In this document: in pieces, positions 1-32,000 of the stretch
How the letters are laid out: each line of letters begins with the position of its first letter
Position numbering within the stretch: the first letter of the stretch is position 1
From: Parasynechococcus marenigrum WH 8102
GTDB taxonomy: Bacteria; Cyanobacteriota; Cyanobacteriia; PCC-6307; Cyanobiaceae
NCBI RefSeq assembly: GCF_000195975.1
Contig: NC_005070.1
Location: 1,500,001-1,532,000 of the forward strand
Length of the DNA stretch: 32,000 nucleotides
Direction: 5' to 3'
Translations under genes and position numbers: made by a program
The notes under the pieces: generated by a model
What the model was told of the DNA's origin: nothing
Seen by the model: the letters and a program-made list of their open reading frames with translations, nothing else
Database searches by the model: none

Positions 1-423
1 CTCGTCAATAACAATGCAAGAGACCCACTGAATGTTGTGCAGACAAGGTTTGATCGGGTTGGATACAATTCATTTGCAATTGACTTTTATCACTCAAATA
101 AAACACCTGAATTGGTATTTATCTCACCTATCTGTAAGCCTGAAAAATCAGATTTGTCATACGGCTCAATCGCGGATATCGCGTATACATTCAATTGTAA
201 TTGCGATGTGAATTCTAAATGTTCCAAATTCATTCAAAGCACAACTCTTTTAGGAATAAATTTGATCAAGAAGGGTCGCTTGGAGGGGATAGAGTCGACA
301 AGGGAGAAAATTATGGAGGAGTTCTCTACATACAATAGAGGTAGAGAAGTTGACATTAGCGAGGTGGCTCTAAAAAATAATAATTCTCAAAGTATATTAG
401 AAGATTTGTCTCAGCTAAATTAA
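1..423 (+). CDS. hypothetical protein, probably 5'-truncated by the window edge (AT-rich cargo gene)
   Basis: The frame is open from nt 1 to TAA 421-423, with no stop upstream of the GTG at 37 used in the ORF track. The block is strongly AT-rich, unlike its neighbours. No motif recognised. Confidence 0.35.
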   Translation, partial: LVNNNARDPLNVVQTRFDRVGYNSFAIDFYHSNKTPELVFISPICKPEKSDLSYGSIADIAYTFNCNCDVNSKCSKFIQSTTLLGINLIKKGRLEGIESTREKIMEEFSTYNRGREVDISEVALKNNNSQSILEDLSQLN

Positions 424-561
424 TAAAAATATTGATAAATTCAAATTTTTGTGCATTTGATCAATCTTATACATTTTTGGGATCTCAGACAACGTCTTAA
501 GCACCTGCTGGAGACCTCATAACCCTGCTCAACCATCCGTTTCCAGACGCACCAGATACCG

Positions 562-753
562 ATGCCGAACATTCTTGATCACGTCTCACAAGCACCAGTT
601 CTTGAAATAGACGATTTGCCACGCTCGGCAACACGCAAGGAATGGTTCGCCATCACCAGGCGCATCATTCAAGACACCATCGCTGACATGAAACTCGATC
701 CCGCTGCGGAAACAGAAGTAATTGAAGCCTTCACAGGTGCAGGTCTGCTGTGA
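562..753 (+). CDS. small conserved hypothetical protein, NILD..PRS..EWF..TR..IADM family, copy 1
   Basis: 63-aa ATG ORF. Two diverged full-length paralogues lie in this window (3104..3301 and 23392..23592), plus a 3' remnant at 1172..1213. Shared pattern: MxNILD...PRSxxRxEWFxxTRxxxxxxIADM. Confidence 0.6.
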   Translation: MPNILDHVSQAPVLEIDDLPRSATRKEWFAITRRIIQDTIADMKLDPAAETEVIEAFTGAGLL

Positions 754-768
754 GGGCTGTCATGCCCC

Positions 769-954
769 TTACTGCATTAGGTCATCAGTTGGCCTTGCAG
801 GGACAGTCGCCACTGCATCACCTGGCGTTGCTACTTGAGGATTGATTTGGTTCCAGCCATTGAACATGTGAATGCCTGCAATGAACGCCAGAGCAATCAT
901 CAAGTAACCGATTCGGTTTTCCTCTTGGAAGGCTTGTCTTTCTTTTTTTGTCAT
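769..954 (-). CDS. small single-pass membrane protein (hypothetical)
   Basis: 61-aa ORF with a charged N-terminus (MTKKERQAFQEENR) followed by one hydrophobic span (IGYLMIALAFIAGIHMF). The overlapping + strand ORFs have odd composition. Confidence 0.4.
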   Translation of the reverse strand: MTKKERQAFQEENRIGYLMIALAFIAGIHMFNGWNQINPQVATPGDAVATVPARPTDDLMQ

Positions 955-1094
955 CCTGTGACCTCCTTGCTACGCGGTCTTCCCCATGGCTTTGGTCTAC
1001 GCCTTTGGAGCAGACACTTGTGTTGGTTGTCACATTTCTGCATGGAGAGAAAAACAGCCATAAAGATGCGCCGGCAGGCAAGCGGACGGACGCT

Positions 1095-1145
1095 AAATCC
1101 AGTGCAGCGCAGTCAATCTCAGCGATTTAACCATCAAACGGACGG
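1095..1145 (+). repeat. dispersed ~53-nt repeat, copy 1 (core AAATCCAnTGCAnnGCAGTCnnTCTCAGCGAnTT)
   Basis: aaatccagtgcagcgcagtcaatctcagcgattta aligns with copies at 1442, 5746 and, reverse-complemented, 23255 and 23324. Confidence 0.7.
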
Positions 1146-1171
1146 GCCCAACACGGCCTTGCAGCGGCCCA

Positions 1172-1213
1172 GCAGAAGCGATCGAAGCCTTCACTGGTGC
1201 AGGGCTGTTGTGA
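1172..1213 (+). pseudogene. 3' remnant of a NILD..IADM family gene (encodes ...AEAIEAFTGAGLL*)
   Basis: gcagaagcgatcgaagccttcactggtgcaggg is near-identical to the 3' end of 3104..3301, and the encoded tail matches EVIEAFTGAGLL* of 562..753. No intact N-terminal part lies upstream. Confidence 0.55.
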
Positions 1214-1232
1214 ATGATTGGAAGCTGACCAA

Positions 1233-1334
1233 CTAGTGATCTTGTAGCAGAAGCTGAAGCTCTCCATAGAAGAGAGCCATAGCGCCAACGATGGCCACGC
1301 ACAGGGTGGTGGTGAGAAGCAGTTCGTTGAGCAT
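1233..1334 (-). CDS. 33-aa hydrophobic peptide (hypothetical)
   Basis: Hand translation: MLNELLLTTTLCVAIVGAMALFYGELQLLLQDH*. ATG start with a purine-rich stretch upstream. Below the 60-aa cut-off of the ORF track. Confidence 0.3.
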   Translation of the reverse strand: MLNELLLTTTLCVAIVGAMALFYGELQLLLQDH

Positions 1335-1441
1335 CTTTTCATCCTTATCTTTGTCCTTGGTCTAAGACAAACCGTCAGCACTTGTAGCTCTTGTCACGAG
1401 CCTGAATGGAGTAAAAACCGGCCACTACAACCGATAGGCTC

Positions 1442-1495
1442 AGATCCACTGCATTGCAGTCGTTCTCAGCGACTTGTCCCCCTCAAAAGCGCCGG
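1442..1495 (+). repeat. dispersed ~53-nt repeat, copy 2
   Basis: agatccactgcattgcagtcgttctcagcgacttgtccccctcaaaagcgccgg. It lies 25 nt upstream of the HTH-like gene at 1520. Confidence 0.7.
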
Positions 1496-1519
1496 TTCCA
1501 ACCTTCCAAGTAGCAAGCC

Positions 1520-1906
1520 ATGACCCGCAAGCGCGTAACCGCTAGCGAGAAGAAACAACGCCATGCATGGGCGATACGTCAGATCGACAAAGGCGTCGGC
1601 TTCTCCGAGCTTGCGACCCTTGTGGCCGAAACATGGGGGTGTTCACGTCGACAAGCCCGTCGTGTCGTAGCTGATGCCCACAAAGAGTGGATGGAGATTG
1701 CCTTCGGAGCTGAGGAGATCGATCAGCGTGACCTGCTGATGCAAAGCGTCGCCCGCCTGGAGCGCACTGCGCGTAAGGCGGAAGCAAGCGGCAACTTCGC
1801 CTGTGCGATCGGCGCGGTTCAGCTGATGAATCGAATGATGGCCTCAGGTGCTGATCAGACGGGATGCCGCGGTCATCGCCGCAAAGGGCACTACTACCGG
1901 CACTGA
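1520..1906 (+). CDS. HTH DNA-binding protein, diverged paralogue of 12271..12654 and 20810..21193
   Basis: 128 aa. Same architecture as the other two copies: basic N-terminus, HTH-like segment (GFSELATLVAETWGCSRRQARRVV versus SFRTVAALVSGKYGVSERTAQRDL), KAE..G motif, and a His/Arg/Gly/Tyr-rich tail. Confidence 0.6.
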   Translation: MTRKRVTASEKKQRHAWAIRQIDKGVGFSELATLVAETWGCSRRQARRVVADAHKEWMEIAFGAEEIDQRDLLMQSVARLERTARKAEASGNFACAIGAVQLMNRMMASGADQTGCRGHRRKGHYYRH

Positions 1907-2119
1907 CTACTTCTGCCCGTACTCGATTATGAGTCGTTTCTGGAAGTTGAGTTGGCGGAGCTTCTCGATGTGCTGCTCATGCTCTCCGCTGCTCCAGTGG
2001 CGTGGGAAGGCGACTCGGGCTTGTAGCTCCGAAATTTCATCGTTGAGATTTCTCGCTGGGTCCTCGGACCGAAGGACGCCTCCACAGTGCACCATCACAG
2101 GTCCAAGAACTTGCCTCAC
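1907..2119 (-). CDS. hypothetical protein
   Basis: 70-aa ORF convergent with 1520..1906 and abutting it. Composition resembles neighbouring genes. No motif recognised. Confidence 0.3.
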   Translation of the reverse strand: MRQVLGPVMVHCGGVLRSEDPARNLNDEISELQARVAFPRHWSSGEHEQHIEKLRQLNFQKRLIIEYGQK

Positions 2120-2222
2120 GTCTTTTTCTATAGAAAGGGACCAGAACTAGGCATTAAGCCTCTTAAGGCTTTGCCTACGAGCAGAGGAAAAGACTCAAAC
2201 TCTCTGCACTCGCTGTACCCAC

Positions 2223-2312
2223 ATGAAAGCTTTACACGTCAACGTTGCTTTCATGGGCGGGACTGTCGTCATTGCAGCGATGGTCCTGGCCTTCGTTCAG
2301 ACCCTTAGGTGA
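2223..2312 (+). CDS. 29-aa hydrophobic peptide (hypothetical)
   Basis: Hand translation: MKALHVNVAFMGGTVVIAAMVLAFVQTLR*. One predicted TM span. Confidence 0.25.
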   Translation: MKALHVNVAFMGGTVVIAAMVLAFVQTLR

Positions 2313-2331
2313 GCCTCGATCAGCTTGTCAT

Positions 2332-2460
2332 TCAAAGTGCTGGATAAGCATTCGCAACACCCCATAGGGCGAGAGCTGTGATGCAAGCAAAGACGACAGC
2401 AGTTGAAGCTGCCAAATCAGCTTTCTTCGACTTCTGGACAAATTGAAGTAAGCGAGCCAT
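2332..2460 (-). CDS. 42-aa membrane peptide (hypothetical)
   Basis: Hand translation: MARLLQFVQKSKKADLAASTAVVFACITALALWGVANAYPAL*. Basic N-terminus followed by one TM span. Confidence 0.3.
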   Translation of the reverse strand: MARLLQFVQKSKKADLAASTAVVFACITALALWGVANAYPAL

Positions 2461-2661
2461 GGGTTTAATGCTTAACCCCCCTGTCATGGCTCAGCAGGTC
2501 TGTTTGTTCCATCAATGTGAGTAAGCCCACATCAGTAGTCGGCACATGATGTTGGTGTAGCCGCAGCTGCACAGGCAATTTGAAGCTCACTTCCGTGGGA
2601 GCCACACGCATAAGCCGTTCCGGCGCTGACATTCCATTGTCACGATCTGATCACCTGAACA

Positions 2662-3033
2662 GTGGCAAAGCCCTGGGATGGCTACCAAATGGCTGACTCC
2701 TTCTTCGTACTTCCCATGCAGATGTATCTCGCTGATTGCATTTTCCCTGATATTGAAGGTCAACTGGCTGCTTACAAAAGCTTCTGTGAGCTTTGGGATT
2801 CAGGCGAAATGGCCAAGCTCGACAACTTTGATGGTTTTCAAATGTTGTTCCGTGTGCACGCTCCAGGTGCAGGCCGAGTAACCATTCTTTTTAAGGCGGA
2901 GAGTGATGCTCAGATCTTTGAAGCCTTCGCGCCATGGCGTGCGCAGTTCGGTATTGAGATGGACTTCACTCCTGTAATCGGGTGTCAGGATGTGGTCGAT
3001 TACCACAAAAAGCTTTTCGCGAAGATGTCCTGA
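2662..3033 (+). CDS. small soluble protein, DUF3303-like (tentative)
   Basis: 123-aa ORF. The start may be the ATG at 2689 (MADSFFVL). The C-terminal pattern FEAFAPWRAQFGIEMDFTPVIG resembles the W..-..PV tail I associate with DUF3303. Recalled from memory, not searched. Confidence 0.5.
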   Translation: MAKPWDGYQMADSFFVLPMQMYLADCIFPDIEGQLAAYKSFCELWDSGEMAKLDNFDGFQMLFRVHAPGAGRVTILFKAESDAQIFEAFAPWRAQFGIEMDFTPVIGCQDVVDYHKKLFAKMS

Positions 3034-3103
3034 CAACGGGCTGGGGGCAATTACGCTCCCAACCCGTTCACTGACTTTCCAGAATTGAAGTTGCGACGGA
3101 CTG

Positions 3104-3301
3104 TTGACCAACATTCTCGATGGCATTTGTCCTGATGGCTTCATCCTTGATGGCCTCGATGGCTGGCCCCGGTCAGCAATACGAAAGGAGTGGTTTCGCA
3201 ATACTCGTGAGCTTGTCGCTCGCACCATCGCCGACATGAATCTCGATCCTGCTACGGAAGCAGAAGTGATCGAAGCCTTCACTGGTGCAGGGCATTCGTA
3301 A
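3104..3301 (+). CDS. small conserved hypothetical protein, NILD..IADM family, copy 2
   Basis: 65 aa with a TTG start. MTNILD...WPRSAIRKEWFRNTRELVARTIADMNLDPATEAEVIEAFTGAG aligns along its full length with 562..753. Confidence 0.6.
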   Translation: MTNILDGICPDGFILDGLDGWPRSAIRKEWFRNTRELVARTIADMNLDPATEAEVIEAFTGAGHS

Positions 3302-3532
3302 AAACCGTCATGTCAGTTGCTGAATCAGGCCTTCAGTGTCTCTGCTTGGAAAAGATGAAACGAAGTTATCTACTGAAGGGCCTCCGTATCTCATTGACTC
3401 CAAGCCGCTGAGCACAGCTGTAGGGCATATCATTTGCCCAGACAAGGCTAGCAATATTCTGGTTGCGCATAAAGTATAAACTTAACTTATATTGATTGAG
3501 TTGTTCCTGAACTAGAATTTAGTTAGGTATAT

Positions 3533-5344
3533 ATGCCACAAATGGCAACTCCACCAATTGTTGGCTTTCACAAGGGTCACGGGACTGATGGTGAGGAGCA
3601 TGTACATGAGGGAATAGAAACATTAGACACCGGATTTATTGGAATTGGACATACGCAAGACTCCCCAGAATCGGAGACTTTGGACATACTTGTCATCAAG
3701 ACTGATTCTAATGGTGAAGAAATCTGGAGTAAAAAGATTGGAGCGATTGGGGAATGGGATGTAGGCATTGCGATTGCCGAATCCAGCGATTCATTCTATG
3801 CAGTCGGAGGGAAAAGCCTAGGTGGCATTCAAAAACCAGTGATTATAAAGATGGCAAAAGGTGGTGAAATATTATGGGAAAAATTATTTGATACGCCCGG
3901 AGTTGGGATGCTGAGAGGCATTGATATCACTCAAAACGGGGAAGTAGCTGTAACCGGCTTCCATGAAGGAGACGAAGAGGGATTTGTATTTATATCGGAA
4001 GGAACTGGATTCGCAGCAGTCTTGGACAGAGATGGAGTGGTTGTCTGGCAAGAGGATTATGAACAAATACCTCAAGGAACAAAAATATTGAGCACCGATA
4101 ATAATGGCTACGCCATCTTATCAACTGTCTGGAATGAAGAAGAAAACAACGCGGCAATTTTAAAGATAGGAAATAGTGGAGAAGTGCAATGGTTTGAGAG
4201 CTATGGCGGTGGTAACAACCAAGCATTCGATTTCGAATATATTACGGAAGAAGGTTATGTCTTGGCTGGTCATACGAATTCTATCTCAGCAGTGAATTGG
4301 GATGGCTTGATGACCAAGGTCGATACAAGTGGAAATCTTGTTTGGCGAAAAACAGTAGGGCAGCCAAGAGGGTACGACTCACTGTATATCCATGATGAGT
4401 TCTACGGAATTGTTGTTGATTCTGATGGATCATATGTAATGGCTGGCGGAACAGGTGATGAATCTGCTATGTACGAAGAAGGCGGTCACCCATCAGGGCC
4501 CTCGGGAGAATGGAAGTCTTACTTGGTTAAAATCAATCCAAATGGACAGACTATATGGGAGGCAGTTTATGGAGAAAGCAATCAAGGGCACAATGCGGCA
4601 GAATTTTTGGATACCACTATTGACGGAGGCTTCATACTTTTCAATGACTCCGATACAGCTTCAATATCAACCAAAGAGCCAAACAATTTCGGATTCATGA
4701 AGCTTGATCATAATGCAAGCCATTTATCTGATGCCAACCAAGACCCATTACCTGAAACGGTAACTAACCCAACTCCTGAACCGGTTCCAACCCCTACTCC
4801 AGAACCAACGCCTGCAACTGTTCTTACACCCACGCCAGAACCACCGCCAACGCCATCTCTAGAACTACCACCATCGCCATTATCACCACCAATTGATGGT
4901 GACTTCTCATCTCTACCACCCGACTTATGGCTCTCGCAAACTCACGACGTCATCATTCAATCAGTTCGTGGTAAGGGTAAATTAAAGGGTAAGAAAGGTG
5001 CAGATGCCTTCTATTTTAATTCCTTTGAGGCATTTACTAAAAAGTCTGCTGACAAGATCATTGGATTTAAAGCATCGCAAGACACAATTGCCGTAAGTCC
5101 CGATGCGTTTCCTGCATTGGAAGGTGTCTCCGCTATCAGGTTTGCATCGACCAAGAGCAAAAAGGAATTAAAGCAATTATCCAAGGAGGATTACGATTTT
5201 GTCTATTTTGAGAAAAAAGGTCGGCTCTACTTCGATGGAAATGGCGCAGAGAAGAACTGGGGAAACAGTGATGAAGGAGGTCTTGTGGCAATCCTGAAAG
5301 GAAAACCTGAGCTAACTTCATTTGACATCAAATTGCTGGCTTGA
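3533..5344 (+). CDS. large secreted/surface repeat protein: SBBP-like beta-propeller repeats, Pro/Thr linker, shared C-terminal module
   Basis: 603 aa with no N-terminal signal peptide. Recurrent D..ivK.d.nGe..W.k..G.......gi....dG.y...G blades are followed by a PT-rich linker (4740-4930). The last ~133 aa (4946-5344) are near-identical at nucleotide level to 9361-9762 and 11847-12248. Confidence 0.85.
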   Translation: MPQMATPPIVGFHKGHGTDGEEHVHEGIETLDTGFIGIGHTQDSPESETLDILVIKTDSNGEEIWSKKIGAIGEWDVGIAIAESSDSFYAVGGKSLGGIQKPVIIKMAKGGEILWEKLFDTPGVGMLRGIDITQNGEVAVTGFHEGDEEGFVFISEGTGFAAVLDRDGVVVWQEDYEQIPQGTKILSTDNNGYAILSTVWNEEENNAAILKIGNSGEVQWFESYGGGNNQAFDFEYITEEGYVLAGHTNSISAVNWDGLMTKVDTSGNLVWRKTVGQPRGYDSLYIHDEFYGIVVDSDGSYVMAGGTGDESAMYEEGGHPSGPSGEWKSYLVKINPNGQTIWEAVYGESNQGHNAAEFLDTTIDGGFILFNDSDTASISTKEPNNFGFMKLDHNASHLSDANQDPLPETVTNPTPEPVPTPTPEPTPATVLTPTPEPPPTPSLELPPSPLSPPIDGDFSSLPPDLWLSQTHDVIIQSVRGKGKLKGKKGADAFYFNSFEAFTKKSADKIIGFKASQDTIAVSPDAFPALEGVSAIRFASTKSKKELKQLSKEDYDFVYFEKKGRLYFDGNGAEKNWGNSDEGGLVAILKGKPELTSFDIKLLA

Positions 5345-5452
5345 GAAAGCAAGGTAGTGGAAGATATCTTTGGCAATGACCTTGACTCCTTTAGTGGATA
5401 TGGCGTTGAGATTATGGAAATCTGATCTCTATCAATAATTTGTCTTTTCACC

Positions 5453-5481
5453 AGCCCCGTCAGCAATGGCGGGGCTTTTAT
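5453..5481 (+). terminator. intrinsic terminator of 3533..5344
   Basis: AGCCCCG - 10-nt loop - CGGGGCT followed by TTTTAT. A homologous hairpin follows the second large gene at 9788. Confidence 0.55.
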
Positions 5482-5530
5482 GCAAGGGCAGAGCGGGGAA
5501 CACTTCAGGCAATCACGTCTGACCAACGCC

Positions 5531-5718
5531 TCAAGACAACCGCATCGCCCTGTTCCTAAAGGCTGAACTGTTTGCAGCACTGCAAGCCAAACGCACTGTG
5601 AGTTTGTTGAACCATCTCGGATCCGAATTGTGTCGCCATCTCCAATAGAAAGAATTGTTGAGCTCGACGCGGGTAATGACGAAAGTGCGACCAATAAAAT
5701 AGTGGCTCTTTGTATCAC
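5531..5718 (-). pseudogene. thermonuclease (SNase-like) 5' fragment with a frameshift
   Basis: The fragment reads signal-peptide-like MIQRATILLVALSSLPA, then ILSIGDGDTIRIRDG. The expected KLTVRLAC continues in another frame (ORF 5531..5725) and then stops. Compare the intact nuclease at 21210..21797. Confidence 0.5.
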
Positions 5719-5745
5719 ATGACATACAAATACTTGAATTAGTAT

Positions 5746-5798
5746 AAACCCATTGCGCTGCAGACGATCTCAGGGATTTGTCCCGTCAAAAGTGCCGG
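5746..5798 (+). repeat. dispersed ~53-nt repeat, copy 3
   Basis: aaacccattgcgctgcagacgatctcagggatttgtcccgtcaaaagtgccgg aligns with the copy at 1442..1495. Confidence 0.65.
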
Positions 5799-5805
5799 AC
5801 AACGA

Positions 5806-5946
5806 CTACCCGACTAAGCCTTTTCCATGGCGAACGATCGAGGTCACTTCGTTAGTGGTGTCATTCACCACCATGTACGTACACATCTTTGCCTTGGGCT
5901 TGGCGCGGGCACAGATGTAAGCTCTGAACTCTGTTTTGTAAGACAT
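5806..5946 (-). CDS. 46-aa hypothetical protein
   Basis: MSYKTEFRAYICARAKPKAKMCTYMVVNDTTNEVTSIVRHGKGLVG*. AAGGAG lies immediately 5' of the ATG, which is very short spacing. No homology recognised. Confidence 0.3.
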   Translation of the reverse strand: MSYKTEFRAYICARAKPKAKMCTYMVVNDTTNEVTSIVRHGKGLVG

Positions 5947-6070
5947 CTCCTTAACCCAACGATCGGGAGCTTCTTGCTGGAGGACGCAATACAAAAGTCA
6001 CTTGATATAGACACTATTGATAGCAACAGCTACTCATCTGTAACGCCCAGTTTTAGTTTCCACACAGTTC

Positions 6071-6092
6071 ACACCCGGACATGTCCGGGTGT
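6071..6092. repeat. perfect 22-bp palindrome ACACCCGGACA|TGTCCGGGTGT
   Basis: The first 11 nt are the exact reverse complement of the last 11. No U-tract on either strand. Confidence 0.8.
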
Positions 6093-6144
6093 CATCAGGA
6101 TAAAACATCCTTTTCGCTTGTCGGGCATTGCATTACCGGCCACC

Positions 6145-6237
6145 TCAACAGACAAAGGCTTCAAGCCACACAAAAGTCACCACTGATGCTTTTCCAATCG
6201 CCATCGACAACCACTGGTCACGAAGTATGCGCGTCAT
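6145..6237 (-). CDS. 30-aa hydrophobic peptide, paralogue of 22897..22989
   Basis: [30 protein letters not shown]. Same length and frame as the inverted duplicate at 22897..22989. Differences between the two include 4 synonymous codons. Confidence 0.4.
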
Positions 6238-6238
6238 C

Positions 6239-6280
6239 TCAGCAGTGCAGCTGACCCAATAAATCGCTACAGAGCCTCAT
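6239..6280 (-). CDS. 13-aa mini-ORF preceding the 30-aa peptide (leader-like)
   Basis: [13 protein letters not shown]. The stop lies 1 nt upstream of the next ATG. The equivalent ORF MMFSNDLLGHLHR* sits at 22854..22895. Confidence 0.25.
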
Positions 6281-6297
6281 GGCAAGCGCATGTAGCC

Positions 6298-9200
6298 ATG
6301 CGCAGAGAAAGTGGCAAACTGACTAAAGCTAGTGGCATGGCGATGCAAGGCAAGCTCCTCGAATCGGTACTGGTCCAAGTCCCGACGCAACCTCAGCAAA
6401 AAAATCGGACTGACCTTGAGGCAGAAACCACACTCATAGACAGAGCAACCCCTAGACGAACTCACCAAGAATGGGCGAACAGATCAGCTTTTGCTGCAAT
6501 TAATGCGGACGGGTCCGTTACATCCTGGGGTTCAACATTTGAGGGAGGTGATAGCAGTAATGTAGCCGATCAGATAAGTTCTGGTGTAGTAAGAATCCAC
6601 TCCACTAGACAAGCATTTGCTGCCATCAAGGATGATGGATCTGTAGTCGCATGGGGAAGATCTACCGATGGCGGAAACAGTTCAGCCGTTGCAGATCAAC
6701 TTGCCGGCGAGCATAATAATCAGCCTTCTGTTATTGACATTTCCTCGACGTTAGGAGCATTTGCGGCAATAAGAAATGATGGATCTGTAGTCACATGGGG
6801 ATCGTCTTTCAGAGGGGGAAACAGCAACGGCGTTACCGAGCATATTTCAAGCGGAGTCACCGATATCTTCAGTACACAATCTGCTTTTGCTGCTCTAAAG
6901 CGAGATGGTTCTGTGATTACGTGGGGCGATAGCGATTACGGCGGGGACAGCTCAGCTGTTGCAAGTGACTTGACGGGGGGCGTTGTCAAAATCTTTGCCA
7001 ATGACTACGCTTTTTCTGCCTTAAAGCAAGACGGTTCCGTTGTTACCTGGGGTCTTGACGCTTATGGAGGAAGAAGCCTTGAGGTAAGCGATTCCTTAAA
7101 CAATGTAAGTCACATCTATACAACAGACAGTGCATTCGCCGCACTCAAGGAAGATGGATCAGTCGTTTGCTGGGGACTAGACCTTTATGGTGGCAATCCG
7201 AGCGAAAGTATTGTTCAATTATTATCATCAGGTGTTTCATCCATATCCTCTACTCGTTATGCATTCGCCGCTCTTAAAGACGATGGATCAGTCATAACCT
7301 GGGACGACGTATCAGGCGGAGATAGCTCAGGTGTCTCAGAACAACTTCAATCAGGTGTGACAAGCTTATTTGCCACCGAACAAGCATTTGCTGCTTTGAA
7401 AAACGACGGCTCTGTTGTGAGCTGGGGGTCGATTTATTATGGCGGTGACAGCACTGATTTGCAATCAGAGCTCTCTAGTGGAGTCCATACAATCGTACCG
7501 AACGGCTATGCATTTTCTGCACTAAAGAATGATGGTTCTGTGCTAACTTGGGGCGGAGGAAATCAGGGCGGAGATATCAGTAGTGTTGCCGATGAATTAA
7601 GCGATGGTGTGACAGATATTTATGGCAATGAAAAAGCATTTGTTGCCATTAAAAATGATGGTAGTGTCGTGTCATGGGGTGCACCCAATCGCGGTGGAGA
7701 TTCAAGTGAAGCAAATTTCAGAGGCGGAAGTCCATCTATTGCGACACCATTAAGCGAATTAAATATCTCAGGCAAACCTATTGATGATTTTATCGATACT
7801 ATTCCTGTTCCTACCCCCACGCCTTCACCTGACACGACTACTTCACTAGGCCCAACGCCAACACCGGAATCAACTCCAATACCTTCTGCAACGCCAACAC
7901 CGGAATCAACTCCAATACCTTCTGCAACGCCAACACCGGAATCAACTCCAATACCTTCTGCAACGCCAACACCGGAATCAGCTCCAGTACCTTCTGCAAC
8001 GCCAACACCAGAATCAACTCCAGCACCTTCTGCAACTCCTGATCCGTCTATAGACCAAGAACTTATAGATGATTTCGCAAATAATTCTTCTACAAGCGGG
8101 GTTGTTGTTATAGGGGATGTCTTGTATGGCAATTTAGAATCCATATACGATGATGATTGGTTTAAAGTTTCATTAACCAAAGGAAGTGTTTATCGATTTG
8201 ATCTTGAGGGTATACAGTTGAATGATCCACGAATGACTCTGTATGGGTCTAATTTAAAGGAATTAACTTATGACGACGATGGAGGGTCTGGATATGACTC
8301 ACTCATTGAATTCACAGCAACGTCGAGTGATAACTATTTTATTAGTGCAAAAAGTTGGGGGGAAACTGGCACTTATACATTAAAGGCTACAGATATCACA
8401 CCAGCACCTTCTGCAACGCCAGCACCGGAACCAACTCCAGTACCTTCTGCAACGCCAACACCAGAATCTACTCCAGCACCTTCTGCAACTCCGGATCCGT
8501 CTATAGACCAAGAACTTATAGATGATTTCGCAAATAATTCTTCTACAAGCGGGGTTGTTGTTATAGGGGGTGTCGTGAATGGCAACTTAGAATCCATATA
8601 CGATGATGATTGGTTTAAAGTTTCGTTAACCAAAGGAAGTGTTTATCGATTTGATCTTGAGGGAATACAGTTGAATGATCCGCGAATGAGTCTGCATGGG
8701 TCTAATTTACAGGAATTAACTTATGACGACGATGGAGGGTCTGGATATGATTCACTCATTGAATTTACAGCAACGTCGAGTGATAACTATTTTATTAGTG
8801 CAAAAAGTTGGGGGGAAACTGGCACCTATGCATTAAAAGCTACAGATATAACACCAGCACCTTCTGCAACCCCAACACCGGAACCAACTCCATTACCTTC
8901 TGCAACTCCTGATCCATCTATAGACAAAGAACTTATAGATGATTTCGCAAATAATTCTTCTACAAGCGGGGTTGTTGTTATAGGGGGTGTCGTGAATGGC
9001 AACTTAGAATCCATATACGATGATGATTGGTTTAAAGTTTCATTAACCAAAGGAAGTGTTTATCGATTTGATCTTGAGGGAATACAGTTGAATGATCCGC
9101 GAATGAGTCTGCATGGGTCTAATTTACAGGAATTAACTTATGACGACGATGGAGGGTCTGGATATGATTCCCTCATTGAATTTACAGCAACGTCGAGTGA

Positions 9201-9762
9201 TGACTATTTTATTAGTGCAAAAAGTTGGGGGGAAACTGGCACCTATGCATTAAAAGCTACAGATATAACACCAGCACCTTCTGCAACCCCAACACCGGAA
9301 CCAACTCCATTACCTTCTGCAACGCCAACACCAGAATCAACTCCTGAGCCTGAGCCTTACGACGTCATCATTCAATCAGTTCGTGGTAAGGGTAAATTAA
9401 AGGGGACGAAAGTTGCAGATGCCTTCACTTTCGATAGCTTTGAACCATTCACAAAGAAAGCTGCTGACAAGATCATTGGATTTGAAGCATCGCAAGGCGA
9501 CACAATTGCCGTAAGTCCCGATGCGTTCCCTGCATTGGTAGGTGTCTCCGCTATCAGGTTTGCATCGACTAGGAGTAAGAAGGAATTCAAGCAAATGTCC
9601 AAGGAAGATTACGATTTTGTCTATTTTGAGAAAAAAGGTCGGCTCTACTTCGATGGCAATGGTTCTGCGAAGAACTGGGGGAACAGTGGTGAAGGAGGTC
9701 TCGTGGCAATCCTGAAAGGAAAGCCTGATCTAACTGCTGAGGACTTAACACTGCTTGCTTGA
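6298..9762 (+). CDS. giant secreted/surface protein: 10 RCC1-like repeats, PT/PS linker, 3 tandem PPC (pre-peptidase C-terminal-like) domains, shared C-terminal module
   Basis: 1154-aa ORF. The start is uncertain (ATG at 6298, 6337 or 6343). Ten AFAALKxDGSVxxWG....GGDSS units are followed by ([12 protein letters not shown])x5. Three domains with [14 protein letters not shown]...DP...LY......[10 protein letters not shown]...F.A....YFI....WGETGTY.LKA follow. The C-terminal module is 9361-9762. Confidence 0.85.
7855..8037 (+). repeat. 36-nt tandem repeat x5 encoding [12 protein letters not shown]
   Basis: acgccaacaccggaatcaactccaataccttctgca is repeated head to tail. The first three units are identical and the last two diverge slightly. 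Confidence 0.85.
8041..9330 (+). repeat. three tandem ~417-453 nt units (PPC-like domain plus PT linker)
   Basis: Units start at 8041, 8494 and 8911 (gatccgtctatagacc...). Units 2 and 3 are almost identical by eye. Confidence 0.85.
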
Positions 9763-9787
9763 TAAAACTTCAAAACTGAACACATTC

Positions 9788-9816
9788 TCCCGTCAGCCAT
9801 GGCGGGGTTTCTTATT
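9788..9816 (+). terminator. intrinsic terminator of 6298..9762
   Basis: tCCCG - tcagccatgg - CGGGg followed by TTTCTTATT. Homologous to the hairpin at 5453. Confidence 0.45.
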
Positions 9817-9839
9817 GCATCGGCAGAGCGGGTAACACT

Positions 9840-9950
9840 CAGGACAGTTACGGCTGAACCATGACCCGCGATACCTTCATCGCACTGTTCCTACTGAGTG
9901 AACTGGTTGCTGTCACACCTGAATCGTTACGAGCTGCATACAAGGAGCGC
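9840..9950 (-). pseudogene. heavily decayed thermonuclease remnant (homologous to 5531-5610)
   Basis: catcgcactgttcctactgagtgaactggttgc aligns with catcgccctgttcctaaaggctgaactgtttgc downstream of the first large gene. No intact frame. Confidence 0.4.
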
Positions 9951-9973
9951 GATCTGCTCTCGACCTGTTTATT

Positions 9974-9981
9974 TGTATAAT
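9974..9981 (+). promoter_or_regulatory. possible extended -10 box (TGTATAAT) upstream of 10182..12248
   Basis: Exact TGnTATAAT in an AT-rich intergenic region ~200 nt upstream of the start. No clear -35. Confidence 0.25.
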
Positions 9982-10181
9982 TTTACAGCTAGGACTCTTG
10001 GTTAAACTATTGCGATACTGATGTTTTTCGTGGATCAACGAATGCAATGATTGACAACTGATCTCCGATTCCTGATAGAGATATCTATTTTTTCCAAAGT
10101 TAAATGCATAATAAGTTTTTCGGAGAGGCAATAGTTTTTTGCGATGAATTGTTCTACAATTATTTAAGAAGGAGAGTCACT

Positions 10182-12248
10182 ATGGCCAAAGCCCTCATAG
10201 CTGCATCGCCAGACCGCACCAGTCGTGAATGGCGTAATGCAGCTGCTTTTGCTGCACTTACTGAAACAGGGGAAATCCGTGCATGGGGAATCCCAACTTC
10301 AGGTGGCCTTTTGTCGATTGATGCAGCAGCGCTTAGTGGAGTACGCCAGATCTATTCGACTGAATCAGCATTCGCAGCATTGACTGATCAAGGGCAAGTA
10401 GTTGCGTGGGGTGGCAATGGAGGAGATGCCAGCGCAGTTCAGGATCAGTTGGAAAGTGGTATTCGATCAATTGCATCCACTACAGAGGCTTTTGCTGCTC
10501 TCGATATTAATGGCAAGGTCACAACATGGGGTACTGCGAAATTCGGTGGAGATACAAGCGACATAGCAGATGTACTCAATGAAGGTGTCGTTGATATATT
10601 TTCTACTGATCATGCATTTGCTGCACTTAAAGAAGATGGCACTGTGGTGGCCTGGGGTGACGAGTTTTCTGGTGGATTTAGGGGGAAATCTGGAATAGGA
10701 GTTGCACAAAATGTTCGAGAGATACGTTCTACATCTGGAGCTTTTGCGGCATTATTAAATGACGATACAGTGCAGACATGGGGCTATTGGAATCATGGCG
10801 GCCTTCCCGAGGGGGTAAGTGCTCTTGCATTGGCATCCGGACAAGTAAAAGACATTTTCAGTAATGAGTTCACATTTGCTGCACTTTTGAAAGATGGCAC
10901 GGTAATTGCTTGGGGGAGTCCATCATCTGGAGGTGATACAAGTTCGGTTGACGAGCAATTGATGGATGTGCAGACAATTGTTGGGAATCGAAATGCATTT
11001 GCAGCAATTACGGGTAGTGGAAAAGTGGTTAGTTGGGGCATCTCGGGGGACAATTACGTAGATCAGGGTGATGCCTTGGGGGCGGGTGTGATTAACGTCG
11101 TTGCATCTGATCAGGCTTTTGCTGCGCTCAAAAGCGATGGCTCTGTCGTGACATGGGGTTCCAGTCAATACGGTGGAGACAGTTCTGCTGTTGCTAGTGA
11201 TTTGATCAGTGATGTTGTTGAACTGACCGCTTCTGAGTCCGCGTTCGCTGCGCGAAAGAGTAATGGGAAGGTTGTAACTTGGGGTGACAATGAGGCCGGT
11301 GGGGATAGCTCCTCTGTTCAGCCACAGCTACTGACTGGCGTCGAAAAGGTCTACGCCAACCAGCTTGCATTCGCGGCCTTGAAATCGGATGGATCAGTTG
11401 TGACATGGGGAGATCAGGAATATGGCGGTAACTCACGATTTGCGACTGGTGGTGATCTAGACGATATTGTGAATATTGCTGATGTTTTTACAGATACTTT
11501 CATTGGTGATAATTTCATCGATACCGTTCCGGTTCCAACACCAACACCGGTTCCAACACCAACACCGGTTCCAACACCAACACCGGATCCAACACCAACG
11601 CCGGATCCAACACCAACACCGGATCCAACACCAACACCGGATCCAACACCAACACCGGATCCAACACCAACACCGGATCCAACACCAACACCGGATCCAA
11701 CACCAACACCGGATCCAACACCAACACCGGATCCAACACCAACACCGGATCCAACACCAACACCGGATCCAACACCAACACCGGATCCAACACCAACACC
11801 GGATCCAACACCAACACCGGATCCAACACCGACGTCAGAGCCTTATGACGGCATCATTCAATCAGTTCGTGGTAAGGGCAAATTAAAGGGAACGAAAGTT
11901 GCCGATGCCTTCACTTTCGATTCCTTTGAAGCATTTACTAAAAAGTCTGCTGACAAGATCATTGGATTTAATGCATCGCAAGGCGACACAATTGCCGTTA
12001 GTCCAAATGCGTTCCCTGCATTGACAGGTGCCTCCGCTATCAGCTTTGCATCGACTAGGAACAAGAAGGAGTTCAAGCAATTGTCCAAGGAGGATTACGA
12101 CTTTGTATATTTTGAGAAAAAAGGTCGCCTCTACTTCGATGGAAATGGCGCAGAGAAGAACTGGGGGAACAGCAGTGAGGGAGGTCTTGTGGCAATCCTG
12201 AAAGGAAAGCCTGAGCTAACTGCTGAAGACGTAACACTGTTGGCTTGA
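10182..12248 (+). CDS. large secreted/surface protein: 10 RCC1-like repeats, (TPTPDP)n linker, shared C-terminal module
   Basis: The preferred start is ATG 10182, preceded by AAGGAGAG at good spacing; the track's 10104 start adds 26 odd residues. The N-terminus [26 protein letters not shown] parallels 6298..9762. The C-terminal module is 11847-12248. No signal peptide. Confidence 0.85.
11527..11836 (+). repeat. 18-nt tandem repeat x17 (3 x ccaacaccaacaccggtt, then 14 x ccaacaccaacaccggat) encoding (TPTPVP)3(TPTPDP)14
   Basis: Nearly perfect head-to-tail units counted directly. Every Asp unit contains GGATCC. Confidence 0.9.
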
Positions 12249-12270
12249 CAAAGCTTTAATGCTGATCACC

Positions 12271-12654
12271 ATGGCAAGGACTAGCGCGAAAGAACGTTTA
12301 GCCCGTAGGGAACATGCACTGGCGTTGCTTGCTGATGGGAACAGCTTCAGAACGGTTGCGGCGCTTGTGTCGGGAAAGTACGGGGTTTCTGAAAGAACTG
12401 CTCAACGGGACTTGACTTGGGCGAGAAACAGACTGGTAGGGGAACTGAGTTCGACGGAAGTCAAAGAGCTGTTGGCATGGTTCTGCCATAGAACTCAGAC
12501 CATCGTTCAGAAAGCCGAGAAAGCAGGTGCTTACGGTGCTGCTGTTGCTGGCATGAACCTGATTTACCAAGCGGTGCTGTCACGCGAGCTGGACAGTATT
12601 CACAGCAACCGGCATCGGGGCTATGGCAACCGACACGGGAATTACAAGGGTTAA
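12271..12654 (+). CDS. HTH DNA-binding protein (copy A of a near-identical inverted pair)
   Basis: By homology with 20810..21193 the start is ATG 12271 (MARTSAKERL), not 12259. HTH-like segment: NSFRTVAALVSGKYGVSERTAQRDL. It starts 22 nt after the stop of the third large gene. Confidence 0.7.
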   Translation: MARTSAKERLARREHALALLADGNSFRTVAALVSGKYGVSERTAQRDLTWARNRLVGELSSTEVKELLAWFCHRTQTIVQKAEKAGAYGAAVAGMNLIYQAVLSRELDSIHSNRHRGYGNRHGNYKG

Positions 12655-12887
12655 GGCCGAGTTGCGCAGTTTGCTGCTCACTTCCGTGGTCGCTTTACGC
12701 ACCATGGCTCCCGAAGGTGAGATGCCAATCTGTGTGGCTTATTCCAGATAGCCCATATGGATTACAAGGATTTTTGCCTCACCTGGCTGGTTACGTTGGC
12801 GGCCATCAACACAGTTCTGAATGTGCGCGCTCAACGAAGGCGCTGAGCAGCTTTGGCGTCGTTGCCAGCTTTTACGGAATTGCCTGC

Positions 12888-12989
12888 TCACCGCCTAATA
12901 GGCCGTCGGAGCAGATTGCGGTGGTTCAGGACGCAGGCTGTAATAGCTCCAACGCCAAAGGCGATTACCAAAGTGAGAAAGTGGGTCAC
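12888..12989 (-). CDS. 33-aa hydrophobic peptide (hypothetical)
   Basis: GTG start. (M)THFLTLVIAFGVGAITACVLNHRNLLRRPIRR*. It lies directly downstream of 12993..13142 on the same strand. Confidence 0.25.
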   Translation of the reverse strand: MTHFLTLVIAFGVGAITACVLNHRNLLRRPIRR

Positions 12990-12992
12990 GAC

Positions 12993-13142
12993 CTATTTGC
13001 GGTTGAAGAGCTGCAGAGCCGCATAGATGATCACGGCAAGGATGATGTAGTTGAGCAAAGCCCTGAGGATCGTTAGGCTGAGAAAAATGACGAGAACCGA
13101 GATGGCAGCTCGTTTGACGATGGCCTTAGAGCCATCAGTCAT
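12993..13142 (-). CDS. 49-aa membrane peptide (hypothetical)
   Basis: MTDGSKAIVKRAAISVLVIFLSLTILRALLNYIILAVIIYAALQLFNRK*. Two hydrophobic spans. More plausible than the overlapping + ORF 12717..13076. Confidence 0.35.
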   Translation of the reverse strand: MTDGSKAIVKRAAISVLVIFLSLTILRALLNYIILAVIIYAALQLFNRK

Positions 13143-13213
13143 GAAGCGCCAACGGGGAATCAGAGCCACTACAACGCTGAATATATTTGTCAGTTCTAGA
13201 GCAGTACCAGGGT

Positions 13214-13237
13214 GACCTGCTCCCAGTTCTGCTCACC
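13214..13237 (-). repeat. two tandem 12-mers GGTGAGCAGAAC / TGGGAGCAGGTC (same motif as 15325-15360, opposite orientation)
   Basis: The reverse complement of cctgctcccagttctgctcacc matches the GTGAGCAGAA 12-mers next to integrase 1. Confidence 0.4.
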
Positions 13238-13530
13238 TCCTCACGAACCAAGGAAACTCCTGAAGTGCTGGTGGTTGATCTCAGTGATTGACCACCTGTT
13301 CACATTGCAGGGAGTCACTTAGCCTGTAGTCACTCCTTGGCAGGGTGTGACCTTGGGCCGTGATTCGGTTCGAGGTCATTTTTCTTGGGCAAATTTATGG
13401 TTGCGCTGCTGCGCGATGTGGGCACGCCTGGACCAGATGTGGACACGGCGGGAGTGGTCTGTTGACTGTCGCCACGCAATACAGAGGAATGCGTAATGAA
13501 GGCGCTCGCTAATACCTTGGAGTTCGTAAT

Positions 13531-13779
13531 TCATCTGACCTCCGCAAGCTCTCTACGCACGGAGTCGATGCCGATCATCAACTTGCCGCGCTCGTGGAAT
13601 TTCTGACGGCAGGTGGTGATGTTCCAGCTGATTGAGCTGGCATCAGTTGGTCCGAAGCACCAATCCTGACCAGCGATCAGAAAGCCACCGTTACGGTCGC
13701 GATAACGCTTCAGCGTGCGGGCGCTGTAGCCCAAGGCTGTTGTTGCTGCCGGTGTTGGCAGCCATTCATGTTCAGGCAC
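13531..13779 (-). CDS. Xis/AlpA-like HTH protein (putative excisionase or regulator)
   Basis: 82 aa. EWLPTPAATTALGYSARTLKRYRDRNGGFLIAGQDW is paralogous to 17778..18014 (EWFKTSEAARLCGVSSYWLKENRDISGGFLVIDKHW). It lies downstream of integrase 1 on the same strand. Confidence 0.6.
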   Translation of the reverse strand: MPEHEWLPTPAATTALGYSARTLKRYRDRNGGFLIAGQDWCFGPTDASSISWNITTCRQKFHERGKLMIGIDSVRRELAEVR

Positions 13780-13970
13780 AAGAAGATCAGCGATTTTGTT
13801 CTCTGCTGATCTCTTGCGGTTTTTAAGGAAGTTACTAGCGGACCCCTGTCAAATCCCTTTTGCGCAGTGAAAAGAGTGAACCTTCAATCCAGTAATTAAG
13901 GCAAGGAACAACGTAATGTTGCTACTCGCACTGGGACAAGAGATGAAGCAAAATTGCTCCTAAACAACTT

Positions 13971-15110
13971 CTAGGCGGCTTCCGGGTGTAGGTCAAGGGG
14001 TGACAAGGTATCCCCCTCCAAAGTTGTCCTACCTGCTCCAGTAATCCGTTCGACAGCCTCAATCAAGCCAGCCTCATCAATCCACTGTCCATAACTGGCG
14101 TGATGCTCCTGTGGAGTGTGCCCGAGCAGCGCAGCAGCATCCCGAATCGACAACGGGCGGTCATATGACTTGTGCATCCGATAAGCACAGCCGTGCCCCA
14201 GGCTGTATGGCGTCAACCCTGAGCGGGTTGCTTCCAGGCCCTGCCAAAACCTGAAGCGTTGGAGCTGCTGCCGAATCTCATCACCAACAGGCTTGAAGCC
14301 TTTCTCCTCAGCCTCGTTGATGCGGTTCAAAACGGTCTGAGGGAAGCGAATCGTGCCAGTGCGCCACAGCATCACCAGACGCTCTCCTTCACCTTCTCTG
14401 CCTGGCACGTCGAAGGGCAACACCAACCTGTTCTTCTGTTTCTTGCCTCTAGTGGCTTTGTTCCGCTTGCCACCGGGTCGGACTTTCAAATGCCCGTCCT
14501 CCCAAATCAGCTGACTGACTTCAAGGGGGCGCAGACCGTAGATGCCAATAATCCCCACCAGCAACATCAGGCTGGTCCTGTCGGCATCCCTAAGCGCGTC
14601 GAGCAGATTGCCCAGATCGTTGGGCATCACAGGTGGCGTCAACTTGTCCTCAGTGGGTCTGTCGTCAGTACCGATCAACTCCCGCAGGTCATCTGTTTCC
14701 AGAGGCTTCCAACGGCTGTCGTAACCAAATTCCTTGATCGCGTGCCGCAGCAAGCCGCGAACGTTGTTCATCTGTGTGATGCGCCCTGATTTTCCTGGTG
14801 GGCAGTTCTTGAAATGCTGCCGAGCGAAGGAGCGCATCAGGTCAGCGCCACTTTGGGGACGTGGCTTCTTCGCCAAGGTTTGCTTCACCCGTTCCATGTG
14901 ACGGGTGAGGTCCTTCATCGTTGTTGAGCGGCTGTTCTGCCGCCTTCTCTCGATGAAGTCATAGATGACGGCCTGCCAGCCGCTGTCTTCGTCATCCACC
15001 GACTTGCTGACCGTGGGAGTCGCACCGTGCTGCTTCTGTAGCAGCTGAAACGCCTTTGCGAGGGACTCCTCCCCCTTCTCCATACGCTCCCTGATCTGGC
15101 AAACCACCAA
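13971..15110 (-). CDS. int: tyrosine recombinase/integrase paralogue 1 (catalytic Arg II replaced by Gly; possibly inactive)
   Basis: Box I is GLRPLEVSQL. Box II is PYSLGHGCAYR...LLGHT...HHASYGQW, versus PYSLRHGFAWR...LMGHT...HHRHYGAW in integrase 2. The start is ambiguous (TTG 15110, GTG 15107 or ATG 15083). Confidence 0.8.
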   Translation of the reverse strand: MVVCQIRERMEKGEESLAKAFQLLQKQHGATPTVSKSVDDEDSGWQAVIYDFIERRRQNSRSTTMKDLTRHMERVKQTLAKKPRPQSGADLMRSFARQHFKNCPPGKSGRITQMNNVRGLLRHAIKEFGYDSRWKPLETDDLRELIGTDDRPTEDKLTPPVMPNDLGNLLDALRDADRTSLMLLVGIIGIYGLRPLEVSQLIWEDGHLKVRPGGKRNKATRGKKQKNRLVLPFDVPGREGEGERLVMLWRTGTIRFPQTVLNRINEAEEKGFKPVGDEIRQQLQRFRFWQGLEATRSGLTPYSLGHGCAYRMHKSYDRPLSIRDAAALLGHTPQEHHASYGQWIDEAGLIEAVERITGAGRTTLEGDTLSPLDLHPEAA

Positions 15111-15324
15111 GAAGATGTCGCCACTGTGAGCAGGGTTCCAGGGGATCCCTAGCTGAACCGTTTGGCGTGGATTCTTGTGTTGCTTACCGGCAGCTATCCG
15201 GCGGGTTTAACGCACGCCTCCATGGCGCTCATCGATGCCCCAACCGGGGCCACAACGGTGTTTGATCTGGCGGCGTAGTTCCTTCAAACCACTTGTGCTC
15301 AGCCATGGGGAGCAGATTTTTCCC

Positions 15325-15360
15325 GGTGAGCAGAATTGTGAGCAGAAATGGGCAGACACG
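15325..15360 (+). repeat. three tandem 12-mers GGTGAGCAGAAT / TGTGAGCAGAAA / TGGGCAGACACG
   Basis: 12-nt periodicity read directly. Extra GAGCAG copies lie at 15125, 15309 and 15383. The array sits between integrase 1 and the tRNA fragment. Confidence 0.5.
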
Positions 15361-15397
15361 GGAGTACCCAGGTAGGACACGGGGAGCAGAAGGGCAC

Positions 15398-15420
15398 AAA
15401 AAAAGCGGTCTGATAACCGC
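15398..15420 (-). terminator. intrinsic terminator belonging to the displaced tRNA-Ala 3' fragment
   Basis: On the minus strand: GCGGT - 6-nt loop - ACCGC followed by T7, 33 nt beyond the tRNA fragment's 3' end. Same design and spacing as 24789..24813. Confidence 0.55.
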
Positions 15421-15453
15421 CAAGAAACCTGTCTAGGACAGTGTTTTGAAGAA

Positions 15454-15499
15454 TGGAGCCAAGGAGACTCGAACTCCTGACCCCCTGCATGCCATGCAG
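15454..15499 (-). repeat. 46-nt copy of the tRNA-Ala(GGC) 3' part (distal att repeat)
   Basis: tggagccaaggagactcgaactcctgaccccctgcatgccatgcag is identical to 24848-24893. Similarity ends exactly where the 5' part of the tRNA should continue. Confidence 0.9.
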
Positions 15500-15581
15500 T
15501 ACGTTGCTCGCTAAATAACAACGGTCAAATCGCCAGAAATACTAGGCCAGAACCCAGTTCACATCTGGATTCAGGCGAAGG

Positions 15582-15648
15582 TCGGCGCACAAGACTTATG
15601 GGTTCTTGTTGCTTCTTGGAGCGTTTTGGCGCACAATTTGGCGCACAA
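15582..15648 (+). promoter_or_regulatory. three copies of the TTTGGCGCACAA motif (1 + tandem pair); candidate arm-type integrase sites or iterons
   Basis: tcggcgcacaag at 15582. Exact tandem tttggcgcacaa tttggcgcacaa at 15625-15648. A mirror triplet lies at 24709-24762 in the same orientation. Confidence 0.5.
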
Positions 15649-16928
15649 GCCCTGACCACCTGCATCTCTTGGCCAAAGTCATCTGGTCCGACAACTTGCG
15701 GCAGGTGCTCAAGCGTGAGCACGGCAAAGGTTGGTCAGTCAGAGACCACCGTGGCCGGGTACAGCTGACGCGGATTTTTGAAGACCGTTCACGCAGTGCC
15801 GTTTACCTGCCATTGACTTGGACAGCCGATAACGCCACATCGATCCTCAACACGGTTGCTGCAATTCACGACCTGATGGATTCGCGCAAAGTCAGCCTGA
15901 AAGAAGCTGCCAGGTTGAACACTCAGGCATTGGCAGAGCCAGCCAAAAGCGCCAAGACGGTGGCTGACAAAGGTTGGGATGCAGTTGCTGCCGACTTCCT
16001 CAAGAGCCGTGGTGACAGGCGCAGCAGCACTCTCAGAGACCTCAAGCTGCGGGTTGAACGTGCTGTTGCAGTCATCAACCAGAAGCCCAAACCACGCGAC
16101 GGTATGAGCGTGTTGGAGGCATACGCCGCCGCCTACTTCAAGGAAATGGCACCCGGTGGTCAGGGGCGTAAACGAAATCTGAACGACGTCGTGGCATTCC
16201 TCCAATTCGCTGTTGATCGTTGCGGTGCACCAGACCGTTTCCTGCCACCACCAAAAGACCGCATCAATGAATTGATCGGCACCAGCCCAACATCAACAAC
16301 GGAACGACTGACACCACCAATCAAGGCAGACCAGTTCACTGCATTGTTGGATGCACTGGAAGCTGACGGCCGGCATGACCTCAAGCTGGCAGTGGCGTTG
16401 GTTGGCTATCTCGGGTTGCGGCCTGCAGAGCTGGCAGTCCTGCGTGTTGGTGATGACGAAAAGGCAAGGGTCGGCAGCATCAAGCGCAACATCCAAACGA
16501 TGCAGCAGGCAGACAAGCCGCCACGGTTGGTGATGCCACTTGAGATTGACGGCAGAAACAACGAAGGTGCCCGGGCCATAGCACAGTTCGCTAGTGGACT
16601 GGTGAAGTTGCCGAAAGCACTACGAAAACAGATTGATTTAGTTGAGGAGAAAGGACGTTTTCAAGACGTTGGTGCTGAATTTGCCCAGCAACTTTCACGC
16701 TGCAAGCATTGGCAAGCCATGTTCAAAGCAGACCCGCGCATCACCCCGTACAGCTTGCGCCATGGATTTGCTTGGCGGGCAACAGTGGGCCAAAACAAGA
16801 TTCCGGTAAGAACTACTGCCGCATTGATGGGGCATACAATGCAAGTGCACCACAGGCATTATGGCGCTTGGGTTGACGAAGCAGCCATTGAAGAAGCAGT
16901 TGGCATGCACAACGCTGTCGTCGCTTGA
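15606..16928 (+). CDS. int: tyrosine recombinase/integrase paralogue 2 (catalytic residues intact)
   Basis: GLRPAELAVL (Arg I), YSLRHGFAWR (Arg II), LMGHT, HHRHYGAW (Tyr). The true start is probably downstream of the 12-mer repeats, for example GTG 15705 (VLKREHGKGW). Confidence 0.85.
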   Translation: MLLLGAFWRTIWRTSPDHLHLLAKVIWSDNLRQVLKREHGKGWSVRDHRGRVQLTRIFEDRSRSAVYLPLTWTADNATSILNTVAAIHDLMDSRKVSLKEAARLNTQALAEPAKSAKTVADKGWDAVAADFLKSRGDRRSSTLRDLKLRVERAVAVINQKPKPRDGMSVLEAYAAAYFKEMAPGGQGRKRNLNDVVAFLQFAVDRCGAPDRFLPPPKDRINELIGTSPTSTTERLTPPIKADQFTALLDALEADGRHDLKLAVALVGYLGLRPAELAVLRVGDDEKARVGSIKRNIQTMQQADKPPRLVMPLEIDGRNNEGARAIAQFASGLVKLPKALRKQIDLVEEKGRFQDVGAEFAQQLSRCKHWQAMFKADPRITPYSLRHGFAWRATVGQNKIPVRTTAALMGHTMQVHHRHYGAWVDEAAIEEAVGMHNAVVA

Positions 16929-16962
16929 ACTGCGTTTACAAGATTGCCAACTACTTTTCTCG

Positions 16963-17364
16963 TCAAGTCTTTTGATTTGGTTCTGACGCTTTTGATTTGT
17001 CTTCAGGCGGCTTTTTGCCTGGTGTCGAAGCTTTTTCGCTAACTACGGTTGGCTGTTCACTTGGAGATGCATCTTCTTTGGTAGAGCCTGGGGGATTATT
17101 GCTTATTTCTGAATCTTCGATCTTTGTTGTAGATATTTTTTCTTCGGATGCAGGTGGTTCTTTTTTAACCTCAGTTGCGGGTTTTTCTTTTTTAACCTCA
17201 GTTGCAGGTGTTTCTTTCTTAACTACTGGCTTTTTCTTGGGTTTCAGCTTGCTTGTATCTAAAGACTTTTCGCCAAACGACTTAAATCCTAAAAAGATTA
17301 GCCCACCCACTACTGGGATAGAAGTAATACCGCCTATCGCAATTTCAAATTCGCTTAAGGCCAT
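16963..17364 (-). CDS. membrane-anchored Lys/Glu/Pro-rich low-complexity protein
   Basis: The likely start is MALSEFEIAIGGITSIPVVGGLIFLGF (a TM span). A KKETPATEVKKEKPATEVKKE tail follows, containing a 27-nt tandem duplication at 17161-17214. AT-rich. Confidence 0.45.
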   Translation of the reverse strand: MALSEFEIAIGGITSIPVVGGLIFLGFKSFGEKSLDTSKLKPKKKPVVKKETPATEVKKEKPATEVKKEPPASEEKISTTKIEDSEISNNPPGSTKEDASPSEQPTVVSEKASTPGKKPPEDKSKASEPNQKT

Positions 17365-17545
17365 GATCCATGTTCGATGTTCCTCAAATTTAGCATTATG
17401 GTTGCAAGTTCCCGCAAGTTTCGAGTATAAACTGAGGACCTCAGAGGTCGCCCCTGTCATTTCAAAGGCAGGGTTCCCCTCCTAGCGACTGCGACACCTA
17501 CATGTGTCTGCGGGGACGGAGCCAAGATCACCCCGATACGACGGA

Positions 17546-17806
17546 ATGGCTCGTAACGCAGACAATCGCAAAGGGAGAGGTCGGCCTGTCCGAATGCCTC
17601 AGAACCTTGCCGTCAAAGATCGGCAAGTGGTTCTGAAGTTGGCGGAACAGATGTCCCGCATCTGCAGCAACGCGACTGCAGAGCAGCTGGCAGAACTGGC
17701 TGCTGACCCTGATATTGCAACTGCTCCGCGTTTCTTCAAAGAAGCCATGAGGTCGTTCGGGACACCGCTCCCGACCGATGCAACACGAATGGTTCAAAAC
17801 GTCTGA
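17546..17806 (+). CDS. hypothetical protein with N-terminal basic GRGRP (AT-hook-like) segment
   Basis: MARNADNRKGRGRPVRMPQ.... It overlaps the next gene by 29 nt. Same strand as the replication module. Confidence 0.4.
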   Translation: MARNADNRKGRGRPVRMPQNLAVKDRQVVLKLAEQMSRICSNATAEQLAELAADPDIATAPRFFKEAMRSFGTPLPTDATRMVQNV

Positions 17807-18014
17807 GGCTGCAAGGCTCTGCGGCGTTTCTAGTTACTGGCTGAAGGAAAACCGCGACATCAGCGGTGGCTTCCTTGTGATCGACAAGCACTGGATTCCT
17901 GGCATCACACCAACGTCATCAATTCGATGGCACGTGCCATTGGTGCTGGAAGCGATGCGATACCACGGCATGAATCGCATCAAAGGCGATCAGATGTTGG
18001 AGGCCGTGCAGTGA
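17778..18014 (+). CDS. Xis/AlpA-like HTH protein (paralogue of 13531..13779)
   Basis: MQHEWFKTSEAARLCGVSSYWLKENRDISGGFLVIDKHW. Its stop TGA overlaps the next GTG start (GTGA). Confidence 0.6.
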   Translation: MQHEWFKTSEAARLCGVSSYWLKENRDISGGFLVIDKHWIPGITPTSSIRWHVPLVLEAMRYHGMNRIKGDQMLEAVQ

Positions 18015-18235
18015 TTAAGCGCGCCACCTTCGATGACAACGGCAAAAAAGTGCCGGTGAAACTCACTGTTCGTGAGCAGATGCGTCATGCAGCAGCAATG
18101 GCTGACGACTGCAGATCAAAGCTGCAATGGCACCTGACTCCTACTGCGCGGGAGATGTACGAAGACTCCCTGCTTCGGCACACGCAGGACTGGATCCGAC
18201 TCAAAAAACAAGCAGACCAACAAGCAGAAAAATGA
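18011..18235 (+). CDS. 74-aa hypothetical protein (translationally coupled)
   Basis: The GTG at 18011 overlaps the preceding stop. Its own stop overlaps the ATG of the primase gene (ATGA at 18232-18235). Confidence 0.45.
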   Translation: MIKRATFDDNGKKVPVKLTVREQMRHAAAMADDCRSKLQWHLTPTAREMYEDSLLRHTQDWIRLKKQADQQAEK

Positions 18236-19374
18236 CCCACAACCCAATGGGTCGCGGGCCACTCCCTGCCAAAGATGTGGTCAATTTAGGCGACCCTCTG
18301 CCTACAAAGCAGTGCGTCACAGCACTGAAACCCACTGCAGTACCTGAAGAAAATCTGCCCGACTGGGCTCAATGTGCGCCAAAGAGTGCGCCGAACAGTG
18401 TTTACAACGCAGGCACTGATGTCACTGATGTCACTGACGGTACGGATGGCACTGGCAAACGGCTCACCATTGATGCAGCTCAAGCCCATTGGCATCTGGA
18501 CCTGCTTGGCAGGGATGAACGTGACGTTCACATCAGAGCCATCCCGCACAAGGGCAAACGCGGTTTCGCCATCAATGGCAACTTCGCCATGGACCTCGAG
18601 CGATTCCAAGATCTGAACAACCAGGGCTACGGCCTGTACCTTCAGCCAAACATCGGCGGCACCTTGAAAGATGAGGTCACGCTGTGCACCTCACTGTTCT
18701 GGGAATACGACGACAGACCACGGTCTTAACAGGTTGAGCTTTGGCAATCAACCGTTGGGTTGCAACCCACGTTCCAGATCGACACGGGTGGAAAGTCGAT
18801 CCACAACTATTTGGTGCTGGATACCCCTATGGCTCCGGGGCCATGGACGCTGTTGATGGAACGTCTGCAGTTGGCAGCGCCTGGCTGCGACAAAAGCTGC
18901 AAAGGCAACAACCGCATGATGCGGATGGCTGGTGCCCACTACATCGACCGTGAAGGTAAATCCCGGGGGCGATCACAGATCATCAACGCTGACGGCCCGC
19001 GTTACTCAGCTGAAGAGCTGGATGCAGTGTTGCCACCGTTGCTGGTGCCATCGAAAACCAACCGCAAGAAGTTGCGGACTGGTTCAGCGTCAGTGCGACA
19101 GATCGCTGAAGCGCTCGATTACATCCCACGTCGCGTTGGTGGCGCTGGCACCTACGCCATGTACCGCGATGTGTTGTGGGGGTTGAAGGCTGCGCTTGCT
19201 GATGCCGGTGCAGCCGAGACCTTGGCCATTCAGCTGATGGAAGCGCACAGTCCCTCAGCTCAATGCGATTGGGATGTTGAGCAGGTAGCTCGGTCTGGTG
19301 GTGAGCAGATCGGTGCAGGAACACTTTTCCACTACGCCAAGCAATACGGATGGAGTCGTCATGCAAAACGCTGA
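18232..19374 (+). pseudogene. AEP-type primase(-polymerase) with PriCT-2-like C-terminus, interrupted by an in-frame TAA at 18727-18729
   Basis: LFWEYDD (AEP motif I-like) ends the first ORF. TGGKSIHNY (motif II-like) and RMMRMAG follow in the same frame after a single TAA. The C-terminus GTLFHYAKQYGW is PriCT-like. Confidence 0.6.
18373..18395 (-). promoter_or_regulatory. tandem pair of the GGCGCAC 12-mer inside the primase gene (inverted relative to the end copies)
   Basis: The reverse complement reads ttcggcgcactc tttggcgcaca. Confidence 0.35.
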
Positions 19375-20664
19375 ACTAAACAAAGTCGTTGATGACGCTG
19401 AAAACGACAACCCAGAACTGAAGACCAAAGACTTCATTGAACGGGCAACAACGCTCAAGGAGAACCTCGACACGGGGTTGGAACGCGTTGATCAGATCGA
19501 TGACCCAGCGTTGCGGTCTGTGGCTCTGATCCAGCTACGGGACGAACTGGGCCTTAATCGCAATGAGTTCATGCGCCTGGTGGAACTGCTGTCCAAATTC
19601 AAAGGGGAGCAGCCGCCAGAAGACTTTGATGAACTCCGCAAGTGGACATCAGAGCGGCGTGAACCGCCTGTTGTGGAAGACCTGCTTGGCTCCAGCTGCC
19701 TGACTGTTTGGGCAGCTGATGGCTCTTCAGGCAAAAGCATGGGTGGTTATGAACTCAGCGAAGCCGTAACCACTGGCGGCAAGTTCGCTGGTCAGTTTCA
19801 AGCGCAGGTTGGCGATGTGGTGTTCGTCCAAGAAGACGAGTCACCCAGTGATGCTGAGGTGAAGTGGCGACGTATGGGTTTCAACCCCGACGGCAAACGA
19901 CTGCACATGATGTGGTCGTTCACTCCAATGATGCTTCCGGAGTTAAAAGCCAAGATCCAGCCACCTAAGCAAAGCTGGTGGTGATGGATTCGCTTATCAG
20001 CATTGCTGGCGGAACCATCTCACCAAAGGATGCTGAGTTTGCGCTGCTGCTTTACCGGCTCAACAAGTTGGCGTCGGAATTGGGCGTAGCGATCCTCCTG
20101 ATTCACCACCTCACAAAGGACAGCAACCGCAAAGAGGTCAGCAAAGAAGCCATCTTCGGCAGCGCCTTCATCTACGCCGCTACAGCCGATTGCTGGGGCT
20201 ACTGGCGGTGCGATGAAGACGGCAAACCGCATTTCAAATTGCGGGTGCTGAAGGCTCGTTCCAACACCGTTGATCTGGGCACCACCTACGTCTTCAACGG
20301 CAATGAGGAAGACCACCGCTTGAGCTTCAAAGGCTTTGGTGATCGTGTGGTCAGCCTTGATGAACTGAAGACCAAACGCGACCAGGTGGCAGCCTTGTTG
20401 CATCGCGATGGCAGCCAGAAATGGTCTGGTGCTTGCGTCAGCGACTTCTTCGGTTGGAACGGCAGCCGTTACGCCGAAAACGTGTTGTCCAAACTCTACG
20501 AACAACGTTGTGGCGTTGATCGTGTGGCAATGCCCAGCACTGGTGGCAGGCGGAAATACGCCTACTTCAGCGTTTTGGGTGGAGAAGTGAAAAAGTCCGA
20601 CTTCCCCACAGCTTCTACACCCCCTAAAACCGGGTCAGAAGCCAGTTCGGAACTGGACTTCTAA
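19361..20664 (+). pseudogene. RecA-like (AAA_25/RepA-type) replicative helicase split by a frameshift near 19966-19984
   Basis: Walker A (AADGSSGKS) lies in ORF 19361..19984. Walker B-like VVMDSL and LIHHLTK lie in ORF 19978..20664, one frame away. Joining at ~19969 gives ...IQPPKAKLVVMDSL. Confidence 0.6.
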
Positions 20665-20784
20665 GGATCTTTCACACACTTCTTACTCCTCGTGATACTG
20701 AATGACCTACTGCAACCAATGCAGTTGGTCACTCAATTCAAACCAGCTACCACAGCTGGACTTCTACACATTCTTTCCCACCAA

Positions 20785-20807
20785 TGTGCGCCAATTAGTG
20801 CGCCAGA
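20785..20807 (-). promoter_or_regulatory. tandem pair of the GGCGCAC 12-mer between the helicase and HTH genes
   Basis: The reverse complement reads tctggcgcacta attggcgcaca. It lies 3 nt from the stop of 20810..21193. Confidence 0.35.
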
Positions 20808-20809
20808 TG

Positions 20810-21193
20810 TCAGCCCTTGTAATTCCCGTGTCGGTTGCCGTATCCCCGATGCCGATTGCTGTGAATACTGTCCAGCTCGCGTGACAGCACCGCTTGGTAA
20901 ATCAGGTTCATGCCAGCAACAGCGGCACCGTATGCACCTGCCTTCTCGGCTTTCTGAACGATGGTCTGAGTTCTATGGCAGAACCATGCCAGCAGCTCTT
21001 TGACTTCCGTCGAACTCAGTTCCCCTACCAGTCTGTTTCTCGCCCAAGTCAAGTCCCGTTGGGCAGTCCTCTCAGATACCCCGTACTTTCCCGACACAAG
21101 CGCCGCAACTGTTCTGAAGCTGTTTCCATCAGCAAGCAACGCCAACGCATGTTCCCTACGGGCTAAGCGTTCTTTAGCGGTAGTCCTTGCCAT
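20810..21193 (-). CDS. HTH DNA-binding protein (copy B, inverted relative to 12271..12654)
   Basis: 127 aa. It differs from copy A at 20 nt: 18 synonymous, 1 Ser/Thr change, and the stop codon (TAA versus TGA). Confidence 0.75.
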   Translation of the reverse strand: MARTTAKERLARREHALALLADGNSFRTVAALVSGKYGVSERTAQRDLTWARNRLVGELSSTEVKELLAWFCHRTQTIVQKAEKAGAYGAAVAGMNLIYQAVLSRELDSIHSNRHRGYGNRHGNYKG

Positions 21194-21209
21194 AGCTCAA
21201 TAAAAGTAA

Positions 21210-21797
21210 TCAACGAAGTCCTTCACAGGCTTCACCATCATTATCGCTATCTAGATAGACGTGACCCTCTTGAAGAAGTAATTGCGCTTTATCCCACGAA
21301 GAGATTTCGCTACAACGAAGCCTTGCATTGGTCCCCCTCCTATAAATCCAAGGCCTCGTAATGCCTTGCTTACCTTCTGACCAGATACCTTGTTTGAGAT
21401 CTCTCGCTTGACTTTCCAGGAGAAGAAGATTTGGACCATCACAATCTGAAAGATATCTTGTGTACACAAACACAAGCCCTTTACGCACTAGTTCTCCAGC
21501 TACATCAACTCCCCCTGGAGTAGAGACATGTGCAACTGTGCGGCCATATCGATCTTTTTTGATGGGATAGATTGTAATGGCTGAGTCTGCAGGTATCAAT
21601 CCGCGAAATGCATTCATAGCTAGTCTTCCGTATGGATATTGTCCAATTTCTGGGGCATTAACGCATGCCAGCCTTATTTGTTGCGGGATACCATTTAGCC
21701 TTACGATAAGACTGTCTCCATCAACCACCCTGATGACTTCAGAGGCGGTGAGTGGTTGCGGAGTAAAAACAAGCAGACCTAAAACTAACTTTGACAT
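21210..21797 (-). CDS. secreted thermonuclease (SNase-like) with C-terminal Excalibur Ca-binding domain
   Basis: The start is taken at MSKLVLGLLVFTPQPLTA (signal-peptide-like). SNase motifs: DGDSLIVRL...IRLACVNAPE...DRYGRTVAHV. The C-terminus C..ISSWDKAQLLLQEGHVYLDSDNDGEACE fits the Excalibur pattern. AT-rich. Confidence 0.8.
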   Translation of the reverse strand: MSKLVLGLLVFTPQPLTASEVIRVVDGDSLIVRLNGIPQQIRLACVNAPEIGQYPYGRLAMNAFRGLIPADSAITIYPIKKDRYGRTVAHVSTPGGVDVAGELVRKGLVFVYTRYLSDCDGPNLLLLESQARDLKQGIWSEGKQGITRPWIYRRGTNARLRCSEISSWDKAQLLLQEGHVYLDSDNDGEACEGLR

Positions 21798-21866
21798 CCC
21801 AATAGCAAGCGACTCCAACACATGTCCCCTACGGGCAAAGCATTCTTTCGCGGTGGTGCGTGCCAT
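21798..21866 (-). pseudogene. 5' remnant (23 codons) of an HTH-gene copy fused in frame to the nuclease ORF
   Basis: MARTTAKECFARRGHVLESLAIG is encoded by atggcacgcaccaccgcgaaagaatgctttgcccgtagggg.... This is homologous but not identical to the first ~70 nt of 20810..21193. Confidence 0.6.
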
Positions 21867-22029
21867 CAGAAGTCAGCCAAAGAAGTCATGAGTTTGCGAG
21901 CCTTACCTATTTGCTCTTCTGAAAGACGGAAGTATTCAATTTATTCTCCAATGTTTTGACAACCACTGTCTAGAGGATCAAAGCGCCTTCGAATGACCGG
22001 AGAATGATGGTCAATTCAGAACATTTTAA

Positions 22030-22743
22030 TCACCCTATTGCTAGATCTACTGCCCTTGAAAGAGTCAATCCAAATACGTCAAGCACTACGAATCCATTTA
22101 AAAGTCGTACTATTTTTGAAGTAGAAGTTTTGCATGAATCCCCAGAGTAGTCGAAGCAAGCCTCTGCTGCGAAGAAAAAATATTCAAGAGCCCCTAGCCC
22201 GTCCATTCCTGCAATTGCCGGTGACAGATTTCTTTCAGATCGTCCATGGTTCATTCGCCAATACCACCACGTAAAACAAATCAAGATTATGGGAATAAAA
22301 AGCAAAAGCTCAATAATTAAAAGCACTGGGCTTTTGATAGGAGCCACAAGAAGCAGATTCATTATAACAAGTTCAACGATCCAGCAGGCTGAAAGGAAGA
22401 TAGCCAGTAGGTCAATCGATCTTCGCGCTTTTTTGCCCGATAGTCTCAGTACTATCAGAATAAATGTATACGTAAAAAATCCAGCTCCTATTGGCTGAAC
22501 ATGATTAGTGAGTGCATCCAAAAACGAATGAGATATCTCAAGAAAATTCTTAACCGCACCTTCTTCGACAGCCTCAAGGTCTAAGTTTCTATCAAATTGC
22601 TCAGTAAAAATAAAAGTAATAAGGAGTACGTAAATTTCCCCAGGGCTTTTGATTCGATCAATAAATGGCATTGTACTACCAGCAAGTTTTAAATATTTAA
22701 GCAAAAAAGCCCGGGGCTTCCAACCCCCCGGGCTAGTACTCAT
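22030..22743 (-). CDS. multi-pass membrane protein (unknown function)
   Basis: 237-aa AT-rich ORF with about 5 hydrophobic spans. The start may be M25 (MPFIDRI). The segment EYFFFAAEACFDYSGDS loosely recalls a degenerate pore loop, which is speculative. Confidence 0.5.
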   Translation of the reverse strand: MSTSPGGWKPRAFLLKYLKLAGSTMPFIDRIKSPGEIYVLLITFIFTEQFDRNLDLEAVEEGAVKNFLEISHSFLDALTNHVQPIGAGFFTYTFILIVLRLSGKKARRSIDLLAIFLSACWIVELVIMNLLLVAPIKSPVLLIIELLLFIPIILICFTWWYWRMNHGRSERNLSPAIAGMDGLGALEYFFFAAEACFDYSGDSCKTSTSKIVRLLNGFVVLDVFGLTLSRAVDLAIG

Positions 22744-22853
22744 CGAAAGCAGGGCGCTGTCACGATTAGGCGCGCGAATAAGTCATTGTTAGGCTGAGGT
22801 ATTCCCGTGGCGATAGCTGGCTGATCCAGCTTCTTGCCTGAGCGGACCTTGCC

Positions 22854-22895
22854 ATGATGTTCAGCAACGATTTATTGGGTCATCTGCATCGCTGA
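22854..22895 (+). CDS. 13-aa mini-ORF (leader-like), paralogue of 6239..6280
   Basis: MMFSNDLLGHLHR*. The stop lies 1 nt upstream of the next ATG. Confidence 0.25.
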   Translation: MMFSNDLLGHLHR

Positions 22896-22896
22896 G

Positions 22897-22989
22897 ATGG
22901 CACGCGTTTTTCGTGACCAGTGGTTGTCAATAGCGATTGGAGGAGCATCACTAGTGACGTTGGTGTGGCTTGAGGCGTTTGTCTGGTGA
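22897..22989 (+). CDS. 30-aa hydrophobic peptide, paralogue of 6145..6237
   Basis: MARVFRDQWLSIAIGGASLVTLVWLEAFVW*. Frame and length are conserved in the inverted duplicate. Confidence 0.4.
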   Translation: MARVFRDQWLSIAIGGASLVTLVWLEAFVW

Positions 22990-23096
22990 TGACTGTCGTT
23001 ACATAGCTTCATAGTCATGTGTACGTTAATGACGCTTCTGAAAGATCCGCAGGCATTGTTTTTAGCTTTTCAGCTATTAATTTTCTGTCATGTCTC

Positions 23097-23267
23097 ATGA
23101 CCCATCCAACTGCTGGCGACAAAGCGATTTGTAAAGCGCAACTACTCCAATTGGCGCGTGAAATTGAAATAGAAACAAACATAAGACGAATGGAAATTGC
23201 TAGAGAGCGTTTCTCTTTAAAGACTGATTCAGTTGTCGTAGAGGCAGGTCATGGCCGGGGGGTTTAA
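23097..23267 (+). CDS. 56-aa hypothetical protein
   Basis: ATG-started part of ORF 23019..23267 (MTHPTAGDKAICKAQLLQLAREIEIE...). AT-rich. Its 3' end runs into the dispersed repeat. Confidence 0.25.
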   Translation: MTHPTAGDKAICKAQLLQLAREIEIETNIRRMEIARERFSLKTDSVVVEAGHGRGV

Positions 23268-23307
23268 GGGCATAAATCGCTGAGACCGACTGCGCTGCAA
23301 TGGATTT
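23255..23307 (-). repeat. dispersed ~53-nt repeat, copy 4
   Basis: Reverse complement: aaatccattgcagcgcagtcggtctcagcgatttatgcccttaaaccccccgg. Confidence 0.7.
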
Positions 23308-23323
23308 ACCCCGGGGCCCCTTG

Positions 23324-23377
23324 CCGGGCGGCTTTAGGGGTATAAATCGCCGAGATCAACTGCAGTGCAATGGATTT
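23324..23377 (-). repeat. dispersed ~53-nt repeat, copy 5 (tandem with copy 4, ~69-nt period)
   Basis: Reverse complement: aaatccattgcactgcagttgatctcggcgatttatacccctaaagccgcccgg. It begins 15 nt after the stop of 23392..23592. Confidence 0.7.
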
Positions 23378-23391
23378 ACCCCCGGCGCCCC

Positions 23392-23592
23392 TCATGGCAA
23401 CCCCGCAGCGATGAAGTGCTCCTCGACCAAGGACAGCTCTGTGTCGTTTAGGTCCTTAGCCATATCAGCGATGACACCAGCAACGATGGTTCTGGTGATG
23501 CGGAACCATTCCTCCCGGCTACAGCTCCGAGGCCATTCCTGAATACCTTCGAGGAGAGGGGTCTGAGCGACGTGATCAAGGATGTTGGTCAT
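23392..23592 (-). CDS. small conserved hypothetical protein, NILD..IADM family, copy 3 (third gene of an operon)
   Basis: MTNILDHVAQTPLLEGIQEWPRSCSREEWFRITRTIVAGVIADM.... 4-nt ATGA overlap with the upstream gene. Confidence 0.6.
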   Translation of the reverse strand: MTNILDHVAQTPLLEGIQEWPRSCSREEWFRITRTIVAGVIADMAKDLNDTELSLVEEHFIAAGLP

Positions 23593-23942
23593 GAGGCCAT
23601 CTCCCGAGCATCAAGCTCACGCTGCAAGCGATCGCGTAGATCAGCAGCAGCGTCACGGTCATCAAGAACACCGCCAACACGTTTCTCAAGCTCTGAGTTG
23701 AGAGTGCCGATCTTGCTGTCTAAATACAGCATGTGCGCTTCGACCTGCTTCTCGTAGCGATGCAGGTGAGACGGCAACCATGTGTGCCAGGTCCAGTCGA
23801 TAAACGACTGCGGCATACCGGAGAAGGTTGGGTCGACTTCTAGAGCTGCATCACGCTCAGCGAGCAGACGATCCATGACACGTCTGGTGTCAGCTGGGCT
23901 GATGTGCAACCAACCAAGACAAGGGTGAGGGCGAGAAAGCAT
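23589..23942 (-). CDS. hypothetical protein (117 aa), middle gene of the operon
   Basis: Start and stop are overlap-coupled to both neighbours. GC-rich coding-like composition. Trp/His-rich centre (FIDWTWHTWLPSHLHRY) and an acidic/Arg coiled tail. Confidence 0.55.
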   Translation of the reverse strand: MLSRPHPCLGWLHISPADTRRVMDRLLAERDAALEVDPTFSGMPQSFIDWTWHTWLPSHLHRYEKQVEAHMLYLDSKIGTLNSELEKRVGGVLDDRDAAADLRDRLQRELDAREMAS

Positions 23943-24352
23943 CAGAAGTACCTCCCGGTCATTGGGTTGATGCCACTGATGAGCTGCTGCTCGCGGACCT
24001 TGGCAGCTCTCTCGTTACTTTCGCGGAGGCGCTCTGTGCGCATCTGCAGGGCCTGCGCTGCCATGGCTCTGGCTTCCTTCTCCTCGTCGATACGGTGCCG
24101 AATACCAGGGTCGATACCGCAGAAGTGAGCTAACTCTGCACAATCTTGTGCAATAAGCGATGTAAGTGTCAGGTTTGACCTGATTTTTGCCATGTCGACC
24201 GGTTGACCGTAACGACGTGCTGGGAGGAGATTCTTGGTGCCATCGATCTTGGCGATTCTGGCTTCAAGCTGACGAGCTTGAGTTTCGACTTGTGATGCAG
24301 ATTGGTACGACGCCTTGATCTGGTCATCGATAGAAAAGTATTCAGCTGACAT
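23942..24352 (-). CDS. hypothetical coiled-coil-like protein (136 aa), first gene of the operon
   Basis: Its TGA shares one nt with the ATG of the next gene (TGATG). No motif recognised. Confidence 0.55.
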   Translation of the reverse strand: MSAEYFSIDDQIKASYQSASQVETQARQLEARIAKIDGTKNLLPARRYGQPVDMAKIRSNLTLTSLIAQDCAELAHFCGIDPGIRHRIDEEKEARAMAAQALQMRTERLRESNERAAKVREQQLISGINPMTGRYF

Positions 24353-24613
24353 GGGTTGCTAGGCGGCGGCTTTGGGGATTTGCTAGTGGGTCGTAGGAAG
24401 GCACATGTGGTGCGTCGTCATCAATTTCAAAGACTGCACGCTGACGTTCAATACTGGCTTCAAGACGAAGACGATTGATGATCAGGTCAGCCTGAATAGG
24501 GAGCTGACGTTAGGCACTGAATAGCGGTATTTATCGGTGTACATAGCTTAGCTCTTTTGAGTAAACTGAAAACAGCCAGTTTTACGGTGGACTGGCTGCT
24601 CAGTGCCGCTAAT

Positions 24614-24645
24614 AGGGACCGCTTCGGTGGTCCTTATTTGATATT
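24614..24645 (+). terminator. hairpin with UUCG tetraloop followed by a U-rich tail (terminator-like; possible 3' end of a small RNA)
   Basis: aGGGACCGC-TTCG-GTGGTCCtt followed by ATTTGATATTT. A second perfect 8-bp hairpin lies at 24573-24598. Confidence 0.35.
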
Positions 24646-24708
24646 TAGCGCCATCATGAAATAACGAATAAAAGGGCGACTCCCCAGTACTGGACAATGT
24701 GCTCCAGT

Positions 24709-24762
24709 TTTTTGGCGCAACTCGACCACTTACGGCCATTTGGCGCACACTTTGGCGCACAA
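24709..24762 (+). promoter_or_regulatory. three copies of the TTTGGCGCACA motif (1 + tandem pair) at the tRNA-proximal end of the element
   Basis: tttggcgcaac at 24711. tttggcgcacac tttggcgcacaa at 24739-24762. Same strand and layout as 15582-15648. Confidence 0.5.
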
Positions 24763-24788
24763 GAAATGACATTTAGCCGTTTTGCACT

Positions 24789-24813
24789 AAAAAAGCGGCC
24801 ACCGTAGACCGCT
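24789..24813 (-). terminator. intrinsic terminator of tRNA-Ala
   Basis: On the minus strand: GCGGTC - 6-nt loop - GGCCGC followed by T6, 34 nt past the tRNA 3' end. Confidence 0.55.
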
Positions 24814-24847
24814 CAAATGCCAGTGCCTGACTGGGTTCTCTTAGAAA

Positions 24848-24920
24848 TGGAGCCAAGGAGACTCGAACTCCTGACCCCCTGCATGCCATGCAGGTGCTCT
24901 ACCAGCTGAGCTATGGCCCC
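24848..24920 (-). tRNA. tRNA-Ala(GGC): tRNA-Ala (anticodon GGC)
   Basis: Manual cloverleaf: acceptor GGGGCCA/TGGCTCC with the G3:U70 Ala identity pair, D arm GCTC/GAGC, anticodon stem CCTGC/GCAGG with loop ATGGCAT, T arm AGGAG-TTCGAGT-CTCCT. 73 nt; CCA not encoded. Confidence 0.9.
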
Positions 24921-24985
24921 ATGAACGCCGGTGATGCCCTCGGGCTCGTGCCGTCGTCGTATCCAAGCTTACACCGAGGCGGCGA

Positions 24986-25609
24986 TCACACCTGACGCCA
25001 CACCGCCACCAACCGGCCCTGCACCTCCACCTGCTCCGCCGGCAGCTCGATCGGGTCGTAGGCAGGGTTGGCTGCTTCGAGCACAACCGCCGCCCCTTTG
25101 CGGTGGAAATGCTTCAGGGTTGTGCCGCTTCCCGCCACCAGGGCACTCACAACGGTGCCGTTGCGCAGGCGCTGCGGATCAGGCACAGGCTCCATCAACA
25201 CCACGTCGCCATCAGCGATGTGAGCATCCACCATCGAATCACCGTTCACCGTGAGGGCAAACAGTCCGCGGGTCTCCAGAACCGGTGCCAGATCAAGGTG
25301 CTCCTGAACGTCATCAAAGGCCGTCACCAGGCCACCTGCAGCCACGGCACCCAGCACGGGAATGCCGGCAGCCGCAGCCATGTCACCCAGCAATTGCAGG
25401 GTGCGGGCCTGTCCTTCCTGCCAGGTGATCCACCCTTTCTGTTGGAGATGCCGCAAGCGGCTCTGGATCGGCGCTGGAGAACGCAGCCCCATCGCCTGCA
25501 TCATCTGACGGATCGACGGGCTGTGCCGATGTGTGCCAATGTACTCCGCCAGCCAGTCGTACAGCTCCTGTTGGGCGGAGGTCAATGGCTCTGGGGATGA
25601 GATGGTCAC
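24986..25609 (-). CDS. lexA: LexA repressor (S24 peptidase)
   Basis: Winged-HTH N-terminus (LTSAQQELYDWLAEYI...SIRQMMQAMGLRS), Ala-Gly cleavage site (VAAGG), catalytic GDSM and a downstream Lys (TLKHF). The start is set at GTG 25609, giving 207 aa; the 256-aa ORF in the track would overrun the putative operator. Confidence 0.85.
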   Translation of the reverse strand: MTISSPEPLTSAQQELYDWLAEYIGTHRHSPSIRQMMQAMGLRSPAPIQSRLRHLQQKGWITWQEGQARTLQLLGDMAAAAGIPVLGAVAAGGLVTAFDDVQEHLDLAPVLETRGLFALTVNGDSMVDAHIADGDVVLMEPVPDPQRLRNGTVVSALVAGSGTTLKHFHRKGAAVVLEAANPAYDPIELPAEQVEVQGRLVAVWRQV

Positions 25610-25627
25610 AAAACAAGGCGCCGAACA

Positions 25628-25639
25628 ATACATTTGTAC
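25628..25639. promoter_or_regulatory. candidate LexA box (imperfect palindrome ATACA-TT-TGTAC)
   Basis: It lies ~20 nt upstream of the lexA GTG and between the divergent genes. It matches the GTAC-centred palindromes reported for cyanobacterial LexA boxes with one mismatch. Confidence 0.4.
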
Positions 25640-25688
25640 CGACGGCGTCCGCGCTGCGCAAGATCCCAGCCTTGATTGCGGCCAAGAC

Positions 25689-25961
25689 ATGTGGCATGAC
25701 CAGCCGAAACACAGCGACAAGCCGGAGAAGGCCGGTGGCCAAGGCTGGCTGATCAACCCATCACAGCAGAAGCTGGTGCAGTTTCAGCCCGGTTCAGCCA
25801 CAGCCCACGCTCAGTGGGTGGCCATTCACACATTCCGCCTCAAGCCCGGTGAAGCACCAACGCTGATCACAGGGCGCCGGATGCTGCGTCAAAACGCCAT
25901 TGAGGCCTGGCAGACCATGCTCAAAACCGGATGGACTCGATGTCATTCACCAAGGAGATGA
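25689..25961 (+). CDS. DUF1651-like small protein (picocyanobacterial family; tentative)
   Basis: ATG at 25689. ...GGQGWLINPSQQKLVQF....RRMLRQNAIEAWQTMLKTGW fits my recollection of DUF1651 (GWL...W..L...GW). Divergent from lexA. Confidence 0.5.
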   Translation: MWHDQPKHSDKPEKAGGQGWLINPSQQKLVQFQPGSATAHAQWVAIHTFRLKPGEAPTLITGRRMLRQNAIEAWQTMLKTGWTRCHSPRR

Positions 25962-26300
25962 TCAACCGTTTTGCTGTTCACGCAAGGCGGCAATCTTGTC
26001 GACGCTGGAGCCGATGTTGTCGACCACAAAGCCATCCATGCCGTTGTCTCTGAGTCTGTACAGATAACCGTTCACCCAAGCTGTTTCACGGTTGTTCGTT
26101 TCATGGCCGCGGTCCACAAATCCTGGTGTTTGTTGGAACACATACAGGAGGATCTCCAAAACATCGTTTGGATTCAGTTGTTCTGGATCAATGAATGGAA
26201 ATATTTCCCTCACATCCATAAAAGAAATGGTGAGCGATGTCTCCAACTCGTCTGACACGTCAAATACGTTGAATGCTCTGCAGCTTAGGAGTGAATCCAA
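25962..26300 (-). CDS. hypothetical protein (112 aa)
   Basis: Uninterrupted ORF, convergent with and abutting 25689..25961. Acidic. No motif recognised. Confidence 0.4.
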   Translation of the reverse strand: MDSLLSCRAFNVFDVSDELETSLTISFMDVREIFPFIDPEQLNPNDVLEILLYVFQQTPGFVDRGHETNNRETAWVNGYLYRLRDNGMDGFVVDNIGSSVDKIAALREQQNG

Positions 26301-26380
26301 ACCGAGATCGATGGGGCATCACTCAGGCCAGCGGGTGCCATGGACAGGCCGCTAGAACAACTCAAGCTTTTTGACCCAGG

Positions 26381-26620
26381 TTGAAAGACATTCAACCCCA
26401 GGATCTGGACCGGATCATCGAAATGGCCTGGGAGGACAGAACCACCTTCGAAGCCATCCACTACCAGTTCGGCGTGTCAGAACAGGAGGTGATCGCATTG
26501 ATGCGAACCCACATGAAGCACTCCTCCTTCAAGATGTGGCGCAAAAGGGTGTCCGGGCGCAAAACAAAACATGGAGCCACTTCCGAATCCAACCGATTCA
26601 AAGCCAAGTGCCACCGCTGA
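26381..26620 (+). CDS. DUF2805 / TIGR03643 family protein
   Basis: DRIIEMAWEDRTTFEAIHYQFGVSEQEVIALMRTHMKHSSFKMWRKRVSGRKTKH is the hallmark sequence of this family. TTG start. Confidence 0.7.
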   Translation: MKDIQPQDLDRIIEMAWEDRTTFEAIHYQFGVSEQEVIALMRTHMKHSSFKMWRKRVSGRKTKHGATSESNRFKAKCHR

Positions 26621-26631
26621 ACAAAGCGCCT

Positions 26632-27588
26632 TTACAAACCACCCATCAATGCCGCCAGCAGTGCCTGCTGAGCGTGTAGCCGATTTTCAGCCTGATCAAA
26701 GATGCGGCTGGCGGAGCTTTCCATCACTCCTGGGCTGATCTCCTCACCGCGATGGGCCGGCAAGCAATGCAGAACGATCGCCTCCGTATCAGCTGCCTCC
26801 ATTAACGCTTCGTCGACGCAGAAACCGGCAAAAGCCTGTTCCCGTTCCGATTGCTCGTCCTCCTGACCCATGGAGGCCCACACATCGGTGTACACCGCCT
26901 GGGCACCACGGACCGCTTCACGCGGATCGTGGATGACCTCGATCGAAGCTCCCTGAACAGCCAGAGAACGGGCCTGCTCGAGCACCCCGGGCAGGGGTTC
27001 GAAACCCTGCGGACAGCCGATGCGCACATTCACCCCCAACAACGCACCGCAGAGCATCAGGGAATGGGCCACGTTGTTGCCATCACCGATGTACGCCAAC
27101 GTCTGTCCGGGCAGATCACCATGGGCCTCGCGCATCGTGAGGAAGTCGGCCAGGGACTGGCAGGGGTGTTCGAGATCGGTGAGGGCATTGATCACCGGCA
27201 CAGTGGCCCAGTGGGCGTAATCCACCAACTCCTGCTGGGCGAAGGTGCGCACGGCCAGCACATCGCAATAGCGACTGAGCACCCGCGCGGTGTCTTCCAG
27301 AGGCTCACCACGACCCAACTGCGTCACTTTGGGATTGAGATCCACCGTTTGCCCACCAAGGCGGGCCATCGCCACCTGGAAGCTGACGCGGGTGCGGGTG
27401 GAGGCCTTGGTAAATATCAACCCCAGGACCCGGTTGCCGAGGTCGATGCGACGGTCGCCGCTCTTCAGTTGAGCGGCCAGATCGAGCACAGCTGAGGTTT
27501 CCTCCGCCGAACAATCAGCGGAGGAAAGGTAGTCACGGCCGCTGAGGGGGGAAAGAGCAGCAGCAACGCCTGCAGCAGCGGTAGCCAT
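26632..27588 (-). CDS. argF: ornithine carbamoyltransferase
   Basis: The STRTR carbamoyl-phosphate motif (FTKASTRTRVSF), HPCQSLAD, DVWASMG and HCLPAHRGEE are all present. 318 aa. Confidence 0.9.
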   Translation of the reverse strand: MATAAAGVAAALSPLSGRDYLSSADCSAEETSAVLDLAAQLKSGDRRIDLGNRVLGLIFTKASTRTRVSFQVAMARLGGQTVDLNPKVTQLGRGEPLEDTARVLSRYCDVLAVRTFAQQELVDYAHWATVPVINALTDLEHPCQSLADFLTMREAHGDLPGQTLAYIGDGNNVAHSLMLCGALLGVNVRIGCPQGFEPLPGVLEQARSLAVQGASIEVIHDPREAVRGAQAVYTDVWASMGQEDEQSEREQAFAGFCVDEALMEAADTEAIVLHCLPAHRGEEISPGVMESSASRIFDQAENRLHAQQALLAALMGGL

Positions 27589-27633
27589 CGTGACGATTCA
27601 AAGGACAGTTATCGGGGAAGGAAGCGGTCAGAG

Positions 27634-29532
27634 TCAAGCACTGACGGTCTCGGGCAGCACGCTGGCCTCAAGCATCTGCTTGAGGTCATCCCCCTCGATC
27701 ACCTCTTTTTCGAGGATCTTCTGGGCAATGGTCTCCAGCAAGGCCATGTTCTGACGCAGGATTGCCAGGGCGTCGTCGTGTGCTCTGTCCACCAGGCCAC
27801 GCACTTCCTTGTCGATCGCCTGAGCGGTGGCATCACTCACCGAACGGCGGGGGTTGTTGTTGCCGCCGAGGAAGCGTCCGCCCCCCTGTTTGTCGTAAGC
27901 CAGAGGTCCCAGGGTGTCGCTCATGCCATAGGTGCCAACCATTTGTTCAGCAAGGTCGGTGGCCCGCTGCAGATCATTGGCGGCACCCGTGGTGATCTTG
28001 CCGAACACGATCTCCTCAGCCGAGCGGCCCCCTAGCAGCGTGGCGATCTGCCCTTGCAGTTCCTCCTTGGAATTGAGGAACCGTTCTTCAGTAGGCAATT
28101 GAAGGGTGTAGCCGAGGGCGCTCATGCCCCGGGGCACGATCGAGATCTTGGCCACCTTGCTTCCGCCTGGCATCAAGTGACCGACGATCGCGTGACCTAC
28201 TTCGTGGTACGCCACCACTTTCTTCTCGTCGTCCTGCAGCACGCGGCTCTTCTTCTCAAGGCCCGCCACCACCCGCTCGATGGCTTCTCCCAGATCCTGT
28301 TGCTCAACCTTGGTTCTGTAAGCACGGGCAGCGAGCAGGGCCGCTTCGTTCACCAGGTTGGCCAGATCGGCGCCGGCAAAGCCGCTGGTGGCCTGCGCCA
28401 CGCTGTCCAGATCCACAGCATCAGCAAGTTTCACCTTCTTGGCGTAAATCTCGAGGATGGTCTTACGGCCGGACAGATCCGGGCGATCCACCAACACCTG
28501 GCGGTCAAAGCGGCCCGGGCGCAGCAGGGCAGCATCCAGCACTTCAGGCTGGTTGGTGGCTGCCAACACGATCACCGGTTTGTCCTGAGCGGTGAAGCCA
28601 TCCATCTCGGTGAGGAGCTGGTTCAGGGTCTGTTCCCGCTCGTCGTTGCCGCCGACCACGCCCATAGAGCCGGAACGGCTCTTGCCGATGGCGTCGAGCT
28701 CGTCGATGAAAATGATGCAAGGGGCTTTCTTTTTGGCTTCTTCGAACAGATCCCGAACACGGGCGGCACCGGCACCAACGAACAATTCAACGAATTCCGA
28801 GCCTGAGATAATGAAAAAGGGCACACCCGCTTCTCCCGCAACGGCCTTCGACAGCAAGGTCTTGCCGGTGCCAGGAGGGCCCACAAGCAACACACCCTTG
28901 GGAATCCGCGCTCCGATTTCGGCATAGCGCTCAGGGGTCTTGAGGAAATCAACGATTTCGGTGAGTTCCTGCTTGGCCTCATCGACGCCCGCCACATCAG
29001 CGAAGGTGACGCGGGATTCCTCGTCCGGCACATAAACCTTGGCCTTGCTCTTGGTGAAGCTCAACGCCCCTTGGGCGCCGCCGCCCATCGAACGGCGGGC
29101 GAAGAACTGCAGCACCAGGATGAAGATCAGCGGCGGCACCACCCAGCTGAGGATGGTGGTAAAGATGTTGGGCTTCTTCGGCGGGGCAGCGGCGAACTCA
29201 ACACCCTTGGTTTCCAACCGCTGGGGCAGATCCATGTCGAAGATCGGCGTGGTCGCCAGCACCGGCGGCGTGCCCTCATCCGGGTCGCTGAGCTCGTAGC
29301 GGATCTGTTCCTGGGTGATGTAGGCGCGCTTCACGGCGCCATCATTCACCTGATCGAGGAACAGCGAATAAGGCACCTTGGGCACCTGTTGCATCGCGTT
29401 ATTCGGCACGAAGCTGCTCAACAGGAGCAGCACCCCGAAGCCGATCAACACTAGGTTGATGATTCCGAAGCGACGGTTCGGTCGGTTGTCGTCCTGTCGG
29501 ATCGGCATGGCATCTGCCCGAGATCGGATCAC
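27634..29532 (-). CDS. ftsH: ATP-dependent zinc metalloprotease FtsH
   Basis: N-terminal TM span, Walker A GPPGTGKT, Walker [12 protein letters not shown] region, and Zn motif HEVGHAIV. The alternative start is M9. Confidence 0.95.
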
Positions 29533-29594
29533 GCTACGAGGGATGAACCGTTGCTTACGGGTGGGAGAACCGAACGCCTTCTAACGTCACGTCC

Positions 29595-30221
29595 ATGTGC
29601 GGCCGTTACAGCCTCGATACGCCATTGCAGGCGCTTCAGGCGCTGCTTCAGCCCTGGTTACGGGACGCCGATGCCGGCTGGTTGCAGCACTACGCACCAC
29701 GACGGCTGATCCGCCCGGGGGAACCGGTGCTGGCCCTCAGGCGCGAACACGGTCAAAGCGTGGCCAGCCACATGCTCTGGGGCCTATTACCGCGATGGGT
29801 CAAGGATCCACTGGCGGGACCGCGGCCGATCAATGCCCGCGCTGAGACCTTGGAGGACAAAGCCTCCTTCCGCGGGCCCTGGCGTCATCACCGTTGCCTG
29901 CTGCCGGCGGATGGGTTTCTGGAGCAGGGGGAGCAGATTCAGCGGCTGGACCAACAACTGTTCTGGCTGGCCGGGCTCTGGGATCGCTGGATCGGCCCTG
30001 ACGGCAGCGAGGTGGAGACCTGCTGTGTGATCACCACACGACCCAATCACCTGCTGGAGACTTTGCACGACCGCATGCCCGTTGTCATTCCCAGGGGCCT
30101 TGAGGAGATCTGGCTGGATCCGGGGGATGGGGCCCATCGCCGGGCCCTCGAGCCGATGCTGGACCCATGGCCGAGCGACGGCTGGAGCCGCCGCGGCACA
30201 TCTCAGCTCAGCTTGTTCTGA
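29595..30221 (+). CDS. SOS response-associated peptidase (SRAP/YedK-HMCES family)
   Basis: N-terminal MCGRYSL with the catalytic Cys2, NARAETL and HDRMPVV motifs. 208 aa. Confidence 0.8.
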   Translation: MCGRYSLDTPLQALQALLQPWLRDADAGWLQHYAPRRLIRPGEPVLALRREHGQSVASHMLWGLLPRWVKDPLAGPRPINARAETLEDKASFRGPWRHHRCLLPADGFLEQGEQIQRLDQQLFWLAGLWDRWIGPDGSEVETCCVITTRPNHLLETLHDRMPVVIPRGLEEIWLDPGDGAHRRALEPMLDPWPSDGWSRRGTSQLSLF

Positions 30222-30264
30222 GGCCTCGGCCGGCGCACCATGCCGGCAGAGAGGGATCAGGGCC

Positions 30265-30983
30265 ATGGCGCGACGGCAGAAGGGATCGCACCTGCGTCTG
30301 CTGCTCCTGTTCACGCTGCTGGTGCTGGTGGGTTTTGCCTTCCCACGCCTGATCTGGGCCACCCACCTGGGCTACAGCCTGATCGCCCTACTGCTGACCC
30401 AGGTGATGGTGCGCGACAGCCAGGCCCCTGACTGGAGTGATCGGATCTACCGCGGCTTGGGGCTGTTTGCGGTGTTGACCATGTGGCTCTGGCTGATCAC
30501 ACCGCTGGAACTGATCTACAGCGGCGTTCCGCTGGCGCTCAGCTGGAGTGTGTTGGTGGGCTGGAGTGTGATCCGGCTGGTCAAACGCTTTGCCGATGAG
30601 CCCAAGGTCACCGAATCACTGCTGATGGGGGCGACCGCGGGCTACCTGCACATCGGTCTTACAGCTGGACTGGTGATGAGTGCCCTGGAAACCATCCAAC
30701 CCGGCAGCTTCGAACCGCTGACTGTTGCCCAGGCCGGGATAACAGCGTGCTGGCAGCAGCCCATGCCTTTTCGGCGATCAACTACTACGCCCTTGTGTGT
30801 CTCACCACCGTGGGCTTCGGCGACATCAATCCGATGCTGCCGCTGTCGCGAATGGTGAGTGTGGTCACCATCATCGCCGGCCCGCTCTATCTGGCAGCGG
30901 TGATGGGGGTGCTGATCGGCCGTTTCGCCAGCAGTCTCGACCGCGATACGAGAACAGTAGATGACGCTCAGAGGCGTCAGTGA
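30265..30983 (+). pseudogene. two-TM/pore-loop K+ channel, apparently frameshifted (1 nt missing near the GGG run at 30736-30738)
   Basis: MARRQKGSHLRLLLLFTLLVLVG... continues to ~30738. The selectivity filter LTTVGFGDINP and the outer TM are in ORF 30747..30983, one frame away. Adding one G gives ...AQAGDNSVLAAAHAFSAINYYALVCLTTVGFGD. Confidence 0.6.
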
Positions 30984-31359
30984 CAGCATTGGTTGGCGAA
31001 GGCACGCGAAACAACGGTGGTTGTCACAGCGACGATCAAAAAAGTTGCTTTTGAAAAGCACCGACAGGGCTTTTTTTCTTCGATACAAGCCGTCCATCGG
31101 ATAAAGATCATTCGCCGATTTCATGAATCCAGTTTTTCTTGGTCGTCCATTGGATGAAAGTGGAAGCCCAATGATGCAAAAAGATCTCTCAAATCATCGG
31201 AGGCAACGTCCACAGCATGTGACTGACGGGCGTGCTCAATACCGACACAACAAGTCACAACACAGCGCGTCCTTAGGACAGCCACACAAAAATGAATCAT
31301 TTGTAATCGCGTAAAGATATTTTTGCTGATAGAAATACCTGGCTATTCATTGCTGGGCT

Positions 31360-31587
31360 GTGAACGAATCAGACCAAATCCAGGACGAAGCTGTCGCAAG
31401 GGCCGTCACGTATTTAGTCGCCGCTGTGCTGATGATCGTCATGCTTTTGCTAGTCGGACTGTTTCTACAAGCAGCGCTGGGTGAGCATGCAGAAGTCACA
31501 GCACAAGTTGTAAAACCAGGCTTTGCTCAACCCACTCCCCCGCCCACATCGAAACGCAGTTTGTGGAATCAATTGAACGAGGCTTAA
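31360..31587 (+). CDS. small single-pass membrane protein (hypothetical)
   Basis: 75 aa with a GTG start. One TM span (VTYLVAAVLMIVMLLLVGLFLQAAL) followed by a Pro-rich tail. Confidence 0.35.
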   Translation: MNESDQIQDEAVARAVTYLVAAVLMIVMLLLVGLFLQAALGEHAEVTAQVVKPGFAQPTPPPTSKRSLWNQLNEA

Positions 31588-32000
31588 ATATCGTTTTTTC
31601 AAGCACAAAACTTGACTTTACTATACTTAAATTGGATGTCGGCACTGATCACGGCCTATCAGAGATGCATAAGTGAGGGACCCAGAGGGCACACCCAGAC
31701 GACAGGCTTGAAGCAAGTTCCCAAGATTTTTTTTGATCTGCTTGCAAAAGGGGAAGGCCGCCCTTCCCGATGGAAAGACGGCCTATCTCGCTCGCTTATG
31801 CATGTCAATCGACCTGGTCAGTGAAGCTGTATTCGTGAAGCATTAATGCCTTTCGAACGACAGTGAACTGAAAGTAGAGGTCGAAGCGTCTGGCTTAATG
31901 GCAACCCTGGGGCCATTGGGTCCAGGTGTGGTGCAGGTCTTCTACGGGGCACCTAAGAACGGTGCAGAGAAGATTCGACTGATCAGACGACCATCAGTGT

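What the first reader, a model, noticed from the sequence alone, without database searches (positions are those of the whole stretch)
3533..12248. Three large signal-peptide-less repeat proteins share one ~133-aa C-terminal module
Seen: 4946-5344, 9361-9762 and 11847-12248 encode (D/Y)D(V/G)[36 protein letters not shown](G)[71 protein letters not shown]. Identical nucleotide runs of 42 and 50 nt occur between copies.

Upstream, the proteins differ. The first has SBBP-like propeller repeats. The second and third have RCC1-like repeats. The second additionally has three PPC-like domains. All have Pro/Thr linkers and none has an N-terminal signal peptide.

The module follows the pattern G..G.D.F.F....aD.I.gF....D.I.v...F...........yf.....LyyD.nG......g..vA.L.g.P.L...D. 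I associate this pattern with the segment that follows RTX repeats in type I secretion substrates. No canonical GGxGxD nonapeptides are present.

Inference: the module is a common C-terminal secretion or anchoring signal recombined onto different passenger domains. The copies also provide substrates for homologous recombination and cassette exchange.
Basis: partly seen in the sequence, partly recalled or inferred. Interest (0 to 1): 0.7.

Follow-up and report, generated by a model that had tools for sequence, protein, structure and literature searches.

The report
Shared RTX-type C-terminal export module
Three neighbouring genes in a marine Synechococcus genomic island encode acidic proteins without signal peptides that all end in the same 133-residue domain, a degenerate form of the end-piece of calcium-binding RTX proteins exported by type I secretion; it is most likely a portable export tag, but no exporter has been identified.

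Summary
ORFs 3533-5344, 6298-9762 and 10104-12248 (+) end in a 132-133 aa module that is 80-89% identical between copies, on unrelated passengers (a beta-propeller, and RCC1-like repeats with or without three PPC domains). The window is about 99% identical to Synechococcus sp. A18-46.1, which has the same three genes.

The module belongs to a large, uncurated family (1,245 clusters at 50% identity). It is almost always at the extreme C-terminus. Twenty-two of 81 sampled members carry canonical RTX repeats. A family profile hits AlgE R-modules (E=1.6e-6) and serralysins (3e-5). A confident AlphaFold model (pLDDT 89) matches only RTX beta-roll C-terminal domains among its top 25 PDB hits. Module positions 6-23 are two RTX nonapeptides in register that have lost most Gly/Asp ligands.

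The proteins fit the type I secretion substrate profile: no signal peptide, pI 4.2-4.5, 0-1 Cys, extracellular-type domains.

Module shuffling is supported. Synonymous divergence is 0.31-0.33 in the modules and saturated in the passengers. An 80%-identical passenger elsewhere carries a module only 38-41% identical. Ongoing gene conversion is not supported.

No ABC/MFP/TolC genes lie within 10 kb of the module gene in 11 related loci, or anywhere in the window, so export is inferred, not shown. Verdict: a new variant of a known kind, of moderate interest.

The parts
3533..5344 (+). ORF1, 603 aa (the A18-46.1 gene call starts at window 3542): acidic beta-propeller-like passenger, Pro/Thr linker, C-terminal module
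   Evidence: Lepto_SBBP_lipo E=1.2e-8, aa 48-351; pI 4.5, 0 Cys
4730..4930 (+). ORF1 Pro/Thr-rich linker (aa 400-466)
   Evidence: sequence
4946..5344 (+). Module copy 1 (132 aa plus stop); RTX-register segment reads [18 protein letters not shown]; tail SFDIKLLA
   Evidence: HMM E=9e-54
6298..9762 (+). ORF2, 1154 aa: 10 RCC1-like blades, long PT linker, three PPC cassettes, module. Its orthologue QNJ14448.1 is annotated 'peptidase' in A18-46.1 and has two PPC cassettes
6490..7716 (+). ORF2 RCC1-like repeat region (10 blade motifs, period about 42 aa)
   Evidence: (family D3)
8068..9267 (+). Three tandem PPC-domain cassettes with PT spacers (8068-8397, 8521-8850, 8938-9267), 94-97% nt identical to each other
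   Evidence: PPC E=5e-17, 3 stretches; D4
9361..9762 (+). Module copy 2 (133 aa plus stop); identical in protein sequence to the module of A18-46.1 QNJ14448.1
9788..9817 (+). Intrinsic-terminator-like hairpin plus T-run, 26 nt after the ORF2 stop; suggests separate transcription units
10104..12248 (+). ORF3, 714 aa as the maximal ORF (likely start 10182, giving 688 aa): 10 RCC1-like blades, (PTPTPD)n linker, module
11502..11864 (+). ORF3 linker: 18-nt tandem repeat encoding PTPTP(V/D), 97% identical copies; 234 nt longer than in A18-46.1
   Evidence: (D1)
11847..12248 (+). Module copy 3 (133 aa plus stop)
13971..15110 (-). Integrase-like ORF flanking the three-gene array. No Pfam hit, but it shares motifs with the integrase at 15606-16928. 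It marks the array as cargo of an older integrated island

Best explanation
The 133-aa module is a degenerate RTX terminal unit. It comprises two vestigial Ca-binding nonapeptides, the beta-roll-capping fold, and an acidic-then-hydrophobic extreme C-terminus. It is homologous to the C-terminal end of serralysin-type proteases and AlgE R-modules.

It most likely acts as an uncleaved, portable C-terminal tag. [quoted passage not shown] After C-terminus-first export it would fold into a compact cap outside the cell. The Pro/Thr linkers would then hold the passenger domains (RCC1-like or other beta-propellers, PPC domains) away from it, as free or surface-associated exoproteins.

Shown here: homology and fold of the module, its strict C-terminal position, its association with RTX repeats and extracellular-type passengers across the family, and its shuffling between passengers.

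Inferred: recognition by a T1SS, actual export, and any calcium dependence.
For: 1. Family membership. The window modules hit the family profile at E about 1e-54 to 1e-56. The family has 1,245 clusters at 50% identity with E<=1e-3.

2. Link to RTX.
- 22 of 81 full-length members carry HemolysinCabind repeats, best E=3e-47.
- In many members a canonical GGxGxDxU nonapeptide lies inside the module, at the position where the window reads G(T/K)K(V/G)ADAF.
- The indexed search grades continuously into proteins named 'calcium-binding protein [Nostoc]', 'Ca2+-binding RTX toxin-like protein' and 'serralysin'.

3. Sequence homology to solved T1SS substrates. The family profile hits the AlgE4 R-module at 1.6e-6, AlgE6 R1-R3 at 5e-6 to 1.5e-5, psychrophilic and Serratia serralysins at 3e-5 to 8e-5, and AprA at 3e-3. 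Distant members hit NCBIfam Zn_serralysin at 3e-8 and SMc04171 at 9e-10.

4. Fold. The AF2 model has pLDDT 89.4 and pTM 0.84. The top 25 Foldseek PDB hits are all RTX beta-roll C-terminal domains, with probability 0.9-1.0 and TMq 0.52-0.58 over about 130 columns for the serralysins.

5. Position. 194 of 219 full modules end within 6 residues of the C-terminus. The tail is acidic at position -6 (62%) and then 68-84% hydrophobic. From memory, this resembles the protease-type T1SS signal (Ghigo and Wandersman 1994).

6. Substrate profile. The proteins have no N-terminal hydrophobic segment, pI 4.2-4.5, 0-1 Cys and 10-12% Gly. These match the criteria used for cyanobacterial T1SS substrates (PMC11424642).

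7. Passengers across the family are extracellular types: S8, M10 and M12 peptidases, cadherin, LRR_5, Calx-beta and PPC.

8. Literature. RCC1-like ('alpha-tubulin suppressor') proteins, one of them haemolysin-like, were detected in the Synechococcus WH8102 exoproteome (PMC4949707). T1SS is predicted in 75% of cyanobacterial genomes and is usually split over two loci (PMC4793230).
Against: - No ABC, MFP or OMF gene is in the 32-kb window, or within 10 kb of the module gene in 11 related loci: L004, L005, L007, L009, L010, L011, L012-L015 and, on its short contig, L008.
- The window's proteins lack tandem RTX repeats, the feature thought to keep T1SS substrates unfolded and to ratchet export. 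The two vestigial nonapeptides have lost most Gly/Asp ligands.
- Curated T1SS or RTX models do not reach threshold on the window modules: Peptidase_M10_C 14.8 bits against a 20.7 cutoff, and no TIGR03661 hit.
- Foldseek E-values are modest (3.6e-3 at best) and TM is about 0.55.
- Large pre-folded beta-propellers would be awkward T1SS cargo.
- No experimental datum exists for these particular proteins.
Confidence: 0.6

Rival explanations
1. The module is mainly a cell-surface anchoring or retention domain. A basic domain (pI about 9) that may bridge calcium would tether very acidic passengers to the anionic outer membrane, LPS or S-layer. Export could go by T1SS or another route. Secretion targeting would then be secondary, or would reside only in the last few residues.
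For: - The module is basic (pI 8.8-9.3) while the passengers have pI about 4.1.
- RTX repeats of the Synechococcus S-layer protein SwmA are assumed to anchor it by calcium bridging to the outer membrane (PMC3034196).
- Long Pro/Thr linkers look like stalks that present domains away from a surface.
- Linker length and PPC copy number vary between near-identical strains, as expected of exposed surface proteins.
Against: - Homologous domains in serralysins and AlgE epimerases belong to freely released enzymes.
- The strict C-terminal position and the conserved acidic-hydrophobic tail are what a T1SS signal requires, and an anchor does not need them.
- From memory, known T1SS adhesins anchor through N-terminal retention modules, not through the C-terminus.
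- Most Ca ligands are lost.
Confidence: 0.15
2. The module is only a structural or ligand-binding beta-roll domain, like internal AlgE R-modules that bind polymer and calcium. It would carry no targeting information. The proteins would leave the cell by another 'non-classical' route such as vesicles, lysis or a pilus-dependent pathway.
For: - The best sequence hits are AlgE R-modules, most of which are internal non-signal modules.
- Some family members carry two or three tandem modules or half-modules, and 8 of 81 have the module more than 5 residues from the C-terminus (tails of 7-113 residues).
- No exporter is linked in any locus.
- Marine Synechococcus exoproteins without signal peptides are attributed to non-classical secretion in PMC4949707.
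Against: - 89% of full modules are terminal.
- The same module sits on non-homologous passengers, which argues for a passenger-independent role.
- Purifying selection is strong over the whole module including the tail (dN/dS 0.22-0.27).
Confidence: 0.12
3. The proteins are intracellular and the module is a non-secretory domain. Its resemblance to RTX termini would be a relic of ancestry.
For: RCC1-like propellers are cytoplasmic in many organisms. No exporter has been found. Ca-binding ligands are degenerate.
Against: - From established knowledge of PF04151, PPC domains are typical of secreted proteins, and Pro/Thr linkers typify exported proteins.
- The proteins have 0-1 Cys and pI about 4.3.
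- Family passengers are peptidases, cadherins and LRR_5.
- RCC1-like proteins were detected in a Synechococcus exoproteome (PMC4949707).
Confidence: 0.05
4. The high similarity of the three copies is maintained by ongoing gene conversion (concerted evolution). In that case the copies matter mainly as active recombination substrates.
For: Module dS (0.31-0.33) is far below passenger dS, which is saturated. Exact shared runs reach 50 nt. The raw runs test suggested a mosaic pattern (P=0.002).
Against: - After collapsing same-codon changes, the mosaic signal disappears (31 runs observed against 30.0 expected, P=0.68).
- All three pairs are equidistant, which suggests one old burst of duplication or shuffling.
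- dS 0.3 is not recent.
- A18-46.1 shows the same arrangement and the same copy-specific sequences, apart from one residue in copy 3.
Confidence: 0.08

Closest known systems
C-terminal domain of serralysin-family metalloproteases (Pfam PF08548 Peptidase_M10_C; PDB 1SAT, 1KAP, 1K7G, 1H71)
   Same: - Module residues 1-52 align to serralysin residues about 352-402 (the last RTX repeats plus the 'D.I.DF....D.I' strands), and both chains then run to the C-terminus.
- The whole-module fold match has probability about 1.0 and TMq 0.52-0.58.
- The acidic-hydrophobic extreme tail is shared (plus recalled knowledge).
- Neither has a signal peptide.
   Different: - Serralysins have 4-6 canonical Ca-binding nonapeptides. 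The window modules keep only two vestigial ones ([18 protein letters not shown]).
- Pfam score is 14.8 bits, below the 20.7 cutoff.
- The C-terminal 80 residues match no curated model.
- The module is joined to passengers by long Pro/Thr linkers rather than packed against a catalytic domain.
R-modules of Azotobacter AlgE mannuronan C-5 epimerases (PDB 2AGM, 2ML1-3)
   Same: They are the best sequence matches to the family profile (E=1.6e-6 to 1.5e-5). They are autonomous RTX beta-roll modules of about 150 aa with a capping region, found in T1SS-exported proteins.
   Different: R-modules are often internal and repeated, carry 4-6 canonical repeats, and bind alginate. The window module is single, terminal and nearly repeat-less.
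TIGR03661 type I secretion C-terminal target domain (VC_A0849 subclass)
   Same: The idea is the same: a conserved C-terminal domain marking T1SS substrates. Distant family members share the 'AD.ITDF...GDKI.LS' start (profile positions 1-18).
   Different: The best score is 16.4 bits against a 17.6 cutoff, and only in distant members. The window modules give no hit. This is a different family.
CyaA RTX block V with its C-terminal capping structure
   Same: A C-terminal cap that nucleates vectorial folding of the segment emerging first from the T1SS duct (PMC9120197, PMC5618222, seen). The window module would be essentially such a cap with one beta-roll turn.
   Different: CyaA did not appear among the sequence or fold hits. 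CyaA folding is strictly calcium-driven by many repeats.
SwmA and other RTX exoproteins of marine Synechococcus; RCC1-like ('alpha-tubulin suppressor') exoproteins of WH8102
   Same: The organism group is the same. These are surface or exoproteins without signal peptides, and RCC1-like proteins were detected extracellularly (PMC4949707, PMC3034196).
   Different: SwmA has Gly/Asp-rich repeats. Orthology of the WH8102 exoproteins to ORF2 and ORF3, or their possession of this module, could not be checked (one search gave no WH8102 accession).

Membership tests
RTX protein family (Pfam PF00353 HemolysinCabind) | Tandem GGxGxDxUx calcium-binding nonapeptides upstream of the C-terminus | tested here: not met
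   No HemolysinCabind hit at E<=1 in any of the three proteins. There are only isolated GGxGxD strings in PPC and RCC1 domains, plus two vestigial in-register nonapeptides at module positions 6-23. 22 of 81 family relatives do meet the criterion.
RTX protein family | C-terminal domain homologous to those of proven RTX/T1SS substrates | tested here: met
   Family profile against PDB: AlgE4 R-module 1.6e-6, serralysins 3e-5. The top 25 Foldseek hits are all RTX beta-roll C-terminal domains.
Pfam PF08548 Peptidase_M10_C | Score at or above the gathering threshold (20.7 bits) | tested here: not met
   Window module copy 1 scores 14.8 bits, E=0.025, covering residues 3-52 only. Distant members score 15-20 bits.
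NCBIfam TIGR03661 T1SS C-terminal target domain | Score at or above the 17.6-bit cutoff | tested here: not met
   No hit for the window modules. The best distant member scores 16.4 bits, on profile positions 1-18 only.
Type I secretion substrate (functional class) | Targeting information at the extreme, uncleaved C-terminus | tested here: met
   For position only: the module ends at the stop codon in all three genes, and within 6 residues of the end in 194 of 219 family members. The D/E-plus-hydrophobic tail is conserved. Cleavage and function were not tested.
Type I secretion substrate (functional class) | No N-terminal Sec/Tat signal peptide; acidic pI; few or no Cys | tested here: met
   Maximum KD15 of 0.93 or less in the first 60 aa, with upstream in-frame stops. 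pI 4.2-4.5 and 0-1 Cys. Criteria as in PMC11424642. No SignalP-type tool was available.
Type I secretion substrate (functional class) | Cognate ABC transporter, MFP and OMF present (often linked) | tested here: inconclusive
   None is in the window, and none within 10 kb of the module gene in 11 related loci. The rest of the genome could not be searched. T1SS loci are commonly unlinked to substrates and are present in 75% of cyanobacterial genomes (PMC4793230).
Type I secretion substrate (functional class) | Demonstrated export dependent on the T1SS | not testable with these tools
   Only indirect evidence: RCC1-like and haemolysin-like proteins in the WH8102 and WH7805 exoproteomes (PMC4949707).
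Tycheposon (for the neighbouring 9.35-kb element, noticed in passing) | tRNA-targeted integration with a flanking partial tRNA copy, an inward-facing tyrosine integrase at one end, and a small replication module | tested here: met
   - A 48-bp exact repeat, 15452-15499 = 24846-24893 (the 3' end of tRNA-Ala).
- Integrase at 15606-16928 (Phage_integrase, 1.4e-4), PriCT_2 and AAA_25 genes.
- The element is absent from A18-46.1, which has a single att site.
- Definition from bioRxiv 10.1101/2020.12.28.424599. Whether the integrase belongs to the lineage-specific clade was not tested.

The most novel reading that the evidence does not exclude
The module defines a distinct class of type I secretion substrates with almost no RTX repeats in marine picocyanobacteria. 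In this reading, a self-contained beta-roll cap that is largely calcium-independent (Gly/Asp ligands lost, net basic charge) suffices both to recruit the exporter and, by its charge, to hold very acidic passengers on the cell surface. It would be a swappable 'export and display cassette' that genomic islands and tycheposon-like elements attach to new surface-interaction domains. If so, it would explain many exoproteins without signal peptides that are currently called 'non-classical'.
Probability: 0.2. Interest if true: 0.65.

Novelty: new variant of a known kind. Interest (0 to 1): 0.45.

Why it matters
Marine Synechococcus and Prochlorococcus release many proteins that lack signal peptides, and the export route is largely unassigned (PMC4949707, PMC11424642).

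A recognisable, conserved 133-aa C-terminal module would be a practical sequence handle for this problem. It is absent from Pfam and NCBIfam, yet it is demonstrably related to RTX/T1SS termini and is found in more than 1,200 protein clusters. It could be used to:
- predict part of the picocyanobacterial secretome;
- re-annotate genes now called 'peptidase' or 'hypothetical';
- design export tags for cyanobacterial biotechnology.

The module's presence on hypervariable island-encoded proteins points to fast-evolving surface or exoproteins. Their linkers and domain cassettes change copy number between strains that are 99% identical. Such proteins may be relevant to grazer, phage or particle interactions. 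The idea is directly testable with one fusion construct and one exoproteome.

Tried and rejected
1. The first AF2 run, with a shallow 19-sequence alignment, gave pLDDT 41.6 and was discarded. It was redone with 51 diverse sequences.
3. Single-sequence and 3-sequence searches against Pfam, NCBIfam and PDB gave only sub-threshold hits. Significance came only with the diverse family profile.
4. Synteny with a T1SS was looked for in the window and around the module gene in 11 related loci. None was found.
5. Gene conversion among the three copies: the raw runs test looked significant, but this was an artefact of multi-nucleotide codon changes. Rejected.
6. Viral contigs: the A6 alignment was too diverse to derive patterns, and A4 found no relative. 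No phage link.
7. An attempt to tie ORF2 and ORF3 to the WH8102 exoproteins NP_897657.1 and NP_897658.1 failed. The close RCC1+module relatives are metagenomic and carry no NCBI accession.
8. The exact ORF3 product is not on record. The source was identified instead through the ORF2 orthologue.
9. The far boundary of the older island was sought, but no further att remnant exists in the window or in L011.
10. The idea that lysines specifically replace calcium ligands was dropped. K-rich x-positions occur family-wide, including in members with canonical Asp.
11. The review PMC8277102 did not contain the statement of the 'Dxxx' tail motif that I recalled, so that point is marked as memory.

Full report
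**1. The observation**

The + strand carries three large ORFs: 3533-5344 (603 aa), 6298-9762 (1154 aa) and 10104-12248 (714 aa).
- Their last 132-133 residues are 86-89% identical over the module proper, or 80-82% to copy 1 when 10 flank residues are included. 107 columns are invariant.
- The DNA is 86-90% identical. Similarity switches on at the first module codon and fades about 10 nt after the stop.
- A six-frame profile scan finds exactly these three copies in the window.
- The longest exact nucleotide runs are 50 and 46 nt (copies 1/2) and 41 and 38 nt (copies 1/3).

- Ten RCC1-like blades in each of ORF2 and ORF3 (Pfam RCC1_2 E=2e-28 and 1e-39).
- Three PPC domains in ORF2 (E=5e-17).
- Pro/Thr-rich linkers in all three.
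- A propeller-like region in ORF1 whose 'SBBP' label rests only on a sub-threshold NCBIfam hit (E=1.2e-8).

None has an N-terminal hydrophobic segment, and in-frame stops 3-114 nt upstream exclude longer N-termini. Isolated GGxGxD strings occur in the PPC domains and in one RCC1 blade, but there are no tandem nonapeptides.

**2. Where the window comes from**

- An RCC1+PPC protein from Synechococcus sp. A18-46.1 (QNJ14448.1, annotated 'peptidase') ends in a module identical to that of ORF2.
- The window is 98.9-99.7% identical to that chromosome (CP047955.1) over four collinear blocks. A18-46.1 has the same three genes, called at 600, 991 and 610 aa.
- The right end of the window is core genome (LexA, ArgF, FtsH; GC about 0.6).
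- The three genes lie in a lower-GC island (0.41-0.52) next to an integrase-like gene.

**3. What the module is**

*Initial searches.* Alone, the module gives only weak hits. They all point the same way: Peptidase_M10_C E=0.025, Zn_serralysin 3e-4, and AlgE R-modules at 0.03-0.5. The word-indexed search found 41 close relatives, all short metagenome fragments. Each has the module at its C-terminus, behind S8-peptidase, metalloprotease-like, cadherin-like or RCC1 tails.

*Family size and composition.* An exhaustive profile search found 1,245 clusters at 50% identity (560 at E<=1e-10), with the match nearly always ending at the last residue. Of 81 full-length representatives:
- 73 have the module within 5 residues of the end.
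- 22 carry canonical RTX repeats, HemolysinCabind best E=3e-47.
- The others carry LRR_5, cadherin, pentapeptide, Calx-beta, SBBP, or M10/M12 peptidase domains.

In many members a canonical nonapeptide falls inside the module.

*RTX register.* Family-wide, positions 6-24 read [S/G][G/V]xGx[D/G]xLx-G[G/T]x[G/V]ADxFxF. This is two RTX nonapeptides in register. The window's subgroup uses the non-ligand alternative at most Gly/Asp positions ([18 protein letters not shown]).

*Homology with the diverse profile.*
- PDB sequence hits become significant: AlgE4 R-module 1.6e-6, AlgE6 R1-R3 about 1e-5, serralysins 3e-5 to 8e-5, AprA 3e-3. They align module residues 1-52/80 to the last RTX repeats and following strands.
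- Distant members hit Zn_serralysin (3e-8), SMc04171 (9e-10) and HemolysinCabind (1.7e-6). TIGR03661 is hit only marginally.
- The indexed search with the same alignment grades into proteins named 'calcium-binding protein [Nostoc]', 'Ca2+-binding RTX toxin-like protein' and 'serralysin'.

*Fold.* An AlphaFold model built on 51 diverse sequences is confident (pLDDT 89.4, pTM 0.84). Its top 25 PDB matches are exclusively RTX beta-roll C-terminal domains: serralysins, PrtC, AprA, AlgE R-modules and CylK. MpAFP region V and a Pseudomonas lipase follow at ranks 26 and 28. For the serralysins the probability is 0.9-1.0 and TMq is 0.52-0.58 across about 130 columns.

*What is uncurated.* No curated model covers the C-terminal 80 or so residues.

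**4. How it most likely works**

RTX proteins are exported C-terminus-first by T1SS through an uncleaved C-terminal signal of about 60 residues. The terminal repeats and cap then fold outside the cell (PMC3034196; the capping-structure papers listed).

The window's proteins fit the substrate profile:
- no signal peptide;
- pI 4.2-4.5, 0-1 Cys and 10-12% Gly (criteria in PMC11424642);
- domain types typical of extracellular proteins;
- a conserved tail, acidic at -6 (62%) followed by 68-84% hydrophobic residues.

T1SS is predicted in 75% of cyanobacterial genomes and is usually encoded apart from other components (PMC4793230). RCC1-like ('alpha-tubulin suppressor') and haemolysin-like proteins have been found in Synechococcus exoproteomes (PMC4949707).

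I therefore consider a portable T1SS targeting-plus-capping module the best explanation (confidence 0.6).

What is missing is the exporter. No ABC/MFP/OMF gene lies in the window or within 10 kb of the module gene in 11 related loci. The rest of the genome could not be searched with these tools. The near-absence of Ca-binding repeats also departs from the classical mechanism.

The module is basic (pI 8.8-9.3) on passengers of pI about 4.1. This keeps a surface-anchoring role open as a rival or as an additional function.

**5. Shuffling and recombination**

Evidence for past shuffling:
- The same module sits on non-homologous passengers within the window and across the family.
- Pairwise synonymous divergence between module copies is 0.31-0.33 (dN/dS 0.22-0.27). 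The RCC1 passengers of ORF2 and ORF3 are saturated (dS about 3.7) and 44% identical in protein.
- The closest relatives of ORF3's passenger (80% identical) carry a different subtype of the module, only 38-41% identical and ending ...GFTE.

So modules have been exchanged among passengers.

Evidence against ongoing exchange among the three local copies:
- They are equidistant.
- An apparent mosaic pattern (P=0.002) disappears when same-codon changes are collapsed (P=0.68).
- A18-46.1 has the identical arrangement.

What does vary between the two strains is the number of PPC cassettes (3 against 2) and the length of ORF3's 18-nt-repeat linker (+234 nt).

A distant genome (L010) likewise has four adjacent module-bearing genes with different passengers.

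**6. Comparison with known families, and novelty**

- By fold and profile homology, the module is a relative of serralysin C-terminal domains and AlgE R-modules.
- It fails the curated thresholds of PF08548 and TIGR03661.
- The proteins fail the defining RTX criterion of tandem nonapeptides.
- The close subtype was found in only four of 185,579 species-representative genomes, all marine picocyanobacteria.
- Public records leave family members unnamed, or call them 'hypothetical', 'peptidase' or 'RCC1 family protein'.

I classify it as a new variant of a known kind: a repeat-poor, uncurated RTX-terminus module used as a portable C-terminal cassette. Interest is moderate (0.45). The mechanism is conventional if true, but the module gives a concrete, testable handle on export without signal peptides in marine picocyanobacteria.

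**7. Context noticed**

A 48-bp exact direct repeat (15452-15499 = 24846-24893, the 3' end of tRNA-Ala) bounds a 9.35-kb element.
- It carries an integrase, primase-like and AAA_25 genes, and an SNase/Excalibur nuclease.
- It is absent from A18-46.1.
- It fits the tycheposon definition.

The three module genes lie just beyond its distal att site, beside a second integrase-like gene. This is consistent with an older element having been pushed further into the island.

Noticed in passing
window 15452-24893: A 9.35-kb integrated element is bounded by a 48-bp exact direct repeat (15452-15499 = 24846-24893, the 3' end of tRNA-Ala(GGC) at 24847-24921, minus strand). It has an inward-facing tyrosine integrase (15606-16928), a PriCT_2 primase-like gene, AAA_25 genes and an SNase+Excalibur nuclease. 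It is absent from Synechococcus sp. A18-46.1, which has a single att site. It fits the published tycheposon definition.
   Followed up: yes
window 7953-9344 (ORF2): The PPC-domain cassette plus PT spacer is tandemly triplicated (periods 453 and 417 nt, 94-97% nt identity). The A18-46.1 orthologue, in a genome 99% identical, has only two copies. This is recent copy-number change inside a coding region.
   Followed up: partly
window 11502-11864 (ORF3): An 18-nt tandem repeat encodes (PTPTPD)n at about 97% identity between units. It is 234 nt (13 units) longer than in A18-46.1, so the linker is hypervariable. The repeat also produces spurious terminator-like hits on the minus strand.
   Followed up: partly
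window 12259-12654 (+), 20810-21193 (-), 1520-1906 (+): A small gene of unknown function (127-131 aa, no Pfam hit) lies just downstream of ORF3. An inverted copy 95% identical in nucleotides lies inside the tycheposon-like element, and a diverged paralogue lies at 1520-1906. This suggests the three-gene array sits in remnants of related integrative elements.
   Followed up: partly
window 19298-20664: The AAA_25 (helicase/RecA-like) domain is split across two overlapping ORFs: 19298-19984 covers profile positions 16-121 and 19978-20664 covers 148-194. This is probably a frameshifted or pseudogenised replication gene of the element.
   Followed up: no
window 6145-6286 vs 22989-22848: A 142-nt stretch just upstream of ORF2 is repeated, inverted and at 83% identity, inside the integrated element. 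Its function is unknown; it could be a shared regulatory or recombination sequence.
   Followed up: no
L010 7457-18511 (GCA_030545275.1): Four adjacent genes plus one fragment all end in a member of the same module family, behind different passengers (FG-GAP, Big_5, S8 peptidase with P_proprotein). No T1SS genes lie within 10 kb. The arrangement of a cluster of differently loaded module genes therefore recurs in a distant genome.
   Followed up: partly
window 4946-5341, 9361-9759, 11847-12245: Charge is strongly asymmetric: the module has pI 8.8-9.3, while the passengers have pI 4.05-4.19.
   Followed up: no
window 6298-9762: The public orthologue (QNJ14448.1) is annotated 'peptidase', apparently only because of its PPC domains. 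No peptidase catalytic domain was detected in ORF2.
   Followed up: partly
window 13971-15110 (-): A 379-aa ORF has no Pfam hit but shares clear sequence motifs with the integrase at 15606-16928 (for example ...LTPP...LLDAL... and TPYSL.HG). It is likely a divergent or decaying tyrosine recombinase of an older island. No matching att remnant was found in the window or in L011.
   Followed up: partly

Follow-up and report, generated by a model that had tools for sequence, protein, structure and literature searches.

The 32,000-nt stretch of DNA analysed here, referred to as the window, was found to carry two tycheposon-like elements arranged head-to-head in a tRNA-Ala(GGC) island, next to lexA-argF-ftsH in a WH8103-like marine Synechococcus. 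Each element includes one copy of a gene for a 127-aa HTH protein, and the two copies, which lie in opposite orientations, are independently acquired alleles of one conserved element gene and not a duplication. The gene is a shared homologous hinge between variable cargo and a variable replication/integration backbone. Its product is, at roughly even odds, a satellite-type small terminase (TerS-like), a reading that draws on sequence and predicted fold through a remote and transitive link. For the explanation as a whole, which joins the two-element architecture, the hinge and the TerS-like packaging role, we estimate a probability of about 0.6.

Two elements at tRNA-Ala(GGC)

Core genome occupies the right end of the window with lexA, argF, ftsH and an SRAP gene, and is preceded by the tRNA-Ala(GGC) gene. 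A 48-nt perfect repeat, comprising the 3' 47 nt of tRNA-Ala and one extra base, is present within the tRNA gene and again as a displaced fragment, such that element 1 extends over 9.3 kb (15500-24845) and element 2 lies to the left of 15452. The ends of the elements and the genes close to them are:

24847..24921, minus strand: tRNA-Ala(GGC), the integration target
24846..24893: att copy (48 nt, 100%) within the 3' half of the tRNA gene, right end of element 1
15452..15499: displaced att copy (tRNA 3' fragment), boundary between element 1 and element 2
15705..16928, plus strand: integrase 1, an intact tyrosine recombinase, inward-facing, at the tRNA-distal end of element 1
13971..15305, minus strand: integrase 2, adjoining the att copy; remaining ORF 13971..15110
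13534..13779, minus strand: 82-aa small ORF beside integrase 2, Xis-like from its position only
17778..18014, plus strand: 78-aa counterpart in element 1, 36% identical to the 82-aa ORF and likewise Xis-like by position only
12271..12654, plus strand: copy A, carried by element 2, of the gene for the 127-aa HTH / small-terminase-like protein
20810..21193, minus strand: copy B, carried by element 1; the helicase gene ending at 20664 is convergent with it

The two integrases are 37% identical and diverge around the att copy, each facing into its own element. Their matches are generic (PF00589 at E 1.4e-4 and phrog_1 at 4e-16), and for the small ORFs the Xis reading found no match in Pfam, PHROG or NCBIfam. 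Counted from the displaced att copy, element 1 includes integrase 1, an 86-aa ORF, the 78-aa ORF, a primase and an AAA_25 helicase, while its opposite strand carries a non-coding module of ~140 nt (described below), a 237-aa ORF, an SNase/Excalibur nuclease and then copy B. The remaining genes of the two elements are:

18232..19374, plus strand: primase of element 1, with an in-frame TAA at 18727 (GAA in an intact relative)
19361..20664, plus strand: AAA_25/DnaB-like helicase of element 1, with a frameshift near 19960
22030..22743, minus strand: 237-aa ORF, cargo of element 1
21210..21866, minus strand: secreted nuclease with SNase and Excalibur domains, cargo of element 1
3533..5344, 6298..9762 and 10104..12248, plus strand: three large repeat proteins, cargo of element 2, upstream of copy A

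RCC1/beta-propeller repeats were recognised in the proteins encoded by 6298..9762 and 10104..12248, the former also including PPC domains, and all three repeat-protein genes have in common a 3' end of ~400 nt at 87-90% identity. The two RCC1 proteins also have long linkers rich in Pro/Thr, for which tandem repeats of 18 and 36 nt code. Copy number and length of the repeat proteins vary among the window, WH8103 and CP047956.1. In element 1, a 29-codon ORF (MARSAQARSW...) follows the 140-nt module at 22855-22700 (minus strand) and runs into a strong GC-rich hairpin and then a T-run (AGCCCGGGGGGTTGGAAGCCCCGGGCTTTTTT), a stretch that overlaps the annotated start of the 237-aa ORF; the ORF and hairpin could be a leader/attenuator or a remnant.

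Both elements in the window are decaying. Integrase 2 has lost its start codon and carries a premature stop at codon 33 (15207-15209), and a deletion at 13311/13315 has left element 2 short of ~2 kb including the DUF3987 primase/helicase, by comparison with the metagenome contigs L009 and L006. Because of this decay, copies A and B may themselves be out of use.

The 127-aa protein and the non-coding module

The close family of the 127-aa protein matched no Pfam or NCBIfam family, no source annotation and no PHROG above threshold; weak sub-threshold matches of the protein were to HTH_23 and to phrog_645 (labelled 'RNase E'). An exhaustive profile search disclosed 61 cluster representatives of the family, and a word-seeded profile search that used the wider alignment brought up at least 839 small unannotated proteins, almost all metagenomic. 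The most conserved motif of the wider family, WGCSRRTAxRD, lies in the HTH, with SRRTAxRD as the recognition-helix motif. The AF2 monomer was modelled on the deeper alignment (pLDDT 85.8; a shallow alignment had given 51.7) and displays five helices, of which the first three, at residues 6-21, 26-37 and 41-57, are HTH-like, and the last two, at 61-84 and 88-118, form a hairpin followed by a disordered basic tail.

The best PDB matches of this model in Foldseek were the small terminases of phages G20C and P74-26 (4xvn, 6v1i), weak and not significant at E 0.2-0.7. The family profile aligned nearly end to end with the small terminase of Pam5 (PDB 21di; E 0.66), which belongs to the Pfam family Terminase_2 (PF03592). 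Comparison of the family with 30 Terminase_2 proteins by hhalign gave 86.8% probability (E 4.3e-6, score 41.2, 89 columns, ~17% identity), with a maximum of 0.9% and a score of 16.7 among reversed and column-shuffled controls. A higher value (95.2%, E 2.8e-8) was obtained in hhalign with a 107-aa protein of the Prochlorococcus siphovirus MED4-184 (phrog_34910). Its gene, CPAG_00036, overlaps the terL start and has portal and head genes downstream, and the same arrangement is found in MED4-117. Distant homologues, 31-38% identical, keep the synteny, in that they are convergent with a VapE-like helicase gene in integrase-bearing elements; the small ORFs next to them gave no family matches.

The close family alone showed no profile link to the phrog_34910 phage protein, nor the phage protein alone to Terminase_2, and the 127-aa protein matched no terminase model of Pfam, NCBIfam or PHROG. 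A tblastn search of 50,697 phage records with the 127-aa protein returned nothing, and when viral contigs of IMG/VR were scanned three times, the queries being the close family and two of the distant homologues, no real relative emerged from this collection, which is biased against contigs not looking viral. For these elements neither a pac site nor a helper phage was identified, and no capsid-remodelling genes or virion-derived contigs were found.

A TerS-like protein would direct the large terminase of a helper cyanophage to package element DNA, as in phage satellites, and the near-invariance of the protein across unrelated backbones would then reflect its fit to common helper machinery and not to the element's own integrase or replicase. 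It is possible, though rather doubtful, that cargo-carrying tycheposon-like islands of marine Synechococcus and, judging from the distant homologues, of related picocyanobacteria are phage satellites in which the near-invariant gene serves both as an unrecognised TerS, passing the island with its cargo to the terminase of a helper cyanosiphovirus, and as a module-swapping hinge.

Two further assignments of the protein were considered and abandoned. The best sequence match in the PDB was the lasso-peptide RRE TfuB1 (E 1.4e-4), but a PqqD/RRE reading would account for only 34 HTH residues; the beta-sheet of the RRE is missing from the protein and the context is not a RiPP cluster. The TfuB1 match spans residues ~17-50 (window 12319-12420) and is probably due to convergent helix packing. 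A role as excisionase is unlikely because each element has its own ORF of 78-82 aa beside the integrase, Xis-like by position only.

Further members of the family occur in the window:

1520..1906, plus strand: diverged 128-aa family member, located distally, where the island is older
21797..21866, minus strand: 5' stub, ~70 nt at 79-84% identity to the gene, in frame with the SNase/Excalibur ORF and forming its start

The first of these had been put forward as a third, much more diverged paralogue. Plain BLASTP against the 127-aa protein is not significant (E 0.054, and out of register), but profile comparison supports the relationship, since hhalign with the family gave 85.6% probability (E 5.5e-6, 26% identity over 102 columns); the protein also matches phrog_34910 at 2e-6. 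The second is a fourth, partial copy of the gene (21866..21797, minus strand) that had escaped the original prediction. Synechococcus sp. WH8103 (LN847356.1) matches the distal island at 98.7-99% identity. Short repeats common to this island and the tRNA-proximal end of element 1 (23252-23390, 1070-1129 and 562-690 / 23461-23592) comprise a tandem pair of 69 nt along with inverted matches of 45-60 nt, an indication that older, similar elements left remnants here.

Upstream of the cargo, both elements carry the A/C-rich module of ~140 nt, which is about 78-92% conserved between loci:

6145..6286, plus strand: non-coding module upstream of the element 2 cargo, ending in the first codons of the gene (ATGGCAAG at 6279)
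22848..22989, minus strand: second copy, 83% identical, upstream of the cargo in element 1; its start-codon stub is at 22855

The full module was found in contigs L001, L002, L008 and L011-L013 and its 3' part only in L006, L009 and L014. An intact gene directly follows the full module in L002 and the last ~40 nt of the module in L009 and L014. The module includes an inverted repeat, GTCACCAGTG...CACTGGTCAC; RNAalifold gave 15 pairs with zero compensatory changes, so that no covariation in favour of a structured RNA was detected. The module may be a promoter/operator or a packaging site.

These properties bear on the most serious alternative, namely that the protein is an element-encoded transcriptional regulator, with its HTH and a coiled-coil dimer, that binds the ~140-nt module and thereby controls expression of the cargo or of the element, its likeness to TerS being only architectural. 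Such a regulator would suit a module that is the only DNA common to both elements besides the gene and its 5' stub, that contains an inverted repeat, and that elsewhere directly precedes the gene, entire or with its 3' end. The conservation of the recognition-helix motif SRRTAxRD above all other positions and the weak matches to HTH_23, HTH_11 and HTH_29 also fit, and Hackl et al. renamed one of their HTH profiles from 'terS-1-pro' to 'reg'. Against it, the similarity to TerS profiles spans the helical hairpin as well as the HTH while the controls stay flat, the phage homologue occupies the TerS slot, and no regulator family was matched above threshold. On balance a regulator seems unlikely. 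The original prediction had suggested an element-encoded regulator or DNA-binding partner as a possibility; the element-encoded, DNA-binding character is upheld, but a small-terminase-like protein is better supported than a regulator.

A different repeat is confined to element 1, in which T(T/C)GGCGCAC occurs as pairs with 12 nt spacing:

15626-15646, plus strand: repeat pair
18374-18394, minus strand: repeat pair
20786-20806, minus strand: repeat pair
24740-24760, plus strand: repeat pair

Two of these sites are ~90-130 nt from the att ends, one is within the primase gene and one follows immediately after the stop codon of copy B. The TTGGCGCAC repeat pairs were discarded as operators of the 127-aa protein, given that element 2 encodes this protein too but has none of the four, all of which lie in element 1. 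They are likely to be arm-type sites of the integrase or iterons.

The gene pair as alleles and hinge

The original prediction had counted 20 differences between the 384-nt copies, and a re-count returned the same total, made up of 18 synonymous changes (16 at third positions and two at first positions of Leu codons), the replacement Ser5Thr (AGC/ACC) and a TAA/TGA stop. By self-BLAST the copies are 95.3% identical over 380 nt (E 5.8e-174), far beyond chance. Their flanks are indeed unrelated, as homology is confined to the segment from ATG to stop and the 100 nt on either side are dissimilar; in copy A the gene caller had placed the start at an upstream ATG (12259), giving 131 aa. Nei-Gojobori estimates for the two copies were dS 0.226 (18 changes in 92.3 synonymous sites) and dN 0.0035 (one change in 288.7 non-synonymous sites), and the resulting omega of 0.015 bears out the strong constraint that had been proposed. 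Under neutrality, the probability that at least 18 of 19 changes would be synonymous is 1.2e-10. Among 16 gene copies from different contigs, 28 of the 32 variable sites are synonymous, and the 18:1 synonymous excess of the pair reflects strong purifying selection across the whole allele pool.

The exact protein of copy B was found in 121 blocks of the assembly collection. In all loci read, the gene closes the transcription unit on the cargo side and is convergent with a helicase gene of AAA_25, DUF3987 or, in distant relatives, VapE-like type, followed by the integrase. The upstream flanks were of three types:

U1: end of an RCC1-type cargo gene
U2: end of an Excalibur domain
U3: the 140-nt module

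With three downstream types (D1, D2 and D3), the combinations U1D1, U2D2, U2D1, U3D1 and U1D3 occur among the 16 copies, and the four-gamete test fails for 114 of the 190 informative site pairs. The gene itself is 96.6-97.6% identical in relatives that share only ~90% of their backbone sequence with element 1, and copy A has 99.2-99.7% identity with the gene on unrelated contigs but only 95% with copy B. Stubs of the first codons of the gene persist behind the 140-nt module, ahead of the cargo, and the 70-nt stub precedes the nuclease.

The single-cell genome of Synechococcus sp. AG-670-A05 was the sole genome with relatives of the gene in a scan of species-representative genomes. It has three copies (L001 1717-2094, L002 2260-2625 and L003 ~9975-10262), of which one is intact (93% aa identity) and the other two look degraded, so that the presence of several copies in one genome is a recurrent feature.

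Comparison with a sister metagenome scaffold located a short tract in copy B:

20924..20992: conversion/recombination tract in copy B, with differing bases at 20924, 20933, 20942 and 20992

Over 19,436 bp (11758-31193) the window and the sister scaffold differ at four positions, all within these 69 nt, and at all four the sister scaffold has the base of copy A. The patch of four SNPs points to a conversion tract, formed either by intragenomic conversion from A to B in the sister lineage or by import of an external allele into the window lineage. On both accounts this gene is the site of recombination. Its direction is ambiguous because the outgroup copy in CP047956.1 (an NCBI record of 2,401,547 bp, treated as a second lineage) agrees with the sister at three of the four sites. 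The original prediction had excluded both a recent duplication and gene conversion. The former exclusion holds, the copies being alleles carried by two different mobile elements, but conversion is not to be dismissed when the patch in the sister assembly matches copy A.

The mirror arrangement of the window, in which cargo and gene A read rightwards towards integrase 2, this integrase and integrase 1 diverge from the att copy, and integrase 1 and the replication genes read towards gene B and its cargo on the opposite strand, can be understood from contigs carrying single elements. In L009, an element of type 2 stands alone beside a full tRNA-Ala, with integrase and tRNA on the same strand, and in L010, the integrase of a type 1 element and a partial tRNA copy are divergent; relative to the integrase, the att core is therefore oriented oppositely in the two element types. 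Insertion of a type 1 element between the tRNA and a resident type 2 element would give the mirror image observed. The gene copies are thus inverted because elements of opposite polarity were integrated in tandem at one tRNA, and CP047956.1 has the same two-element arrangement, inverted gene pair included. A past inversion was rejected as the origin, as a flip from copy to copy keeps the symmetry but misorients the att copy, and none is needed, the arrangement being accounted for by attP polarities that are opposite in the two element types.

It had also been suggested that recombination between the copies could invert the 8.1-kb segment between them; a further reading makes the pair a recombination switch that flips both integrases and the replication genes. 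The geometry is as described, with the inverted copies bracketing both integrases, the replication genes and the internal att copy, and a repeat of 380 nt that is 95% identical and includes unbroken matches of ~69 nt is sufficient for RecA-mediated exchange. The conversion-like tract indicates that the copies, or the allele pool, do recombine, and contig L013 joins upstream flanks of B type to downstream flanks of A type. However, the flanks of L013 are unlike those expected from an inversion here, and the genes of the segment are mostly pseudogenes. The inverted configuration was seen in no assembly; the window, four metagenome scaffolds and CP047956.1 all have a single orientation. Such an exchange is feasible in principle, but a functional switch is very improbable.

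No more credible is an old duplication within the genome, with the copies diverging in place under purifying selection, as the original prediction had it. Divergence confined to synonymous sites would be expected from such a history, but the copies belong to separate elements split by an att copy, each element type occurs alone elsewhere with its own copy of the gene (L009, L010), and copy A is closer to copies on unrelated contigs than to copy B. The copies came separately instead, from a recombining gene pool. An assembly artefact, in which a repeat had been collapsed or duplicated, has in its favour only the high identity and can be set aside in view of the 20 differences and of the presence of both copies, each with its distinct flanks, in four independently assembled metagenome scaffolds and in CP047956.1, which establish a real pair.

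Comparison with tycheposons and phage satellites

The elements of the window resemble the tycheposons of Hackl et al. (bioRxiv 10.1101/2020.12.28.424599) and the tycheposon-like insertions of Synechococcus in Grebert et al. (PMC8995045) in their tRNA-Ala(GGC) target, flanked by a full and a partial tRNA, this tRNA being one of the seven tycheposon targets (Hackl et al., bioRxiv 10.1101/2020.12.28.424599). They further have in common with them an inward tyrosine recombinase at one end, a small primase/helicase module (disrupted in element 1, and represented by DUF3987 in relatives of element 2), cargo genes, tandem arrays split by partial tRNAs, and decaying remnants. Both tRNA-proximal and tRNA-distal positions of the integrase have been described (PMC8995045; bioRxiv 10.1101/2020.12.28.424599). 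Unlike tycheposons, the elements of the window stand head-to-head with opposite polarity. The terS-bearing (PICI-like) tycheposons were reported without cargo (Hackl et al., bioRxiv 10.1101/2020.12.28.424599), whereas the TerS-like gene of the window is at the junction of cargo and backbone in cargo-carrying elements.

With the TerS of satellites (SaPI/PICI; marine VEIMEs, PMC9618062) the protein has in common its small size and HTH, its location in an island with integrase and primase/helicase but no terL of its own, and homology to a phage gene in the TerS position. In the AF2 model an HTH-like N-terminus is followed by a long helical hairpin, similar to Terminase_2 small terminases; in contrast to them, the protein falls below every curated threshold and has a short basic tail in place of the usual C-terminal region. 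The 107-aa phrog_34910 protein of the Prochlorococcus siphoviruses MED4-184, P-HS2 and MED4-117 is a homologue in the wider family and of similar length. It differs from the element gene in being encoded by a phage, directly upstream of terL, and is annotated as hypothetical, its TerS role being deduced from position alone.

What is new is an unannotated TerS-like family in cargo-carrying tycheposon-like elements. The inverted pair is an ordinary consequence of tandem integration and not a designed switch, and the reassorting flanks together with the conversion tract offer a view, at base-pair resolution, of how cargo and backbone modules are exchanged. Because the gene is currently without a Pfam family or annotation, it would also be a simple marker for finding such elements. 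If the TerS-like reading is true, packaging by the terminase of a helper cyanophage would provide cargo-carrying elements with a route for transfer between cells in the dilute ocean.

Follow-up and report, generated by a model that had tools for sequence, protein, structure and literature searches.

A tyrosine integrase with glycine in place of catalytic Arg II in Parasynechococcus marenigrum WH 8102 is very likely a recently inactivated pseudogene of an older tRNA-Ala element

Does a tyrosine integrase that carries glycine at the second catalytic arginine (Arg II) belong to a dead mobile element, has it taken on a new role, or can it work without the residue? The question is raised by integrase 1, one of two paralogous integrase genes in the window, by which we mean the whole 32,000-nucleotide stretch that was analyzed (positions 1,500,001 to 1,532,000 of contig NC_005070.1). 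Arg II belongs to the pair of arginines by which the scissile phosphate is bound; without it, lambda Int, Cre, Flp, and XerD cleave poorly or not at all. We conclude with high confidence that integrase 1 is a recently inactivated lambda-type tyrosine integrase pseudogene, part of an older tycheposon-like element directly 3′ of tRNA-Ala(GGC).

The integrase 1 pseudogene occupies 13971..15306 on the minus strand, where the intact allele encodes 444 aa. Read on that strand, positions 14216-14178 are ttg acg cca tac agc ctg ggg cac ggc tgt gct tat cgg, which translates to LTPYSLGHGCAYR. The Gly codon GGG, placed at 14196-14198 of the minus strand by an earlier reading of the sequence alone (the sequence-only reading), is correct to the base; it stands at residue R370 in the numbering of the intact allele. 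That reading had also noted that the Gly lies one substitution from CGG or AGG, and CGG is the codon found in the nearest intact allele, so the Gly of integrase 1 arose by a single C>G change. Integrase 2 (15606-16928, plus strand), which has the full catalytic set, reads ITPYSLRHGFAWR where integrase 1 has Gly; the two proteins share 37% identity over 354 residues (E = 5e-72). The remaining residues said to be kept in integrase 1, namely the Box I Arg (GLRP), the GHT His, and the Tyr of HHASYGQW, are all present.

Equivalence to Arg II was examined with a profile from alignment A1 (n = 36 family members), searched against PDB sequences. The top match was XerA of Pyrococcus abyssi (4a8e; E = 1e-4), with ltpYsLRHgyawR aligned against LTPHQLRHSFATHM and llGHd..tHlkhY against LLGHSNLSTTQIY. 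YSLRH of the integrase family stands opposite HQLRH, R370 corresponds to R229 of XerA, and Y367 aligns to the His of the H-x-x-R motif. His III is H396 (GHT), opposite GHS of XerA, and the catalytic Tyr is Y405 (HHASY), opposite Y261; both are present in the window copy, at the canonical spacing of nine residues that XerA also has. Arg I is the family-invariant R259 in GLRP-x-E, likewise present in the window copy and opposite GLRVSE of XerA. Also family-invariant is K280 of a K-R-N motif, which follows predicted strands at 266-275 and is, by its place in the model, a candidate for the beta-hairpin Lys. The equivalence of these residues is drawn from the XerA profile alignment and the Foldseek family assignment, and at that level the earlier identification of the Gly position with Arg II is borne out.

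The fold of the family was assessed on P0001, the intact allele. Its AF2 model has a mean pLDDT of 81, and the top Foldseek matches, all at probability 1.0, are lambda Int (1z1b, 5j0n), Tn1549 Int, IntI, Cre, and TelA; as modeled, the intact allele has the catalytic-domain fold of the tyrosine recombinase superfamily. The N-terminus of the model contains strands at 22-27, 30-36, and 47-55 and a helix at 58-77, a three-stranded sheet plus helix (residues 22-77) that we take to be the layout of the lambda Int arm-binding domain. Against PF00589, the intact allele and integrase 2 score 21.6 and 22.1 bits (cut-off 27.1); a Pfam search with the window open reading frame (ORF) returned nothing at E ≤ 1, and NCBIfam gave only noise for P0001 and integrase 2. 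The PHROG_1 integrase family was matched at E = 8e-11 and 4e-16. By these scores, the integrases are a divergent branch below the PF00589 threshold. Among the features that define superfamily membership, the window copy lacks Arg II and an uninterrupted frame from the family start codon.

Arg II itself is conserved without credible exception, as may be seen at several depths of sampling. Among 102 homologues, Arg is present in every one that covers the motif. When the relatives of 400 aa or more are aligned with MAFFT, Arg occupies the column in 75 of 76, the odd one (P0102) being misaligned after residue 364, or in 75/75 when only properly aligned sequences are counted. Among the members listed for a 219-member 90% cluster, 10 of the 10 that cover the column have Arg, as do some 20 loci spread over 14 further genomes of the genus, even where the copies are truncated or contain stops. 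A library of 1.84 billion proteins yielded 146 representatives at 50% clustering, 113 of which have a residue in the column; this is Arg in 112, and the exception is a 190-aa fragment with Ala within a garbled stretch. Gly at the Arg II column was found in none of the >200 relatives examined, and the idea that active family members might naturally carry Gly there, raised in the sequence-only reading as a possible objection, therefore fails. The further question of whether orthologues keep Arg is answered in the affirmative by the same data.

The reading frame of integrase 1 is damaged well upstream of the Gly codon. Full-length relatives are 441-446 aa long, as against 379 aa for the longest surviving ORF of the window (13971-15110, minus strand), which starts at the TTG of Leu66, an ordinary internal Leu codon in most relatives. 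The true ATG is at 15306-15304 (minus strand). A tblastn comparison of P0001 (444 aa, 99% identical) with the window gives a match at 99% over 15278-13974, interrupted by a single in-frame stop; codons 1-9 (MAEHKWFEG) are read in a different frame. The shift is caused by an extra A at 15279..15280 (minus strand; GGAACTA vs. GGACTA in relatives), a +1 frameshift at codon 9 that does not lie within a long homopolymer and is absent from the homologous loci L001, L028-L030, and G021 described below. A premature TAA follows at 15207..15209 (minus strand), the result of T>A at 15208 (TTA>TAA, L33*), in a column that is Leu or another aliphatic residue in 76/76 aligned relatives. Because of the frameshift at codon 9 and the TAA at codon 33, the 379-aa ORF begins at an internal TTG, and it is without the lambda-Int-like arm-binding domain, which the two lesions cut off. 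Neither the frameshift nor the stop had been mentioned in the sequence-only reading. Two further replacements lie in the catalytic part: H261L (14523..14525, minus strand), two residues past the Box I Arg (GLRP-H-E), at a His retained in 21/21 close relatives, and P362S (14220..14222, minus strand), where 72 of 76 relatives have Pro.

The history of these changes can be read from closely related alleles. Contig L001, a metagenome contig that encodes P0001, is 99.26% identical to the window over 2963 bp (window 15499-12537), and its integrase allele is intact (99.3% identical) with CGG at codon 370. Relative to L001, integrase 1 has the extra A, L33*, M66L, Q89L, H261L, P362S, R370G, and three synonymous changes. 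To polarize them we used the homologue of genome G021 (79% amino acid identity, intact, with Arg) and the alleles of contigs L028-L030 (98.9–99.5%). Leu33, His261, Pro362, Arg370, and the unshifted frame are kept in G021, L001, and L028-L030; M66L is derived in L001, and Q89L, L52, and I344 are shared polymorphisms. Private to the window genome are the frameshift, L33*, H261L, P362S, R370G, and one synonymous change (S380), that is, one indel, one nonsense, three missense, and one synonymous change, or four non-synonymous substitutions to one synonymous. The three private replacements strike residues that are conserved either family-wide or within the close clade. An estimate of dN/dS, which had been suggested as a check, gives 0.20 for the family (L001 vs. 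G021), and the private changes of the window copy look neutral at 4:1, in agreement with the prediction from about 3.3 non-synonymous sites per synonymous site, the counts being too few for a formal or significant dN/dS test. The Gly would then be one of several neutral changes and need be neither the earliest lesion nor the cause of inactivation; R370G may be a passenger.

The surroundings of integrase 1 place it in a tandem of integrated elements. The genome is a single closed contig (2,434,428 bp, 100% complete), and the host-side flanking ORFs in the window are long and uninterrupted. The integration target, an intact tRNA-Ala(GGC), lies at 24847..24921 (minus strand), and a 48-bp copy of its 3′ part at 15452..15499 (minus strand), the att fragment, is a perfect direct repeat with 24846-24893. 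Element 2, the younger insertion between the tRNA and integrase 1, fills the 9.35 kb in between (15500..24845); in addition to integrase 2, it holds an Xis-like gene (17778-18014) and primase/helicase pieces, and has its own TTGGCGCACA repeats just inside both ends. Past the att fragment come four TTCTGCTCMC repeats, the integrase 1 start (15306), integrase 1, an Xis-like gene, and a helix-turn-helix (HTH) gene, in that order. The 48-bp att fragment is common to both elements and is the tRNA end as it stood before element 2 arrived; in L001, L025, L026, L028, and L030 this sequence belongs to the complete tRNA. Element 2 has the tRNA on one side and a partial copy of it on the other, as expected of integration at the 3′ end of a tRNA; for element 1 the tRNA-side att alone is seen.

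What is recognizable of element 1 amounts to only about 3 kb. The four TTCTGCTCMC copies (15308..15391, minus strand), which separate the att fragment from the start of integrase 1, are candidates for the arm-type sites of this enzyme. L001, L028, and L030 have them unchanged, and in G021, where the integrase is 79% identical, all four change together to TTCTGCGCA; this sequence pattern suggests that integrase 1 binds, or bound, these repeats. The Xis-like gene (13531..13779, minus strand; 82 aa) has an intact ORF that differs from L001 by G46D. Its product is 37% identical to the element 2 counterpart (E = 1e-13) and matches Xis_Gifsy_1 weakly, below threshold (E = 0.057). At the far side of the remnant is the HTH gene (12259..12654, plus strand), inside which the collinearity with L001 and L030 ends, at about 12537-12564. 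Its protein is 99% identical to that of 20810-21193 in element 2, and the two genes form inverted repeats of 380 nt (12271-12650 and 20814-21193) whose DNA arms are 95% identical. Relatives of element 1 (84%) carry a 475-aa DUF3987 gene that is absent from the window. We found no third copy of the tRNA-Ala 3′ end with three or fewer mismatches in a 23-mer, and no distal att for element 1 either by blastn-short against window positions 1-15400 or over some 6 kb of L028, a near-identical contig.

The same site in other sequences reveals arrangements without element 2. In five metagenome contigs (L001, L025, L026, L028, L030), an intact tRNA-Ala is followed directly by integrase 1 or by 84% relatives of it, and L025 and L028 extend into the same host flank (LexA in both; OTCase and FtsH in L025). 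The junction between tRNA-Ala and integrase 1 is the state before element 2 came, or after its loss. An assembler jump across the 48-bp repeat could have produced this junction in L001; as the sole explanation this was rejected, given five independent contigs, one of which has 42x coverage and two of which are 80–84% diverged. L001, L028, and L030 are collinear on one strand, with the tRNA followed by window positions 15499 down to 12537. On the strength of this collinearity, an inversion between the HTH repeats was rejected as the origin of the head-to-head integrases; plain insertion of element 2 explains the layout.

Other combinations of integrases occur at this site as well. G021 has the same head-to-head pair around an att fragment at about 85% nucleotide identity, contig L029 has integrase 1 facing a third integrase type (34–38% identical to the other two), and genome G018 has a comparable pair made up of other integrases; these pairs indicate that the site has been struck repeatedly by different elements. 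As the integrase 1 homologue is intact in the G021 tandem, displacement by element 2 does not alone cause decay. Elsewhere the resident integrase is broken differently. L028-L030 share a +C at nt 707 (codon 236), which leaves ORFs of 238 aa and 195-200 aa, and the 238-aa product is recorded on at least 18 contigs; these alleles carry none of the window lesions. Allele P0104, from a metagenome-assembled genome, has a one-residue insertion inside the Y-S-L-R motif, together with H261Y. The codon 236 frameshift and the P0104 insertion show that the resident integrase is being lost in several ways in close lineages.

The best account of these data is the following course of events. Element 1 first sat directly 3′ of tRNA-Ala(GGC). 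Element 2, with an intact paralogous integrase, an Xis-like gene, and different arm repeats, then entered the same 48-bp att and displaced element 1 from the tRNA. The resident integrase 1 would have decayed afterwards, leaving no active recombinase; any product of an internal ORF would be without the arm-binding domain and Arg II. Because no active recombinase would be made, element 1 would be unable to excise by its own means and would undergo neutral decay. The proposal of the sequence-only reading that integrase 1, its Xis-like partner, and its repeat array are the immobilized remnant of an older element in a tandem array is supported by the three independent lesions, the five contigs with the ancestral arrangement, the 48-bp att repeat, and the missing distal att. 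One caveat to the pseudogene reading is that element 1 retains an undamaged Xis-like gene and undamaged arm-type repeats.

A second proposal of that reading, that the protein has been exapted for DNA binding, finds no support here. Under it, a product of 379 aa or a shorter Met-initiated one would act as a DNA-binding protein, for example on the shared 48-bp core att, where it could modulate integrase 2, or as a regulator. A long ORF does survive past the stop and is listed as a protein in public annotation (P0103, NCBI/UniRef), so an expressed product is possible; the core-binding and catalytic domains are kept, with Arg I, His III, and Tyr, and both elements use the same core att. There is also precedent in repressors with a recombinase fold, such as SPbeta MrpR, for which the Foldseek match is weak (8a0a; rank 30, probability 0.33). 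However, the native start and the arm-binding domain are lost, the TTG at which the ORF starts is an internal Leu codon in relatives, and purifying selection has left no trace in the private changes. In sister alleles the gene is broken at codon 236, a break that such a product would not survive, and this allele was found in no other genome among the homologues and cluster members examined. We regard exaptation as very improbable. An equally poor candidate is sequencing or assembly error, which would account for the frameshift and the stop and perhaps for the Gly, the strain itself then having an unbroken integrase 1. All three disabling lesions are indeed private to one assembly, and relatives at 99.3–99.5% are unbroken at these positions. 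The assembly is nevertheless a closed and complete single contig, only one of the three lesions is an indel (outside any long homopolymer) and the others are substitutions, and the neighboring host ORFs are uninterrupted. Differences from L001 are moreover spread evenly, with 10 in 1335 bp of the gene and 12 in about 1600 bp of non-coding flanks, which is the pattern of true strain divergence.

The chance that the variant is tolerated and the enzyme active, with a YxxR-type family that dispenses with Arg II or compensates elsewhere, is close to negligible. In its favor, the family is divergent and sub-threshold to PF00589, and has Tyr for His in the HxxR motif, as do protelomerases; against this stand the invariance of Arg in >200 relatives and the truncation of the gene by a frameshift and a stop. 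A different view of the independent knockouts is that selection, instead of neutral decay, has favored them, by fixing the old element in place together with the surface-protein island beside it, by stopping interference with newcomers at the 48-bp att, or by making the dead ORF an att-binding decoy. We consider this unlikely. An ordinary decaying pseudogene is the best reading of integrase 1.

For annotation, which is where the import of this result mainly lies, the 379-aa ORF is more accurately labeled as the 3′ five-sixths of a pseudogene. The locus also provides a clean, datable example of how picocyanobacterial islands grow, with a resident, a newcomer at the same tRNA, and the decay of the resident integrase. 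Since metagenomes yield, at 99% identity, alleles that are intact, displaced, or broken in other ways, the site offers a natural time series of integrase decay. Nothing known about tyrosine recombinase catalysis is challenged.

Among enzymes of known structure, XerA (4a8e) aligns with the integrase family residue by residue at LRH, GH, and the catalytic Tyr; it differs as a 292-aa chromosome-dimer resolvase that has no arm-binding domain and has His in HxxR. The protelomerase TelA (4e0z, 4dwp), another Foldseek match, shares a P-Y-x-L-R-H Box II with Tyr for His, yet it is a hairpin-forming telomere resolvase that differs in its N- and C-terminal domains and has no association with att or a tRNA. 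MrpR of SPbeta (8a0a) is a precedent for a tyrosine-recombinase fold that serves DNA binding only, in contrast to the present case, in which there is no sign that the dead form is conserved and the structural match is weak. Lambda Int and the other heterobivalent integrases (1z1b, 1z1g, 5j0n; Tn1549 Int, 6emy) have the three-domain fold that is predicted here, over about 428 columns in the case of full-length lambda Int, and with lambda Int the family also shares short att-adjacent repeats resembling arm sites and a small Xis-like partner. The differences are an identity of only 10–16%, Y-S-L-R here where those enzymes have H-x-x-R, and, relative to lambda Int, the lack of the N-domain and Arg II in the window copy.

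The locus also resembles tycheposons, for which repeated integration at one tRNA and fragmented integrases are known (Hackl et al., 10.1101/2020.12.28.424599); tycheposon-like insertions with tyrosine recombinases beside tRNA remnants have also been described in Synechococcus (Grebert et al., 2022, PMC8995045). Shared with tycheposons are a tyrosine-recombinase element that has entered the 3′ end of a tRNA and is bounded by an incomplete tRNA copy, and successive integrations that push older elements inward and leave fragmented integrases behind. The replication genes are a further likeness, with DUF3987 in the relatives of element 1 and primase/helicase pieces in element 2. Here, in contrast, the host is Synechococcus, the target is tRNA-Ala(GGC), and two geometries occur at one site, with integrase 1 on the tRNA side of its element and integrase 2 at the distal end, by the tRNA fragment. 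In both cases, elements have accreted in tandem at one tRNA, with a degenerate integrase further in.

Decay of integrase 1, the pseudogene of the older element 1, follows more than one route. Wild alleles on three metagenome contigs (L028 1131-2457, L029 1891-3232 and L030 201-1536; 98.9-99.5% identical) carry an additional C at nucleotide 707, in codon 236, a lesion different from those in the window. With this insertion two shorter ORFs remain, one of 238 aa and one of 195-200 aa, and the 238-aa product of the frameshift was found on 18 contigs. The exact 379-aa ORF of the window (13971-15110) exists as protein record P0103 in NCBI, UniRef and nr, and the tail of the pseudogene is therefore counted as a gene in public annotation. 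Another member of the integrase 1 cluster, P0104 from a MAG annotated as Synechococcus sp. YX04-3, has a one-residue insertion within the catalytic motif, LTPYNSLRHGSAYR, as well as H261Y and several other changes found in this member alone. Either this allele too is decaying, or the differences may be MAG errors; both readings are tentative.

Element 1 and the younger element 2 each carry an HTH gene, and the two genes are linked by a 380-nt inverted repeat (window 12271-12650 and 20814-21193; 95% identical); their proteins are 99% identical. Three metagenome contigs with near-identical integrase 1 alleles (L001, L028 and L030) share only the last ~115 nt of the HTH gene, which suggests that the two elements underwent mosaic exchange. 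Element 2 may also be decaying, despite its intact integrase 2, because its replication gene is split into four consecutive ORFs of 200, 204, 228 and 228 aa (window 18127-20664), each matching a different section of single long primase/helicase families (phrog_3123, 239 and 36873).

On L029, a third integrase type (259-1530, minus strand, 423 aa) lies head-to-head with integrase 1 across the tRNA-Ala att fragment, so the same site is used by different newcomers. This protein, seen on one metagenome contig, shares 37.6% identity with integrase 2 and 34% with integrase 1. The source genome itself encodes two further full-length paralogues of the integrase family (G000:C1:2321295-2322533 and 1180924-1182246; 39% and 31% identity, respectively), both with open frames and Arg II kept.

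Upstream of integrase 1, four 10-mers, TTCTGCTCMC (window 15308-15391), are putative arm-type sites. In genome G021, whose integrase is 79% identical to integrase 1, all four read TTCTGCGCA instead (locus L007, G021:C75, about 2165-2260), a concerted switch as would be expected of arm-type sites that co-evolve with their integrase. The motif P-Y-S-L-R-H occurs throughout the integrase 1 family (residues 366-371 of the intact allele P0001), and 105 of 113 representatives have Tyr at the His position of H-x-x-R. Most tyrosine recombinases have His there, whereas the protelomerase TelA (KPYGLRH) shows the same Tyr-for-His variant.

Follow-up and report, generated by a model that had tools for sequence, protein, structure and literature searches.

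The DNA between positions 15500 and 24845 of the window, the 32,000-nucleotide stretch analysed here, is very probably a tycheposon-type integrative element with a specific target site, and the same high confidence attaches to the account given below of its origin, of the older element beside it, of its decay and of the exchange of modules at the reg gene. This inserted DNA proper, 9,346 bp in length and referred to as element A, is a new member and a good if ordinary example of the tycheposon-like islands known from marine picocyanobacteria. A first-pass annotation had delimited the element as 15454–24920. A discrete integrative element at the tRNA-Ala gene is borne out by the flanking repeat and by an empty site in the public contig L101, but the inserted DNA has the narrower limits given here and 24920 corresponds to the tRNA 5' end. 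Element A runs from an integrase through small ORFs, including a probable excisionase, to a PrimPol primase and an AAA_25 helicase. These replication-side genes converge on reg, which is itself preceded by AT-richer cargo. The GC content of A is 0.514 (0.48 in the cargo and 0.53 in the integrase and replication part) versus 0.607 in the flank on the lexA side. The LexA protein is 92–95% identical to that of Synechococcus and the synteny of the flank is common to strains WH 8101 and CB0101, in agreement with the Synechococcus-like host that had been proposed, here one of marine or estuarine origin.

Positions 15452–15499 and 24846–24893 form a direct repeat of 48 nt, not the 46 nt first reported, that is 100% identical and has a start-to-start spacing of 9394. 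Only these two copies occur in the window with up to 3 mismatches allowed, and none of 100 dinucleotide shuffles contained two matches. This perfect repeat is not a chance match. A third, degenerate copy was not detected with blastn-short either. The complete tRNA-Ala(GGC) gene is on the minus strand at 24846–24921, predicted by ARAGORN at 24847–24921 and by Rfam at 24848–24920 (65.3 bits), and its 3' 48 nt are the second att copy. Read in tRNA sense, the repeat covers the anticodon stem from the second base of its 5' strand onwards and ends two nucleotides beyond the discriminator. On the plus strand, identity ends at 24893/24894, where the 5' part of the tRNA goes on as GTGCTCTACC..., and from 15500 the sequence reads TACGTTGC. 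The copy at 15452–15499 (minus strand) is a displaced 3' part of tRNA-Ala(GGC), serving as one att site of A. It is also the old tRNA 3' end beside an older element, B, and is part of a complete tRNA in L101, which lacks A.

The empty site sought in the first-pass annotation was found in L101. In this contig the sequence to the left of 15452, a single 48-nt core, the 5' part of the tRNA and the lexA-side flank are in direct continuity, with 1 mismatch in 188 nt to the predicted empty-site junction and an exact match at the repeat boundaries; over the element B portion, L101 and the window are 99.4% identical. Since L101 joins the left flank to a complete tRNA and the lexA flank, the segment between the repeats is a discrete insertion. 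The sequences used in this work are all metagenome assemblies or MAGs, except for WH 8101, CB0101 and CP047956.1. The integrated structure of A was seen again in independent assemblies from several samples. An excised circle was sought in viral contigs by matching the exact attP junction and, with tolerance, a dyad-core-dyad pattern; neither had a match, and the tolerant pattern had none in JGI metagenomes. As no excised circle was found, we infer activity of A solely from the polymorphism between occupied and empty sites.

The anatomy of the site suggests how A would have entered. The integrase, IntA, would recombine the chromosomal tRNA with the 3' part of tRNA-Ala(GGC) carried on a circular form of the element. 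The most likely crossover point is the anticodon stem-loop, where the identity block has its 5' edge. The complete tRNA would be rebuilt from the copy on the element, and the old 48-nt 3' part of the host would be displaced to the far end, beside intA.

The intA gene (15606–16928, plus strand) is an intact tyrosine integrase ORF of 440 aa from a TTG start, matching PHROG_1 integrase with an E-value of 4e-16; alignments with its homologues begin at about residue 22–27. The match to PF00589 (E 1.4e-4) is under the curated Pfam cutoff. Residues R246, K267, R359-H360, H384 and Y393 are conserved in the family alignment. Copies in L098, L102 and L107 are 95–96% identical, and the family of approximately 430-aa enzymes (505 matches) is found at tRNA-Ala(GGC) beside lexA in many picocyanobacterial genomes. 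In every fetched copy of at least 94% identity for which the contig reaches far enough, the tRNA-Ala core is 107–111 nt upstream of the ORF start. Most relatives at tRNA-Ala(GGC) have the reverse polarity to A, an inversion that had been overlooked.

Between the integrase and the replication genes is a Lys/Pro-rich 165-aa ORF with 27-nt tandem repeats (16963–17460, minus strand), a lineage-specific insert that has no counterpart in L098. Positions 16937–17395 align to nothing in that locus, where the flanking aligned blocks are some 106 nt apart; the ORF region was also found in Logan contigs. Three overlapping small ORFs follow on the plus strand (17504–18235): o100 (17504–17806), xis78 (17778–18014) and a 74/102-aa ORF ending at 18235. 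An ORF of the xis78 family comes after the integrase in many related loci, and xis78 is a candidate excisionase. A small HTH gene is present here as had been described, but the Xis-like label is based on position and on weak profile matches (MerR/HTH_17; RdfS, E 0.51).

Copies of a GGCGCAC dyad are present in A. The integrase-side arm of the attachment region (15500–15683, plus strand) contains GGCGCAC-N5-GGCGCAC at 15628–15646, at the same place in L098, L102 and L108-type contigs. The cargo-side arm has a copy at 24742–24760 (plus strand), 85 nt from the core, which is kept in L002/L127 and L006. Two inverted copies on the minus strand are internal: one at the 5' end of the primase gene (18374–18392; kept in L098, L102 and L103) and one between the stop codons of the helicase gene and reg (20786–20804; kept in L098, L100, L102, L103, L104 and L006).

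The replication genes had been described as broken and this is the case for both. The AEP PrimPol primase gene (18232–19374, plus strand) is a pseudogene with an in-frame TAA at 18727–18729, between the ExDD and sxH motifs, where 4 out of 4 relatives have GAA. The AEP assignment stands, with an intact 355-aa orthologue matching the AEP domain of cyanophage S-2L PrimPol (PDB 6zp9) at E 7.8e-20, but the PriCT-2 domain that had been added to it is below threshold (E 0.0068, 17.2 bits versus a cutoff of 22). The AAA_25 helicase gene, encoding a RecA-fold, RepA/DnaB-like protein (19361–20664, plus strand), has a 1-nt deletion after 19957, where all four relatives have an extra A. The AAA_25 profile is divided between two ORFs (positions 16–121 and 148–194), and an intact 434-aa orthologue covers positions 15–194 with 64.8 bits. 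Both genes are intact in the four related copies. Judged from these lesions, the copy of A in the window would not be capable of autonomous replication. Its integrase, candidate excisionase and the two att sites appear intact, and it is probably still able to excise and reintegrate.

The backbone and cargo modules meet at the reg gene (20810–21193, minus strand). This gene encodes a hyper-conserved 127-aa protein, modelled by AF2 (pLDDT 87) as an N-terminal HTH followed by two long helices. The protein is identical in more than 100 assemblies, its exact sequence being indexed in 121 blocks with mosaic contexts and varied neighbours. The copy in element B, reg2, is identical at 126 of 127 residues, with 18 nucleotide differences in synonymous codons versus 1 in a non-synonymous codon. 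In variant L127 the switch from A to another module is inside the 3' end of reg, joining the cargo half of A to a module anchored at tRNA-Val. This near-invariant gene very probably acts as a hinge for homologous recombination between backbone and cargo across the family.

The cargo is as listed previously, an AT-rich region with a nuclease and a membrane protein followed by a three-gene operon, all on the minus strand. The nuclease (21210–21866) has SNase (Pfam, E 1.8e-14) and Excalibur (E 2.3e-4) domains and matches the PADLOC 'SNc+LTD' profile (E 1.2e-11); the first 63 nt of its gene are a copy of the 5' end of reg, 84% identical. The 237-aa membrane protein (22030–22743) has no family match except a faint one to a 2TM effector (E 0.007). 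Upstream of it is a conserved 142-nt leader (22848–22989) that ends in the start of reg (...CATGGCAAG). Another copy of the leader, 83% identical, is upstream of an RCC1 gene at 6145–6286, and more copies are found in L100 and L103–L105. The three coupled genes (23392–24352) encode 136, 117 (called 95) and 66 aa and have no matches in Pfam, PHROGs, NCBIfam or PADLOC. In L006 their homologues are beside tRNA-Ala, and related islands have them at other places too.

Element B, of which a remnant occupies 12259–15451, is an older related element that was already at the target tRNA, was pushed inward by A and is now decaying. It adjoins the left repeat, outside the limits first drawn, and had been missed. 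The remnant contains reg2 (12259–12654, plus strand), o119, an xis-like ORF (13531–13779, minus strand) and an integrase pseudogene, int2 (13971–15281, minus strand), which is 37% identical to intA. Compared with its intact counterpart in L101, int2 has a +1 frameshift, a TTA to TAA change and a Gly in place of the catalytic Arg. The B helicase has been lost by deletion: at the place where L101 has 2,055 nt encoding a DUF3987 helicase, the window has 3 nt (13312–13314). This DUF3987/VirE-type helicase is found only in relatives of B.

Two other origins for the repeat and its contents are improbable. That A, B and the rest of the island are one composite moving unit, the internal 48-nt copy being a relic, is consistent with two related integrases head-to-head around a partial tRNA, a pair also present in the complete genome CP047956.1 (L098), and with the near-identical reg genes of A and B. 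Against this, B is beside a complete tRNA without A in L101, A-type modules are alone on contigs L102, L107 and L108, a second outer att copy is absent from the window and from the 6.5 kb to its left, and the B integrase is a pseudogene, making a single unit very unlikely. Still less likely is that the repeat is an assembly artefact or the leftover of a local tRNA duplication, the genes between never having been mobile as a unit. In its favour, the sequences come from metagenomes, short-k assemblers can be misled by a repeat of 48 nt, and Logan contigs break inside the core. The same junctions are nevertheless present in several independent assemblies, one with k127 in its contig name, an integrase of the tRNA-Ala-associated family is at the element end, and L101, exact at the repeat boundaries, contradicts this explanation.

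A PICI-like phage satellite, in which reg is a small-terminase-like protein redirecting the packaging of a helper cyanophage and the cargo rides along, is a better alternative, though still an unlikely one. The reg fold has the G20c and P74-26 small terminases as top PDB matches, there is a weak collinear profile match to 'Pam5 small terminase' (E 0.49), nine proteins of the reg family match a viral PHROG without assigned function (best E 2e-6), the A primase has a cyanophage relative, and tycheposons of PICI type with terS were reported by Hackl et al. (bioRxiv 10.1101/2020.12.28.424599). The terminase matches of reg are, however, all non-significant (E 0.3–0.8, TM ~0.3), and searches of A revealed no capsid, portal, large terminase or interference gene. 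Among 50,697 phage records, neither intA nor reg (tblastn) nor related primase-helicase DNA (blastn) had a match; the primase protein matched one cyanophage only, S-2L, and the helicase protein had weak, partial matches in 8 non-cyanobacterial phages. In IMG/VR, neither a close intA relative nor the A attP junction was found. PICIs/SaPIs and P4-like satellites share with A the size range, site-specific integrase, primase-helicase type module and integrated lifestyle. No terS, capsid-remodelling, cos or helper-sensing genes were identified in A, nor were the P4-type integrase N-terminal domain and P4 alpha-type primase found. The gene content gives no support to the P4-like or PICI-like comparison made earlier.

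The tycheposon-type layout, also pointed out earlier, is upheld, with tRNA-Ala(GGC) being one of the seven tycheposon targets given by Hackl et al. (bioRxiv 10.1101/2020.12.28.424599), who also described tandem elements with partial tRNAs between them and degenerate remnants with fragmented integrases. Like A, Prochlorococcus tycheposons integrate at a tRNA with a partial copy at the flank, and have an inward-facing tyrosine integrase at one end, an adjoining primase/helicase module and then variable cargo. The host of A differs, being Synechococcus, and its cargo is without clear nutrient-uptake function; the likeness is in layout and target tRNA. The Prochlorococcus integrase is mostly immediately downstream of the tRNA (Grebert et al., PMC8995045), whereas intA is at the opposite end of the element from the complete tRNA. 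In this respect A resembles the tycheposon-like insertions at tRNA-Phe(GAA) in marine Synechococcus (Grebert et al. 2022, PMC8995045), the same genus, which have a distal tyrosine recombinase with a tRNA remnant beyond and for which iterative integrations at one tRNA were proposed, as they are for the A site. Those insertions are beside the phycobilisome rod region, whereas A is at Ala-GGC beside lexA, where its empty site has been demonstrated, and has a defined primase-helicase module.

Related elements at the target of A are present in WH 8101 and CB0101, two complete genomes, where integrases of the same family (53–55% identity) are at tRNA-Ala(GGC) by lexA and partial tRNA repeats of 45–48 nt surround approximately 7.4–8.4 kb. 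These loci support the relationship of intA to tRNA-targeting enzymes. The order of integrase, xis-like gene and helicase, converging on minus-strand genes, is shared with A. The integrase is beside the complete tRNA and in the same reading direction, the polarity being opposite to A, and no PrimPol was called, unlike in A. The intact A primase orthologue has 35.9% identity to the S-2L PrimPol (tblastn, E 5e-30; PDB 6ZP9) with ExDD and GGKSIH motifs common to both. The S-2L enzyme carries a fused VirE-like helicase domain and acts as the phage polymerase, and its close relatives in cyanobacteria form an All3500-like subfamily (Czernecki et al. 2021, PMC8065100). The A-type primase is instead a separate 355-aa gene followed by the AAA_25 helicase gene, and is a pseudogene in the window.

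The window contains a single tRNA gene, tRNA-Ala(GGC), at 24847–24921 on the minus strand, which agrees with an Rfam tRNA match at 24848–24920 (65.3 bits). The 3' part of this gene is present twice, as direct repeat copies spaced 9394 nt apart and 100% identical. The first-pass annotation had described a perfect repeat of 46 nt; the repeat is confirmed, however its length is 48 nt (15452–15499 and 24846–24893). Read in the tRNA sense, this core sequence begins at the second base of the anticodon stem and ends 2 nt past the discriminator base, and the identity stops precisely at the start of the remaining 5' part of the tRNA. There are no further copies in the window at up to 3 mismatches, none of 100 shuffled windows gave two matches, and sensitive blastn found no degenerate third copy in the window. 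A repeated tRNA 3' part with the complete tRNA at one end is the arrangement of a tRNA-integrating island. An anticodon-loop type of sublocation of such islands was reportedly described by Williams in 2002.

Between the repeats lie 9,346 bp (15500–24845), with a GC content of 0.514 compared to 0.607 in the lexA-side flank. A contig lacking this DNA (L101, ENA ERZ27286559) was retrieved through exact-sequence lookup of the 127 aa protein reg, which is encoded within it at 20810–21193 on the minus strand. L101 is 98.95% identical to the window over 12261–13311 and 99.4% over 13315–15499. Past 15499, L101 has the complete tRNA and then the flank on the lexA side, without interruption (window 24846–24964). 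The integrative element proposed in the first-pass annotation predicts an empty junction in which window 15383–15499 is joined to 24894–24964, and L101 differs from this at 1 of 188 positions. The occupied and empty states therefore differ precisely at the repeat boundaries and, because the empty junction matches, 15500–24845 is a discrete insertion, referred to here as element A. The integrated structure was seen again in several independent assemblies and samples, and a Logan contig with an identical integrase is present in at least 20 runs. Misassembly is therefore unlikely.

An integrase-like ORF, int2 (13971–15110, minus strand), lies directly to the left of the partial tRNA and is 37% identical to the integrase of element A over 354 aa. 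It is followed by an xis-family ORF (13531–13779, minus strand) and by reg2 (12259–12654, plus strand), a second copy of the regulator that is identical to reg at 126 of 127 residues. Together these form element B. In L101, int2 is intact at 444 aa and a 505 aa DUF3987 helicase is present. In the window, int2 has an extra A near codon 9, a TTA to TAA change at codon 34, and a change of the box II catalytic Arg to Gly (SLRHG to SLGHG), while 3 nt (13312–13314) stand in place of 2,055 nt of L101 that include the helicase gene. In CP047956.1, which carries both elements, int2 is without the other catalytic Arg (GLRP to GLCP). B was therefore first at the tRNA; A then entered the rebuilt tRNA and displaced the 48 nt 3' part together with B, which is decaying. 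Neither the window nor the adjoining 6.5 kb on its left contains a third copy of the tRNA fragment that would bound B on its outer side.

The integrase of element A, intA (15606–16928, plus strand), is a full-length gene that reads inward from the att site. It matches PHROG_1 'integrase' (E 4.1e-16) and PHROG_216 (E 7.7e-9), and scores 22.1 bits against Pfam PF00589, under the cutoff of 27.1. The profile of the intA family matches the XerC-like structure 4a8e over box II (E 0.003), in an alignment that supports LRH...GH...Y in the family. In the alignment of 22 family members R246, K267, H360, H384, and Y393 are invariant, R359 is near-invariant, and Tyr356 stands for the first His of box II. 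Judged by these profiles and catalytic residues, intA is a member of the tyrosine recombinase (phage integrase) family. At least 505 proteins of about 430 aa belong to the intA family, including those of WH 8101, CB0101, and S. lacustris, and intA itself is 95–96% identical to the copies on the fetched contigs L098, L102, and L107. None of the four fetched Prochlorococcus lexA–tRNA-Ala loci carries an integrase. The site-specificity of intA is shown by the empty site and by the survey of fetched loci.

Three small overlapping ORFs are present 3' of intA. The earlier call of an Xis-like HTH gene is partly upheld by a 78 aa ORF (17778–18014): its family follows the integrase in many related loci, but the matches to MerR/HTH_17 are weak and that to the directionality factor RdfS is non-significant. 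It is plausible that this ORF encodes the excisionase. A Lys/Pro-rich ORF of 165 aa (16963–17460, minus strand), of low GC and with 27 nt tandem repeats, separates intA from the small ORFs. For the most part it has no alignment in the CP047956.1 copy of A and it is therefore a recent small insert.

The common position of the family integrase is directly downstream of the complete tRNA and in its direction, as in WH 8101, CB0101, and at least eight more loci, and the integrase of B is placed likewise with respect to the partial tRNA. Element A is the mirror image: intA diverges from the partial tRNA on its truncated side, while the complete tRNA is adjoined by the cargo end. Among all of the fetched loci, the polarity of A is shared by two clades, that of intA (at least 94% identity) and another at about 37% identity, and the common polarity is that of a 44–55% clade and of the int2 clade. 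An element of A polarity entering a site of B polarity produces a head-to-head pair of integrases around a partial tRNA, as found in CP047956.1, L113, and probably L122. Distal integrases with tRNA remnants have been noted before in Synechococcus (Grebert et al., PMC8995045).

Two inversions were considered as the source of this orientation. Integrase-mediated inversion at the palindromic anticodon stem-loop (CCTGCATGGCATGCAGG) was rejected on paper, because it would be expected to join the 5' part of the tRNA to element DNA and to leave a large palindrome, neither of which is seen; it is also excluded because the tRNA would be destroyed. Inversion between the two inverted reg copies would give an isomer that is no more canonical than the observed arrangement. 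The comparison with P4-like satellites made in the first-pass annotation finds no support, as there is no match to a P4-type integrase, alpha primase-helicase, sid, psu, delta, or cos in Pfam or PHROG, and the primase is an All3500-like PrimPol. No relaxase, coupling protein, or type IV secretion gene was found among the scanned genes of A by Pfam and PHROGs, and no packaging or capsid-hijacking gene (terS, MCP, cos/pac) by Pfam, PHROGs, and NCBIfam. Searches of known phages with intA and reg by tblastn, and with related primase-helicase DNA by blastn, returned nothing, and the helicase protein has weak matches to Paenibacillus and Streptococcus phages only. Nothing supports the assignment of A as P4-like, as an ICE, or as a prophage.

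In structure, A agrees with the tycheposons, an integrative element class of Prochlorococcus. Their integrase is site-specific and in most cases a tyrosine recombinase from a lineage particular to tycheposons, and their cargo serves local adaptation or interference with phages (Hackl et al., bioRxiv 10.1101/2020.12.28.424599). The target is tRNA-Ala(GGC) with a partial tRNA flank, and this tRNA is among the seven listed as tycheposon targets (Hackl et al., bioRxiv 10.1101/2020.12.28.424599). The layout is likewise that of the class, with intA inward from the att site followed by primase and helicase. The hallmark genes xis, pri, hel, and reg have equivalents in an xis-like ORF, a PrimPol, an AAA_25 helicase, and the HTH protein reg, these being matched by function and not by the authors' profiles. 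In the intact relative of B, the hel equivalent is a DUF3987/VirE-type helicase. Tandem elements separated by partial tRNAs, as well as degenerate remnants, have also been described (Hackl et al., bioRxiv 10.1101/2020.12.28.424599). Structurally, then, it is supported that A is a tycheposon-like element, as had been proposed, and that its host is Synechococcus-like, with a LexA that is 92–95% identical to those of Synechococcus genomes and MAGs.

The primase and helicase genes are located downstream of intA, at 18232–20664. An intact orthologue of the primase (355 aa) is present in CP047956.1 (L098; 17504–18571) and matches the AEP domain of the S-2L PrimPol, 6zp9, with E 7.8e-20; against the cyanophage S-2L genome it has 35.9% identity over 83% of its length. 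The gene had been described as an AEP primase with PriCT-2. By this orthologue the primase is an AEP PrimPol; the PriCT-2 match of the element is sub-threshold. The helicase is of the AAA_25 type, an intact orthologue of 434 aa scoring 64.8 bits over nearly the whole profile.

That the replication genes of the window are broken, as previously claimed, is evident from comparison with four relatives of about 90% identity (L098, L102, L103, and L104). In the primase, GAA is replaced by TAA at 18727–18729, five codons past the catalytic WEYDD and ahead of GGKSIHNY, so that both motifs are retained with the stop codon between them. The helicase lacks a single A after 19957, a position that falls between Walker A and 'VVMDSL', and the resulting frame-shift splits AAA_25 into profile positions 16–121 and 148–194. 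A candidate lesion at 19361–19374 was rejected, being an ordinary 14 nt overlap of the primase stop and the helicase start. Both att copies of A are perfect. From these and the full-length intA we infer that the A of the window could still be excised and integrated, yet would not replicate itself.

The primase of A and the PrimPol of cyanophage S-2L (PDB 6ZP9) are closely related. The S-2L PrimPol has been placed in a cyanobacterial All3500-like group (PMC8065100), and the relationship agrees with earlier remarks that the S-2L phage gene derives from cyanobacteria. It is plausible that mobile elements like A are a reservoir for PrimPol of the S-2L type.

The exact 127 aa reg protein is present in 121 index blocks (more than 100 assemblies), in which its neighbours are varied. 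On the cargo side these are SNase, an Excalibur-only ORF, a haemolysin-type Ca-binding protein, and a 569 aa protein. On the backbone side the helicase is either of the AAA_25 type, with 434 or 494 aa, or of the DUF3987 type, and the integrases differ. Of the nucleotide differences between reg and reg2, 18 are in synonymous codons and 1 is in a non-synonymous one. A variant contig, L002, and its extended form, L127, have flanks 99.85% identical to the window and are from the same host population; the variant stretch is at 9432–18157 of L127. Starting in the host flank, their match to the window takes in the cargo and breaks off at about 20823, which is within the last codons of reg. Beyond this L127 carries a 344 aa AAA_25 helicase, xis-like ORFs, and a 422 aa integrase. 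This module ends at a complete tRNA-Val(TAC), where no partial tRNA is present, followed by the host genes DUF2227, MazG, DLH, and RF-1. The simplest reading is that L127 arose by recombination between the reg of A and the reg of an element at a convergent tRNA-Val, with deletion of the intervening DNA, apparently the whole island.

Short dyads with module-specific sequences support this origin. Element A contains four copies of GGCGCAC-N5-GGCGCAC, at positions that are kept in related copies. One is found on each of the arms that flank the core, both on the plus strand (15628–15646 and 24742–24760), and the other two are inverted and bracket the replication genes (18374–18392 and 20786–20804). 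The tRNA-Val module of L127 has TAGAGCA-N5-TAGAGCA, once by the integrase and twice, inverted, bracketing the helicase, and the A-derived cargo arm of L127 has retained its GGCGCAC dyad. From this distribution, the dyads travel with the int/xis/rep module and not with reg, which fits the chimeric origin of L127. They may be arm sites of the integrase, operators, or origin iterons. As for the excised circle of A, the exact 77 nt attP junction had no matches in IMG/VR, and a tolerant dyad-core-dyad pattern had none in IMG/VR and none in JGI metagenomes.

The cargo includes a 218 aa nuclease with SNase (E 1.8e-14) and Excalibur (E 2.3e-4) domains. Its SNase domain matches the PADLOC candidate 'SNc+LTD', the sole match of the cargo to any known defence system. 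This ORF opens with a copy of the 5' end of reg, 84% identical over the first 63 nt (21 codons; 21804–21866), and its true start is likely to be an internal Met before a hydrophobic signal-like stretch. A 142 nt leader is present 5' of the membrane-protein gene (22848–22989), again 5' of an RCC1 gene (6145–6286), and in other islands, and it ends in the start of reg, ...CATGGCAAG. These remnants may be footprints of cargo exchange or capture at the reg start. For the membrane protein and the three-gene operon no family was detectable in Pfam, PADLOC, NCBIfam, or PHROGs. The cargo varies among relatives; it would be speculative to assign it to DNA scavenging or defence. Just downstream of the 66 aa gene there are two tandem 69 nt units, 80% identical (23252–23390), and dispersed copies of the unit are found in the window (1070–1129) and in related islands. 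Neither this repeat nor the 142 nt leader appears to be a structured RNA, having no Rfam family and folding no better than shuffles, with the exception of one leader copy at z = -3.2.

The AlphaFold model of reg, made from an alignment of 39 sequences, has a pLDDT of 87 and shows an HTH of three helices at the N-terminus and, after it, a helical hairpin of two long helices. In architecture reg is terS-like. Its best PDB fold matches are the small terminases of G20c and P74-26, at a non-significant E of 0.3–0.8, and the profile search gave 'Pam5 small terminase' at a likewise non-significant E of 0.49. The reg family has 62 representatives at 50% clustering, of which five weakly match HTH_23 and nine match a viral PHROG of unknown function. 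Here reg is treated as a predicted HTH DNA-binding protein, and a terminase-like role would be a minority hypothesis. It is conceivable, though we think it improbable, that reg and the module-specific dyads are the organising hub of this element family. This could take two forms. In one, reg may be a DNA-recognition protein like the small terminases, and the cargo-carrying elements would then be phage satellites; Hackl et al. (bioRxiv 10.1101/2020.12.28.424599) report no case of cargo together with a PICI-like lifestyle. In the other, the 5' end of reg may be a dedicated docking site for new cargo, and its footprints would be the stacked reg-start remnants before the genes for SNase, the membrane protein, and RCC1. 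Either form would explain the identity of reg in more than 100 assemblies amid variable surroundings.

Element A is a clean and fully bounded example of island growth in marine picocyanobacteria. Among closely related sequences the hotspot is seen in three states: B alone (L101), B with A (the window and CP047956.1), and the recombinant with the tRNA-Val module (L127). It is support from outside Prochlorococcus for stacking, decay, and module exchange as in the tycheposon model, and the exact lesions date the decay of both elements. What is added here is the precise empty site and lesions, the head-to-head tandem in which the predecessor is decaying, reg as a hinge together with a natural recombinant, and the module-specific dyads. 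The invariant reg as a recombination hinge and the two att polarities within one integrase family are leads for specialists, and the current picture is unchanged by either.

The region to the left of B encodes RCC1/PPC repeat proteins and further reg-like and small-gene paralogues, has a GC content of 0.46, and looks like accumulated island material. Three large low-GC genes in the window at 3533–12248 (603, 1154, and 714 aa) have RCC1 repeats, PPC domains, and long Pro-Thr-Asp repeats, and share a 3' region of about 400 nt that is 86–88% identical. CP047956.1 has only one such RCC1-type gene at this place, therefore a recent local expansion in the window looks likely. A third, distant paralogue of the reg family, of about 24% identity, is present at 1520–1906, and two paralogues of the 66 aa operon gene are at 562–753 and 3104–3301. 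This suggests that these paralogues are stacked remnants of still older elements on the left.

On the other side, the flank carries the genes for LexA, ornithine carbamoyltransferase, FtsH, and an SRAP peptidase. The lexA–tRNA-Ala(GGC) synteny is common to Synechococcus, Cyanobium, and Prochlorococcus, and the order GH116-DUF3122-ribD-ftsH-argF-lexA-tRNA-Ala is common to the complete genomes of WH 8101 and CB0101. The samples behind the assemblies are estuarine or marine metagenomes. The hotspot adjoins lexA, with the SOS-response-associated peptidase (SRAP) gene 4 kb away (window 24986–30221), and tycheposon hallmark genes have been found to be induced by mitomycin C (Hackl et al., bioRxiv 10.1101/2020.12.28.424599).

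Follow-up and report, generated by a model that had tools for sequence, protein, structure and literature searches.

Putative integrase arm-type sites and internal attachment-site look-alikes in a tRNA-Ala island of marine Synechococcus

Introduction

The window analysed here, a 32-kb stretch of DNA, contains a 9.4-kb mobile island (15452-24893) inserted in the tRNA-Ala(GGC) gene of a marine Synechococcus. A 12-nt repeat is found just inside both ends of this island and again, in the opposite orientation, within and beside its replication genes. This raises the question of which protein reads the repeat, and what role could be played by copies placed kilobases away from either end. A first-pass annotation of the same DNA had proposed that the repeats are arm-type binding sites for the integrase or an Xis protein or, alternatively, iterons bound by the primase or an HTH protein. 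We compared the repeats, their surroundings and the proteins that might bind them across related elements, which are referred to below by locus numbers (L001 and so on).

Islands of this type matter beyond the single locus, as tycheposons have been proposed to be a principal means of gene flow among the most abundant phototrophs of the sea. The island carries a site-specific integrase, a full tRNA at one end, a partial tRNA copy at the other and the gene order by which tycheposons are defined in the preprint that describes them (10.1101/2020.12.28.424599), and it fits that definition. Homologues of its integrase, 32-39% identical, adjoin tRNA-Ala in Prochlorococcus single-cell genomes, including AG-355-N18, which is named in the tycheposon preprint (Hackl et al., 10.1101/2020.12.28.424599).

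Results

An exact 48-nt direct repeat (D5), at 15452-15499 and 24846-24893, marks the two ends of the island. The left att repeat (15452-15499, minus strand) is the displaced 3' 47 nt of tRNA-Ala(GGC), corresponding to tRNA positions 29-75 at 100% identity, and the right one (24846-24893) lies in the intact tRNA-Ala(GGC) gene (24847-24921, minus strand), which has lexA (24986-25756) as its neighbour. At each end the core is the palindrome of the anticodon stem, located at 15484-15500 in the left att repeat and at 24878-24894 on the right, where it reads CCTGC-ATGCCAT-GCAGG. The gene order is int (15669-16928, plus strand), an Xis-like gene, primase and helicase, all on the plus strand and directed inward, followed downstream of the helicase by genes for a nuclease and a membrane protein and by unknown ORFs. 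Scanned against Rfam, the element gave the tRNA and no other family; Pfam and NCBIfam gave no family for the Xis-like protein, the ORF at 20810-21193 or most of the cargo, and searches of PDB sequences with the integrase and the Xis-like protein gave no matches. No relatives of the integrase were found in viral contigs; a scan of viral contigs for TTGGCGCA-N4-TTGGCGCA was discarded as too unspecific, since its more than 120 matches came with no related integrase or tRNA core.

Ten copies of (T)TyGGCGCAC are present in the island, arranged as a single copy and a tandem pair in each arm and as two inverted tandem pairs in the interior, with a period of 12 nt in all four pairs. In the arm on the int side, the predicted single arm-type site TCGGCGCACAAG (15582-15593, plus strand) is the one proximal to the core and is invariant in L001 and L160, whereas the exact tandem of two TTTGGCGCACAA units (15625-15648, plus strand) is proximal to int, lies 124 nt from the core palindrome and has equivalents in about 105 relatives. 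The far arm contains a predicted single site, TTTGGCGCAACT (24711-24722, plus strand; also written TTTGGCGCAAC), which is conserved in L028, and the tandem pair TTTGGCGCACAC TTTGGCGCACAA (24739-24762, plus strand), which has equivalents near the distal att site of L002, L006, L022 and L232. The repeat coordinates and the exact left tandem given in the first-pass annotation were all borne out on re-check, as were the inverted internal pairs, found at 18373-18396 and 20785-20808. Its distances inside the att repeats hold on the left (83-149 nt) and need correction on the right, from 86-137 to 84-135 nt; the triplets that it called mirrored run, as it also said, in the order 1+2 at either end and on one and the same strand, and are therefore not mirror images.

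In the window we counted 11 copies of the core GGCGCAC; shuffled sequences had 5.3 +/- 2.2. Nine of the 11 copies fall inside the element, which makes up 29% of the window (binomial P = 5e-4), and the remaining two, at 14359 (minus strand) and 30232, replace the "only one" outside copy reported earlier. Tandem pairs at exactly 12 nt were observed four times in the window and never in 500 dinucleotide shuffles. Scans for sigma-70 promoters near every pair were uninformative, with no promoter recognised.

In a de novo search, almost every one of about 105 picocyanobacterial loci yielded a pair with a period of 11-13 nt at a distance of 20-160 nt upstream of int. The motif itself differs by lineage, with GGCGCAC, CTGCGCTA, CTGCTCTA, CTGCGCCC, TTGCGCATC and others amounting to more than ten lineage-specific variants. 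Complete elements carry pairs in both arms, as seen in the window, in L002 (at tRNA-Arg), in L006 and in L022/RCC307 (at tRNA-Val). Furthermore, the gap between the core palindrome and the int-side pair is quantised, measuring either 111-112 or 122-124 nt in about 50 loci and doing so for either orientation of the tRNA, while at the far-end att sites of L002 and L006 the gap between pair and core is 55-58 nt. The repeat thus shares three features with lambda-type arm sites: it differs from the core, it occurs in both arms and its position is fixed and helically phased.

The tyrosine integrase gene has Pfam and PHROG integrase matches. A start codon later than the annotated one had been suspected for it, and alignment of the homologues, whose starts coincide with TTG 15669, places the start of int there. 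The tandem pair consequently ends 20 nt upstream of the start codon, which makes it plausible that the integrase represses its own gene. AF2 models (pLDDT 87 and 91) predict a separate N-terminal domain followed by a disordered linker. The domain comprises about 90 residues in an alpha-beta3-alpha2 arrangement, that is, a helix, a three-stranded sheet and two helices. The full-length model matches lambda Int, Tn1549 Int and XerA; when the N-terminal domain was isolated, Foldseek searches of the PDB and BFVD gave no significant match, including to the arm-binding domains of lambda and Tn916, and no Pfam or NCBIfam family was found for it. Its predicted topology, together with the covariation described below, suggests that this domain binds DNA.

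Motif variants are accompanied by particular residues of the N-terminal domain. Lys33 is found with T at motif position 9 in 33/35 loci and Gln33 with a base other than T in 33/33; Ile37 (20/20) and Arg41 (21/21) are found with G at position 4, a position at which T is accompanied by Arg37 and Gly41; and Ile35 is found with T at position 6 (3/3). The integrase of L179 is a mosaic which combines Lys33 with Ile37 and Arg41, and its motif is TTTGTCGCTA. The N-terminal domain provides 23% of the tested columns and 40 of the 72 top mutual-information slots, a ranking in which several columns of the catalytic domain are also high; because shared ancestry, which confounds the covariation, raises the catalytic-domain columns too, the ranking supports the covariation weakly. 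Between the integrase and the primase, the two proteins whose covariation with the 12-mer had been raised at the outset, it is the N-terminal residues of the integrase that the 12-mer follows. We infer that this domain is the part of the integrase which binds the repeat.

The two inverted pairs in the interior are each accompanied by a palindrome resembling the att core. At site 1 the tandem pair TTCGGCGCACTC TTTGGCGCACAT (18373-18396, minus strand), which coincides with primase codons ~46-55, lies 59-60 nt from the core mimic TCTGC-CTACAAA-GCAGT (CTGC-N7-GCAG; 18297-18313, no strand assigned), within the 5' coding region of the primase. At site 2, about 120 nt past the helicase stop, the pair TCTGGCGCACTA ATTGGCGCACAT (20785-20808, minus strand) is again 59-60 nt from a core mimic, ACTGC-AACCAAT-GCAGT (20709-20725, no strand assigned), this time in the non-coding gap after the helicase gene; the pair directly borders the stop codon of a convergent gene, ORF 20810-21193, the "HTH" gene of the first-pass annotation. 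These two are the only composites of pair and palindrome in the 32-kb window, and the palindrome starts 58-61 nt after the pair at every site 1 and site 2 examined.

Across relatives, at least 25 such pseudo-att sites bracket the primase-helicase module. The pair position of site 1 carries each lineage's own motif (L001, L005, L006, L014, L015, L159, L160, L179, L236 and others), and its stem is conserved in 11/11 aligned loci, with a compensatory change in L236. Equivalents of site 2 are present in L001, L014, L006, L159, L167, L171 and L174, and its palindrome is conserved in L001 and L159 with differing loops. The homology between L005 and L006 runs through att, int, xis and site 1 and then ends. 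In L236 the stem of the target tRNA fragment is TCTCC/GGAGA and the internal palindrome is TCTCC-N7-GGAGG, which suggests, on the basis of this one contrasting lineage, that the internal palindrome copies the att core stem. Taken as sequence features, the two internal pairs thus appear to be halves of composite att-like sites, rather than simple extra arm sites or iterons.

In all elements checked, the two internal palindromes have unlike 7-nt spacers, neither of which equals the anticodon loop, and for this reason we rejected recombination of site 1 with site 2 or of either site with att. As the spacers match neither att nor each other, binding of the integrase would be expected there without recombination. 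We also rejected the possibility that the site 1 palindrome is kept only for the L-P-x-x-Q peptide which it encodes, because site 2 is non-coding and L236 alters the peptide and keeps the palindrome; nevertheless, site 1 is coding DNA, and its conservation could partly reflect constraints on the peptide or the RNA. Many members of the family, L022 and most of the CTGCGCTA group among them, showed no detectable internal pairs, and the integrase therefore does not depend on the internal sites.

Both replication genes are broken in this copy of the element, a point absent from the first-pass annotation. The primase-polymerase gene (18232-19374, plus strand) is inactivated by an in-frame TAA at 18727-18729, and the AAA_25/RepA-type helicase gene (19298-20664, plus strand) is frameshifted near 19960-19980. 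In L159, an element 96% identical as judged by the integrase, both genes are intact: the codon of the window's TAA is GAA and the primase ORF is uninterrupted, and the helicase, relative to which the window has a net -1 indel, is an intact ORF of 463 aa. The primase genes of L001 and L014 are intact as well.

A GC-rich hairpin followed by a T-run (18225-18266, minus strand) overlaps the primase start codon, ATG 18232, and could be either the terminator of an antisense transcript or a hairpin that sequesters the start codon. Equivalents occur 135-144 nt after the pair in 12 loci, with compensatory changes in the stem.

Discussion

These observations, which come from sequence comparison, indicate that the 12-mer is probably the arm-type site of the island's tyrosine integrase, and that the internal pairs with their core mimics are att look-alikes. 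The integrase option of the first-pass annotation has therefore gained in strength, through the presence of pairs in both arms, their phased spacing, their recurrence in about 105 relatives and their covariation with the N-terminal domain.

The rival reading with most to recommend it at site 1, although we find it doubtful, is control at the RNA level, in which the pair would mark the promoter of an antisense transcript of ~140 nt ending at a terminator at 18266-18225 and the palindrome would act as an RNA stem-loop. Running antisense to the primase start codon and the first ~45 codons, such a transcript would resemble the counter-transcripts by which plasmids are controlled. The hairpin (dG -16 to -24 kcal/mol, followed by 5-8 T) recurs on the minus strand at its fixed distance from the pair in at least six lineages among the 12 loci, in every case its 3' arm stops at the complement of the primase ATG, and its compensatory stem changes also fit this reading. 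However, site 2 has the same layout (58-61 nt, CTGC-N7-GCAG) in non-coding DNA without a terminator, the stem of the palindrome keeps its sequence as well as its pairing and is identical to the att core stem, the switch in L236 included, and neither a promoter consensus nor an Rfam family was found for the site. RNA control would in any case be compatible with integrase binding, if the integrase controlled the antisense promoter. That the repeats are chance matches or sites of a global host regulator such as LexA is hardly credible: lexA does adjoin the tRNA gene, and hallmark genes of tycheposons respond to mitomycin C (10.1101/2020.12.28.424599), but four pairs of exact period against none in 500 shuffles speak against chance, the motif follows integrase residues, and the motif variants differ among elements stacked at a single tRNA of one genome (L014, L028, L029, L006), which a single host factor cannot explain.

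Binding by another protein of the element has to be considered as well. Winged-helix directionality factors such as lambda Xis, P2 Cox and P4 Vis typically bind tandem direct repeats one helical turn apart. The small Xis/AlpA-like HTH gene (17778-18014, plus strand), which has tblastn and HMM matches in about 25 loci and in relatives always lies directly upstream of a primase-type gene, could encode a protein of the Cox/Vis type that sets directionality at the arms and acts as a regulator at the internal sites. The spacing of the repeats is typical of such factors, only one gene of the family is more conserved, and site 1 is always ~145 nt past its stop codon and moves together with the int-xis module. 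We nonetheless judge this unlikely, since the presence and the sequence of the repeats do not follow the Xis-like protein. L009, L013 and L027 keep the pair upstream of int with no Xis-like gene within 10 kb; L022 has its Xis-like gene beside replication genes 6 kb away and the motif only at the arms; and in the alignment the recognition helix is not sorted by motif, the window (SSYWLKEN) and L002 (SQNHLKRC) sharing a motif while the helix of L002 is similar to those of L014 and L020, two loci with other motifs. Directionality factors, moreover, usually bind one arm, not both. The proposal that the primase, or the helicase through its C-terminal domain, binds the repeats as iterons of a replication origin (the logic of P4 ori/crr and of the SaPI ori), the clusters at the two ends making up an origin once the island has been excised as a circle and the internal pairs serving as an enhancer, fares worse still and seems to us very unlikely. 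The repeats do lie in and beside an initiator gene, and the internal pairs bracket the primase-helicase module in a manner resembling the lambda ori, which sits within gene O, and the SaPI ori, which follows rep; the C-terminal half of the helicase also differs strongly between L001 and L014, whose motifs differ. Covariation with the initiator nevertheless fails in both directions. The motif is unchanged where the helicase is replaced, as in L005 and L006, which share a motif with helicases 29% identical over 108 aa, or in L002, which has the window's motif and a DUF3987 helicase where the window has AAA_25; and it changes where the primase is conserved, L015 having TTTTGCGCATC with a primase 69-76% identical to that of the window, and L001 and L014 having different motifs with primases 49% identical. 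In addition, the whole integrase family has the pair upstream of int, in phase with the att core, L022 lacks the motif around its primase-helicase gene, and the stretch encoded at site 1 is proline-rich and poorly conserved, and thus improbable as a DNA-binding domain.

Under the preferred reading, that the integrase binds the 12-mer, its N-terminal domain would read the repeat, and the remainder of the protein would bind the anticodon-stem palindrome CCTGC-N7-GCAGG, the site of strand exchange. Once the island is excised as a circle, the core would have arm pairs and single sites on both sides, and these would give the recombination complex its architecture. Given that the int-side pair lies 20 nt before the start of int, integrase bound there should repress its own gene, as KplE1 IntS does. 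The internal sites, which share the geometry of the far-end att of relatives, would bind integrase without recombining, and they may hold it as a roadblock, a loop or a decoy, thereby tying the level of integrase to expression of the replication module or to the frequency of excision.

A bolder version, to which we give slightly less than an even chance, is that the internal sites are non-recombining pseudo-attachment sites, that the integrase has a second function as a regulator or architectural protein, and that its N-terminal domain is an unrecognised arm-binding fold with a partly modular code. Acting through the pseudo-att sites, the integrase might insulate the replication module or draw it into a loop, control an antisense transcript that covers the primase start, or, with the sites as a decoy, set the frequency of excision. 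In the candidate code, residue 33 would correspond to base 9, residues 37 and 41 to base 4 and residue 35 to base 6.

The analysis provides a candidate cis-regulatory map of the island, comprising its arms, its core and two internal look-alike sites, and corrects the start codon of int to TTG 15669. With the candidate code between integrase domain and motif, orphan att ends in fragmented metagenomes could be matched to their integrases, and elements stacked in islands could be told apart. Regulation of the element's replication genes may also be a new use of an integrase, and if the internal sites are indeed decoys or operators bound by integrase, this would be a mechanism not described for lambda-type systems.

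The island resembles the tycheposons of Hackl et al. in its tRNA-targeting tyrosine integrase, the partial tRNA repeats at its ends, the tandem stacking at one tRNA and the small xis-primase-helicase module beside the integrase, followed by cargo; unlike them, this copy resides in a marine Synechococcus-type genome. The text of the tycheposon preprint (10.1101/2020.12.28.424599) makes no mention of arm-type sites, iterons or direct repeats, and neither the motif code nor the internal pseudo-att sites seem to have been described before.

With lambda-type integrases (lambda P1, P2, P'1-3; P2, HP1, L5, Tn916) the system shares direct repeats that are distinct from the core and lie at fixed distances in both attP arms, as well as an additional N-terminal domain placed before the core-binding and catalytic domains, the full model aligning with full-length lambda Int. 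It departs from them in an N-terminal domain with no detectable match to the lambda or Tn916 arm-binding domains, in strictly 12-nt-period pairs, in a symmetric anticodon-stem core that can face either way relative to the arms, and in arm-plus-core look-alike sites kilobases inside the element. P4 ori/crr and the SaPI/PICI ori likewise belong to satellite-like islands with int and a primase-helicase, in which a motif is repeated at several distant places, including beside the replication genes; here, in contrast, the motif follows the integrase and is phased to the att core, and its internal copies are paired with core mimics and not with an AT-rich unwinding region.

Regulation of the kind proposed has precedents among tRNA-associated integrases. 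In P4 Int/Vis, the tRNA-associated integrase gene represses itself from a promoter over attL. KplE1 IntS/TorI is another case, in which the integrase represses a promoter that overlaps attL (PMC2951348). As in KplE1, int faces inward from the att junction and the pair is located directly upstream of the start codon, whereas the regulation proposed here would reach beyond the att junction to two distant composite sites around the replication genes.

Repeats at both ends of the island

The insertion spans 9.4 kb and is bounded by an exact 48-nt direct repeat (15452-15499 and 24846-24893) formed by the 3' part of tRNA-Ala(GGC), the intact gene lying at 24847-24921 on the minus strand. From its left end the island encodes a tyrosine integrase, a small Xis/AlpA-like HTH protein (17778-18014), a primase-polymerase and an AAA_25 helicase, followed on the opposite strand by a small ORF (20810-21193), a nuclease-like gene (21210-21866), a membrane protein and unknown ORFs. 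The arrangement fits the tycheposon as published, in which a tRNA-targeting integrase faces inward at one end, next to a small replication module and cargo (10.1101/2020.12.28.424599).

Within the element, (T)TyGGCGCAC occurs in ten copies, and the coordinates given for the 12-mers in a first-pass annotation were all correct on re-examination. A single 12-mer (15582) and an exact tandem pair (15625-15648) lie at the left end, and a single 12-mer (24711) and a pair (24739-24762) at the right, all on the plus strand; the 1+2 order is identical at both ends and not, as first described, a mirror image. Two pairs on the minus strand are internal, at 18373-18396 in the primase gene (site 1) and at 20785-20808 after the helicase gene (site 2), and the period is 12 nt in each of the four pairs. 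The window has 11 occurrences of the 7-mer core GGCGCAC, nine of them in the element, which makes up 29% of its length (P = 5e-4), and the four 12-nt-spaced pairs compare with none in 500 dinucleotide shuffles. Two copies lie outside the element (14359 and 30232), where only one had been noticed.

The integrase is one of a large family in picocyanobacteria, from which we fetched 38 genomic and 80 metagenomic loci (designated by L numbers) with integrase identities of 32-96%. On inspection of the upstream DNA, nearly every one of them proved to have a tandem pair ahead of int; in most cases its period is 12 nt and it lies 20-160 nt from the int start. A blind search of this region, in which the best 10-mer recurring every 11-13 nt was sought, agreed. 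The sequence of the pair is lineage-specific, variants including TTTGGCGCA, TTTGGTGCA, TTCTGCGCTA, TTCTGCTCTA, TTCTGCGCCC, TTCTGCGCAC, TTTTGCGCAT, TTTTGCGCTA, TTTGTCGCTA and TTTGGAGCAC. Because homologues begin level with TTG 15669, the annotated 440-codon int ORF is too long, as the first-pass annotation had proposed, and the int-side pair therefore ends 20 nt before the real int start. L021, L024 and L031 have no tRNA fragment upstream of int, and there the arm pair comes after a conserved protein-coding gene with the 3' end …CAGGAGATGCTGTTCGT.AGATGA, a hint that the target site has switched.

Both ends could be compared on one contig for four elements, namely that of the window, L002 (integrated in tRNA-Arg(TCT)), L006 (tRNA-Ala) and L022 (Synechococcus RCC307; tRNA-Val(CAC)). 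Just inside the far att copy each carries its own lineage's motif as a pair, often with a third copy, and so has the pair at both ends. Across about 50 loci the distance from the anticodon-stem palindrome to the int-side pair takes only two values one helical turn apart, 111-112 or 122-124 nt, regardless of tRNA direction relative to int. Such geometry would be expected if the pairs were arm-type sites of a lambda-type recombination complex, and it makes the symmetric anticodon stem-loop the likely core.

The tRNA or fragment upstream of int reads in the same direction as int in some lineages and in the opposite direction in others (L002-L006, L008, L016, L019 and L026 versus the window, L009-L015, L020, L022, L027-L030 and L236), even between elements with an identical arm motif. 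It appears that the symmetric core can take either direction with respect to the arms, and that this direction sets the place of int, beside the intact tRNA or at the end away from it. Two loci from Prochlorococcus single-cell genomes (L023, 9774-9847; L030, 5318-5393) carry a full-length tRNA-Ala directly upstream of int on the opposite strand, its 5' end towards int, at the place where the window has a 3' fragment only; no downstream repeat of this tRNA was found within 8-11 kb. The islands are tandem stacks (L014, 2785-2935; L028, 1130-1308; L029, 3-150 and 7440-7596; L006, 1229-17932), in which the far-arm pair of a GGCGCAC-type element is succeeded by an att copy and then an integrase belonging to another motif type, and the motif could be used to assign orphan element ends to their integrases.

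Integrase residues that sort with the motif

AlphaFold models (pLDDT 87 for the full integrase, 91 for the isolated N-domain) give an N-terminal unit of a helix, three strands and two helices, with the core-binding and catalytic domains following after a disordered linker (residues 90-98). Structures matched by the full model are those of XerA, Tn1549 Int and full-length lambda Int; Pfam gave no match for the N-domain, and Foldseek no significant one in the PDB or BFVD.

In a set of 70 non-identical loci, the correspondence between residues of the N-domain and bases of the motif is almost perfect, with counts inflated by shared ancestry: K33 accompanies T at motif position 9 (33/35) and Q33 a base other than T (33/33), I37 and R41 accompany G at position 4 (20/20 and 21/21), R37 and G41 accompany T there (46/47 and 42/43), and I35 accompanies T at position 6 (3/3). 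A mosaic integrase with K33, I37 and R41 (L179) has the motif TTTGTCGCTA, which joins both halves as predicted. The N-domain provides 23% of the tested columns and 40 of the 72 top mutual-information slots, figures subject to the same inflation. Covariation with the integrase, one of two possibilities raised in the first-pass annotation, was supported; covariation with the primase was not, as similar primases occur with different motifs.

The latter result bears on the reading of the repeats as replication iterons, which is the least compatible with these dissociations: the L015 primase is 69-76% identical to that of the window and the L014 primase 49% identical to that of L001, yet L015 and L014 both have the motif TTTTGCGCATC. 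Conversely, L005 and L006 have a motif in common with helicases only 29% identical over 108 residues, and the motif of the window recurs in L002 with a DUF3987 helicase. The Xis-like protein could also bind the repeats, yet L009, L013 and L027 have the pair with no Xis-like gene within 10 kb, and the recognition helix of this protein is not sorted by motif. A host factor was ruled out, because elements stacked at one tRNA in one genome differ in motif (L014, L028, L029 and L006).

Judged from sequence, the 12-mers are likely to be arm-type sites of the element's integrase, and the int-side pair probably serves in self-repression too, as demonstrated for tRNA-associated integrases with a promoter that overlaps attL (PMC2951348).

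Internal sites resembling att

On the strand where each internal pair reads forward, a CTGC-N7-GCAG palindrome begins 58-61 nt after it (18297-18313 at site 1, 20709-20725 at site 2). The same layout was present at every such site examined (L001, L159, L160, L005, L006, L015, L019, L030, L179 and others), and a relaxed scan added the freshwater elements L162, L164, L167, L171, L173-L176 and L211, giving at least 25 composite sites in at least eight motif variants. A blind search of the 32-kb window for a periodic pair, 54-63 nt and YTGC-N7-GCAG returned only sites 1 and 2. The palindrome stem is the anticodon stem of tRNA-Ala(GGC), that is, the att core. In L236, where the target tRNA fragment has the anticodon stem TCTCC/GGAGA, the internal palindrome is TCTCC-N7-GGAGG, an apparent compensatory switch that tracks the att core.

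As the real far-end att of L002 and L006 is arranged alike, with a distance of 55-58 nt between pair and anticodon stem, the internal sites reproduce the att half made up of far arm and core. Productive strand exchange at them is unlikely, since each 7-nt spacer has a sequence of its own, distinct from the anticodon loop. Site 1 falls in codons ~46-55 of the primase gene, and site 2 in the gap after the helicase gene, against the stop codon of a convergent ORF. Homology between L005 and L006 covers att, int, xis and site 1 and then ends, and that between the primases of the window and L015 starts just after site 1, which indicates that site 1 moves together with the integrase module.

In 12 of 12 loci the minus strand has a GC-rich hairpin (-16 to -24 kcal/mol) and then a run of 5-8 T, at a distance of 135-144 nt past the site 1 pair (window, 18266-18225; L001, ~4908; L014, 5303-5327; L006, 11976-12002; L005, L015, L019, L030, L159, L160, L179 and L236). 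Hairpin and T-run end exactly on the complement of the primase ATG, the stem has compensatory changes, and Rfam has no family for it. It may be the terminator of a ~140-nt antisense transcript over the primase start, or may hide the primase start codon and force translational coupling to the upstream Xis-like gene. Site 1 might even be a purely RNA-level module. We give a nearly even chance to the internal composites being non-recombining pseudo-att sites bound by both DNA-binding parts of the integrase. Integrase bound there could act as a roadblock or decoy, or form a loop, around the replication module, and the composites may also control the putative antisense transcript.

State of the island and its flanks

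The copy in the window is decaying, with an in-frame TAA in the primase gene (18727-18729; GAA in L159, a near-identical metagenomic element whose integrase is 96% identical) and a net -1 indel/frameshift in the helicase gene (~19957-19980), either of which may be a sequencing error. Both genes are intact in L159, L001 and L014. No invariant catalytic position has been lost from the integrase; the island may still be mobile and has probably lost autonomous replication.

A 68-nt repeat (21126-21193 and 21799-21866, 82% identical) gives the small ORF at 20810-21193 and the nuclease-like ORF their first ~22 residues (MARTTAKE..) in common, a sign of duplication or recombination between them. Two head-to-tail copies of a 69-nt unit (23252-23390, 80% identical) lie outside any convincing ORF and have no Rfam match. 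Four 27-nt repeats (17136-17256) encode a repeat rich in lysine and glutamate, part of a small protein with a membrane anchor (ORF 16963-17460, minus strand), and the segment about 16936-17396 is missing from L159. Outside the element, lexA (24986-25756, minus strand; LexA DNA-binding domain and S24 peptidase) adjoins the target tRNA-Ala, and a second Xis-like gene (13534-13848, minus strand) lies left of the att copy. This left flank is probably a remnant of an older element with another motif type; its counterpart in L001 (46-130) combines a CCTGC-N7-GCAGG palindrome with a periodic pair, TCTGCGCAT../TCTGCGCAC, at a distance of 56 nt.

Comparison with known systems

Arm-type sites and self-repressed integrases are known kinds. 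A literature text search for arm-type sites in Synechococcus integrases returned nothing relevant, and the tycheposon preprint mentions neither arm-type sites nor iterons nor direct repeats (10.1101/2020.12.28.424599). Beyond that preprint, the present analysis adds a family-wide motif code tied to an unclassified integrase N-terminal domain, a core that can face either way at constant spacing from the arms, and internal arm-plus-core mimics beside the replication genes.

Follow-up and report, generated by a model that had tools for sequence, protein, structure and literature searches.

A nuclease gene fused to the 5' end of a helix-turn-helix gene and a likely cargo slot in a tycheposon-like element of Parasynechococcus marenigrum WH 8102

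Introduction

In the genome of Parasynechococcus marenigrum WH 8102 a nuclease gene begins with what appear to be the first codons of a small helix-turn-helix (HTH) gene, and an intact HTH gene starts immediately behind it. This arrangement raises the question of how the 5' end of one gene came to head another, and whether the start of the HTH gene is a place at which cargo is gained. An earlier note on this DNA, made from the sequence alone, proposed that the fragment derives from a different copy of the HTH gene, and that cargo is swapped in directly upstream of this gene by recombination within its 5' end or by a site-specific mechanism that uses it as a landing pad.

Here we analyse the locus in a window of 32,000 nucleotides (bases 1,500,001-1,532,000 of the single-contig 2,434,428-bp genome), which includes FtsH, LexA-like and ornithine carbamoyltransferase genes among others; coordinates are those of the window unless marked as genome positions. 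Tycheposons have been reported by Hackl et al. (bioRxiv 10.1101/2020.12.28.424599), and tycheposon-like insertions in Synechococcus by Grebert et al. (PMC8995045). In the part of the Hackl report considered here, Ala-ggc is one of seven tRNA targets, and cargo is modelled as arriving in the form of flanking DNA through imprecise excision.

Results

Anatomy of the stub-nuclease fusion

The locus comprises the following features.

22030-22743, minus strand: membrane-protein cargo gene, 237 aa, co-oriented, no family match
21866-21798, minus strand: HTH-derived stub of 23 codons, which putatively gives the nuclease ORF its start codon and an N-terminal leader
21797-21210, minus strand: SNase (thermonuclease) body, which has a signal-like hydrophobic segment and, at the C-terminus, a motif resembling Excalibur
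21209-21194, minus strand: spacer of 16 nt, ending TTGAGCT ahead of the HTH ATG
21193-20810, minus strand: intact type-1 HTH gene, copy B, 127 aa
20743-20759, minus strand: terminator-like hairpin past the HTH gene and probable operon end, from a consensus scan whose match count was not above chance

The stub is in frame with the nuclease, and the two form a 218-aa ORF (21210-21866) that runs from the stub ATG at 21866 through the former nuclease ATG at 21797 (Met24) to the stop at 21212-21210. Both this in-frame fusion and the order of stub, nuclease, 16-nt gap and intact HTH gene on the minus strand agree exactly with the earlier note. The fusion protein begins MARTTAKECFARRGHVLESLAIG, and the HTH protein encoded at 21193-20810 begins MARTTAKERLARREHALALLADG. 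Ungapped, the stub is identical to the 5' end of the intact gene at 56 of 69 positions, and a BLAST search of the whole 2.43-Mb genome aligned it with the type-1 HTH 5' end at 84% over 63 nt (E 1e-13), a likeness well outside chance and somewhat above the three-quarters that had been estimated by eye. Sequence comparison found no similarity between the DNA upstream of the stub ATG and that upstream of the HTH ATG. Relative to the type-1 (T1) consensus, three stub codons are changed synonymously and seven non-synonymously, which fits relaxed constraint on a leader and not HTH function.

The body of the ORF matches the SNase family (PF00565) with an E-value of 1.8e-14 and 54.5 bits against a Pfam cut-off of 21. 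The Excalibur match of the window protein (PF05901) reaches 21.9 bits against a cut-off of 22, and a precomputed match to this family is present in many nuclease homologues. The nuclease is predicted to be secreted. The cargo is AT-richer than its surroundings, as the earlier note had remarked, with a G+C content of 0.46-0.48 against about 0.55 for the backbone.

Conservation of the fusion among nuclease homologues

A search with the 218-aa ORF returned 21 environmental protein clusters of exactly 218 aa, 76-87% identical over full coverage; the open stub frame in these homologues is partly a matter of ascertainment, the query having been the 218-aa form. In an alignment of the close homologues (n=19) Met1 hardly varies; at the position of Met24, 4 sequences have Met and the other 15 have T, S, A, V or K. 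The 22 N-terminal residues vary freely with the frame open, and some N-termini are perfect type-1 HTH sequence, that of P0104 being MARTTAKERLARREHALALLA. We also compared five other contigs that carry the nuclease, four from assemblies (L080, L081, L083 and L084) and one from a metagenome (L082); codon 24 in L080, L081, L082, L083 and L084 is ACG, ACG, ATG, GTG and ACA, respectively. As Met24 has been lost in most homologues, the HTH-derived ATG is the sole start there. Distant SNases begin with a short signal peptide at the Met24 position, and the SNase paralogue in the same genome (genome 343,318-343,881) also begins at this position.

The stub is thus an old part of the nuclease module, whose start codon it would supply, and not a piece of another HTH copy in this genome; the earlier note had derived it from a different copy. 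The HTH start codon and leader would have been co-opted by the cargo gene, with expression predicted to begin at the stub ATG.

A tRNA-targeted element with a defined cargo slot

The fusion lies in an element, here called B, that is bounded by a tRNA gene and a partial copy of it.

24847-24921, minus strand: tRNA-Ala(GGC), integration target
23392-24352, minus strand: left-arm genes of 136, 117 and 66 aa, which bound the cargo slot on the tRNA side
15452-15499, minus strand: partial tRNA-Ala copy and distal att of element B, a 48-nt perfect direct repeat of 24846-24893

The 48-nt repeat spans the tRNA-Ala(GGC) gene from the anticodon stem to the 3' end, and the two repeats lie 9.4 kb apart; an Rfam scan of the window reported tRNA only. 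Between the repeats, read in the orientation of the HTH gene, come the 136-, 117- and 66-aa genes, the cargo (membrane protein and nuclease) and the HTH gene. Beyond these the other strand carries a primase-helicase, and two small genes and a tyrosine integrase complete the element. The integrase ORF (15606-16928) matches Phage_integrase at E 1.4e-4, which falls short of the Pfam cut-off; its identity to the integrases from the elements around HTH copies C and D is 45-49%. The primase/helicase-like stretch (18127-20664, plus strand) is split into four frames, each matching parts of single phage primase/helicase families, so the replication gene of the element is probably broken or inactive. 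The arm-type repeat TTGGCGCAC occurs 6 times in the window against 0.34 expected, with two copies just inside each end.

The gene order of B recurs at HTH copies C and D, where the left-arm genes lie 3-4 kb upstream of the HTH gene; D adjoins tRNA-Val(UAC). An origin of the layout by inversion between two inverted HTH copies can be dismissed, since the tRNA repeats are direct and B has the gene order of C and D. Between the 117-aa gene and the HTH ATG the DNA of B, C and D is unrelated, and the modules on either side are conserved, which marks out a defined cargo slot. Cargo genes read in the direction of the HTH gene, the single exception being a methyltransferase in D. B, C and D are tycheposon-like elements.

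Several further observations concern the DNA around the slot. One arm-type TTGGCGCAC lies directly past the HTH stop (20786-20794, minus strand), and CTGCATTGGTTGCAG, which resembles the tRNA anticodon arm, follows at 20724-20710 (minus strand; compare CTGCATGGCATGCAG); the two may amount to an internal pseudo-att site that marks the opposite edge of the HTH module. At 23252-23390 (plus strand) stand two tandem 69-nt repeats with hairpin potential, which contain ATAAATCGCTGA, akin to the core of region P (described below), and relatives of these repeats lie at 1070-1129. Large surface-protein cargo genes are found at 3533-5344, 6298-9762 and 10104-12248 and at genome 356,382-357,641 and 1,497,425-1,498,621. 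All of them have one C-terminal domain of about 140 aa in common, a layout that we take to recall type I secretion C-terminal signals, and several of them stop 22-36 nt ahead of an HTH gene.

The HTH gene is an exchangeable module

The genome carries four type-1 HTH copies, about 95% identical in nucleotides and 98-99% in amino acids, of which A and B lie in the window, C at genome 1,177,112 and D at genome 2,317,757. It also has three copies of type 2 (MAITTRAQRQQRR), two of type 3 (MTRKRVTASEKK, one of them at 1520-1906) and a fourth type; types 2, 3 and 4 are 26-33% identical to type 1. The starts of these genes are conserved (ATGGCA.., encoding MARTT or MAITT).

At the nucleotide level the four type-1 copies show homology only within the ORF, where it starts at position 1 and ends at about 371-415. 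Within it dS is 0.17-0.23 and dN 0.003-0.025, which indicates strong purifying selection on the HTH gene. We considered gene conversion as the sole cause of the ORF-confined 95% identity and rejected it, because a dS of about 0.2 with very low dN is that of separate alleles under purifying selection. The HTH gene of B differs from those of C and D by a dS of 0.20, and the 117-aa gene (p117) of B from those of C and D by 0.68-0.81; it follows that the backbone of B is older than its HTH gene, and B is the one element in which such a mismatch of age between backbone and HTH gene is clear.

Copy A records a replacement of the HTH body.

12271-12654, plus strand: type-1 HTH copy A, with the third surface-protein gene ending 22 nt upstream
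12663-12851, plus strand: type-2 HTH 3' end (last 57 nt) and downstream DNA, behind the type-1 stop

The surface protein (714 aa) ends at 12248 and the ATG of copy A follows at 12271 in the same orientation, as the earlier note had described. Copy A has 434 nt of upstream DNA, together with ATGGCAA, in common with the type-2 gene at genome 357,664. The likeness resumes past the gene, where positions +393..581 of A match +324..508 of the type-2 (T2) gene at 85%. The type-2 3' end behind the stop of copy A implies that a type-1 gene replaced nt 8-323 of a type-2 gene. In the same way, the window and contig L082 have +389..+659 downstream of the HTH gene in common and differ in HTH type. Such differing HTH types inside constant flanks show that the HTH body is an exchangeable module. 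The proposal that the HTH start serves as a landing pad for cargo thus holds insofar as this start is used recurrently; the HTH body itself is swapped, however, so that the start is better described as a module boundary than as a landing pad alone.

In other genomes of the genus (L013, L017, L018 and L025) a second conserved upstream sequence (GAGACACATCGATTTTTTAGGGGCTGATCC) stands ahead of two HTH types, one flank with different HTH bodies.

Region P, further stubs and scattered breakpoints

A conserved region of about 170 nt, here called P, has the core TGACCCAATAAATCG...ATGGCAAGG; after TGACCCAATAAATCG come 12-14 nt (consensus CCGCTGATCACC) and then ATGGCAA. P lies directly ahead of intact HTH genes at copy C, at genome 377,607 and in other genomes, and within the window it stands ahead of cargo.

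22847-22926, minus strand: copy of P, which matches the DNA immediately ahead of HTH copy C at 85% identity
22766-22855, minus strand: 29-codon mini-ORF (MARSAQARSW...) after P, ahead of the membrane-protein cargo
6208-6286, plus strand: copy of P, then of an HTH start only ATGGCAAG (8-nt stub, genome 1506279), then the second surface-protein gene (6298)

At genome 1,497,148, P is followed by a 36-codon mini-ORF, a 398-aa surface protein and a type-2 HTH gene. This 36-codon version of the mini-ORF after P (MARAAKASSCISK..HGLL, genome 1,497,308) has its length conserved in other genomes, at L037/L055, L061, L063, L070 and L075, and could be a genuine small gene and not a stub. An exact-pattern scan for P in the genome contigs gave one real match, near relatives probably being absent there, and a scan of metagenomes yielded 23 loci, of which many are orthologues of loci in this genome and do not count as independent. 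P was also considered as a sigma-70 promoter and rejected, convincing hexamers and spacing being absent and the scan not above chance.

At least eight further 5' HTH stubs occur in this and other genomes. At copy D, P is followed by 13 nt of HTH start; in G183 P precedes 17-19 type-2 codons, 0.8 kb of other DNA and then a different HTH type; in G122 it precedes stubs of 32 and 49 codons; and in two metagenome contigs it precedes stubs of 34 (L067) and 43 codons (L075). Remnants of the HTH 3' end were located at genome positions 380,672 and 342,420 and behind copy A. An apparent hybrid HTH gene with a breakpoint at codon 25 in G317 (L044) proved to be a frameshifted type-1 pseudogene.

The DNA upstream of HTH genes is thus variable (nuclease, surface proteins, P, membrane-protein cassette) and 5' stubs recur, so that the HTH start is the recurrent junction that the earlier note took it to be; the condition that the note had set for its refutation, invariant upstream genes and a lack of more 5' remnants, does not apply. 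Left breakpoints lie at +8, +13, about +50, +67, about +100, +129 and +147, right breakpoints at -1 to -36, and 3' stubs are found too. Of the two routes suggested in the earlier note, recombination within the HTH 5' end and a site-specific mechanism, the second, if precise, is made unlikely by the scatter of the breakpoints, together with the lack of an attC-like element and of a nearby recombinase or arm-type site.

The nuclease unit in other contexts

Relative to the HTH ATG, homology to the window extends over -672..+3 in L080, -672..+27 in L082, -615..+14 in L084 and -597..+26 in L081, so that in four of the five contigs it starts at or just inside the stub and stops at the next HTH ATG. 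The fifth, L083, is a B-like element in which the alignment with the window continues through helicase and primase. The spacer ending TTGAGCT is kept in every nuclease context (window, D, L080-L084). Upstream of the unit there are five different contexts, and the HTH gene downstream is of T1, T6 or T2.

Window (B): membrane-protein cassette upstream of the stub; type-1 HTH downstream
Copy D: P and a 13-nt stub upstream, then an inserted antisense methyltransferase; type-1 HTH downstream
L080: 413-aa surface protein upstream; "type 6" HTH (MARTTRKERMERRQ) downstream
L081: 209-aa ORF upstream; "type 6" HTH downstream
L082: region P directly upstream; "type 6" HTH downstream
L083: P and a type-2 stub upstream; type-1 HTH downstream
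L084: P and a type-2 stub upstream; type-2 HTH downstream

The elements that bear the unit lie at tRNA-Ala (window, L080, L084) and at tRNA-Val (D, L082), with integrases that are 37-49% identical. B and D, which have different tRNAs and different replication genes, share only -282..+371 at 95.7% (nuclease 3' end, spacer and HTH gene). D resembles the layout of L082, with the methyltransferase in place of stub nt 14-67 and the 5' part of the nuclease. This AT-rich antisense gene of element D (genome 2,316,750-2,317,470), methyltransferase-like by eye, now occupies the place of most of the stub and of the nuclease gene's 5' third.

Discussion

We lean towards reading the region as the promoter-proximal cargo slot of a tycheposon-like element in tRNA-Ala(GGC), with the HTH start as a module boundary and the nuclease unit as mobile. 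The element has a fixed order, from the 136-, 117- and 66-aa genes through variable cargo to the HTH gene, with the primase-helicase and integrase running in the opposite direction, and the conserved HTH start, often with P ahead of it, would make the module boundary. Promoterless, co-oriented cargo would fill the space that runs from P or an HTH-type start to the intact HTH gene, every cargo unit opening with a piece of HTH 5' end 8-147 nt long. The nuclease unit would have a single origin, in which an SNase ORF with a signal peptide was fused to a type-1 HTH gene at codon 22/23; thereafter the nuclease would have used the HTH ATG and basic N-terminus as its start. The unit of stub, nuclease and 16-nt spacer would then have moved among elements with different tRNAs and integrases. 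The lack of a clear sigma-70 consensus in P counts against this reading.

This movement may have proceeded by ordinary recombination, with the duplicated HTH-derived flanks and P as short homology and loop-in/loop-out or a double crossover as the route; neither a recombination intermediate nor an empty/filled pair within one population was seen. Where P is absent, the homology at the junctions amounts to 6-25 nt, which is below the usual need of RecA, so that illegitimate events must be invoked. Such joins would contribute to the process and be filtered by selection for an intact HTH gene and expressed cargo.

An alternative that we judge unlikely, though it accounts for part of the data, is that the stubs are deletion scars: serial integration at one tRNA would be followed by internal deletions that fuse cargos and leave an HTH 5' stub, with loss of the HTH, replication, integrase, att and left-arm genes, along the lines of the island-growth model of Hackl et al. 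as set out in the part of that report considered here. Two integrases do stand head to head around a partial tRNA copy, and at genome 1497-1512 kb type-2, type-3 and type-1 HTH genes form a chain with no integrases between them, which contains p136, p117 and HTH 3'-end fragments; tandem integration and degenerate remnants are, moreover, published for tycheposons in the same part of that report (10.1101/2020.12.28.424599). However, with a backbone of about 5 kb, random end points would rarely land in its first 150 nt as often as observed, the boundaries of the nuclease unit are alike in five contexts, and deletion within one array cannot shift the unit between tRNA-Ala and tRNA-Val. With the unit present at two different tRNAs, tandem integration and deletion cannot be the whole story.

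A second alternative starts from the HTH protein itself, which might be a packaging protein of the small-terminase kind that has its pac site in the 5' region of its own gene; if that site were cut imprecisely, recombinogenic ends would result, and joins would be concentrated in roughly the first 150 nt. Breakpoints that are local yet scattered suit imprecise pac cutting, as it is known from P22 and SPP1. An AlphaFold monomer model of the HTH protein (pLDDT 86.7) has five helices, arranged as an N-terminal HTH and a long helical hairpin, and its best PDB match in Foldseek is the small terminase of phage G20C; the HTH profile, in turn, aligns nearly end to end with the Pam5 small terminase. Neither match is significant (E 0.26 and TM 0.29 for G20C, E 0.29 for Pam5), the viral fold library yielded mostly unnamed proteins, Pfam gave only weak generic HTH matches, and a PHROGs search returned nothing useful. 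PICI-like tycheposons with terS are published, in the part of the tycheposon literature considered here, but the present element has no large terminase or capsid gene and no known pac site. The relationship to small terminases is therefore an unproven lead and not a result, and we regard a pac-based origin of the joins as improbable.

Site-specific, integron-like capture of cassettes at the HTH start seems to us very improbable. In one version a tyrosine integrase would use ATGGCA(A/C) as a secondary core, this sequence resembling the tRNA-Ala anticodon loop ATGGCAT, the inferred site of the real crossover. ATGGCA does open every unit, the att identity block begins at the anticodon stem CTGC-ATGGCAT-GCAG, cargo is promoter-proximal and co-oriented as in integrons, and the look-alike core CTGCATTGGTTGCAG with arm-type repeats lies directly past the HTH gene. 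ATGGCA, however, codes for the conserved Met-Ala in any case and is not surrounded by an inverted repeat; the cassette ends, with spacers of 16-36 nt, have no attC-like element; no arm-type site lies near 21193-21866; tRNA-derived sequence is absent from all junctions; and the breakpoints are scattered, from +8 to +147 on the left and from -1 to -36 on the right. The likeness between the att core and the junctions is no longer than ATGGCA and 2-3 further bases. We consider it less probable still that the HTH start ATGGCA(A/C)G is a true secondary attachment core that mimics the tRNA-Ala anticodon loop and at which the integrase captures and releases cassettes; a tyrosine integrase that targets tRNA genes would then underlie a cassette system of the integron type.

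The reading of a cargo slot bounded by the HTH start bears most directly on tycheposons (10.1101/2020.12.28.424599), with which, as far as the part of that report considered here describes them, element B has in common a tyrosine integrase, integration at tRNA-Ala(GGC), a flanking partial tRNA, a primase-helicase module, niche-type cargo, tandem integration and degenerate remnants. As in the tycheposon-like insertions of Synechococcus, its integrase lies at the distal end. A fixed internal slot ahead of a small HTH gene, HTH 5' stubs at the edges of cargo and an HTH start borrowed by cargo are, in contrast, not described in that part of the report. How cargo is gained and reshuffled in picocyanobacterial islands is an open part of the tycheposon story, and the present locus points to a second, internal route, in which a slot ahead of the HTH gene takes up cargo units bounded by HTH pieces and these units move between elements at different tRNAs.

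Other systems offer partial parallels. The integron platform, with Pc, attI and a cassette array, likewise places co-oriented, promoterless cargo between a conserved upstream region and a fixed gene, but the slot described here has no adjoining IntI-type integrase, no attC and no fixed crossover point; no palindromic element was found in the 16-36-nt spacers and no recombinase next to the slot. In the hotspots of SXT/R391 ICEs and P4-like satellites, unrelated cargo occupies one position between conserved core genes. The sharp cargo boundaries at gene ends are alike in the two cases, whereas here the cargo units bear a duplicated 5' piece of the neighbouring core gene and the core gene itself is of exchangeable types.

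Mosaic boundaries in tailed phages have been explained by the linker model of Susskind and Botstein and by the illegitimate-recombination model of Hendrix. There, as in the elements studied here, joints lie at gene boundaries where short conserved sequences occur, and divergent alleles of DNA-binding genes sit inside conserved flanks. The present case differs in that it concerns a non-phage island, and in that the stubs record the joints directly, as natural breakpoint records that can be counted in single-cell genomes to gauge the process. It differs, too, in that one stub appears to have been co-opted as coding sequence, which would make the nuclease a clean case of a cargo gene adopting the start codon and leader of a mobile-element gene.
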